DNA of 64,000 bases from Mobula hypostoma (Eukaryota). Location: NCBI RefSeq assembly GCF_963921235.1, contig NC_086097.1:45448001-45512000 (forward strand). Reading direction: 5' to 3'. Positions 1-64,000 of the stretch are shown here, piece by piece. A program made the translations under genes and the position numbers. A model generated the notes under the pieces. That model was not told the DNA's origin. It worked only from the letters and a program-made list of their open reading frames with translations, and searched no databases. Position 1 is the first letter of the stretch; every line of letters begins with the position of its first letter.

Positions 1-1941
1 CAAAGTCGCAAAGAGTAGTGGGAAACTGGAGGATTGGGAAAACTTTAAAAAGCAACAGAGAACAACTAAACAAGAAGTAAGGAAAGGAAGATACAGTATG
101 AAAGTAAATTAGCACAAAATATAAAAACAGATAGCAAAAGTTTTTATAAATATATAAAGCAGAAGAGGGTGGCTAAAGTCGATGTTGGTCCCTTGGAAGA
201 CGAGAAGGGGAAATTGATATTGGGTGACAAGGAAATGGCTGAGGCATTGAACAACTATGGAGGACACATCTAATATGCCAAAGAAGGATGTTATGGATGA
301 AATGGGAGGTGAGGATCTCAATAAAATCACTGTCACTAAAGAGATAGTGATGAGCAAACTAGAGGGCCTGAAGATAGATAAGTCCCCTGGTCCTGATGGG
401 ATGCATCCCAGGGTGCTGAAGGAATTGGCGGAGGTTATACTAGACGTGTTGTTAATCATTTACCGAAATTCTCTAGACTCTGGGCAGGTCCCGGCGGATT
501 GGAAGACAGCAAATGTCACGCCACTTTTTAAAAAAGGATGTAGACAAAAGACAGGCAACTATAGGCCAGTTAGCTTAACATCTGTAGTCGGCAAAATGCT
601 TGAAGCTGTCATTAAGGAAGAAATAGCGAAACATTTAGAAAGGAGTGGTTCCATTAGACAGACACAGCATGGATTCAGAAAGGGCAGGTCCTGTTTGAGA
701 AACTTACTGGAGTTCTTTGAGGACATAATGAGTGCAGTGGATAGAGGGGAACAGGTGGATGTCATATACTTGGATTTCCAGAAGGCGTTCGATAAGGTGC
801 CGCACAAGAGACTTATAAATAAAATACAGATGCATGGAGTCAGACGAAGTGTATTGACATGGATGGTGAATTGGTTAACCAATAGAAGGCAGAGAGTTTG
901 TATAAATGGGTGTTTCTCCAGTTGGCAGTCAGTGGTGAGTGGGGTACCGCAGGGGTCGGTGCTGGGCTCGCAGCTGTTTACCATTTACATTGATGATTTG
1001 GAAGAGGGGACTGAGTGTAGCGTAGCAAAATTTGCTGATGACACTAAACTGAGTAGAAAAGCAAATTGTACAGAGGATGTGGAGAGTCTGCAAAGGGATA
1101 TAGATAGGTTAAGTAAGTGGGCCGAGGTCTAGCAGAAGGAATACAATGTTGGCAAATGTGAGATCATCCACTTTGGAAAGAGTAATAGAAGAGCAGATTA
1201 TTATTTAAATGGTGAAAGATTGCAGCATGCTGTTGTGCAGAGGGTTTTGGGAGTGCTTGTTCAGGAATCGCAAAAAGTTGGCTTGCAGGTACAGCAAGTT
1301 ATTAAGAAGACAAATGGAATGTTGGCCTTCATTGCTAGAGGGATTGAATTCAAGAACAGGGAGGTTATGCTGCAACTATACAGGGTACTGGTGAGGCTGC
1401 ACCTGGAGTACTGTGTGCAGTGCTGGTCTCCATACTTGAGGAAGGATATACTAGCTTTGGAGGCAGTGTAGAGGTTGATTCCGGTGATGAAGGGGTTAAC
1501 CTATGAGGACAGATTAAGTCGCCTGGGACTATACTCTCTGGAATTCAGAAGAGTGAGATGGGATCTTATAGAAACATACAAAATTTTGAAAGGGATAGAT
1601 AAAATAGAAGTAGGAAAGTAGTTTCCATTGGTAGGTGAGACTAGAACTAGGGGACATTGCCTCAAGATTCAGGGGAGAAGATTTAGGACGGAGATGAGGA
1701 GAAACTGTTTTTCCCAGAAAGTGGTGAATCTGTGGAATTCTCTGCCCAGGGAAGCAGTTGAGGCTTCTTCACTAAATATATTTAAGATACAGTTAGATAG
1801 GTTTTTACATAGTAAGGGAATTAAGGGTTATGGGGAAAAGGCAGGTAAATGGAGCTGAGTTTACGGACAGATCAGCCATGATCTTATTGAATGACGGGGC
1901 AGGCTCGATGGGCCACTCCTGCTCCTATTTCTTATGTTCTT
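1..1941 (+). mobile_element. CR1-clade LINE, ORF2 (RT) and 3' UTR, cut by window edge, disrupted
   Basis: ORF 257-1132 has KSPGPDG, NYRPVSLTS, QHGFRKGRSC, YLDFQKAFDKVPH, SGVPQGSVLG and KFADDTKL. Downstream ORFs 1220-1471 and 1628-1858 give the CR1 C-terminus (LEYCVQ, RTRGH, FSQKVVNLWNSLP). Premature stop at 1130. Tail ttcttatgttct. Confidence 0.95.
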
Positions 1942-2519
1942 CTCATGGCTGACTGGGACATAGGCTGCTGACTGCTGCTCACTAGATTCTTCAGTCTATC
2001 AAATTGTCCCCAGGTAAAGGCTATCTTACGTCTTCAAGGTGAAGGTTTTTCCTCTCCCAGGGATGAGGTCTTTGGAGGTTCTTTTGGAGTTTCTGTCGTT
2101 CTGCATTTTTATGGGATGGGGTTGCCAGTCCTATGTCCAACCTTCCTCTTTTTGTAGCTCGGCTTGGAATCATCCATGGTGGAGCTCAAAAGATTCATAG
2201 ACTGATAGTAAAATGTTCGGATATGTCTCAAGTGGAGAGAGGGAGACAGAGAAACGTTGCTGTACTTTTGGTCGTCATGACAGACTAGAATGAAATGAAG
2301 GGAGTTAAGTACCACCATAATGGTACACTAGTTAGCTGGAACGTGCATACTCGCGAGCACGATTACCGAACCTGTTGTGCAGCCCTCGTGCATGGGTGTA
2401 CAGACCCTGCAGCAGAGGCTGTGGCTGTGACAGGGCTCCCCTCTCTAGGTGCAGATCCCGAGGCACCACAGACCTGAGCACTCCGGAATACCTGGATGTC
2501 ATGAGCCAGGATGTTCCTC

Positions 2520-2760
2520 AGGACCCCACCTCCCCACTTGGTGGATGGTTCGCTGGTCTATACTGTACGGCATCTCCTGGGCAACTTGCCGGGTGCGGGG
2601 CAAGGTCCAGTTCTTCATGGATTGGGAGGGGCATGGTCCTGGGGAACATTTTTTGGTCCCAGCCAATGACATCCTGAGCAAATCACTCATTGGGAATTTT
2701 CAGCGGGCTCTGGTCTGAGGCACCTCGGGAGCTGTACCTAGGGACGGGGGCCCTGTCACA
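2520..2760 (+). mobile_element. Ty3/Gypsy (chromovirus, Sushi-like) integrase chromodomain fragment followed by PPT-like tract and TGTCA
   Basis: Frameshifted translation PPHLVDGSLVYTVRHLL / RVRGKVQFFMDWEGHGPGEHFLVPANDILSKSLIGNF resembles the chromoviral chromodomain. It is followed by G-rich gggacgggggccc and tgtcaca at about 2753. Confidence 0.7.
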
Positions 2761-3009
2761 ACCACAGACTTTGCTGCAGGGTCTACATGCCCACTTGTGG
2801 GGGGGGGGGTTGCACAGTCACCTTTAGCTCAGTGGATACTTTGTAGCACCAAATTCGAACCTGTTGTGCAGCCCGACAGCAGTTGTTGGCAGAATTTCAG
2901 CCGATGATGAGAAGGCGTACAGCAGTTGTTGAGCGGTGTCGCAGCAATGCTCTTGCACTCAGCATCAGTACTCAGATACCTGGGCCCAGACCCAGCAGTT
3001 GGGCAGCCC

Positions 3010-4135
3010 TCACCTCTGCCTCTCTTCCCTAATTACTGGAACAGCAATACACAAGCAAGGAAGGATGGGCTCTGGATGGGCATTGTCCTCTGACATGTCA
3101 AGCATCAGCCTTGATATCCTTGCTGTTGGGACGGTAGTAAGGATGAAATTAAACTGGGCGAAGAAGAAAGCCCAGTGGGCTTGATGGGAGTTGAGTCTCC
3201 TGGCATCCAGAATGTAGGGGAGGTTCTTGTCCAAACCAAAAAGGGATGCCCTGCCCCCTACAGCCAATGTCTCCATTCATCCAGGGTCTTCTTGACAGCC
3301 AGAAGTTCTCAGTTCCCAACATTGTAGTTACTCTCAGCCGGAGTCAAGTGATGGGAGAGAAATGACCGATAGTGCAGCTGGCTATATGCAGAAGAACACT
3401 GAAAGAGTACAGCCATTGGATGCATCCACCTTGACAATGAATGTCTGGGATAGGTCTTGTGGAGAAGTGTCGCATTAGTACCCAGAATGCTTGTTCTGGT
3501 GTGTTTGACTAATGGAACCTGCAAAGTTCTTTCTGGTGAATGCATTTATGAGTTTCGTGATAGATCTGAAATTTTGGAAACCCTAAGAAGCACCATACCT
3601 GTTTGATCATAGATGGCTTTGGCACTTGAACTTTACTCGGGTTCATTTGAACACTGGAAGGGTTAAGCATATAGCCCAAAAATGACACCTGGTCTTTATG
3701 GAACTCTCATTTCTCTGGCTCACTGTACAGATTATTCTTGAGGTGCTATCTGAGAACCCTCTGGACATGTTCCTGGTGAGAGCAGGAATAAATCCAAATG
3801 TCATCCAAATACACAAAAAACGAACTGATTCAACAGCTCTCTGAGCATATCGTTGACTAGGGCCAGACCAAAGTGCATCACAAGGTACTGATAGTGACCA
3901 GTGAAGGACCTCCACTTGTCCCATTCTCTGATATGAACAAGATTATAAGAAATGCATAGATTTATCTTGGAAAATATGATTGCTTCCTGGAAATGTTCAA
4001 ACACAGGTGCCAGCAGGGAAAGAAGGTAGAGGTTCTTCACAGAGATATTGTTTAAGGAACGATAATCAATGCAGGGAAAGAACTTACCATTCCTCTTGCT
4101 CACAAAAAAGAAGGCCACCTCTACTGGAAAGGTCT
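3010..4135 (-). mobile_element. Ty3/Gypsy pol remnant (RT-RNase H), degenerate
   Basis: ORF 3801-4118: FFFVSKRNGKFFPCIDYRSLNNI...FSKINL..YNLVHIRE...GHYQYLVMHFGL. ORF 3309-3545 ends TPAESNYNVGN. ORF 3010-3276: ARRLNSHQAHWAFFFAQFNF. Confidence 0.9.
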
Positions 4136-4562
4136 TATGAAGGATTCACTTCCAGATGTAAGGCAGGCCTGGATAAGCAACTAGGCCTCAGGCTTTAGAT
4201 TCTGAGACTCTTGGTATCAGCTTCTGAACTGTGTATATTCATCAATGATAAATTTAATTTAATAACAGCCAAGGGAAATTAAATGCTTTTTAAAGATATA
4301 TAAATAAATGGTGATATGAATTGTTGGACATGGTGCATTGTGATTGTTGAACCTGTTGCACAGCCAGCCTGCGCAGACACATAGACCCTGCTGCAGAGTC
4401 CATGGTTGTTACAAATACGGCATAGAAACAGACCCTTTGACCCATCTGCTCCATGCCACCACAGCATCCTTCGTGCTAGTCGCAGTTGCCCATGTTTAGC
4501 CCATAACTTTCCAAATGCAGCTTATTCCAGGTAGTTGCTACCCTCTGTTGCTGCTCAGTCCT

Positions 4563-5372
4563 TTATAATGCTGAAAAATGTGAGGTGCTACATTTCGGTA
4601 GGACTAATCAAAATAGGACATACGTGGTAAATGGTAGGGCATTAAAGAATGCTGTAGAACAGAGAGATCTAGGAATAATAGTGCATAGTTCCCTGAAGGT
4701 GGAATCTCATGTGGATAGAGTGGTGAAGAAAGCTTTTGGTATACTGGCCTTTATAAATCAGAGCATTGAGTATAGGAGTTGGAATGTAATGTTGAAATTG
4801 TATAAGGCATTGGTAAGGCCAAATTTGGAGTATTGTGTACAGTTCTGGTCACCGAATTATAGGAAAGATGTCAATAAAATTGAGAGAGTACAGAGAAGGT
4901 TTACTAAAGTGTTGCCTGGGTTTCATCTCCTAAGTTACAGAGAAAGACTGAACAAGTTAGGTCTTTATTCTCTGGAGCGTAGAAGGTTGAGGGGTGACTT
5001 AATAGAGGTGTTTAAAATTATGAGGGGGATTGATAGAATTGACGTGGATAGGCTTTTTCCATTGAGAGTGGGGAAGATTCAAGCAAGAGGACATGAGTTG
5101 AGAGTTAAAGGACAAAAGTTTAGGGGTAACATGAGGGGGAACTTCTTTACTCAGAGAGTGGTAGCTGTGTGGAATGAGCTTCCAGCAGAAGTGGTTGAGG
5201 CAGATTCGATGTTGTCGTTTAAAGTTAGATTGGATAGATATATGGACAGGAAAGGAATGGAGGGTTATGGGTTGAGTGCAGGTCAGTGGGACTAAGAGAG
5301 AGTAAGAGTTCGGCACGGACTAGAAGGGCCGAGATGGCCTGTTTCCATGCTGTAATTGTTATACGGTTATAA
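4563..5372 (+). mobile_element. CR1 LINE 3' fragment (ORF2 C-terminus and 3' UTR)
   Basis: Open 236-aa ORF 4585-5295: LHFGRTN, RDLG, LYKALVRPNLEYCVQFWSP, ERVQRRFT, RGDLIE, RGNFFTQRVV..WNELP. Confidence 0.95.
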
Positions 5373-5725
5373 ATCTCTCCCCTCTTATATTGTATCTGTG
5401 CCCTCTAGTTTTGAATTCAACAATCCTGGGCAAAGGTCTATGACCATCCATATTATCCACACCCCTCATGTAGGCCCTTTGTACCCTGGGTAGCCCAATT
5501 GATACTGGGAAAATAGAAATCTCCCTGTAGCACTACCCTGCTATTCTCACAGCCATGCTGATTATTGGTGATTGTTCTACGATACAGCTCCACCAAAGTG
5601 ACCATACCTTTCTTATTTCTTGGTTCTGCAAAAATGGATTTGTTAGATGATAATATCTTCTCTAAGCTCTGATATAATGTCCTGCCTTATCAAAAAGCCT
5701 CTTCTCACTACTACCTTAAACTCAC

Positions 5726-6111
5726 TACAGGACATACCCTCTTCTCTCTGCTACACAGGAGCCTTAGGTCCCACACTACCAGGCTGAGTTATTACTCTAC
5801 AACCATCAGGTTCCTGAACTGGCAAGAATAACTTTATTCACTTTTCATCTGGACTGATTCGATGATCTACAGACTCACCCTCAAGGACTCTTTACAGCTC
5901 ATGTTTTCAGTATTCTTTTTATTTGCACAGTTTGTCTTCTTTTGCACTTTAGTGCTTGTCAGACTTGGTCTGTTTGTATACTTCTTTTTGTAAAATTCTA
6001 TTATATTGTTTTTTTTGCTGTAAATGCCTGCAAGAGAATTAAACTCAAGGTGGTATATAGTAATATATGCCTACTTTGATAATAAATTCACTTTGAACTC
6101 TGAACTTTGAA
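5726..6111 (+). mobile_element. Rex1/Babar-type LINE 3' end
   Basis: Shares caggagcct.aggtcccacac.accagg...ctcaaggactct and the gataataaa...tttgaactctgaactttga tail with the RT-bearing copies elsewhere in the window. Confidence 0.6.
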
Positions 6112-7984
6112 AAGGCAACACCTCATGCACTCTTGCCTGTTCCTCCCTCACGCCTACAGCATGGGTATCCCCAAACATTGAGATGCTGTGCTGTTCTCTC
6201 CTTTGCCACTTTCATGTTATGGCCCCAATATCACAGTCCATAGAGGCGATCCATGCCATCAGTTCATTCACCTTATCTGGTGAGCCACATGCATTAAAGC
6301 AGATGCAATTTAAAGTAGTGGTCCTATCTGCTCTTTTTAATGTAAACATGGTTATCCTGATTATCAGGATAACACCCTTTGGTTGCTGCAAGTACTTTTA
6401 TCTTCTCATTGACTTCACCCTTCTGAGTCCCACCTCCCTATCAACCAAGTTTAAACCCTCCCTGTTGGCAAAAACGAAGTTCTCCACCAGGATATTGGAT
6501 CCCTCTGTTTCAAGTGCAACCCATCCCTCTTGTACAGGTTGCCTGTACCACAGAAGAGAACCTGAAACCCTGTCCCCTGCACCAGCTCCTCAGCCACACA
6601 TTCGTCTGGCCTATCTTTCTATTCCTGGACTCACCAGCACAGCACTGGGAGTAATCTGCATTTTACTACCCATGAACTACAGCATTTTAATTTCAATGAG
6701 GGAGCTGTTTCCTGCATCAGCTAAGACTAAACAATGTAACGGAACATTTCTAGTTTCGGAAGAGGAATCAGGCTGAATTTTCTCTGCTGGTCGTAGTTCC
6801 AAATGGAAAAGGCAGTCATGGAAATGATTCAGTAGCATGCAGTACCCGAGTTAAGTAAAAGAAATCCTACCATTTAAAAGTACGTTTTGATGATTTGTAT
6901 TCTGTTTAAAAATTCATGGGGCTAGATTGTGGTCCTTGCACTTGAACCACACAGCCACTCTTCACCTACCCCTTCCCTCCTCACCTCCACCCAGCAATAC
7001 TTATATTTTGAGGTCCTATTAAGGATTCACTTCCAGATGTAAGGCAGGCCAGGATAAGCAACTAGGCTTCAGGCTTCACATTCTCAGACTCTTGGTATAG
7101 GCTTCTCAATTGCGTATATTCATCAATGATAAATTTAAAAACAGCCAGGAGGAATTAAATGCTTTTTAAAAATATATAAATAAACGCTGATATGAATTGT
7201 TTACTATGGTTAAGTAAAACACAGAAAAAACATTACTTCCCCCCAATTCCTCATGTTACTTTCATATCTTACTCACTTACTTCCTCCTGGACTGTTTCTC
7301 AACCTGAAACATCTGCTGTCCATTTCCCTCCATGATACTACATGCTCCACTGTGTTCCACCAGCATTCAGTATTCCAGCATCTGCAGTCACTTGTCTCTG
7401 TTTTCTTAGTATATTTTTCTTTATCTTTAGGTTTTTAACACATGTGTAGTATTTTAAGGTAAGTCTGATTATTTATTAAATAATTATATATTATTATATA
7501 TATTAATCTATTGAAATGTTTTTACAGAGGTTTACTAACAAGTTGAGTGCTTTTGACAACTGTAAGTTACCAGGTCTCCAAGTCAGTTGCTCCCCTTGAG
7601 CAACTAAACAACTTGACCAACATCTTTACTTCGAACTCAAGATGTGAACAGCACCGATTTTATCATTTTATTTTATAAATATAATTTTATTTCTATGTGG
7701 ACCTCAGGTAGAGGAAAATATAATAAGGGGCAAAATGAGATTGAGCATCCACATGAAATACAGTTGTACACAACTGGATAATTCAAAGAGGACCCTTATT
7801 TTAAAGAATTAGAACTGGCAACCAATAAATTGAAACTATAAAATGCCTCTAGCACTATGGCCACAGGTCAACAGAGTACACTAATCCATAATCAACATTT
7901 TGTTTAACCGAAAAGAAATACCCCAAACATTAATTATAATAACTTATCCTAATTGTAAGCAAATCTACAACTACAATGTTATTT

Positions 7985-8126
7985 TTTTTGCCAGTCCTGG
8001 TGAAGGATCTTGGCCCGAAACGTCGACAATTTACTCTTTCCCATTGATGCTGCCTGGCCTGCTGAGTTCCTCCTGCATTTTGTGTGTGTTGCTTGGATTT
8101 CCAGCATCTGCAGATTTTTTCTTGTT
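7985..8126 (+). mobile_element. Short Penelope 3'-terminal module (hammerhead-like motif plus tail) with 13-bp TSD
   Basis: cagtcctggtgaaggatcttggcccgaaacgtcgac followed by gatgctgcctggcctgctgagttcc...ccagcatctgcag. Flanked by tacaatgttattt (7972-7984) and tacaatattattt (8127-8139). Confidence 0.8.
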
Positions 8127-9684
8127 TACAATATTATTTATAATCTTACTGCAAAGATCTTTCACAAGCATATTTTTAGGATGGATTACATGATTGCCTC
8201 AAAAGATGTATCAAAAGTAAATTAAGTACATGCAGTTTCATATTTTGGTGTCCAAACATGCAAATGATTTTTCCCAATGGCGAATTTGTTTTATTGAAAC
8301 TTAAGTCATTCAGTAAAGGGGACATCTCTCTGCAGATATATGGAATCCTGAACAAATAAAATCCAATTTTTTTCAACTTCTTCATGATCTTTACAAGATT
8401 TTTACCTTTATTGTTTTAGTTTTGCTTAATTTTCCTTTGAGTTCCATTTTGCAGTAACTATCCAGAGCTTTGCAAAGTGGCATTTTTTCAACAAATCATA
8501 ACTGATGTAGTCCACCTACAGTAGACAAGTACCATTCTCTGTTCTGTTATGATCAAGCTCTCCAAATAGATAATAAATGGGAGTGATTAATTGCTATAGA
8601 TGTTATTGTGAATTGGTACACCAATCTGTTTGGACAGTTTTAAATGCAAGAGCTTGTGTTGTTTCCTTTTATGAATCTAGAAAAGAAAAAAACAATTTAA
8701 ACACTCTTGAAATAATTGAAATACATCTGTAACCTCAATATTCAATGCCATTTAGTATACTTTTCTGAAATTTTCCTGTAAATATCAAATTCACCTCCAG
8801 TTTTCCTTCTGACGATTTATACATGTGAATGTTTCCTTAAAGGAAAAATGTTCCTTCTCCTCCTCTAAATTTGATTAGGAAGGATTTTAGATTGCTTCAA
8901 CTTTCAGAATTGCCCCTGCAGTTTCTTTCCAATGCTTACATGTTGATGTGTTGACATGACTATGTTTCATGAGTAAACCCATATTATGTATGCAATACCA
9001 AATCCAAATCCAAGTTCAGCTAGCATCTATACACAGACTTCTGGAACAAATAAGTACAGGGATGCTGAGCAACAGTTCTGTCTGGTCAACTGTAGCAGAG
9101 CTACTAGTAACTGGAACTGACAACTCAGAACTGAAAATAGACCAAAACAGGAGCCAGTATATACCCACAAGGCACATTACCATCAGAGTAGCAGATTGTC
9201 CAAAGGGTGTACTCTGACTTAATTTCAAAAGCAATCAGGACAGGAAAATGTGGAAACAAGATTATTGTTCTGCCCTAAACATTTTTTCTTATTCTACCAG
9301 CTGTGCCAACTATAAACCATTCCTTAATCTCAAACAGGCAATTAAATTAACTCTAAATTTTTTGCTAATGATTGTAGCATATGCTTCTTTCATAATATAA
9401 CTTCAAAATTCTTACCCAATTTTTAGTTTAAAAATGAAGGAAATTCTGGAAAACTGTTCGAGCAACAGAGGTATGAATAATTGAAATAACATTTAGATAA
9501 TCTTCTGTTATTATGAAATTTGGCTTCTTTTAAGATATGTTCTTCATACCATCTTTATCCTTGGCATATGTGCCCTCAAGCTACTACCACTTCATGTAGA
9601 CAGTGGAATCAATATCTCTGATCATATTAGTGCTGCTTCTGGAAGGCACCACATCCTGTCCTGAAGAAAAATTATTAGAAGTTA

Positions 9685-11836
9685 ACACAAAATAATCTGC
9701 AGATACTGGGATCAAAGCAACACTCACAGCACGCTGGAGGAACTCAGCAGGTCGGGCAGCATCAGTGGAAACGATGAGTCGACATTTCGGGCCGGAACCC
9801 TTTGTCAGGACTGAACAAAGAAGGAGGGGGAAGGATTTGAAGAATGCTTGTAGGTTCAGTTGAAAGGCCAGTAATTTGAAAGACAAAGGAGTGGGGGAGG
9901 GGAAGCAGGGACGTCATAAGCAGGAAAACAATGGGTAGTAGAAGAAGGAGGCGGAACCATGATGGAGCTGGGGGAGGGGGCAGAGTGAAATAGGGATAGA
10001 GGAAGGGAGGGGGAGGGAATTACGGGAAGTTGGAGGATTCTATGTCCATACCAAGGGGCTGGAGACTACCTAGACAGTATATGAGGTGTTGCTCCTCCAA
10101 CCTGAGTTTAACCTCATTATGGCAGTAGAGGAGGCCATGTATGGACATATCTGAATGGGAATGGGAAGCGGAGTTGAAGTGGGTGGCTACTGGGAGATCC
10201 TGTCTGTTGTGGCGGACGGAGTGGAGGTGCTCGACGAAGTGGTCCCCCAATCTGCGTCAGGTTTCACCGATGTAGAGGAGGCTGCACCAGGAGCACAGGA
10301 TGCAATAGATGACCCCAACAGACTCACAAGTGAAGTGTTGCCTGGGGCCCCGAATGGTGGCAAGAAAGGAGGTGTAGGGACAGGTGTAGCACTTACGCTT
10401 ACAGGGTTAAGTGCCGGGTGGGAAATCCGTGGGGATGGACGGGCGGATAAGGGAGTCGCGGGGGGACCGATCCCTGCGGAAAGCGGAGAGGGGTGGAGAG
10501 GGAAAGATGTGTTTAGTGGTGGGGTCCTGTTGAAGGTGGCGGAAGTTGCGGAGGATAATGTGCTGGATCCGGAGGTTGGTGGCGTGGTAGGTAAGGACAA
10601 GGGGAACTCTGTCTCTGTTGTGGTTGCGGGAGGATGGGGTGAGGGCTGAAGTGCGGGAAATGGAGGAGATGCGGGTGAGGGCATCATTGATAATGGTAGA
10701 AGGGAAATCCATGATCCTTAAAGAAAGAGGACATTTGAGATGTCCTGGAATGGAAAGCATCCTTGGAGCAGATACGGCGGAGACAGAGGAACTGGGAATA
10801 GGGAATGGCAGTTTTGCATGTGGCAGGGTGGGAAGAGGTATAGTCGAGGTAGTTATGAGAGTCAGTGGGCTTGTAGAAGATGTCAGTGGACAGTCTGTCT
10901 CCAGAGATGGAGACCGAGATATCGAGAAAGGGGAGAGAAGTAGCTGAGATAGACCAAGTGAATTTGAGGGCTGGGTGGAAGTTTGAAGTAAAGTCAATGA
11001 AATTGATGAGCTCAGCATGGGTGCAGGAAGCAGCACCAATGTAGTTGTCAATGTACTGAAGGAAAAGTTGGGGAGCAGTACCAGAATAGGTTTGGAGCAC
11101 AAACTGTTCTACATAAACAACGAAGAGGCAGGCGTAGCTGGGTCCCATGCGAGTTCCCATAGTTACACCCTTAGTCTGAAGAAAGTGGGAAGAGCCAAAA
11201 GAGAGTTATTAAGTGTGAGAACCAGTTCCGCCAACCGGAGGAGGGCAGGGGTGGTGGGTAACTGGTGAGGTCTATTATCCAGGAAGTAGCGGAAGGCTTT
11301 GAGGCATTCTTGATGGGGAATGGAGGTGTATAAGGATTGGACATCCACAGTAAAAGTGAAGCAGTTGGGACCGAGGAACTGGAAGTTATTGAAGAGGTGG
11401 AGGGCATGGGATGTATCCCGGATGTAGGTGGGGAGGGACTGAACTATGGGTGACAAAATGAAGTCCAGGTAGGCAGGTACAAGTTCGGTGGGACAGGAGC
11501 AGGCAGAAAATTCTCCAACTTCCGGTAATTCCCTCCCCCTCCCTTCCTCTATCCCTATTTCACTCTGCCCCCTCCCCCAGCTGCCTATCACCTCCCTCAT
11601 GGTTCCGCCTCCTTCTTCTACTACCCATTGTTTTCCTGCCTATGATTTCCCTGCTTCCCCTCCCCCAACCCTTTGTCTTTCAAATTACTGGTATTTCAAC
11701 TGAACCTACAAGCATTCTTCAAATCCTTCCCCCTCCTTCTTTGTTCAGTCCTGACGAAGGGTTCCCACCCGAAACGTCGACTCATCGTTTCCACTGACGC
11801 TGCCTAACCTGCTGAGTTCCTCCAGCCTGCTGTGAG
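9685..11836 (-). mobile_element. Penelope-like retroelement (RT + GIY-YIG), 5'-truncated, with inverted pseudo-LTR and 15-bp TSD
   Basis: Minus-strand ORF pieces: MGTRMGPSYACLF, LQYIDNYIG, LPFLDI, FYKPTDSHNYL, IPYSQFL and the GIY-YIG C-terminus VATHFNSASH...RLEEQHLIYCLGSLQPLGMDIE. 9722-10040 is the reverse complement of 11508-11836. TSD aattattagaagtta (9670-9684) / aattatcagaagtta (11837-11851). Confidence 0.93.
11746..11783 (+). ncRNA. Minimal type-I hammerhead ribozyme motif in Penelope pseudo-LTR
   Basis: agtc-CTGACGA-a-ggg(ttccca)ccc-GAAAC-GTC-gact: stem I agtc/gact, conserved core, short stem II, GUC cleavage triplet. Minimal hammerheads are established features of Penelope-like elements. 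Confidence 0.8.
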
Positions 11837-11894
11837 AATTATCAGAAGTTATCGGTCTGGATAAGTTAAACTCCCAGTGTTGACTCATGCCCCA

Positions 11895-12412
11895 TTTCAA
11901 TGTTCAAAGTAAATTTATTATCAAAGTATGCATATTTTACCATATAGAATACTACCTAGTGATTCATTTTCTGGCAGGCATTTACAATAAAAAAGAAATA
12001 ATAGATTTTATGAAAAACTATATAAAACAAAGACTGACAAACACCAACATGCAAAAAAAGAGGAACTGTGGAAATAAAAATAATACAGAGAACATGAGTT
12101 GTAACGAGTCCTTGAAAGTGAGCTTGTAGATCATAGAACCCATTCTGAGTAGTGGTGAATGAAGTGATTCATGTCAATTCAGAAGCTTGAAGTTTTTAAG
12201 GTTACAACTGTTCTTGAACCTGGTGGTGTGGGACCTAAGTCTTCTGTAACTTATATCTGCTGGTAGTAGCAAAATGAAGGCATGGCCTGGATTGTGACAG
12301 GCTTTTATGATAGATGCTACATTCTTGTGGCAGCCCTCTGTGTAGATGTACTCAATGGCAGGGAAGGCTTCACCTGCAATGGACCAGACTGTATCCACCA
12401 CTTTCTGTATAC
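11895..12412 (-). mobile_element. Rex1/Babar-type LINE 3' fragment
   Basis: ORF 12174-12458 (QKVVDTVWSIAG...PGHAFILLLP...YRRLRSHTTRFKNS) matches the Rex1 ORF C-terminus. Tail caaagtaaatttattatcaaag. Confidence 0.75.
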
Positions 12413-12519
12413 GTTTATTTTTACCTTTAATATTCCTGCAATTACAGAAATCAAACATTTAGCATAGATATTTAACAGCTGTAATGTTTCACTGGTAATG
12501 TAATGGTTTCTCTGTAGCA

Positions 12520-12988
12520 GCAATGTTTAGGTTATGACGAGAGATAACAGGGCTTTGGAATGTTGTTCTTTCTTGTGAGTCTGGAAGAGAGTTTTTTGCG
12601 GTCTTTTGCCAGGGAGAGATGAAGAGAGAAGACACAAATAAAGAGAGTTGGAAGACCACCGGATGGAGTGGACTTGGAGCGAGGGTCCGAAGGTCAATGA
12701 CGATCGGAGGAAGTCAATGGTGGATGACCGGCTTATCAGTGAGCTCCGATGTTTGCACATTAGACTGTTTCATGAGAATGGGCCTTTTTCTTTACTAACC
12801 ATATAGTCAAATTAAGAATTATAAAGCTGAATCGTTTAATCGCATATTGTGTACTGTTAGTTATTTCATGGTACTGATTTGTAACAGGGGACACATCGCG
12901 CAGCATCCACCTGAACAAGATTTCTTAAGTTTGGCCGGGTTGGGGGCTATCACCCTAGATTAAGCCGCTAGCCGAAGCGAGAGTCACA
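12520..12988 (+). mobile_element. LTR-like fragment (3' part)
   Basis: Ends ...gagtcaCA. Shares tgtt.ttctttcttgtg.gtctg with the TG-starting element at 15079, and gggccttt...ataaagctgaa...gttatttc with the reverse strand of 29345-29967. No TSD found. Confidence 0.45.
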
Positions 12989-13067
12989 TATGTAAAGATG
13001 CAATACGATCATATTGACTTCAACCATTATGTGTAAGCTTTAAGTAAACTTTTAATATGAATTTTTA

Positions 13068-13597
13068 ATCTGAGGAAAGACATCCTTGCCATAGAGGGAG
13101 TACAAAGAAGGTTCACCAGATTGATTCCTGGGATGGCAGGTCTTTCATATGAAGAAAGATTGGATGAACTGGGCTTGTACTCGTTGGAATTTAGAAGATT
13201 GAGGGGGGATCTGATTGAAACGTATAAGATCCTAAAGGGATTGGACAGGCTAGATGCGGGAAGATTGTTCCCGATGTTGGGGAGGTCTAGAACGAGGGGT
13301 CACAGTTTGAGGATAGAGGGGAAGCCTTTTAGGACCGAGGTTAGGAAAAACTTCTTCACACAGAGAGTGGTGAATCTGTGGAATTCTCTGCCACAGCAAA
13401 CTGTTGAGGCCAGTTCATTAGCTATGTTTAAAAGGAAGTTAGATATGGCCCTTGTGGCTACAGGGGTCACGGGGTATGGAGGGAAGGCTGGGTTCTGAGT
13501 TGGATGATCAGCCATGATCATAATAAATGGCGGTGCAGGCTCGAAGGGCCGAATGGCCTACTCCTGCACCTATTTTCTATGTTTCTATGTTTCTATG
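13068..13597 (+). mobile_element. CR1 LINE 3' end (young subfamily)
   Basis: ORF 13121-13498 (GLYSLEFRRLRGDLIE...FFTQRVVNLWNSLP). Tail (ttctatgt)n. Nearly identical to 25607-26091. Confidence 0.95.
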
Positions 13598-14649
13598 AAT
13601 ACTATAGCTTAACTTGTTCAATTTGTGAAAAAAAAGAAAACTGGCAAATTTCATTTCGAGTAACAACAGGAATTACTGCATCTCAAAAATTACTGCCGGA
13701 TAAATATATTGTAAAGAGATACTATGGAGCTGGAGTCAGTGTCGTGATAAATACCTGTGCCATAAATAAATCAGATTTTTAAAAAAACTAGTCTACATTG
13801 AGCCAAACCATTACTGAACAACCAGAACACATTCAAACTGTATTGTCTGAAATGGCAAACCAGTTTGTGTGAAGTGAAGATGGCCACGTGACCTTAACAC
13901 TTCCAAAATCCAGTGAGTCCATTGAAAGTATTTTGATACACTTCATTATACTTGCTTGAAGATGACACAATCCAAGTGTACAAAAATTGTTTACTTACAA
14001 TGTGTGGCTATTACACCATTATAAATATTGTGCCTTGACCCATTTGTAACAAGAGTGGCATTTATTTTCATTACTCATTGACTCATTCAAAGGAAATAAG
14101 TTGAACTGATGTGAATTCTGGAAGTAGTATTTAATTAGTACCACTGTAAAGTACCTGAGTTTTTAGTGATGCTCCATCATTACTGTTTAGCAATTTACCT
14201 GACAATAGAAAAACTTTGTACATTGTATTTACCTTATGTGGACATTTCAAAATGAATGTTTTTACTTTATTAGATGTTTATGATATCTCAGCTATTTTTA
14301 ATCTTTATTTGCTTTTCCATATAAAGCCATGATTTTACTGCTCAAGTTTTATTTAAGATTAATGGCATCACCTTTACTTCACTGCTGACTGCAAATTCTA
14401 AGCCATGATCAATGATTTGCTCTGCCATAGCCTGATTTGCTTTTACTCATGAGAACATCAGAAATGAGGTTTTACACTGTTTCCACCATGGTCTGCAGGC
14501 TTTCTTTGTCCCAACTGATCTAGATGGGAGATCAATAGGATTTACTCTTTAACTCCATATTTTTAATATTGTAGTGAAGTATAAAACACTGTAGTAATAC
14601 TAAAGATGATATTACTTTACAGAAATATACATCATCATTTATTTCTCTT

Positions 14650-15078
14650 GCAAATTTCTACAAATGTACCATGAAGAGCACTCTAACTGATTACATCATC
14701 ATCCAGTGAAGGGCCACTGCGTAGAATTGGGAAAAGCTGCAGTAAGTTGTAAACTCAGCCAGCTCCATCATGGGCACCAGCCTCCTCAGCACCGAGGACA
14801 CCTTCAAAAAGTGATGCCTTAAAAAGGTTGTATCCGTTATTAAGGACCCCCATCACCCAGGACATATCCTCTTCTCATTGCTATCATCAGGAGGCAGTAC
14901 AGGAGCCTGAAGACTCACACTCTGTATTTCAGGATCAGTTTTTTCCCCTCCACCATCAGATTTCTGAATGGACAATGAACCCATGAACACTACCTCACTA
15001 GTTATTATTTTGCTCTGTTTTTGCTCTACTTATTTATTTTTTTTATATATACGTATTGTAATTTATAGTGTTTTTATG
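14650..15078 (+). mobile_element. Rex1/Babar-type LINE 3' fragment
   Basis: tgtaccatgaagagcac...ccagctccatcatgggcaccagcc...caccatcagatttctgaatggac, homologous to the end of the RT ORF 35975-36667. Confidence 0.7.
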
Positions 15079-15495
15079 TGTAAGGGGTTTCTTCTTTTAT
15101 GTCACCGCAAAGGGTAACAAAGTGGCTTCTTTGTTATGTTATAATTAAAATGGCTTTTCTGTAATAATAACTGAGATGTAAGGAGTTCTCTCTCTCTCTC
15201 TGCTTGTTTGGGCTATATTATTGATAAGGGAGAGAACGAACCAATTGGGATAGATGTTATTCTTTCTTGTGTGTCTGTAAACTATTGTTTTTCGCGGGCT
15301 TTGAGGGAGAAGGCGTGATGGGGACAGGGAGAGGAGACGCGACGCTGTAAGCTGGGTGGCAGAACAGACCTCGAGCAGGAGTCCGAGGCCCAGGGTCTTC
15401 GGCGAGGAGAGGAGACGAAGACAGACTCGTGTGGGGCGTCTGGTCGACCACCGTGGTTGGTCGAGATGGTCGGAGGGGATCGCATGGTGGAAAGA
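15079..15495 (+). mobile_element. LTR-like fragment (5' part)
   Basis: Begins TGTAAGGGG, has a CpG-rich body and is similar to 12520-12988. It is truncated by a Penelope fragment. Confidence 0.45.
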
Positions 15496-15507
15496 AGACT
15501 CCATTAC

Positions 15508-15760
15508 TTCACAAAATAATCTGCAGGTGCTGTTGTCAAAGGAACACTCACAATGCGCTGGAGGAACTCAGCAGGTCAGTCAGCATCAGTTGAAAAGATT
15601 AGTCGACGTTTCGGGCCGAAACCCTTCATCAGGACTGAAGGAAGAACTTTGGGGAGGGTTTGAAGAATGCTGGTAGTTGAAAAAAAGAGTAATTTGAAAG
15701 ACAAAGGGGTGGGGGAGGGGAAGCAATCTCCTGTCAATCACCTCCCTGCTTCTTCCCTCA
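15508..15760 (-). mobile_element. Penelope 3' fragment
   Basis: Closely matches 9685-9905 (cacaaaataatctgcag...gctggaggaactcagcagg...gtaatttgaaagacaaagg). Confidence 0.85.
15601..15637 (-). ncRNA. Minimal hammerhead ribozyme motif, intact core
   Basis: Reverse complement reads cagtc-CTGATGA-a-ggg(tttcgg)ccc-GAAAC-GTC-gact. Confidence 0.8.
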
Positions 15761-16370
15761 GAGGGTCATGAGGGTGTGGAATGAGCTGCCAGCACAAGTG
15801 TTGAATGTGAGCTCGATTTTTGTTTAAGAGAAGTTTGGACTGGTAAATGGATGGTAGGTTATGGGGAGGGGCTACACTCCAAATTTGAATCAATGGGAGC
15901 AGGCAGTAGTAATAGTTTCAGTATGGACTAAATGGGATGAGGGGCCTGTTTCCTCTTCTTTATAACTCTATATTGTATCATGATCATGAGTGTTCACAGC
16001 CACATTATGATACAGATAATCCTAACTCAAATTAACATATTTAGCAAAGTCTTGTGACATAGAAACTGCCTATTTGTTTTTTATGATACGTAGTAGAATT
16101 TATTCTATAGTTTTGGAATATTGAAAATCAAATTTGTCATGTATATGGAGTGAAGGAGGTGGTCCAACTTCCAGCGGATACAGATTCTGCACTCAGTGAA
16201 TCTTACTATGTTTCAAACTGTTAATTGCAAACGAGGTTTCTCCTGGGCATCAACATCTCAGGTGATCCATCTTGGGCCAATCGCCAAGAAGGCATGCTAG
16301 GGACTCTGCTTCATTAAGAGTTTGAGAAATATACAAGAATCTTTGGCGACATATCAACTCAGGATTCTAG

Positions 16371-17462
16371 TGTCATGGTCCGGATCGGGCTCCCCTTAAA
16401 TTTCCTTTGTTTGTGTTACGATCGGGACCGTTGACTCCTTGTTTCCCTTTATTTCCCTGTTTTCCTGTGTCCCTCGGGCTTGGTGATTAAAGGCAATTTA
16501 CTCTCAACTGAACCGGCAGTTTATAAGTCTCTGGCTTTCAGCCATTAGGCATGAGAGCGTTAATGAAGTCACCGAAGCTAGTGTGAGCCAAAGTCATCTT
16601 GCCGCAGTCAACTAAGTTTCTTGCTGGAGCAAGCCAAGTCTCCTCCTGAAGTAAGTGCCAGCAAGCCACCTTCCCTTGCCAGGGCAGGTCCGTCAAAGTT
16701 AACCCACCGGGGTGAGTCAAGAGATCGCCGTTGCTTAGAGCAGACTTGTGTCCAGTTAAATTACTGTCTATCGTTGTGTTCGGAACCGTCTCGTCGTGTT
16801 CAGCATTCTGTGTATGAGTCCCGGCCCTATGTCCTGTTCCCAAGGAGGGGTCCCGGCTCTGTGTTCCATGCTCCTGTCTCTCAAGTCCAAGCTCCGAGGT
16901 TCAAGTATCCAGTCCAAGCTCTGAGGTTCAAGTATCAAGTCCATGTCTGGGTCCCGAGTTCCAGTTTCCAGTTCCAAGTCCAAGTCCAAGTCAAAGCTTT
17001 ATGTTTTCGTCCTGTGCAGGAGTTCATTGTCCAGTCCCGATGCCTTGCCACGTCTTGTCCTCGCCTGGGTCCAGAGTCCGAGCCCAAGTCAAGACCCAAG
17101 TTCCGGGTCCCTATCCAGTCTCTGGCTCGGAGTCCTTGTCCAGGTTCCAAGTTCCTAGTTCCTCGTCCAGGTCTTGCTTTCCTAGTCTAGTCCTAGCCCA
17201 GGCCCTGTATCCTAGCCTCGTCCAGGGCCTGTGTCTTGTCCATCGTCGTTTCTTCCCCACTTCCTTTGCTTTCTTGACACACCTTGTCCTGTTCCTAGTC
17301 CATTACGCTTATTCCCGCTTCTGCTTTGCTCTCTCCTTGAACTCTCTCTGTTCTATCCTTGTGTCATGGCTTTCCTTGTATGTAATTATTAATAAACTCT
17401 ATTTAGTTAACCCTACAAAATGTCACCGTTTGTGTCCTGCATTTGGGTCCACCCTTGTGACA
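16371..17462 (+). mobile_element. Solo LTR (Gypsy-type) with 5-bp TSD, inserted in a Rex1 fragment
   Basis: TGTCA...TGACA termini. TCTAG direct repeats at 16366-16370 and 17463-17467. AATAAA at 17391. Internal (tccaag)n repeats. Confidence 0.9.
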
Positions 17463-17467
17463 TCTAG

Positions 17468-17930
17468 TCAATTTCTCTAGATGTACCATGGAGAGCATTC
17501 TGACTGGTAGCATCACCATCTGATGTGGAGGCTCTAATGAGCAGGACTGAAACAGGCTGCAGAGGGTTCTACACTCAGCTAGGCACAACACTCCCTACCA
17601 TTAAGGACATCTTCAAGAAACCATTCCTGAAGAAGACAGCATCCATTATTAATGACCCTTGCATCTGGGACATGCCCTCTTGTCATTACTATCACCAGGG
17701 AGGTCATACAGGAGACTGAAGACCCACACTCAACACTTTAGGATCAGCTTCTTCCCCTCTGCCTTCAGATTTCTGTATACAGTAGTCCAAGAACAAGACA
17801 TCATTATTCCTCTTTTGTACTATCTATTTATCTTTGTAACTTAGTTTTTATATCTTGCACTGAACTGCTGCTTCAAAACAACAAATGTCACCATATAGGT
17901 CAGTGATAATAAACCTGATTCTAATTCTGA
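17468..17930 (+). mobile_element. Rex1/Babar-type LINE 3' fragment
   Basis: agatgtaccatggagagcattctgactgg... ending gataataaacctgattctaattctga. Its upstream part lies before the solo LTR (about 16305-16365). Confidence 0.7.
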
Positions 17931-18137
17931 AAATACTGATAAGTCAATCATGGATATTGTGTCCTAGCTGTCTATGCGGATATGCAAGCCAGAGTAAATG
18001 GAGAGCAAACTTCTGCCCAGGTAGCAGGCTCCCTCTCTCCACACAGCTGATGAATCCAAAGGAATAGCAGAGACCGATACAGTTTGGCACCTGTGGTGTT
18101 GCAGGAGAAGCCAGTCAGTGTTGAAGACAACGTGTAG

Positions 18138-18760
18138 CTCATGGATGACCTCACCTGGTCCCTAATATCACCTTCCTGAACAAGGCACAGCAGCGCCTCC
18201 ACTTCCGAAGGAGATTGAGGAAAATGAGGTGTGTACCCTCCCCTCCCCACCCCACCATTTTAACTGCATTTTATAGGAGCACCATTGAGAGTGCCCTGAC
18301 AAGTTATATCTCCGTCTGGTATGGAAGCAGCCGAGCATCAGACCGGAAATCCCTACGAAGGAGTGTGAGAATGGCTGAGAGGATCATAGGCATCTCCCTA
18401 CCATCCATCAGTGACATTTATCAGGAGTGTTGCAAATGCAGGGCACTTAGTATTATGAGGAATCCCACCCATCCATCCAGCATCCTCTTTGACTTTCTAC
18501 CATCAGTCAGAAGATTACGATGCATAAAAACAAGAACCGTCAGGATGGGAAACAGCTTCTTTCCTCAAGGCCATTAGGCTTCTGAACTCCCTGCTGCATC
18601 ACTGGTGTCACTGGTTAATCTGTTCTGTACCTCATAATATTTAATTTATGCACTTTGGTTTATGTAATCCATCTATAGGTTTCATCCTTACTTTCACAAG
18701 TTATTATGTATGTGTTATGTACACTCCAGCTCTTTACACAAGGTTCGGAGAAACATTGTC
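18138..18760 (+). mobile_element. Rex1/Babar-type LINE 3' fragment (tail resumes about 19610-19655 after the LTR)
   Basis: ORF 18215-18577: ILTAFYRSTIESALTSYISVWYGS...LRRSVRMAERIIG...HPSSILFDFLPS.RRLR.IKTRT.RMGNSFFP. Confidence 0.85.
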
Positions 18761-19604
18761 TGTCATGGTCTGTGAAGTCTGCATTCTGGTTCATGGTCCG
18801 GTCCATCAATCCTTGTTCTGGGTTTCCCTGTTTTCTCCCTTGTTCTGTTGGGTGCCTTAATTGAGGCACCTGATTCTCATTTCGGTCTGGCACATAAATA
18901 CCTCTGCAAACCAGAGATTGTTTGCTGGACTGTTCCCTTCCCTTCCCCTTCCTTCTGAATCCTTTGCCTGCGACCTCGCCAGTATCCCTGTCAAGTTCAA
19001 CCACCGGAGTGAGACTGGAGCCTTGCCACGCCAAGATAAGGAACTATCTATCGTTGAGTTTGGAACTGTCCCTTTGTGTCCCCGTGTTTAGTGTCCGTGT
19101 TCTGTGTACAAGTCCCGGCCCTACATCCTGTTCCCAAGGAGGGATACTGACTCTGTGTTCTGTGTTCCGTGTTCCAGTGCTCAGGTCCAAGGCCAGGCGC
19201 CGTGTTCCAGCTCTGTCCAAGTCTGAGCTTCGTGTCCTCATCCAGTTCTGGTGCCTCATCCGGTGCTGGAGATTCCTTGTCCTGTGATGGATCGTCCCCA
19301 TCCGAAACCTCAGCAGTCATCCCAGCCCTGCATCCTAGGAAGGGTCCCGGCTCTGTACCCAAGAGTCTAACCAAGTCGGGTCCAGGATTTGAGCCAAATC
19401 TAGTTCAAGAGCCACATCCTGTGCTGGAGATTCCTCGCCCAGCCCGGTGCTGGTGTTTCCTCGTCCTGTCCAAGCCAAGGCTTTGTGCTCTCGTCCTGTG
19501 CAGGAGTTCCACATCCTGTCCTTGCCAAGGTCCTGGTCCTGTTCCTAGAACTTCAGTGTCTGTGCCTTGCACTTGGGTCCGCCTTCCAACGCCCCAGTGT
19601 AACA
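18761..19604 (+). mobile_element. Solo LTR (related to 16371-17462) with 5-bp TSD
   Basis: TGTCA...TAACA termini. TTGTC direct repeats at 18756-18760 and 19605-19609. Shares tgtcatggtc, gtcccggcccta..tcctgttcccaaggaggg and ttgggtcc with the other LTR. Confidence 0.9.
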
Positions 19605-20257
19605 TTGTCCTGTTGGACGATATATTAGTTAAATGACAATGAAACTGACTTGACGTAGGGATTCCAGCTCCATATTTTTTGTTGGGGCTTACTCCTGAAG
19701 CTTTCTCAATGAATGGTGACTGGGTATAGCCATAAGGCAGCGGAGATTTGAGATCAGAGTTTTCGTTCTCCAAGAAGTCCTGTGAACCATGGTTGACAAA
19801 GCCCATCTGCCTGAAGTGACTGGTTTTAAAGCACTAGTTACTCATTTTTCCCTTCTTTCAGTAGAAATAGTTCCACCAGGCTTAATAGTTGAGCCACGCA
19901 TGCAGGCCAGGAGCTAGACTTAGTTGTCAGAGGCTATTTAAGACGCATGCCATTGGGAGCATTTAATAGGTAGTAGGAGCTAACACCAACTACGTCCTCC
20001 GCCATGACAACTTCACGGAACAAATGATACATGTGATGAGCACAAAATATAGATGGCAATAATTATTGTCGAAACTCCAGTAACACAGACTTGCCTGTTT
20101 CCAGCACCCTGCACATTTACTTAAGGATGATCCAAAGCTCTTTATGGACATTGAAACATTTCTGAAGTGCTGTTATTGGCGTCATGCAAGGAAAAGAAAA
20201 ACCAATTAATGCATAGCAAGCTCCCACAAATGACAGTCTGATAGGCATGCAAATAAA

Positions 20258-20741
20258 CACTCAGTAGTCACAAAGTGGTACACCTGTGCAATTGTTAATG
20301 CAAATATTTAATCAGCCAATCATGTGGCAGCAACGGAGTTCATAAAAACATGCACATATAGCCAGAAGGTTCAGTTGTTATTCAGACCAAACATCAGAAT
20401 GAGGAAGAAATGTGATCTAGGTGATTTTGATTACAGAAAGATTGCTGGAGATAGATGGGGCGGTTTGCATATCTCAGAAACCGCTGATCTCTTGGGATTT
20501 TCACACGCAGAAGTCTCTGAGTTTACAGAGAATGGTGCGAAAAACAAAAAAACAAAAAAATACAGCAAGTGGCAGTTCTGTGGACAACCATGACAAGAGA
20601 GGTCAGAGGAAAATGGCCAGACTGGTTCAAGCTGACAAGAAGGCACCAGTAACTCAAATAACCGTGTGTTATAACAGTGATGTGCAGAAGAGCATCTCTG
20701 AATGCACTTCAAACCTTGAAGTGGATAATGGCCACTGAGTG
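20258..20741 (+). mobile_element. Tc1-derived internally deleted DNA transposon
   Basis: TIR cactcagt.g.ca / tggccactgagtg. Encodes a Tc1-like N-terminal HTH remnant KCDLGDFD...GGLHISETADLLGFSH. Confidence 0.8.
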
Positions 20742-21084
20742 TGTCTTTGAAAATGTCATCGAGGGATAAAGTTATTGGTGAGGCCAAAGATATCATGAAA
20801 TAGTATTTCAGAAACAAAGCAATTCTTATTGTAACATGCTCTCACAGCTGCACTGGAATGCCTACCTAAAATTTTGTTTAAAATGGGAATTATACATTTT
20901 TTTAGAATTAAACATATTGTGAAATCTATGAATTACCTCAAATCTTGCTGTATATTAGGATTGCAAAAAATATAACAAGTTTTTTAAGCATGTTGTACCA
21001 GACATTCAGTCATTCTTGTCTGGCACGTGGTTTCAGGATTAACGGGGACACGTTATGAACGTTCCTGACTCGACCCTTGTAATT

Positions 21085-21195
21085 TTTTACAAGGCTGGAC
21101 ACTCAACCCGGCACAGATGGAAAGCATGCCTGACCTGGATTCAAACTCGGGAACCTTCGCTCCAGAGTCCGGCGCTGATCTCACTGTGCCACCAC
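21085..21195 (-). mobile_element. tRNA-derived SINE fragment
   Basis: Reverse strand reads tggtggcacagtg (A box-like)...gagtttgaatcc (B box-like). Same family as 59415-59532. Confidence 0.55.
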
Positions 21196-21324
21196 TGAGT
21201 ACATATTTGCATGCTATCAGACTGTTGTTTGTGGGAGCTTGCTATGCATTAATCGGTTTTTCTTTTCCTTGCATTGTTAAATTATTAACAATGTTTCATA
21301 ATTGTCAGTGCCCTTATCTTTTAA

Positions 21325-21640
21325 ACCTGGTAGTGGACCACAACCTTGTTGTAGGGTTTGCCTCAATGACCCAGACATCTATGTTGGCTGGAGTGAGGGC
21401 CTTGTGCTTTGGATCTTGGTAGGGTCATCCATTCCAAGCAGGTCAAAGAGTGGTCCACCAGTCCTCCGGGTTCGAGGATTAGCTCGGGGCTAACAACCCC
21501 AACTGGTAAAACAAAATTATTATGGAAACAGCAATGAAGAATCTTTCTGTATCTGCATGCGATGGTGTGGTCAGACAGAGATGGAGGTCTTCATTGCCAC
21601 CTGAAACGCCTCAGCATAAGTTACACTACCCAAGTAAGTT
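21325..21640 (+). mobile_element. RTE-clade derived short element (5' UTR joined to 3' end)
   Basis: ggaccacaaccttgt...ctcaatga...ggtagggtcatcca...caggtcaaag...gctaacaacc resembles RTE/BovB-type 5' UTRs as I recall them. It ends with a tggagg.cttcattgcc...aagtaagt RTE-like tail. Confidence 0.5.
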
Positions 21641-23779
21641 ACCTTTAGTACTTCACAAATGGAGATAGAGATAATTTGGTCAATGAGCGTCTGAATTGTA
21701 ATGAAAATTACTGAATACCAATACAGGAGACTGAAGACCCACACTCAATACTTTAGGATCAGCTTCTTCCCCTCTGCCTTCAGATTGCTGTATACAGTAG
21801 TCCAAGAACAGGACCTCATTATTCCTCTTTTGTACTATCTGTTTATCTTTGTAACTTAGTTTTTATATCTTACACTGAACTGCTGCTTCAAAACAACAAA
21901 TGTCACCATATAGGTCAGTGACAATAAACCTGATTCTAATTCTGAAAATACTGATACATGTGAGGCCCTCTGTTGGTCAGAGTCAATCATGGATATTGTG
22001 TTCTAGCTGTCTGCATGCAAGCCAGAGTAAATGGCGAGCAAACTTCTGCCCAGGTAGCAGGCTCCCTCTCTCCACACAGCTGATGAGTCCAAAGGAACAC
22101 CACAGACCGATACAGTTTGGCACCTGTGATGTTGCAGGAGAAGCCAGTCAGAGCTGAAGACAACATATAGCTCATGGATGACCTCACCTGGTCCCTAATA
22201 TCACCTTCCAGCAGCGTCTCCAATTCCGAAGGAGATTGAGGAAAATGCAGGTTACCTGGATGAAGATGAAGACACTGAAGCTTTTGAATTTGCTTCATGA
22301 TTTAATAAACCAGCAGTCTGTCGCAATCTCTAGTCTGCCCAGCATGCGGAGTTCGGCGCATCACCTCGTTTCCCGCAGATTCCCTTTGAGAACAGCTTTG
22401 ACATTAACAAAAGCCCGGGAATTCGCGTGATCATGTAAAAGTCACAGCACTCGACTGTGCCCTTTTTGGATTATCAGAGATAAAAAACACGCCCGGTTTT
22501 CTCCTGCAAAGTAAGTGGGTATAGACAGCAATATATGCCCTTTGGAATGAAGGCTCCCAAACCGATAGGGATTAGAACATCCCACAAGATATGTTCAGCA
22601 AATTGATTCTTAAAAGCAAATATTTGCTCCGAGTTTTTCTGTTATTTCATCCAACAGCTCTCGCTGCCGAGACCCTAAAACCGACCCATCCTTGCCAGAT
22701 CATCAATTTATTTCAGCTGCATTCCCCGCCCGGGAAAGCCAGCGAATAATTTGAGACTAAGTGCTTATGCGAAAATTACTTGTAGAAATACAAAAACACG
22801 ATAGAATGATTTATCGTCGTACATCTCTGTCTGATGCGGCAAATCCACCTCAGAGAACCGAGTTTACAAATGATCCCCAGCAGCATGCCTTTGATTTGGC
22901 CCTCCTACCCAGTACTACACAACGCACCATGTTTAGTTATATCTTACGTTTTCCATTCCTTGCTGCATCAGAATTGGGTCACTTTTAAATATTTAACTCG
23001 TCAAGTCGATTGCTTAAAAATTAGCAGAGTTATTGTCTAAGATCGTTGATCATTTATCACAAGAAGAAAATAAGACATTTCGTAATTCTCTGCAAGATCA
23101 TTGAACACAAATGTCTGCTGTTTCTCTCCGCGTGCGCTGCTTGACCTGCTGAATGTTTCCAACATGAGTTTTCTTTTCCGATTTCCGAACTTCCTCTCTA
23201 ATATTTTCTGATTTCACTCACACATACCTTTTATTTATTCATTTATTTCCCCTCTTTATTATGTTTCTCTTTCATTTCCTCAATATAAAAGTCGTAGAGC
23301 TATTTTACACATAAAATAAATCGAAGTTTGTGGTCTTGCGTTCAACGTGTTTGAAAATAACCTTTTCAGAAGCAGAATCACTTTATTGACAGTAATTGAC
23401 CGGTTCTGTGCAAAGCACAAAGGACAAACAATAAATTGCAAGCCAACCATTTACAAGACAATAGTGCAAACAGCCATAAGCTATCAACAATTGGCAGAAT
23501 GGTCACATGTGCAAACGTCAGTAATTAACGCCACCTTTAAAACTTATTCGAATAAACTAGTTTTGTTCAAAGAGCTCCAGAAATGGCTGTAAATGGCGAT
23601 CTAATACCGTTCATTAAAATAGATCTGTAATCGTATAAATTGCAAGCGTCACTAGCAAACTCGAGTGCAGGAAACACAGAGACTTCGGCAATTAAAATAA
23701 AACTAGAGATTAACAAGAAAAATCTAATAAGAGCTGTGCAGACTGTGCAGAACTGTGCAGAATCTTGAAGTACTAAAAT

Positions 23780-24275
23780 TCACTCCTTTCTAAGATAAGG
23801 AGACCAAATTGCTCACAGTACTCTAAGTGAGGCCTCACCAGTGCTTTAAAGAAACTCAACATTTTGCTTTTATATTCTAGTCCTCTTAAAATGAATTACA
23901 TTTGCCTTCCTCATCACAGACTCAAACTGCGAATTAACCTTTAGAGAATCCCGCACAAGGTCTCCAGGGTCCCTTTGAGCATCAGATTTTTGAATTTTCT
24001 GTCCAGTTAGAAAACAGCCTACCCAGGGGGTCCCAGCAATTTCTATGCCATGGAACAATACCATTATGCAAGGAATCCATAGACCCCCAGGTCAGGTCTA
24101 CCCTTTTATTTCTTCTAGCAACGTGCATGGCCACACAGTATTCCACCTGCTACTTCTTTACCCATTCTCCTAATCTGCCTTAGTCCTTCTGTAGTGTCTT
24201 TACTTCCTCAAAACTACCTGCCCCTCCAACGATTGTTGTATCACCTGCAAACTTTGCAACAAAGCCATCAATTCT
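23780..24275 (-). mobile_element. CR1 LINE fragment, degenerate
   Basis: Reverse strand resembles CR1 ORF2 (QRDPG.LV.DSLKV..., gcactggtgaggcctcacttagagtactgtgagc). Confidence 0.7.
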
Positions 24276-24345
24276 GTTATCAAGCAACACACATCAAAGT
24301 TGCTGGTGAATGCAGCAGGCCAGGCAGCATCTCTAGGAAGAGGTA

Positions 24346-24383
24346 CAGTCGACGTTTCGGGCCGAGACCCTTCGTCAGGACTA
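24346..24383 (-). ncRNA. Minimal hammerhead ribozyme motif, intact core
   Basis: Reverse complement reads tagtc-CTGACGA-a-ggg(tctcgg)ccc-GAAAC-GTC-gactg. Confidence 0.8.
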
Positions 24384-25606
24384 ACTGAAGGAAAAACTAG
24401 TAACAGATTTGAAAGTGGGAGGGGGAAGGGAGAGTCATTGACATATAACATTAAAAAGAAGGCCCCCATCACCCAGGACATGCCCTGTTCTCACTGTTAC
24501 CAGCAGGAAGGAAGTACAGGAACCTAAAGGCACACACTCAGCATTTCAGAAACAGCTTCTTCTCTGATTTTTAAATGGACATTGAACCCATGAACACACA
24601 TGAAATGCAGGCCAGGCAGCTTCTATAGGAGAAAAAAGTACAGTTGACGTTTCTGGCTGAAATTCTTCGGCAGGACAGGGAAAAAAACGGCTGAGGAGTA
24701 GATTTAAAAGGTGGAGGGAGGGGACAGAGAAATAGAAGGCGACAGGTGAAACCTGGAGGGGGAGGGATGAAGCAAAGAGCTGGGAATTTGATTGATGAAA
24801 GAGACAGAAGGCCATGGAAGTGAAAAGGGAGAAGCTGAAGCACCAGAGGGAGGTGATGGGTGGGCAAGGAGATAAGGTGAGGGAGGGAAAAGGGGATGGG
24901 AAATGGTGAAGTGTGGAGGGGAGGTGGGAGGCATTACCAGAAGGTTGAGAAATCGATGTTCATGCCATCAGGTTGGAGGCTACCCAAACGGAATATAAGG
25001 TGTTGTTCCTCCAACCTAAGTGTGGCCTCATCACGACAGTGGAGGAAGCCATGGATGGACATATCGGAATGGGAATGGGAAGTAGAATTAAAATGGGTGG
25101 CTACTGGGAGATCCCGCTTTTTCTGGCGGACGGAGCTTATATGCTCGGCGAAGCGGTCTCCCAGTCTACGTCAGGTCTCCCCGATATACAGGAGGCCACA
25201 TCGGGAACACCGAACACAGTATATGACCCCAACAGAGTCATAGATGAAGTGTCGCCTCACCTGGAAAGACTGTTTAGAGCCCTAAATGGTAGTGCGGGAG
25301 GAGTTGTAGGGGCAGGTGTAGCACTTGTTTCGCTTGTAAGAATAAGTGCCAGGAGGGAGATCAGTGGGGAGGGACGAATGTACAAGGGAGTCGCATAGGG
25401 AGCGATTCCTGCCGAAAGTAGAAAGTGGAGGGGGCGGGGGGATGGAGGGAGGAAAGATGTGTTTGGTGGTGGCGGAAGTTTCAATCAATTATGTGCTGGA
25501 TACCGGAGGCTGGTGGGGTGGTAGGTGAGGACGAGAGGGACCCTATCCCCAGTAGGGTGGCGGGAGGATGGGGTAAGAGTAGACGTGCGTGAAATGAAAG
25601 AGGTGC

Positions 25607-26091
25607 GGTTCACCAGATTGATTCCTGGGATGGCAGGACTTTCATATGATGAAAGACTGGATCGACTAGGCTTATACTCGTTGGAATTTAGAAGATTGAG
25701 GGGGGATCTTATTGAAACATATAAAACCCTAAAGGGATTGGACAGGCTAGATGCAGGAAGATTGTTCCCGATGTTGGGGAAGTCCAGAACGAGGGGTCAC
25801 AGTTTAAGGATAAAGGGGAAGCCTTTTAGGACCGAGATTAGGAAAAACCTCTTCACACAGAGAGTGGTGAATCTGTGGAATTCTCTGCCACAGGAAACAG
25901 TTGTGGCCAGTTCATTGGCCATATTTAAGAGGGAGTTAGATATGGTCCTTGTGGCTAAAGGGATCAGGGGGTATGGGGGGAAGGCTGGTACAGGGTTCTG
26001 AGTTGGATGATCAGCCATGATCATACTGAATGGCGGTGCAGGCTCGAAGGGCCGAATGGCCTACTCCTGCACCTATTTTCTATGTTTCTAT
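25607..26091 (+). mobile_element. CR1 LINE 3' end nested in Penelope
   Basis: C-terminal part of ORF 25525-26001 (RFTRLIPGMAGLSY...FTQRVVNLWNSLP). Tail ttctatgtttctatg. Penelope sequence resumes afterwards. Confidence 0.93.
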
Positions 26092-29029
26092 GAATGCAGC
26101 CTTGATAGTGGAAGAAGAGAAACTCTAGTCTTTGAAAAAGGAGGACATTTCCTTCGTCCTAAAATGAAAAGCCTCATCCCGAGAGCAGATGTGGCGGAGA
26201 CGGAGGAATTGAGAGAAGGGGATGGCGTTTTTACAAGTAGCAGAGCGGGACGAGGTTTAGTCCAGGTAGCTGTGAGAGTCCGTGGTTTGTAATAGACGCC
26301 GGTGGATAAGCTGTCTACAGAGATAGAGACAGTGAGATCGAGAAAGGGAAGGAAGGTGTCGGAAATGGACTGGGTGAATTTGAGGGCAGGGTGGAAGCTG
26401 GAGGCAAAAAGTGCAATAAAAGATTGATAGTTTCTTACTTTAATGCGTTTTTTATACTACTAGCTATCATCAAGATTGCAAGATAATACACGGTTATATT
26501 TCTATATAATGATATTTTCTCGGTTGTAACATATCCACCACATTTCTGCAGCCACTGAATTGGTTAATAATATTAGTAACTTAACTATAACTCACTCAGC
26601 GATTCCCATCTGCCATGCGATTTCTAAATGGACATTGAACCCATGAACACTACCTCATGACTTTTGTATTTCTGTTATTTTGTATTACTTATTTTAAGCT
26701 AACTATTTAACAGACATATACACTTAATGTAACTCAGCTTTTTCTCTATATTTATTTATCATCTATTTCATTGTACTGCTGCATAAAGTTAACAAAGTTC
26801 ACAACATATGGCGGTGATATTAAATCTGATTCTGAACTCTGCATTAGAATAGTAACGAAAGTGGCATTCTCATCTCTGATTTGATGTTTTGTAGATTCAA
26901 GACATGGTTTTGGACAGAATACTGAATAAATGAGGCTCCAGATTCAAATTTCAGAATCTCCAATCTTCTGACCATAAATTTCAAGACATCGGAGGATGCG
27001 ATCCTAATAAAGGATGGAATTAGTATGTGATTAGAGATAAACTTTCGGAAAAGTACAGGGCCAGGCGTTCTGGGCCGAAGGATTAGTTTCGGTTCTGTGT
27101 GACTCTGTGGTTATACACAGCCTAAGCACCTTAATGTAGTAATGGCAGATTGCTCTTTATCGAAGTTGGTAAACTTTGGCACTCTTAAAGAGTAGCGGAC
27201 TCCTCAACTTAGTGGCTGCTGTCAAATTAAAGCTATCCACAGCCCCACGTATTGACAGAAGTGACTGACATTGCATTTTAATGAGGAATCTATTAATCAG
27301 GAGGTATGCTTGTGCAGGTATAGATTTTCTTTTAATAATCCATAAGGCTTATCGAAGCCTAGCGGCATGGGAAAACAAGATAGTAAAAGTGAAGGGTTTG
27401 ACTTTTTAATGATATCAAACCAACAATTCAGAATCTGAAATATATTAAAGTGTGATCCTACCAATAATAGACCCTGAATGGTCTAGGAAAAGTAATATAA
27501 TTCTGTTCATAAAAAGATCCCGTTCAGCATGCACGCGTTAATAGAAAAGATTAAACTCCTTTACAATGCGATCACTAGAGCAAAATCATTAATTTTAACA
27601 AAGAAGGTGAAACTGAGCCCTGGCCGACTGTGCTGAACACAGTTCGGAGAGCACTGAACTGAGTTTGATTTATCAGTTTACCCTTAATGCTCCGTCGATA
27701 GTAACCGATAGCTTCCAGCGCTTGTATTCTGGGCGTTCCCATTTAAAATTAGTTTGCAAATTATTCAACTTGCACAATTCTTCTCCAAAGAACTTGTATT
27801 GTGTATGCTCCTTCTGAATTGACAGGATCCATGAAAAGCTTCACAGCCAAATTTAATACGTTTTAAGAAATTCCGTTACACTATGTAATTGGGGAGGACA
27901 ATTCAGAACATTGAAATAAAGGAAAAATCCTGGTGAATTGATGCAGCAACGTTTTTATTTGTTGAAAACATCACTCACTAAGTTACCTTTCCTGCAGAAA
28001 TTGAATAGGCGGCATCTCAAATAACTCAAGTGTTTATCTACCTAAATCACATTCTTTTGGCAGATAGCGATTTTAACCTTCCTCGCAGAATAGTATTCCG
28101 GCTGTCAGCCACAAAGCTTTCTTTCGTGCTCTTAGTACGAGCCGAGGCCAGGGGCCCTTTTCTCTCCTAACGTGCCGGACCTGGGCCGCTTCACTTTTAT
28201 TTCCACTGGGATCTAAAAGGGTGTAAAAGACTGGAGTCGTGATAGGCCTCACAGTATCACGGTTATGCTTGTTTGCTGCTGTGAAAATTGGATCAGGGGA
28301 TCAGAATCAGCTTTATTATCACTGACGTACTGTATATCGTGAAATCGATTGTTTTACATTTCAATTCATTTAAAAATTACTGCACGTTACAACAGGAAAT
28401 GTCAAATAAATAAATAATGCGAAAAGAGAAGAAGTTAGTGTTCATGGTCAAGTTCAATATGAATTTTTGCAATATTGCAAACGTGCCAACAAATATGTGC
28501 AAACACTGATGCTCTCTAAGATCCTGTGGGGCCTAATGAGCAGCTTCGTTGTTGTGAGATGCAACACAATGTCATGGCTTCAAATGTGGGTTATAATGCT
28601 TCAAAAACAAAATAATGGTCATTAATTACAATGGGTGTCCAAACATTATTACAGCATATGGAAACAATGCTACTAATATTAAAAATCTTGCACCTTTCAC
28701 ATTCTTCCGAGCACACAGCAAACAATTAAGTATACCGTAGTACTTTTTATAATGTAATAGAATCGTTGGTGTAATTGTTGGAACTGTGGCAGTCATCACC
28801 ACCTCCGACAAACATCAGTATGCTCAATGATTGCTTACTTGATTGTCCATCGTATCCGACAATGACAGATTCAAAACATGCACGGGGCAGTTTTAAAATT
28901 TGAAAAGCTGTTGCACTGAGGATCCAGTGGAACGAGTAGCTATCACAGCTGGGGTCTTCTTTGGTTGCAGTGGATGACCGCGTCTTTAAATGTGCCTTGT
29001 TGTGCCCTTCGATCTCGACGAAACATTGC

Positions 29030-29257
29030 AGAACTGCCTTCCACCACCACTGTCCACCATTCAGGCCATACTCTCTTCTCATGCGACCATCGGGAAGGAG
29101 GTACAGGAGCCTCAGGTCCCACACCACCAGGTTCAGGAACAGTTATTACTCTTCAACCATCAGGCTCTTGAACCAGTGTGGATAACTTCACTCACCTCAG
29201 CTCTGAACTGATTCGACAACCTGTGGACTCACTTTCAAGGACTCTACAACACACGTG
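29030..29257 (+). mobile_element. Rex1/Babar-type LINE 3' fragment
   Basis: ORF 28961-29185 ends PSGRRYRSLRSHTTRFRNSYYSSTIRLLN. Confidence 0.8.
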
Positions 29258-29344
29258 CTCTGCGTTATTAATTTAGTTATTATTGCTGCCCCCTCATCGA
29301 GCTCGTATGGAAACTTGGCTGGTTGCCGGGCCCTCTACCAGCCA

Positions 29345-29967
29345 CGTGACTCAGCGGCGAGAAGGCCGGCTTTCATAAAAAGGGTCGGTATGATTTGGGC
29401 CCAACGAAACAGGAACGTTGTGATGTTCCAATTGAAGAAACCTCGTTTTGACAGAATGCTGTGTAAGTACTGCCCATACACAATTGTTGGTCGGCAAGAA
29501 ATAACAAATAGTCCATCACATAAAATTATAAAGAAAGTAAAATTACGAATTTCAGCTTTATCGAACAGTTAGTCGGAATAAAATAAAGGCCCCATTACAG
29601 TTAAAACCGGTCAGAATATGCACATTGTTGGGACTCTTGTTGAAATTGTCTTTTTACTCACTCTGCGTGAAAGGACACACCACATTCCGAACATCGCTGG
29701 AAATCCACCTCGAGCAAACGGGCTCTTTCTTTTGGGAGTATTGGCCCTTCTTCTTTGGACCAATTCATCTGCATAAAGCACCTTGTGCAACAGGGACGCT
29801 CCTTCCCACGGCATCCTCTCCGCAGCTCCCGCCAAAAAGACCATGAACCCTACCAGTGTTCGACACAAATCTCTTCCCGCCCAGCTTTCTCCAGAACCTA
29901 CTCCCAATTCCACCATCCTTGGCTGGCTGACACAACATTCCTAAGTTGAACATCACATACCATTACA
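29345..29967 (-). mobile_element. LTR-like element, related to 12520-12988
   Basis: Reverse strand starts TGTAATG (29967) and contains gggccttt...ataaagctgaa...gttatttc. It ends gagtcacg and is followed directly by TGG. Confidence 0.45.
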
Positions 29968-30057
29968 CGTGTTGTAGAGTCCTTGAAAGTGAGTCCACAG
30001 GTTGTGGAACCAGTTCAGAGTTGAGGTGAGTGAAGTTATCCAAACACGCTAAGAGCA

Positions 30058-30670
30058 GAACACAAACACAGGAAATCTGCAGATGCTGGAAATTCAAGCA
30101 ATACACATCAAAGTTGCCGGTGAATGCAGCAGGCCAGGCAGCATCTCTAGGAAGAGGTACAGTTGATGTTTCGGGCTGAGACCCTTCGTCAGGACTAACT
30201 GAAGGAAGAGCTCGTAAGAGGTTTGAAATTGGGAGGGGCAGGGGGAGATCCAAAATGATAGGAGAAGACAGGAGGGGGAGGGATGGAGCCAAGAGCTGGA
30301 CAGGTGATTGGCAAAAGGTGATATGAGAGGATCATGGGCGGGGGGCGGGGGGGGGAGGCCCAGGGAGAAAGAAAAGGGGGAGGAGGGGAAAAAACCCAGA
30401 GGATGGGCAAAGGGTATAGTGGGAGGGACAGAGGGAGAAAAAGGAGAGAGAGAAAGAGAAAAAGAAAAAGAATGTGTGTATATAAATAAATAACAGATGG
30501 GGTACGAGGGGGAGGTGGGGCATTAGCGGAAGTTTGAGAAGTCAATGTTCATACCATCAGGTTGGAGGCTACCCAGACGGAACATAAGGTGTTGTTCCTC
30601 CAACCCGAGTGTGGCTTTGTCTTTACTGTGAGACATATCAGAGCGGGAATGGGACGTGGAATTAAAATGT
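30058..30670 (-). mobile_element. Penelope 3' fragment with hammerhead-like motif (30160-30197)
   Basis: Matches 24283-24430 almost exactly. Purine-rich 3' UTR and the GIY-YIG end (EEQHLMFRLGSLQPDGMNID on the reverse strand). Confidence 0.85.
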
Positions 30671-30849
30671 GCACACACTGCTTTTGCAGATAACTTTAGC
30701 ATAGCAGTAAACCTCTTAACCAGGGCATTACATCATTATTTTAATTTTTTACATACATACATACATACAAAACCAACAGCACAATACAGACAATTCGGCC
30801 CACAAAGCTGTGCCGAATATGTCCTTATTTTAGAAATTAACACGAGGTG

Positions 30850-32057
30850 TTCATATTCCGAAGTGTTTCAATTTCCGCTTTTAATTCAGCATATTTCTGG
30901 TGCTTTTCACTTATTGTTTTCTGTAAGTTATGTGTGTTTGGAATGGCTATATCTATTAAGAAGTTGTTCTAGCTTGTTTATCCTGTATTATCATATCTGG
31001 ACAGTTATATGGATTGTCAAACTGTAATAACAGATCCGTCGTAATATAGTTTGTAGTATTCTGACCCTAAAATGGGATCAGGCTTGTATATACAGGAAGG
31101 TATGATTTCTTTTATGAGTTTGTATTTTAAAGCAAGATTTCGATGAATGATGTTTGTCACTTGATTTTGCCTGTGTAAGTAATCAGATTGAGTTAAACTG
31201 CTACAGGGTCCTGTAATATGTTGCATTGTTTCTGCTTTTTCTTGGCATTTTCTACATTTATCATCCTGAATTTGTTAGTGTTTTATTATGTATCTTTGAT
31301 AATTTTTGTGTTAACCACCTGGTGTCCTGTCTTGCCACAAGGAACCCTTCTGTTTCTGGGAAGTTGTCTCCAACTCTGAGCCAGGTGCTTGGCTCTCCTT
31401 GATGACATCTAGTCAGCTCAGATCATGGGGTATCTCTGTCATTGGTTAACATTTTCTTCAATACTGACAATGTCTTCATGTTTCTGGCTTGTGCTCTCAT
31501 TTAAGTTAGTGATGTATACTGTACTTCTTATCAGAATTGCAAATGCTCATATGGAGAGCTGAATCTTGTTTTCATTGATGAAAGTATATCCTTAAAAGTT
31601 TTATCTGACTGTTGTGAAGATTTTTAATGTCTAGATTATTATTATTATTTATTTTTCTCAGCTCAAGCTGGTAAAACCTGAGGTGCAGGCATAGCCAAGC
31701 ACGCTCATTCCTCAATTGCTAGGAACTTTCAGAATATTCTAGTGTATTTAGTATTCTGGCTTTCTGAAGATTTATATAGATGTTGCTGTGTAGCCCTAAT
31801 TGTTTAATGCTGTTGTGTAGTGCCTTTGGGATGTTATCAGTTGTAGATATTACATCTCCAATGTAAACCCTGTTCATATTCCAAAGTTGTTCAATTTCCT
31901 CTCTTAATTCAGCATATTTCTGGTGTTTTTCACTTATTGATTTCTGTAAGTTATGTGTGTTTGGAATGAATATATCTATCAAGAAAGTTGTTCTTGCTTG
32001 TTTATCCTGTATTATTATATCTGGACAGTTATTATGGATTGTCCTATCTGTAATAAT
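30850..32057 (-). mobile_element. R4/Dong-clade non-LTR retrotransposon (restriction-like endonuclease), two tandem fragments
   Basis: Reverse strand CRKCQEKAETMQHITGPC (C-x2-C-x8-H-x4-C) at about 31203-31256. PD..D-type nuclease NCPDIIIQDKQARTTFLIDIFIP...EKHQKYAEL...LQKARIL (ORF 31719-31982). (TAA)n at 31636-31649 and 32061-32077. Confidence 0.8.
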
Positions 32058-32767
32058 GGGTATTATTATTTATTATTCAATTTGCACAGATGATCTTCTT
32101 TTGTACATTGATGGTTTGTCATTCTTTTTGTGTTGTTTTTCATTGATTCGATTGTATTGCCTGCAAGAAAATGAATCTCAGAGCAGTCCTTATATGGTGA
32201 CATATACGTCCTTTGATAATAAGTTTATTCTGAACTTTGAACTTTCCTGGCCGTTAGATCTCACTATTGATGTCATGCCCTCAGTCCACCAGAAACAACG
32301 TTGGATGCTAGGACAGGGATGTCGCTATTTCTCCAGGCTATATAGCCCTAGACACTGGGTAGTGTGATCATTACTAAGTTATTAAAGTATAAAATGACTT
32401 GAATATCAGAGATAATTGGCCGACTTCTCCATGGATTATTTTGAGAGAAATCAATCAAAGGCTCAGTTAACTTCACATCCGTGCTACAGTGTTGTCCTCA
32501 GTAAAACATCAGAGTGCAGGGCTTTGTTTCAAAGGCAGAAGAGCTGCAAGCTGAGCCATAGCTGAAGGGTCCTTGATTCCTATACGTTTAGTGCCCCATT
32601 CAGACCAATACATATCTCAAATATGCCAGTTTGCGCTGTGATTTGATCTAAGTATGTTTTATTCCCCATATCAATGTTATCCTCCTTCCAGAAAGACTGG
32701 CCTAAAATTCTGCCATGTTGCTTTTTCTGTACCCTTGAGCCTGACTTTATTCATTCCAATCTAAAAT

Positions 32768-33065
32768 GGGAGGCATGGTAGTGTAGTGGTTAGGACAGTG
32801 ATTTACAGTACATGCGACATGGGTTCAATTCCCACCACTGTCCTGTAAAGAGTTTCTATGTTCTCCCCTTGACACATAAGTTTCCTCCAGGTGCTCCGGT
32901 TTCCTCCCACAGTCCAAAGACATACTGGTTAGTAAGTTAATTGGTCATTGTAAATTGTCCTGTAATTAGACTAGGATTAAATCAGAGGATTGCTGGGTGC
33001 CGTGGCTCAAATGGCTGGAAGGGCTGATTCCATTCTGTATCTCAATAAATAAATAAATAAATAAA
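32768..33065 (+). mobile_element. tRNA-derived V-SINE (HE1-like)
   Basis: A box tggtagtgtagtgg and B box gggttcaattccc. V-domain gtttcctccaggtgctccggtttcctcccacagtccaaagac. (AAAT)n tail. Confidence 0.85.
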
Positions 33066-33397
33066 GAAATAACCTTCCAACTATAAATCAGAAATATGCA
33101 AATGTTGTGGATCTGAGATAAAATAAGCAGATCAGGCAGCACTTGAGGAAAGGGAAACAAAGTTAATGTTTATATTCAGAGTTCAAAGTATATTTATTAT
33201 CAAAATATCTATATGGAATAGAACTCTGGGGATTCGACCTCCCACAGGCAACCACAAAACAAAGAGACAGCAGGGAACCCGTTCCTAAAAAAATCAACAA
33301 ACACCTAACGTGCGAAAAAAGAACAAACTATGTAAACAACAAAAAGCAAATGAACAATATATCAACATCAAACCAGGAGTCCAGGAGTGTTCAGTTT

Positions 33398-33525
33398 ACA
33401 AACACAAGAAGAACTGCAGATGCTGGAAATCCATGGCCACACACACAAAATGTTAGAGGAACTCAGCACGTCTATGGAGATGAATAAACGGTCGATGTTT
33501 CGGGCCGAGACCCTTCAGCAGGGCA
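33398..33525 (-). mobile_element. Short Penelope 3' module
   Basis: ctgcagatgctggaaatcc...gaggaactcagca...gtcgatgtttcgggccgagacccttcagcagg, a degenerate hammerhead. Confidence 0.75.
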
Positions 33526-33916
33526 GTTTAGTTCAGGTCAGTGCCGCTGGCTGACTGCAGACTGCAGGGCCAGTTTTCACCAAAGCTCCCATTTGTTAAA
33601 GACCATTTCCTAGTTCTGATGAAATGTTAACTCGATATTCTAATATTCCTCTCGCTGAATCTCATCCTCTCCTCGCTAGAAACACTGACTCATCCAGAAT
33701 GTTGCTATCCAATCACTAATCTATATCTACTAAAATCTGGTAAAAGGTCTCGAACATGAACAGTTGGACTTGTCTCACTTCCCTCAGATGTGGCTTAACC
33801 TGCTGAGTATTTCCATCAGTTTTAAATTTTACACTAGTCAACATATATTCAATAATCATCCCATCCCTGTAATTACTGACTGCCATTGCTTCCTAGGCAA
33901 CTACTATATCAGATTA

Positions 33917-34108
33917 AACTCAGCAGGCCAGGCAGCATCTATAGAAAAGAGTAAACAGTCAACGTTTTGGGCCAAGATCTTGATGAAGGGTCTCTGGCTG
34001 AAACATCAACTGTTGACTTTTTTCCATAGATGCTGCCTGGCCTGCTGAGTTCCTCCAGCATTTTGTGTGTGTTGCTTGGATTTCCAGCATCTGCAAATTT
34101 TCTCATAT
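33917..34108. mobile_element. Fold-back (palindromic) Penelope mini-element
   Basis: aactcagcaggccaggcagcatctat (33917-) pairs with atagatgctgcctggcctgctgagtt (-34051). TSD tcagattaaactc (33909-33921) / tcagtttaaactc (34109-34121). Confidence 0.8.
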
Positions 34109-34388
34109 TCAGTTTAAACTCTGTTCATAATCTCATTTAGGACCTATTTGCAGAAAATAATTGTAATTCTCACTGTAAACTCCTGCAAATCTCCACCTTC
34201 CTCATCTCAATCCACAATTTTCTACTCACATTGAAGCCAAGTTTTAGAACTCTCCTAGTCCCATTTTATTATCTTGGTGTACATTCTTTTCTGCACCTAT
34301 GTGTATGCCCTTGGGATTTCTAAATACATTATATTAAGGATTCTTTATAAATTCAAATTGATGCTGATGTGGCAATGCTTGTAAGAAT

Positions 34389-34589
34389 AAACAGCAACAA
34401 GCAATCTGCTGGAGTAACTCATCAAGTCAAGGAGCATCTGTGGAAGGAAATGAATTGTACAAGTTTCAGGTTAAAGCCTTGCTTTAGGACGAATTCCTTT
34501 TACCCCACCCACAGATGCTGCTCAATTTGCTGAGTTCCTCCAGCAGGTTGCTACTCCAGCTTCCAGCATCTGCAATCTCCGTGTCTCCT
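34389..34589. mobile_element. Fold-back Penelope mini-element (older)
   Basis: ctgctggagtaactca...gcatctgtgg versus ccacagatgc...tgagttcctccagcag. TSD cttgtaagaat (34378-34388) / cttgtaaaaat (34590-34600). Confidence 0.7.
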
Positions 34590-34850
34590 CTTGTAAAAAT
34601 TGATCTTATATTAAAAATCCAGCAATCATCCTAACCATCTTTTAAACGTTCCAAATTTCTACCCTAATTATTCTACCATGTGCTTTGTATCATGGCACAT
34701 TCAGGGAGTTGGGCCCCCCAAATCCAAATGACATTCCACCTCCCTATTCTTTCCCTACTGAGTGCCTTCACAAAGCTGTGGATCATTTGAGTCCATTTCT
34801 CTGTTCAAAATCATGATCCCCTCATTCTGAGGCCCTCTTTCTAGAAGCTC

Positions 34851-34967
34851 ATAAACACAAGAAATCCTGCAGATGATGGAAATCCAGAGTAACACACACA
34901 AAACGCTTATTCCTCTTCACAGATGCTGCCTGACCTGCTGAGTTGCTCCAGCATTTTGTGTTTGTCA
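34851..34967. mobile_element. Fold-back Penelope mini-element
   Basis: Minus-orientation tail (ctgcagatgatggaaatccag...cacacaaaacgct) fused to a plus-orientation piece (gatgctgcctgacctgctgag...agcattttgtg). Possible TSD ttctagaagct / ttccagaagtt. Confidence 0.65.
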
Positions 34968-48059: not shown

Positions 48060-48365
48060 CTGGAAGCAGACTCTTCAGCCCACACTAAAGGGACTCTTTA
48101 CACCAATCCCTCATTAATCCCATTTCTTTGTATTCACCCCATGTTCCCATCAGTTCCCCACATTCACCTACAGGGCCAGTGTACAGTGACCAAGTAACCT
48201 ACCCACCCCCACATCTTTCAAAAGTGGGTGGAAACTGGAGTTTGCAGAGGAAGGTCAGTCATTCACGAGCAGAATATACAAACTTCAAGCAGCTAGCAGG
48301 ATTGAACCCGAGTCTCCAGGCCTTCAAGGCTGCTGGTCTGGCAGCTGCACCATTGTGTTGCCCAT
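48060..48365 (-). mobile_element. V-SINE-like fragment
   Basis: ggattgaacccg (reverse B box) and ggaaactggag (reverse V-domain). Confidence 0.55.
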
Positions 48366-49420
48366 TGTAGAGTAATATGACCTGAAATTTTTAATAAAAT
48401 GAGTATAGCATAAAATCCAATGAAATGAAAAACTATTTGAATGACTTTAACTAGTAATTAAAATTTCCTGAATTCTGTGAAAATAAAGTATATAATAGGA
48501 AAAATGAATGATGCACTGGTGATGAAACACTTGAATTGAGATTTGTAGCCAAATGGGATTTTAAAATTGAATTGATTCTTTTGTCTTTGCATATCTTAAG
48601 ATAAGGTTTGATGTTTGTTATTACAAAGTTGGGATTAAAGCAGGAGTAGGCCATTTGACCCTTCATGCTCATTTTTGCCATCCAAAAGATCATGGCTGAT
48701 TATTCCCCCTGTGCCACTTTACTGCAGTAACCCCATATCCCTTGATTGCCTTAATATTTAAAATGCTTGTTGATCTGTCTTTAACATATTGGGGATTGAG
48801 TATCATGCTTTACCTGCAAAGGGAATTCCAAATACTCATCACCTATGTGTAAACATTGCTTTAAATCTCTCTAGTAAATGGCAGATCTCTTACTTTGATG
48901 TAATAACCTTTGGTTTTTTGATGTTCCAGCAAAAGGGAAATATAACCCATTTCTACTTTGTCAAGCCTCAAAAGAAGAGATATACTTTTTTATTCTTTAA
49001 AATGCAGGAATATCTAATTGAAACCCAGGTTGCCAGTTCATAAAGTTGTAGCTGCGTTAGTGGACAGGCGTGCTGTTTGGTTTATAACTTTATTCCACTT
49101 TGTCACTTGCTGGCTGTTAACTGTCGCAACCATTTTAACTAATTTAGAGTAAAATGTACTAAATGATGGAGGAACTCAGCAGCTCAAGCAGCATCTAAGG
49201 AAAGAAATAAACAGCCAATGTTTCAGGCTGAAACCCCTCATCAGGTCTCATTTTATCCTTAACCCACAGCAGTTGAGGCTAATTTCCAAATCTCGCCTCA
49301 CTCAAGATTCCAGAATGGAATTGTTTAGGTCACTGCTGCTCAATCACTCTTTGAATGAGCATGCCATGATTGCGAACAGTAAATGCCAGTAAATATTAAC
49401 TTCTTTTTGCTTTCTTGCAG

Positions 49421-50356
49421 CATCAACTAGATACTGTTCAAGTTCACATTCAAACTGTCCCATCCCAAGAGGAGAAAGATAGGCCGATGCCACCTTTAGC
49501 AGTAGTGCAGCCTAAAACAGCAGCATCCAATCAGGTGGCTAACCAAAGAACAACTGTATCCGGAGGAGTTAATATTTCTGGACCTCAGATCATTAGAATA
49601 CAGCCTCTTTCAACCACTGGGTCACAACAGTATATTTTGCACAGCTCTTCAGAACCTCCAATTCAACTACTTGTTCAGCGGCAGCCTCCACCACTTGCAC
49701 CTGTAAATTCTATACGTATGATTCCTGGGGTAACCATCAGTGGTCAGTCTGGCATTTTCACTAATACTGTAAGTACCACAATAACTACTTCCACAACAGC
49801 AGTAGCAAATTCAATTTCTACTAGTCACGTGAAGAAGCAGGAAATTAGTGATAAATCAAAGGAAAAAAAGCCTGTGAAGATCAAAACTCGATCTGGTCGT
49901 ATATCGCGACCTCCAAAATACAAAGTTAAAGACTACAAGTTCATCAAGACAGAAGATTTGGCAGAAGGCCATCAATCTGATTCAGATGACTATTCTGAAT
50001 ACAGTTTTGAGGAAGAAGATGTGAAAACAAAAATAGATGATTCAAGCCTTTCAATCCCTTGTTCATTCAAGCCCAAAAAGTTTAAGTGTGACACGTGTGA
50101 AAAGTCTTACATTGGAAGGGGTGGGTTAGCACGACATTATAGACTCAACCCATCTCATGGAGAGTTGGCTTCTGTCATTGAGGAACAGAGAACCTCTGTG
50201 AGCAAAACCAATGGAGATGTGATTGTTGGGGACACTGGAGGAGGTGGTGACAGAAATGGCACAATAGTTGATGGACTAGAGACACAATCTGTAAATACTG
50301 ACACTACATCTGTGATGGTGGGGAGCACAGACCTGTCATCTCAAGACGTTCAACAG
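49421..50356 (+). CDS. ZNF839: Zinc finger protein 839, coding exon 2 (312 codons, C2H2 finger)
   Basis: Acceptor ttctttttgctttcttgcag| and donor CAG|gtatgt, phase 0/0. Encodes the ZNF839 hallmark KTRSGRISRPPKYKVKDYKFIKTEDLAEGHQSDSDDYSE and the finger FKCDTCEKSYIGRGGLARHYRLNPSH. Confidence 0.93.
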
Positions 50357-50799
50357 GTATGTACTGATAACATGGTATCCAGAATTCCTTTCCTGAAAGC
50401 GCTGATATATTGGAGTTCGTTTCCAGGGGTGTTGCTAGTCTTTAACATGTATTGCTCAAGCAGCCATATTTTTATGAACACCTGAGATTAGTATTAGCAG
50501 GGCATCACAGCAAATTCTCTCTTTATCTCATTTTTTCTTGCATTTGGTCTTAAGGCAAGAAACATTTCAGCTAGCATTCACTGGTAAGCAGTGTGCCTTC
50601 CAAGCATTTTCATGCACCGAGGCCTGTGTTTGACAATATTGCAACTTGAGTTAACTTGTCTAATGCAGGATGGATAACTTGGTGAATTTCCAAACTAGGT
50701 GGTTAATTAATTGAGAAATTAGCACTAAAGATAGTTTATTACTTTCGGATTACTGTGAGGTACAATGTAATTTGTTAAGTATATATTAAGAATAAAAGT

Positions 50800-51862
50800 T
50801 TGGCCAGGTGGATTCAGAATTGGCTTGCCTGCAGAAGGCAGAGGGTCGTGGTGGAGGGAGTACATTCAGATTGGAGGATTGTGACTAGTGGTGTCCCACA
50901 AGGATCTGTTCTGGGACCTCTACTTTCTGTGATTTTTATTAACGACCTGGATGTGGGGGTAGAAGGGTGGGTTGGCAAGTTTGCAGACCACCCAAAGGTT
51001 GGTGGTGTTGTAGATAGTGTAGAGGATTGTCAAAGATTGCAGAGAGACATTGATAGGATGCAGAAGTGGGCTGAGAAGTGGCAGATGGAGTTCAACCCGG
51101 AGAAGTGTGAGGTGGTACACTTTGGAAGGACAAACTCCAAGGCAGAGTACAAAGTAAATGGCAGGATACTTGGTAGTGTGGATGAGCAGAGGGATCTTGG
51201 GGTACACGTCCACAGATCCCTGAAAGTTGCCTCACAGGTGGATAGGGTAGTTAAGAAAGCTTATGGGGTGTTAGCTTTCATAAGTCGAGGGACAGAGTTT
51301 AAGAGTCGCAATGTAATGATGCAGCTCTATAAAACTCTGGTTAGGCCACACTTGGAGTACTGTGTCCAGTTCTGGACACCTCACTATAGGAAGCATTGGA
51401 AAGGGTACAGAGGAGATTTACCAGGATGCTGCCTGGTTTAGAGAGTATGCATTATGATCAGAGATTAAGGGAGCTAGGGCTTTACTCTTTGGAGAGAAGG
51501 AGGATGAGAGGAGACATGATAGAGGTGTACAAGATAATAAGAGGAATAGATAGAGTGGATAGCCAGTGCCTCTACCCCAGGGCACCACTGCTCAATACAA
51601 GAGGACATAGCTTTAAGGTAAGGGGTGGGAAGTTCAAGGGGGATATTAGAGGAAGGATTTTTACTCAGAGAGTGGTTGGTGCGTGGAACGCACTGCCTGA
51701 GTCAGTGGTGGAGGCAGATACACTAGTGAAGTTTAAGAGACTACTGGACAGGTATATGGAGGAATTTAAGGTGGGGGCTTATATGGGAGGCAGAGTTTGA
51801 GGGTCGGCACAACATTGTGGGCCGAAGGGCCTGTACTGTGCTGTACTATTCTATGTTCTATA
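50800..51862 (+). mobile_element. CR1 LINE 3' part (intron 2)
   Basis: ORF 50800-51441: SGVPQGSVLGP, KFADH, LEYCVQFW. ORF 51396-51800 continues. Tail tattctatgttctat. Confidence 0.95.
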
Positions 51863-52084
51863 GTTCAGTATTTGAATCAGGTCATATGTCAGAAGAAAAA
51901 TGACTTGCTTCAGCTTTTCCTCTAAATTTGTGTTCAAATGTTATGTCTTGCTGAGCTTGATATAGCATTCTGCTTTTGTGTTAACTTTTGAGAAAATGTT
52001 ATTTTGAAGCATTTTAGTTTGTTCACGGCTGTTTGCATACTGCTTTCATTTGAATTTTATGGTTTGCAATTTCTGTGTTAATCT

Positions 52085-52995
52085 AGTTAAGTGGGCTGAA
52101 GGTGAACAAATAAATTCCAATTCAGAAAAGAGTGAAGTGTTGCATTTTGGGAGAGTCAGACCAGAGTAGGACTTATAAAATGAAGGCTAAGGCCTTGGGG
52201 AGTGCTTTGGAACAGAATGACCTGGGAGTACAAGTACAACTTTTGCTGAAAGTGGCATCATAGATAGACAAGATAGTGAGGAAGGATTTTGGCATGCTGG
52301 CCTTCAGTCAGGGCATTATGTATAGGAGTTGGGAAATTACATTGCAATTGTACAAGTCATTGGTGAGGATGAGCTTGGCATGCTGTGTAGCGTTTTGGTT
52401 GCCTTATTATAGAAAAGACATAATTAAACTAGAAAGAGTGCAGAAAAGATTAATGAGGATGTTGCCAGGACTAGAGGGTCCCAGTTATAGGGAGAGGCTA
52501 GCAGGCTAGGACTTTATTCTTTGGAGCATGAGTGACTGAGGGGCACAGGTTTAGATTATGAGAACACTCAGTCTTCTTTTATTGTCATTTAGAAATGCAT
52601 ACATCCATTAAGAAATGATACAATGTTTCTCCGGCGTGATATCACAGAAAACAAGACAGACCAAAGACTAACACTGACAAAACCACATAATTATACCATA
52701 TAGTTACAGCAGTGCAAAGCAATACCATAATTTGATGAAGAACAGTGAAAGGGAAAAGATTCACAAGGATTGGAGAGGCAACTTCCTCACATAGAGGGTG
52801 GTACATATCTGCAACAAACTGCTTGTGAACATGGCTGAGGCAGGTACAATAATGTTTAAAAAAACATTTGGATAGGAACAAATCAGAAGAAATGGACCAA
52901 ATGTGGACAATTGAGACTAGCCTAAATGGGCACCTCGGCTGATGTGAATGAATTGACTCAAAGGGCCTGTTTCTGTGCTTTGTTTCTCTATGACT
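52085..52995 (+). mobile_element. Degenerate CR1 fragment interrupted by a minus-strand LINE-type tail (about 52550-52745)
   Basis: ORF 52276-52509: LYKSLVR...LERVQKRL.RMLPGL. The insert is the reverse complement of 58615-58800. Confidence 0.8.
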
Positions 52996-53310
52996 AGTGG
53001 CAAATGTAGAAGCCTTCCAGCAAACATTAAAAAAACTAAATGGGGGGAATGGTAGTAATAGTGTCCTCCTTTGGTTTATAAATTATTCATGCTTGGGCTG
53101 TTGGAGTTGAATATGACCAGAATTGACTTAGAGAAGATGCTTTGAATTGCCACCTTTGATCTTTTCAGTTGATATAGCTATTAGTTCCATACTGTGGTGT
53201 GATATGAAGGCCAAGGATTTAAAATCCATTAGAGAAAAGGAATAGTAATTTTTTTTCAAGCCAGAATGTGGTTATTTGAAGGCAAATCCTGCTGTCCTTG
53301 TCCAGTTATA

Positions 53311-54541
53311 CAGTATTATATGAAAGCATTCAGCCCCCAGACCTTTGTTCACATAAGAGTATTACAACCAGGGATTTTGAACAATTTAACTGAGGGAGTT
53401 TATTTGTGAATCATGTGTTCCTTTTTTCACAGTAAAACCCTTAAAACAATTTTTACCAAAAAAATTGTAAAGCATGAAAAACCAGAAGTTCAAAAACTAA
53501 AATGTCTGCAATTCAAAGATATTTATCTCCCTTCACTCAGTATTTAGTTTAACCTCCTCTCGCATCTGTCACAGCCCATACAGTAGTCTTTTTGGATAAG
53601 TCACAACACGATGGAGCAACATTTCCTCCTTGTAAAATTGCTAAGCTGTGCCAGTTTAGTTGGGGAGTGACAGTGGACAGCAATCTTGAGGTCTTGACAG
53701 AGGTGTTCAACTGGGTTAAGATCAAAACTCTGGGCCATTCAAGGTAATCAATTTTCTTAATTTGAAGCCTCTCCATGGTTGCTTTGGCAGTTTGCTTTGG
53801 GTCATTGTCCAGCTGAAAGATGAACTTCATTCCCAATTTAAGCTTTCTGGCAGAGGCTAGCAGGTTTTTATCCAGGATCTCTCTGTATTTAGCAGCATTC
53901 ATCTTCCCATCAATCCTGACCAGATTTCCAGTCCCTACTGCTAGAAAGCATCCCCATAGCGTGATGCTACCTCCATTATACTTTCGGGTTGCTGTTACCT
54001 GGTTGATCTGCAGTATTAGATGTACACCACATGTGTTACTTAACGTTAAGGTCAAAAAGTTCCACTTTAGTTTCATCCAACCAAAAGACCTTCTTCTACA
54101 CCTTTGCGTATCTTGGAAGTGACACCTTGTAGTCTTTACAGGCAAGTATATGTTTTTTTTAAGAAGGTGCTTCTTCTTTGCCAACCTTCCATAAGTACTC
54201 TTTTTTCCAAGGCCTTGGAGATTGTGGAGCCATGAGCTTCATCTTCAGTTGCAGCCACTGACTTCCACAGCTCAGAGTGAATTGGTATTACAGTTGCGTC
54301 TCTTACAAGTGCTGTTCTTCTACGGCGACCATGTTTGCAAAGGGGATGAAACTTTTTTCAGCTTCACATTTTTGTTTTTAATTTTTAGTAAAATGTGTAC
54401 AGGTTTTTAATTTTTCCTTTTGATTTGGCATGCACAATGTTTTGTAGATTAACTCAAAAAATCCTACTTCAATATATTTTTAATTTAGAAATTGAGACAG
54501 TGAAAATAGTTGTGGGGGCTAAATGCTTTTCCGAGGCACTG
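53311..54541 (-). mobile_element. Tc1/mariner DNA transposon, internally deleted and frameshifted
   Basis: TA|cagt...gaaagcattcagccccca and tgggggctaaatgcttttc...cactg|TA imperfect TIRs with TA TSD. ORF 53549-54184: GGSITLWGCF...G.MNAAKYREIL...FQLDNDPKQTAK...LEWP. Confidence 0.92.
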
Positions 54542-57227
54542 TATGTTAGAAGTTTTGCATTTGGGAGGTGCTGTTGAAGAAGATATTTAGATTCTCCAGT
54601 GCCTTTTGCATATGGTGCAATGATGTGCCTGAAATAGAGGGAGTTAATTGTGTAAATTTTCTCAATTAAGCAGGGTTGCATTGTTCTTTAGTTCTTGAAA
54701 CTACTCATGAGTCAAGCATATTCTTATTCCTGTCTCATATCTTACTGACAATAAAAGAGGTTGGGGGATGTGAGAGGTTAATCAGTTAATGTAAAGTACC
54801 TAGTCTTTGATCTGTTTGTTGTGTTACTTCACTTTTTGAGTTACAGTTTGGTTGTTACTGCCCCTATGATATTGATGGTGGTGATGTCATTGATATCAAA
54901 AGAGAGGAGATGCACATGATATCCAATTATGTTGATTAAATTTGCAGACTAATGGTTCACTTTTGCTATTGTCTACACCGTTGCTATGTTTTTAGCCACT
55001 CTAATATATCCTTTGGGCGTTCTCATTGTTCTTTCCACTAAAAGTGTCAAGAAAAATATTTTTTTTAGCTGTAACTCAAGATTGTGTGCATCTTGAACAG
55101 CATGCAGCAGCATTAAGTAATGGTACTTAAGGGGCATTTAAACAACTAAGGGGAGGAGGAAGCTATTCTTTACAATGACAGGCCCAGCATATGATTGCTA
55201 ATAGCAAGGCTGTAACATCTGCTGCCTTGTTAAGCATGATGTCATGAGTAGATGATCCAACTTGGCTTCAGAACCATTTGGACCTCTAATCAAACTGTCC
55301 CTGTGTGGTTATGACATTGGTGTCCATCCTGCATTTTCATTACTGTTTTACTATTTATTTTTCAATTTATGTTTAATTTTGCCATAAATTCTTGATGGGT
55401 GTGGCATCACATGAATCCTATGTGTAAGCCTTTGCAGGAAGGTTAGTGGTATATATGATACATACAGTGCCACTGTTGCCATGAGTATGAATCACATTGC
55501 CCCCAACTGACATGAATTTTATGTGGATAACCACCAGAAGTAAGTGTTACGCTTTGCTTTGTAGACCTATTGCCCAGGAAAAGTAGTGAATAACCTTGAA
55601 CATCCTTAAAGCCAAGTGTTTTTTTGGTTTGAAGAATATATTCATTGCCATTAAAAATATTTGCACTACAATTTTCCAGACATCATTTAGCACATGGCAG
55701 CTAATTAGTTTGACCTTTTATCTAAATGGACCATTCTGATTCACCATTTTGCAGTCAGTCTTCTCTCAATCATTAATATAAGTATTATTAACATTGGTGT
55801 CGGGTGGTACTTAACCAAAATCCATTTAGGCAATTGCATGCTTGGTGAAGATGAAGTTGATTCTTCCCTTGCATTTTGCCACCTGTCCCTGACCTCGTTT
55901 AGTAGTCTGCCTTTTAGTACTCTTCCAGCTTATTCAGTCAGTTTGATATTGTCATTACTATTGAGACACTTTAGATGATAAATATTTCAAGTTCCCCTCT
56001 TACTCACATCAACACTAAGTATATTGTAGCTCTTCTTGCCTTCAATGTTCCTTCTAAGTGGTATTTAGCATGCAAGATTACTAAAAAAAAAAGGCAGTTG
56101 ATGGTGATCATTTGTAATCTTCATTGTTTCTGTTTGATTCAATGTTAAGAACTTAGAATCAACACTGGACTCCCAGTGCCCCTTTTTCCTGAATGCTTTT
56201 GTCAGTCCTGGAAATATATCTGGCATGATGAATCAGTTTTGAAGAGTATTTCTACAGATTGAATTTATCACTAATAATCAACGGAGATTAATTTTATTTT
56301 TCAAATGTTTAATGATTTCATATGCTGCAACTAAGTTGTGCATTTTCTTGAATGTCTTCTTATCAGTGATTTCTATCTATAACTTTTCTAACATTATTGC
56401 CTGCTTATCATGGGGATGGTGGAGGTAATTATAGTTGATCTTTCAGTGTTGGGTGGATAATCGGAAATATGTCAAGGGAAGAAAAGGAGAACAATCTGAA
56501 TTTGATTTTAGCAAATTGCAACTCAATACCATTTTTGTTTAATGATTGCACTTTGAAATCTCTTTTCCAAAGGATATCTCAATTTGCCAATAAACTGGCT
56601 GCAAAGTTAATAAAAGTAGTCATAATAATCTAGTAACCTTAAAAGAAAACTGTGCTCCATAGTCAGTCTTCAGCAATTTTTATGGGTAGTTTGAATTATG
56701 GCATACTTTTTGTTCCAGAATTTTAGATATTTCTACCTATTTTGAAAATGGATACTGCAGCTATTGGCGGAATAAATTGCCAGGAAAGGATTAGTTGACT
56801 ATAATTACATTTCAAATTCTGACAGTGGTGACCATATAAATGTCTATAAAATTGTAACAATTAAAGAGCCACAGAGACAGAGAAGCTGAATCTGCAATGT
56901 AAATGACCTTGGAAGCAAAATAATTTGGTTGTCCTGAACCAAATTAAACACTTAGTTTTTGGGAAAGCAGAATGACGCCTGTCTTTATGCATTTCAGCTG
57001 TAAAAAATAATAATGGCAATCAGCATACTGGCAATTATTGGTTTGATTCATTTTTGGTCAAAGGAAGGGAGAAAATATCTCCCCATGTTATGCTTGAAAA
57101 GTGAAGCACTTGTCAGTTTGATTGGGTACAGCCAATAAATTCTACTTCATTTCCGGCTCTACTGCAAGATTGCATATAATGTAGATCAAGGTATTGGATT
57201 AAATGCCCTTTGCTACTCCGTTGTTTG

Positions 57228-57995
57228 AGTGTGAAGTAATTCACTTTGGAATATCAAACTTTAAGGCTGAATACAGGATTAATGGCAGGATTAAGTGAGA
57301 GGAACAAAGGGAACGGGGTTCATATCCATAAATCTCTCAAAGTTGCAGTGCAAAGGGTGGTTACGAAGGCGTATGGTGTATTGGCCTTCATTAGTTGCGG
57401 TGTTGAGTTCATGAGCTGTGAGGTTTTTAAACTGGTTAGACCATACTTGGAGTATTGTGTTCAGTTCTGATCACCCCATAGGATGGATGTAGGAGTTTTA
57501 GAGAGGGTGCAGAGGAGATTTACCAGAATGATGCCTGGTTTGAAGAGCATGTCTTAAGAGGATAGGATGAGTGAATTTTTGGAACAAAGGAAGATGACAG
57601 GACGATAGAGGTGTAGAGGATAAGAGGAATAGATCAAGTGGACAGCCAGAGACTTTCCCAGAATGGAAATGGCTAATATGAGTGGGCATAGCTTTAAGGT
57701 GTATGGAGAAAAGGATGTCAGAGGTAGATATTTTATGCAGAGTGGTAGGTGTGTGTGAAACGCACTGCCAGAGTTGGTGGTAGAGGCAGATACAAGGGAC
57801 TTGAATGGACAGAATCAGAATCAGGTTTGTTATCACTGGTATGTGTCATGAAATTTGTTAACTTATCTGACATATACCTGAAGGAAAAATGGAGGACCAT
57901 ATGGGAGGGAAGGGTTAGATTGATCTTGGAGTAGATTAAATGGTCAGCATGACATCATGGCAAAGGGCCTCTACTGTGCTGAACTGTTGTCCATT
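57228..57995 (+). mobile_element. Degenerate CR1 3' fragment
   Basis: ORF 57246-57470: KAYGVLAFI...LVRPYLEYCVQF. CR1-like 3' UTR. Confidence 0.8.
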
Positions 57996-58136
57996 CTATA
58001 TACTTTGCTCAGTTTGCCACTTCCTACCTTCTGTTGTTTCATGGTGTTGTCTAATCAAATACCTCATTCTCTCTTTGAGATTTATCAACATGAGGAGGAA
58101 CTCCGCACCTCCAATTTAAACTTTAGTGCCTAACAG

Positions 58137-58804
58137 GAGGAGAAGATGGCAGTGCGACAAAGCTCGCAGCGGCCACTCTGGTGGTGATGTCTGTTATTTG
58201 TCAAGTAGGGTGCCATGCACAATCCTGATTTGATGGAGATGGACGTGAGAGCACGGAGGAACACTGTTGAAACTTCTGAAGTGCCTGCTTCGCTGCTGCT
58301 GCTACTGTGTAGTCCAGAATCTCCGGAGGGGAAGGCCCCGAGTCCTCGGCTTTACTTGTTGCTCGGCAGCCGAGGCAGGGTCGAAGCGCTTGGCAGAGGA
58401 TGGTGCTTGGAGGGGCTGGTCAGAGGCTCGAAGTTTTCGGACGGACTCAGAGTCCGCTGCGGTCGGGTGCTTCCACTGGTGCTGCAATCGGCAAGTTTGC
58501 GGTGCTTGGAGGTTCATGGCAGGGAGAGTTTCTCCCTTCTGCCACCTGCATGAGATGATGTGGCTATCGGGACTTTGAGACTTTTTTTTTACCGTGCCCA
58601 TGGTCTGCTCTTTATCAAATTATGGTATTGCTTTGCACTGTTGTAACAATATGTTATAATTATGTGGTTTTGTCAGTTTTAGTCTTGGTTTGTCCTGTGT
58701 TTTCTTGTGATATCATTCTGGAGGAACGTTGTATCATTTTTTAATGCATGCATTTCTAAGTGACAGTAAACGAGGACTGAGTGTCCTCACTAATCTAATC
58801 TAAT
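58137..58804 (+). mobile_element. Non-coding short retroelement with GC-rich 5' part and (ctaat)n tail
   Basis: Starts gagaagatggc and ends gaggactgagtgtcctcactaatctaatctaat. The 3' part recurs inverted at 52550-52745. Probably a non-autonomous LINE derivative. Confidence 0.55.
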
Positions 58805-59414
58805 GTGTTTTTGCCCTTGCACAAATATTGAAATGACTTTTATCTAGATTACACAAGGAAAGAATCAGTAGTGGAGTTTGCTGTGTTATTTAAATTGAAA
58901 TTATGGCAAATCTACCACCTCTGTACCACTTTCTTGCACCAGTTATAATCCTTAGTTACCTTAATAGCAAAATGATCTTGCCATCTGTCTTGAATTCTTC
59001 TGTCCAAGTGACCTTCAAGTAACCATTTTTACTAATCCCGTTTACTAACAATTGATCTGTAACCTTGTACTTTGGCAATTCAGTTGCCCACCTGGATACT
59101 ATTAAAATGTTGTGCAAATACCTGCCTCTAACTTCCTCACGCTACCCTCTGGGTGAAAAACTGTTCCAGATCCTATCTAACTTTCATTTTGCTCTTGTGT
59201 CTGTTGTTATCTCAGTAAGTAATAACGCAACTTTTCACTAACAGCTTTTATCCATTTACTCCTTGATTATTATTCACAAGCATTAGGGTCAGCAATTCTA
59301 ACAAAATCCATCTTTTTCTTTACCCTCTCAATTGGAAGGAAATTGCCTTTTAAACTCGCGAGAGAGCATAGGCTATTTGCTTTTGATGTTTCTGTAGCAG
59401 GCAATTTCTTTTTT

Positions 59415-59532
59415 ACCAGGTCGAGTTGCTAGCTCGACGCTCAACCCAGCATGGATGGAAAGCGTACTTGGGGAACCGGCTGGGTTTGAACTCCGAAGTT
59501 TGGCGCTGATGCCACTATGCCACCAGCCGGCT
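59415..59532 (-). mobile_element. tRNA-derived SINE fragment
   Basis: Reverse strand agccggctggtggcatagtgg...gagttcaaaccc. Same family as 21085-21195. Confidence 0.55.
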
Positions 59533-59599
59533 ACGCTCTCAATTGCTCCATTGTATTTCCATACATCCCTGTGATTCCCCAGGAAAACATCTTAAAGAC

Positions 59600-60180
59600 T
59601 GAAACTGTTCTATTCAATTTTTTAAAGTAAATTTCAAACCTAATCCTTTGACTGTTTTATTTGGTATTGTTGGAGGGAAGGATATTATTTTGGAGCCATC
59701 TGATTTGCACATTTTGGCTTTTATGTCTCTTATGGCCAGAAGGACGCTTTTGCTTAAATGGAAAGATGTGGCCCCTCCTATTCACGCCCAATGGATACAT
59801 GATGTGATGTCATGTTTAAATTTAGAGAAGATTCAATGTTCAATCTTTGAATCTAATCAAGACTTTCAAACATTGTGGGGACCCTTTCTGAATTATTTTC
59901 AAGACCTTTGATTTGTTGTTAAAGCACAGATGATGACTAACAAGCATTTCTCTTTTTTTTTCTATTAATTAGCTTTGGTCTTGGTAGTGGGTTAGATTCT
60001 TTAAAATATAAAATAATTATTATTTTTCAATGTTACAAACTAATTGACTTGTACGAATATAAGGTAAGGAGTCTTAATATGTGATTTAGTTTAATGTATT
60101 GACATATATATTTTTCCTGTACTCTGTATTCTTATATATAAATTAATAAAATTATTTGAAAAGACAATTAAAAAAAAAAT
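59600..60180 (+). mobile_element. L1-clade LINE 3' end
   Basis: ORF 59648-59911 (LFG...ARRTLLLKWK...P....WI..V...L.LEKI...F..LWGPFLNY) matches fish L1 ORF2 C-termini. AATAAA and an A-rich tail. Confidence 0.8.
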
Positions 60181-60791
60181 CCACATTCATGCTTCTAGTT
60201 CCATCTACATTGTTCCTTTCTCAAGACTAAAACAGATTGTCCAACTCTGTCCATTTATTTCATCGTAAGTTCCCTTACTATTGTTACATCATGGCTGTTG
60301 TGCATGTAAGCTAAAATTGCAATGCATTACTCACTGAGACTCATCTTCCAAACTCTGAAACTTTACCACCAAAAGAAGAAGGGCAACAGGTACATCATAA
60401 TACTAATGGGTGAAGATTAAAGGACAATTAATGCTAATGGCTCAAGAATCTCCTGCAAGTCTCATACTCTCATGGTTTGCAAATGTGTCATTGTTCCTTT
60501 TTCACTGGATTGGAATCCTTAAATTTGCTACTCAATGTCACTTTTGGAAGTGACTTCACCATTAGAATACAGGCATTTAATAAAAAATGAAGATGAATGG
60601 TACTATTATAGATGAATCATTTTTTTCATAATGTGCAGGCTTACTAATTTATGATCATCTTGCAGTGTTTTGGCATTTGTGTGTATAACAATCCTTTTGT
60701 TTTTACTTTGTATTGATAATAACCATGCCCATAATAGACACCGTTAATTTTTGATAACTAGTTTAAAAATTCAGGTTTAATTTTCTTGCAG

Positions 60792-60920
60792 ACTGGAAAA
60801 GTTACATTAGCACATTTCCCTGCGCGCCGCCGTACAGTAAAACGTGGCCGACCTCCAAAACACCACAACAATAATTATCATCAAGAACAAGTCATGAAGA
60901 GGAAAGCAAGGCTAAAAGAG
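60792..60920 (+). CDS. ZNF839: Zinc finger protein 839, coding exon 3 (43 codons); gene continues beyond window
   Basis: Acceptor ttttcttgcag| and donor GAG|gtatgg, phase 0/0. TGKVTLAHFPARRRTVKRGRPPKHHNNNYHQEQVMKRKARLKE. Confidence 0.8.
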
Positions 60921-61422
60921 GTATGGCGTTTTGGTGAAGGTTCCCTTATTAGATGCATGTTAAAATCTAAACAGGATATAAGATTTCAAAGTATTCCAAG
61001 GATTCAGTGCATCTTTATTATATAGTATAGTTTCATTAACCCTTTTGGAACATATTTTGATATTGAAGACGGGGAAGATGAGAGGGATCAAAACAAGTGA
61101 ATGGTGGGAGAAGGGAACTGAGAAGAGAGCGAGAGAGATTGAAGAAAGGAGGATTAAAAATAAGTATTCATGTGGTGAAGCATACCTTTAATGATACTGC
61201 AGAAACTGTTTTGCATTCAGTTGATGTGCGCCACATATTTTAATAGCAATAAGTGCTTGAACAGCATTTAGCAAGTTCTTTTCTATTTGATTCAATTTTT
61301 TCTTCAAAACTTCATCGAAAATTAAAGCTATGCTACTTTTTCAGGGATGCATTGGTTCTTATATATTTGTTACATGAGTTAAATGTATGTAGGATATCTC
61401 AGAATGGTGAAGGTGTGTGGTA

Positions 61423-61572
61423 CAGGTCGACCTTCACTAATCCGACTTCCTGTAATCTGGTTCAATAATCCAGCACTGATTATGCTTAATGTGATCCTTC
61501 TGTAATTCGGCATTTTCACTAATCCGGCACTCCTCGGGTCCCAATGGTGCCGGATTAGTGAAGGTCGACCTG
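61423..61572. mobile_element. 150-bp MITE (Tc1/pogo-type), perfect TIRs, TA TSD
   Basis: TA|caggtcgaccttcactaatccg ... cggattagtgaaggtcgacctg|TA. Confidence 0.92.
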
Positions 61573-62696
61573 TATTTAAATTTCAACTGCTCCACTTGTT
61601 TTTGTGGAGCTAACCACCTGTATTTTAAAAATAATGTTTCTATTTTTGGTATGACAGTACATGATATATAAAGTGCACGAAAAGGATCTAAAACATAGAT
61701 TAACAAAAGGGGTCGTTATGAAATGTTTAGTACAGTCCAACTAGTCTTTGTCGTCTTTTGTTTTGTCCCCTTTTCCCTGTTTGTCCCTGCAATTTGTATC
61801 AACAGAGACCATAAATGTTCTCCTTGATACTGCTCCTTAAACTTCAAGGGATCAATGTATTTAGGTCATCCATGTCATCAACTGGTGTGTTACACAATCT
61901 TATTAGAATGTAAAGAAGTATTCACTGAATTTCTTTAGGTAGCTATCTTGTATTGAATGTCTCTTATTCTGATTATTGGAAATACTAAATTTCTGCTCTC
62001 ATAAATATCTTCAAAAATTCAAAAACTTCCAGATTATCTCTCAATCTTTCACATAAAGAGATGGGACCAGGCCTGTACCTCTATTTGCAATACATGTAAC
62101 CTTAAAGTTTTGATCCTTGTTGATCTTTCTTGTGACACAGAGCAGGATGGATGGGCAAATATTCCTATTGCAAGTGATAGAAGATTTTTTTTAGTGTTTC
62201 AGTATCAATTTTATAATGTGGCAATCAGATTTGTATGTATGCTTCTATTTTTTCAAAGATCTATCTCTTCTGGAAATACCTGGCATGTTGAGCTGATCTT
62301 AAAATAAGTTTACCCTTTTCTGAGTTCTAATGAAAAGTCACTGATGTGTTATAGTAGTTTTCTTTCTGCCTAAGTGTTGCCCTGAACATTTAAAGCATTT
62401 TCTACTTTGCACCCAGTTTTGGTGATCTTGCATTTGTACTTCCTGATCCTTTAACTCTTTTACTCCATTGGACTCTTGGAGTAAACTGTTGAGTTTTCAT
62501 TTTTTTGTTTCTGTTATGTAAGACATCACATGTTGATTCATGTCTTGTCAGAACTTGTACATGAAAATCCCAGCATTATCTGAGTTCCTAACCATCCTGT
62601 CTAGCACCAAAAATCATTCCACAGTCAAAGTCACTTAGAATCATACTTCTTCTCCATTCTGATGTTTGGTCTGAACAACAATTGAACCACTTGATA

Positions 62697-62960
62697 TATA
62701 CTTCTGCGTAGTAGCCTACACCATTGTGAGCATTTATACTTGTGCGTTGGTGTGTGTGCGTCGCTCTGCAATTCAGTCGCCCAAAGGGAAGCTATTGCAG
62801 CGTAGGAGGAAATGCAATGCTACCAAGCGGACCAATCACAGTTGTTGTGGGCTGCGTCGCCGTGACGCATAGTTACATTTTTGGGGAGGTGCGCATCAGG
62901 CTATAGCGTAGGGTACGCGGCTACGCCGTACCTATGGCATAGATTTGACGCAGAAGTATA
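62697..62960. mobile_element. MITE (possibly PIF/Harbinger-type) nested in a Tc1-derived fragment
   Basis: TIR tatacttctgcgt / acgcagaagtata with a CpG-rich interior. Flanks (about 62620-62695 and 62965-63070) are the reverse complement of the element at 20258-20410. Confidence 0.75.
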
Positions 62961-63278
62961 AATTGGTATGTCTTTATGCATTAAGTTGTGGCCACATGAT
63001 TGGTTGATTAGATATTTGCATTAACAAGCAGGTGTGCCTAATTGGGTGTATGTATTTTCTACTCTGAGTAAAACTAGGTAAAACTAATGTGAATTAATAC
63101 AGCGTCTTCACATACACTGAGAGGCTTCGCAGAAATATTAGACATCATTTTGCACTAAGGTATATTTGAGTAATTGACTTTTAGGGGCAAATGGAAATGC
63201 CAAATAGAGTTGGTGGTTGAAAAAACAGGTAATTTATTAAAACTGGTGTGCACCAGGAGACCAATCAAAGCCAATCTA

Positions 63279-63447
63279 AAACAAGAGAAAATCTACAGAT
63301 GCTGGAAATTCAAGCAACGTCCACAAAATGCTGGAGGAGCTCAGCAGGCCAGACAAGACTTGCCATAGGGTCTCAGCCCAAAACGTTGACTGTACTTTTT
63401 TCCATAGATGCTGAGTTCCTCCAGCATTTTGTGTGTTGTGTGTGTTA
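63279..63447. mobile_element. Fold-back Penelope mini-element in ZNF839 intron 3
   Basis: cacaaaatgctggaggagctcagca (63322-63346) pairs with tgctgagttcctccagcattttgtg (63409-63433). TSD caaagccaatcta (63266-63278) / caaagctaatcta (63448-63460). Confidence 0.8.
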
Positions 63448-64000
63448 CAAAGCTAATCTACCTGAGTGTAAATTTGGTACAGCTTTTACATCTTTAGCTG
63501 ACAATATTACACAGAAACTTGCAACTACAGTATGTTTTGATAGCAGATAGTGGTTACAGAAAGACAAGTAACAAGTAGTTTTTGATTAGTGAATAAAATG
63601 ATTAATCACAAGCCTTAGTTAACAGTAAATCCTATTTTCTATTACATAGTGCCCTTTGTGAATAGTTGAGTGTTAGATTTAGGAGAAGTTAATAGGAATG
63701 TGAAGAAAATCGATTACAGATGAAATTGGTAGGAGACTGAATATGAGCACTATATACTCAACAAGCTGAGAGACCTTACATGTTGTAAAGAATATGGAAA
63801 TGTATAGACATGGGTCAGATGAGGTTTGTTGCTGGGGTAGGGAGAGGGATAGAATGGGATTTTACAAAAACTTGAATTTTAAATCATGGAATTGCTGAAT
63901 TAGGACCCAATTCATACCAGAATATGTAGGAAATTTAGCACCTTGCATTTGCTCAGCTATTCAAACAAATTTTGACTGATTTGATCTTGGCCTTCTGATT

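Follow-up and report, generated by a model that had tools for sequence, protein, structure and literature searches.

Minimal hammerhead motifs in a 64-kb window of ray DNA as probable end-pieces of an abundant Neptune-type Penelope-like element

Cervera and De la Pena (2014) described minimal hammerhead ribozymes (min-HHR) of Penelope-like elements (PLEs) at thousands of copies per genome in fish, coelacanth and frog, and found monomers to be uncleaved and dimers weakly cleaved (PMC4209133). The function of PLE hammerheads has since been called unclear (10.1101/2021.04.23.441226). For the PLE Poseidon_Ac, the template for insertion is uncut RNA and the ribozyme cuts only with protein (PMC11167929). 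A CX2-5CxxC finger between RT and endonuclease is a Neptune trait (10.1101/2021.04.23.441226), and the combination of an inverted 5' copy, a tail at one end and a target duplication has been described for PLEs (10.1101/2021.04.23.441226, PMC3846280). Non-LTR retrozymes have been reported in one chondrichthyan genome (PMC7229834, 10.64898/2026.07.22.740005). Apart from the 2026 preprint, a literature search covering mainly open-access papers, judged by title or abstract, found no report on Penelope hammerheads in sharks or rays, and cartilaginous fish are not named in the text portions and searchable supplement examined of PMC4209133.

Here, we analyse a window of 64 kb (the whole stretch of DNA under study) in which an earlier note had listed 11 hammerhead-like sites, put at about 10 copies. 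We put the probability at roughly 90% that these motifs represent minimal type I hammerheads from the pLTR of an abundant Neptune-type PLE of rays, and that the window carries dead end-pieces of this element. A pattern of core plus palindrome in which stems are not required (CTGAnGA-N8-22-GAAACGTC) matches exactly three times, at 11751-11778(+), 15605-15632(-) and 24351-24378(-), and never in 100 dinucleotide shuffles (mean 0.00, largest 0), bearing out the three intact cores noticed earlier at 11746, 15601 and 24346. With up to three mismatches allowed, the family pattern has seven matches in the window and none by chance in shuffles. An nhmmer profile built from 10 window copies returned 24 rows, of which 23 have E ≤ 0.0043 (the 10 copies matched by construction and 13 further) and the last is doubtful (E 0.78), while the reversed window, used as a control, gave none. 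All 11 sites carry the motif, with coordinates correct to 0–3 nt; the sites were real, but about 10 was too few given 23 family pieces by profile, and near-complete copies at 63355(+), 34455-34492(-), 33737(+) and the arm 33917-33979(-) had been overlooked. Among 13 ungapped copies scored, core, palindrome and both stems are intact in three; the copy at 41363 was left out of the scoring because a deletion shortens its GAAA box. The Rfam search that the earlier note had proposed found no hammerhead family in the window at E ≤ 1, a warning that PLE-type minimal hammerheads escape Rfam; two weak Rfam matches at 33915-34054 coincide with an inverted pair there. The family DNA pattern had no matches in metagenome contigs, and viral contigs contained no protein relatives; the sole match of a relaxed pattern in viral contigs (L001) was taken as chance, being without stem I.

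In the window copies the boxes of the core (CUGAnGA, GAAA, UH) are arranged as in type I hammerheads, with exact letters in three copies. Stem II consists of 4 bp with a 4-nt loop, accompanied by an extra A after A9 and a G10.1-C11.1 pair, and not of 3 bp around six free nucleotides as first proposed; the near-absence of stem III and its overlap with a palindromic ACGT hold up, as the three intact copies lack loop 3 and have a palindromic ACGU at 15.2-16.2. Helix I has 4-5 bp and helix III cannot close, and the canonical type I traits (a looped helix III, a 6-bp helix I, loop-loop contacts, an Rfam match) are not seen. Predicted energies place a monomer rod 2.2-4.0 kcal/mol below the fold with stems I and II. 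A lone copy would be silent, because helix III cannot fold and the RNA is predicted to collapse into this rod, in which, judging from the anatomy and the published work, the cleavage triplet would be paired to core bases. For a tandem pair, simple energy modelling puts the fold with two hammerheads 11-19 kcal/mol higher than the optimum, so that even dimers would probably need help, and the intermolecular ACGU helix is predicted to contribute only -1.7 kcal/mol.

Among the three intact copies, stem I has no two-sided change and stem II only a one-sided change. Covariation in stems I and II, which the earlier note had named as a check, is strong in relatives. We considered 41 relative loci with 300 nt beyond the ORF end (~40-60% protein identity), seeking the exact core with no stem requirement. 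The motif lies 86-211 nt after the ORF in 18 of these, the exact core is missing in the other 23, and both stems are present in 16 of the 18, the less biased count. A strict descriptor found 28 motifs at 88 loci of RT relatives, compared with 1 in 10 shuffles; every one of the 28 carries the additional base following A9, and in 26 loop 3 has zero length. In an alignment of 20 motifs, pairing holds in 91.8% of cells, two-sided changes occur in 9 of 11 pairs, and covariation reaches 0.729 versus 0.18 shuffled and at most 0.14 slid, values that lean towards the result because the descriptor that picked the 17 relatives in it demands 3 bp per stem. The core boxes are invariant and G10.1-C11.1 is G-C in 20/20, and RNAalifold, unaided, recovers the same stems I and II. 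Together with the anatomy, this covariation supports the dimer-type minimal type I class suggested at the outset. One relative, L006, is full-length; its ORF has 964 aa, and each of its two direct repeats contains the motif. Such a partial tandem of direct-repeat pLTRs is absent from the window and was seen in L006 only.

The link to PLEs, also drawn in the earlier note, is borne out by RT and endonuclease frames directly upstream of the hammerheads at 9813 and 24678. The first belongs to a composite insertion, 9685..11836, in which a 5'-truncated minus-strand copy (9685 to ~11508) is joined head to head with a short inverted plus-strand 3' end (11509-11836; self-BLAST, 328 nt at 91%). The final ~35 nt of tail are present on the left arm only, and the whole is flanked by a direct repeat (9670-9684 / 11837-11851, 14/15 identical), whereas none of 400 random pairs reached 13 with one mismatch. 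Three-frame translation reveals a broken ORF at 10020..11501(-), with several frameshifts and stops and its stop codon at 10022-10020. It encodes, in order, an RT core and thumb, a Cys-rich linker and a GIY-YIG-type endonuclease with CxxC and two His, and is judged 5'-truncated because its start falls inside a conserved N-terminal motif. There are 275 homologues, the best named ones in rays and sharks (66-82%), and the window ORF aligns in order with full-length relatives (RT, then GIY-YIG). Pfam finds no family in the window pieces of the frame and matches RVT_1 and GIY-YIG in the relative P0070. The hammerhead in sense to this ORF (9776..9813, minus strand) has a broken core with G8 changed; the one on the inverted arm (11746..11783, plus strand), antisense to the adjoining ORF, is intact, with a predicted cut between 11778 and 11779. 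A second long and older copy, 24607..26408(-), is 72-74% identical to the first and spans the RT thumb through the endonuclease, with a fragment of a different retroelement lodged at ~25609-26095; its hammerhead (24641-24678, minus strand) has a broken core and stem II. By its sequence the element classes as an EN+ PLE, with a single ORF of PLE-type RT and C-terminal GIY-YIG, broken in the window. The linker reads CX3CxxC at 10406-10380 and also in the copy at 24.9-25.3 kb, and it is on this CX2-5CxxC linker, a trait common to Nematis, that the probable Neptune-type assignment rests.

All 23 family pieces correspond to the 3' end of an endonuclease-bearing, Neptune-type PLE, comprising the hammerhead and 60-95 nt. 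Two short end-pieces on the minus strand carry the other intact hammerheads: 15510..15727, with ~90 nt of upstream spacer, a full tail and a hammerhead at 15600-15637 (predicted cut between 15605 and 15604), and 24271..24430, whose hammerhead at 24346-24383 has a 5-bp stem I (predicted cut between 24351 and 24350). The minus-strand end-piece 30065..30680, 91% identical to the 24383 copy, retains the endonuclease end, and its hammerhead (30160-30197) keeps the core letters, although CpG changes have destroyed both the palindrome and the first pair of stem I. Three short insertions have damaged hammerheads. The first, 7985..8126(+), starts ~7 nt before stem I of a broken-core hammerhead (7992-8029) and has a flanking repeat at 7972-7984 / 8127-8139 (12/13). 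The second, 33399..33523(-), also with a broken core, starts inside stem I and has a weak 7-bp flanking repeat, a length within chance (16 of 400 random pairs reach 7, and two such were found). The third, 41367..41460(+), has a deleted hammerhead, a short tail and a perfect 13-bp target duplication (41354-41366 / 41461-41473), with microhomology in that its 5' junction overlaps stem I. An old short copy in ZNF839 intron 1, 49146..49249(-), keeps the core letters with stem I and palindrome broken.

The window totals five inverted pairs, with the long tail on one arm only. The hairpin pair 33917..34109, with broken cores, joins a minus arm truncated inside stem II (33917-33979) to a plus arm from 33978 with a long tail, flanked by a repeat at 33910-33921 / 34110-34121 (11/12). 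An older pair, 34389..34589, has a minus arm with a decayed hammerhead (34455-34492), a plus arm of tail only and a flanking repeat of 10/11. The pair 34858..34973 consists of tail pieces without a hammerhead. Downstream of the third matched ZNF839 exon, 63279..63447 combines a minus arm of long tail only with a plus arm from 63355 bearing a broken hammerhead (flanking repeat 63266-63278 / 63448-63460, 12/13). Decayed pieces at 7297..7388(+), 23107-23165(+), 33124-33171(-), 33737-33820(+) and 35211-35284(-) were found by nhmmer with E from 1e-7 to 4e-3. Flanking repeats of 11-15 bp occur at six insertions; target duplications were sought and not found at 15510-15727, 24271-24430, 30065-30680 and 34858-34973.

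None of the 23 pieces starts at the predicted cut site, which fits the uncut-template insertion of Poseidon_Ac (PMC11167929). Among the 19 pieces whose 5' end lies between -100 and +90 of stem I, eight start within -6 to +6 of it, a post hoc count that gives a scan-corrected p of 0.0013 under a uniform null; in five of the eight, a flanking repeat of 11-13 bp or an inverted junction pins down the boundary. This clustering would be expected if the hairpin had a structural role, with RT ending or switching template after the hammerhead, stem I as the preferred 5' boundary, and cleavage secondary or lost. The hairpin is predicted to be able to refold in the cDNA strand (-4.2 to -6.0 kcal/mol, the full rod in two of three), and ribozyme mutants had no effect on insertion in vitro (PMC11167929). 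However, the clustering comes from small numbers and a crude null, the ends of old copies are fuzzy, and the search profile begins at stem I and is blind to upstream likeness. A structural role also leaves the invariant catalytic letters and covarying stems of distant relatives unexplained, and folding prediction finds no rod in 7 of 17 relatives, so we consider it unlikely.

The same eight copies have one type of post-hammerhead spacer in common, while the 9813/11746/15637 and 24383/30197 types carry upstream sequence. By this evidence, the short copies could descend from a SINE-like, non-autonomous master, ~130 nt long with the hammerhead at its start, that the PLE protein mobilizes in trans. 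The tail has several times the summed contig depth of the endonuclease end, which would agree with such a master, although depth is not a copy number and heavy 5' truncation alone yields more tails than ORF ends; the derivation of retrozymes from pLTRs in the 2026 preprint (10.64898/2026.07.22.740005) is a precedent. Against it, the long 24678 copy has a similar spacer with the full ORF upstream, the starts range from -6 to +6 and three of them are arms of inverted pairs rather than uniform units, and the window contains no tandem array of the unit. We accordingly see a separate master as improbable, and continue to read the short pieces as truncated ends of the PLE itself.

Between ORF end and hammerhead lies a pyrimidine-rich spacer, 9811..10023(-), that is a possible pLTR intron. 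A donor-like GT opens it, one base ahead of the stop codon, and a pyrimidine tract with an AG closes it within the 5' strand of stem I; both candidate splice sites (10024 and 9816) improve when family majority letters are used, and a gene model, P0002, departs from the PLE frame at this ORF-end/spacer point. The idea is weakened because the stem I AG is missing in distant relatives and the donor GT in one of four window copies. The joint 10023 to 9811 is not among the 15 listed of 1221 joints in the sequencing-run contigs, and RNA-type runs have low depth on the spacer that is matched by low depth on the RT start and so carries no information on splicing. Sought as a possible place for the start codon, the tail frame that is open in one subfamily had no matches beyond two predicted host-gene isoforms (E 0.15), and it is closed in other subfamilies. 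Pieces of the window's PLE do enter ray gene models. We offer as a speculation, to which we give low odds, that the foot of stem I serves as a functional boundary. It would be the 3' splice site for a pLTR intron beginning at the ORF stop, splicing of which would shorten helix I and thereby switch the ribozyme; it would also be the preferred RT end and fold-back point, generating vast numbers of ~130-nt, hammerhead-headed insertions. If so, the hammerhead fold would set offspring size without cutting.

The family is very large: 174,376 contigs of one DNA-type run match a 3.6-kb stretch of the PLE. Its sequence also appears in 8,446-18,244 contigs of three runs guessed to be RNA, though DNA may be among them. 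The genomic scale proposed in the earlier note thus stands; its large population of self-cleaving RNAs does not, with 3 of 13 copies intact, CpG decay, a predicted monomer rod and intact same-strand neighbours at least 8.7 kb apart. CpG columns are changed at 35 of 120 positions versus 38 of 312 elsewhere (p 5e-5), 28 of the 35 by deamination. The non-CpG core is changed less often than free positions (9/108 vs 12/60, p 0.05) and not clearly less than the tail (59/405, p 0.11), so weak selection on copies after insertion may exist, with the caveat that subfamily differences inflate the free and tail counts. Copies do occur in introns at the ZNF839 locus of a myliobatiform ray, where the window sits, but those copies have broken cores or stems: 49146-49249(-) is antisense to ZNF839 in intron 1, and the 63284-63439 pair lies beyond the last matched exon. 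Around the three intact copies, a search for host exons found none (of 250 unmasked frames of ≥40 aa in the region 1-42 kb, 150 were scanned, none reaching the Pfam cut-off), nor were kinase motifs found when sought in 1-42 kb as host exons. The size of the family, its presence in the putative RNA runs, two intact copies on the same (minus) strand and the slightly better-kept core would suit dispersed copies that self-cleave in the host, as trans dimers or in introns, and shape its transcripts. Yet an intact arm (11746) and a broken one (9813) belong to one insertion, which makes survival look random; copies in introns are broken and one is antisense, the intermolecular ACGU helix is weak and the nearest intact same-strand pair widely spaced, published monomers are inactive and dimers weak (PMC4209133), and the anole data contain no reads ending at the cut site (PMC11167929). 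Such cleavage in the host is very improbable. That an ordinary repeat here resembles a hammerhead by chance, for which the lack of an Rfam hammerhead match and folding z-scores of only -1.2 to -1.4 could be cited, is refuted for practical purposes by the absence of the pattern from window shuffles, by compensatory stems at the same place in distant relatives and by the presence of all four extra min-HHR traits (trait list in PMC4209133).

Returning to the reading of the motifs as pLTR hammerheads of a PLE, the following course of events would account for these observations. The hammerhead lies in sense ~100-250 nt after the ORF end, in the repeat that also appears to head the next unit; covariation indicates that the PLE lineage selects the core, stem I, stem II and the self-complementary ACGU that replaces helix III. 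Cleavage after the triplet would need a second copy in a tandem precursor, or the PLE protein as chaperone, and would serve processing of the PLE's RNA; RNA cleavage in a tandem precursor is, on balance, the probable ancestral role. Insertion structure suggests two RT start sites ~30 nt apart, 60-95 nt past the hammerhead, with uncut RNA as template. Early stops would be usual and fold-back frequent, leaving short single or inverted end-pieces with target duplications, and inserted copies then decay, mainly at CpG. The value of the family lies in its scale, which offers very many naturally occurring insertion ends and stem variants; as dated copies are numerous, statistics on 5' ends could directly probe the role of the PLE hammerhead in vivo.

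The window motif is the min-HHR that Cervera and De la Pena described in 2014 (PMC4209133). It shares with PLE min-HHR the type I order, missing loop 3, palindromic 15.2-16.2, extra base after A9, G10.1-C11.1, 4-5 bp helix I and pLTR location in sense to the ORF, as well as the occurrence mainly as single dispersed copies and opposite-strand pairs (PMC4209133). It differs from the schistosome families, with a helix II of 4 bp instead of 7-8 bp, and at 23 pieces per 64 kb its local density greatly exceeds that of the 4,000-9,000 motifs per genome called remarkable there (PMC4209133). Like Neptune EN+ PLEs (10.1101/2021.04.23.441226, PMC3846280), the element combines RT, Cys-rich linker and C-terminal GIY-YIG, and its insertions have 5' truncation, an inverted 5' copy, short target duplications and a 30-40 bp tail at one end; unlike them, it has no full-length copy in the window. 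Similarities to Poseidon_Ac of the green anole (Frangieh et al. 2024, PMC11167929) include a hammerhead ~100 nt from two internal RT starts that define an optional tail, the uncut hammerhead kept in insertions and AT-rich targets, whereas the Poseidon clade is without the linker and the Poseidon_Ac start codon lies inside the hammerhead (PMC11167929). Non-LTR retrozymes likewise have type I hammerheads in repeats derived from PLE pLTRs (PMC7229834, 10.64898/2026.07.22.740005), but form head-to-tail tandems of 51-972 bp units with a hammerhead each, where the window has only single or head-to-head pieces. The hammerhead matters little by itself because its kind, an ordinary one, has been known from PLEs since 2014; here it is met mostly in decayed end-pieces of one abundant element.

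All 11 hammerhead sites named in an earlier note on this DNA hold the motif, at offsets of 0–3 nt, and the exact core with its palindrome occurred in three copies in the window, compared with 0 in 100 shuffles. A profile search, with a profile made from 10 window copies, returned 24 rows, 23 of them with E <=0.0043, and 0 in the reversed window. The motif had thus been correctly recognized and its count, about 10 copies, set too low; because 23 pieces reach this threshold, the family is ~2x denser than that note stated. Three of the 13 ungapped scored copies (11746–11783 on the plus strand, 15601–15637 and 24346–24383 on the minus strand) retain core, palindrome, stem I and stem II, with a stem I of 4–5 bp, a stem II of 4 bp closed by a 4-nt loop, and an extra A after A9. 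The Rfam search proposed as a check matched no hammerhead family in the window. With a covariance model trained on 20 motifs, 3 of them window copies, these intact copies reached 48 bits, compared with <=37 bits for the remaining copies; the model also gave a further weak family match at 33611–33633. Eleven of the 23 family pieces, of differing ages and on both strands, crowd into 2.2 kb at 33124–35284, which suggests a local insertion hot spot.

The proposed link to Penelope-like elements (PLEs) is borne out by a broken frame that adjoins the 9813 copy upstream, on the same strand, and comprises RT, thumb, a CX3CxxC linker and a GIY-YIG-type endonuclease. Its nearest named proteins come from rays and sharks, and full-length relatives from marine data align to it in the same domain order, one of them bearing the Pfam GIY-YIG domain. 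The ray family shares this linker with Neptune and Nematis PLEs, for which a Cys-rich linker is described as a trait (10.1101/2021.04.23.441226; PMC3846280). A second long PLE copy terminates at the 24678 motif and is the older of the two, since a piece of another retroelement (25609–26095) is inserted into it. Ray gene models with host-gene names (P0002, P0003, P0011, P0121 and P0122) are, or contain, element frames or tail, a matter of exonisation or mis-annotation.

A strict descriptor found 28 motifs in 88 RT-relative loci, compared with 1 in 10 shuffles. In 41 loci the sequence reaches 300 nt beyond the end of the ORF. The exact core (stems not being demanded) lies 86–211 nt past that end in 18 of them, 16 of which have both stems; it was not found in the other 23, several of which carry one or two changes. 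In an alignment of 20 motifs (3 window copies and 17 of the relatives' 28, excluding near-duplicates and two with a 2-nt loop 3), 91.8% of cells pair, a figure biased high because rows were picked for having stems, and 9 of 11 pairs show two-sided change. RNAalifold recovers identical stems. From the two-sided changes, the RNAalifold result and the 16 of 18 loci, we therefore conclude that stems I and II covary in relatives, contrary to the lack of covariation that the earlier note had named as evidence against a ribozyme.

One full-length relative, L006, has the motif in both direct repeats. The first ATG of its 964-aa open frame (ORF 1057–3951) straddles the predicted cut site of the motif at 1028–1062; cleavage there, if any, would split the start codon, and a conserved Met lies downstream at 1189. 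A core variant outside the descriptor used, U4 to C with intact stems, recurs in a single invertebrate-type family, where five loci (L066, L082, L084, L085 and L086) carry it ~100 nt past the end of the ORF, and L015 and L059 have an additional change at core position 3. Animal-type PLEs with hammerheads also occur on L082–L089, eight contigs from a single genome that is classed as a bacterial MAG; their presence points to host DNA within that assembly.

The family is very large and strongly 5'-truncated. In one DNA-type sequencing run (X1), a contig of 1609 bp is identical to window positions 8104–9712 and 174,376 contigs map onto 7900–11500; summed depth, which is not a copy number, is ~20 for unique DNA, ~8e4 at the RT start, 1.3e6 at the endonuclease end and 6.3e6 in the tail. 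Changes in window copies are enriched at CpG (35/120 vs 38/312). Outside CpG, the core has changed slightly less than free positions (p 0.05) and shows no clear advantage in conservation over the tail (p 0.11), a gap that subfamily differences may explain.

The 9813 and 11746 copies belong to one insertion, of which 11746 forms the inverted arm; this unit (9685–11836) is flanked by repeats of 15 bp that differ at one position. Four further inverted pairs each confine the last ~30 tail bases to one arm, three of them having flanking repeats of 11–13 bp; the single short copies 7985 and 41367 have 13-bp flanking repeats. Between random pairs of places, repeats of 13 bp with one mismatch arose in 0/400, of 11 bp in 3/400 and of 7 exact bp in 16/400. 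Inverted pairs, a one-arm tail and flanking repeats are hallmarks of PLE insertion (10.1101/2021.04.23.441226; PMC3846280).

Eight of 19 short pieces start <=6 nt from the foot of stem I, the 5' start of the hammerhead (scan-corrected p 0.0013, post hoc and against a uniform null). These starts may arise where reverse transcription halts or switches template at the hairpin, and the same eight pieces, from one window, would also fit a short non-autonomous master. It is also conceivable, if somewhat doubtful, that the ray spacer is a pLTR (pseudo-LTR) intron: the pyrimidine-rich spacer after the ORF opens with a GT that resembles a splice donor, one base ahead of the stop codon, and closes with a pyrimidine tract plus an AG that falls within stem I, family majority letters improve both putative splice sites, a stingray gene model departs from the PLE frame at the putative donor, and in Drosophila virilis the intron of the pLTR runs up to the 5' end of helix I (PMC4209133). 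However, the GT is missing in one of four copies, the AG is not in distant relatives, and no spacer joint appears among the 15 of 1221 joints displayed.

The ZNF839 protein of Mobula hypostoma is matched on the plus strand by 42789–43892, 49418–50356 and 60789–60929 (the first two at 100%), its first three coding exons; residues 727–1262 fall outside the window. The match assigns this DNA to M. hypostoma or to a ray very near to it. Family pieces do lie inside introns, as had been claimed, in that a broken piece at 49146–49249 is antisense to ZNF839 in intron 1 and a broken pair at 63284–63439 is counted inside the gene, but no intact copy is there. Near the three intact copies, a Pfam scan of 150 of 250 unmasked frames and a search for kinase motifs revealed no host exons, and these copies may sit in a long host intron. 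About 550 nt before ZNF839 begins there is a tRNA gene at 42172–42244 (+), with anticodon CUU (lysine) from the Rfam alignment. Pfam RVT_1 matches mark other broken retroelement frames (251–1132, 35972–36667, 38446–39180 and 50779–51441), which look like CR1 and Rex1 types, and a presumably Tc1-like transposase piece (53549–54238) is also present; self-repeats and broken retroelement frames mask ~38% of the window. Long open frames also occur in two related stretches of higher GC content at 16538–19833, which include a 27-bp tandem at 16881–16943, and no Pfam match was found among the frames scanned there.

A lone motif would be unable to close helix III, and its best fold in a folding model is a rod with core bases paired to the cleavage triplet, 2.2–4.0 kcal/mol below the open form. 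Two copies may lend each other helix III through the palindrome, a weak helix (-1.7 kcal/mol in the energy model). For a tandem pair, a model that ignores tertiary contacts puts the double hammerhead 11–19 kcal/mol higher in energy than the best fold. If the ray motif cleaves at all, it would probably do so in active elements, within their tandem precursor, and the window pieces are probably by-products.

In the window, the motif lacks the traits of a non-LTR retrozyme and those of a canonical type I hammerhead. A preprint lists one chondrichthyan with retrozymes (bioRxiv 10.64898/2026.07.22.740005), and our incomplete coverage of the literature yielded no report devoted to PLE hammerheads in sharks or rays. 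At the level of sequence, the ray motif has all the traits of the minimal type I hammerhead of PLE pLTRs, and it joins this known kind. Such minimal monomers did not cleave and dimers did so weakly (PMC4209133), and the hammerhead of an anole element cut only with its own protein. Uncut RNA served for insertion of the anole element, whose optional tail is defined by two internal sites at which reverse transcription starts (PMC11167929). The ray folding energies agree with silent monomers and weak dimers (PMC4209133, PMC11167929). Like the anole element, the ray insertions keep the whole hammerhead uncut, their 3' ends fall at two places ~30 nt apart, and 0/23 family pieces in the window begin at the predicted cut site.
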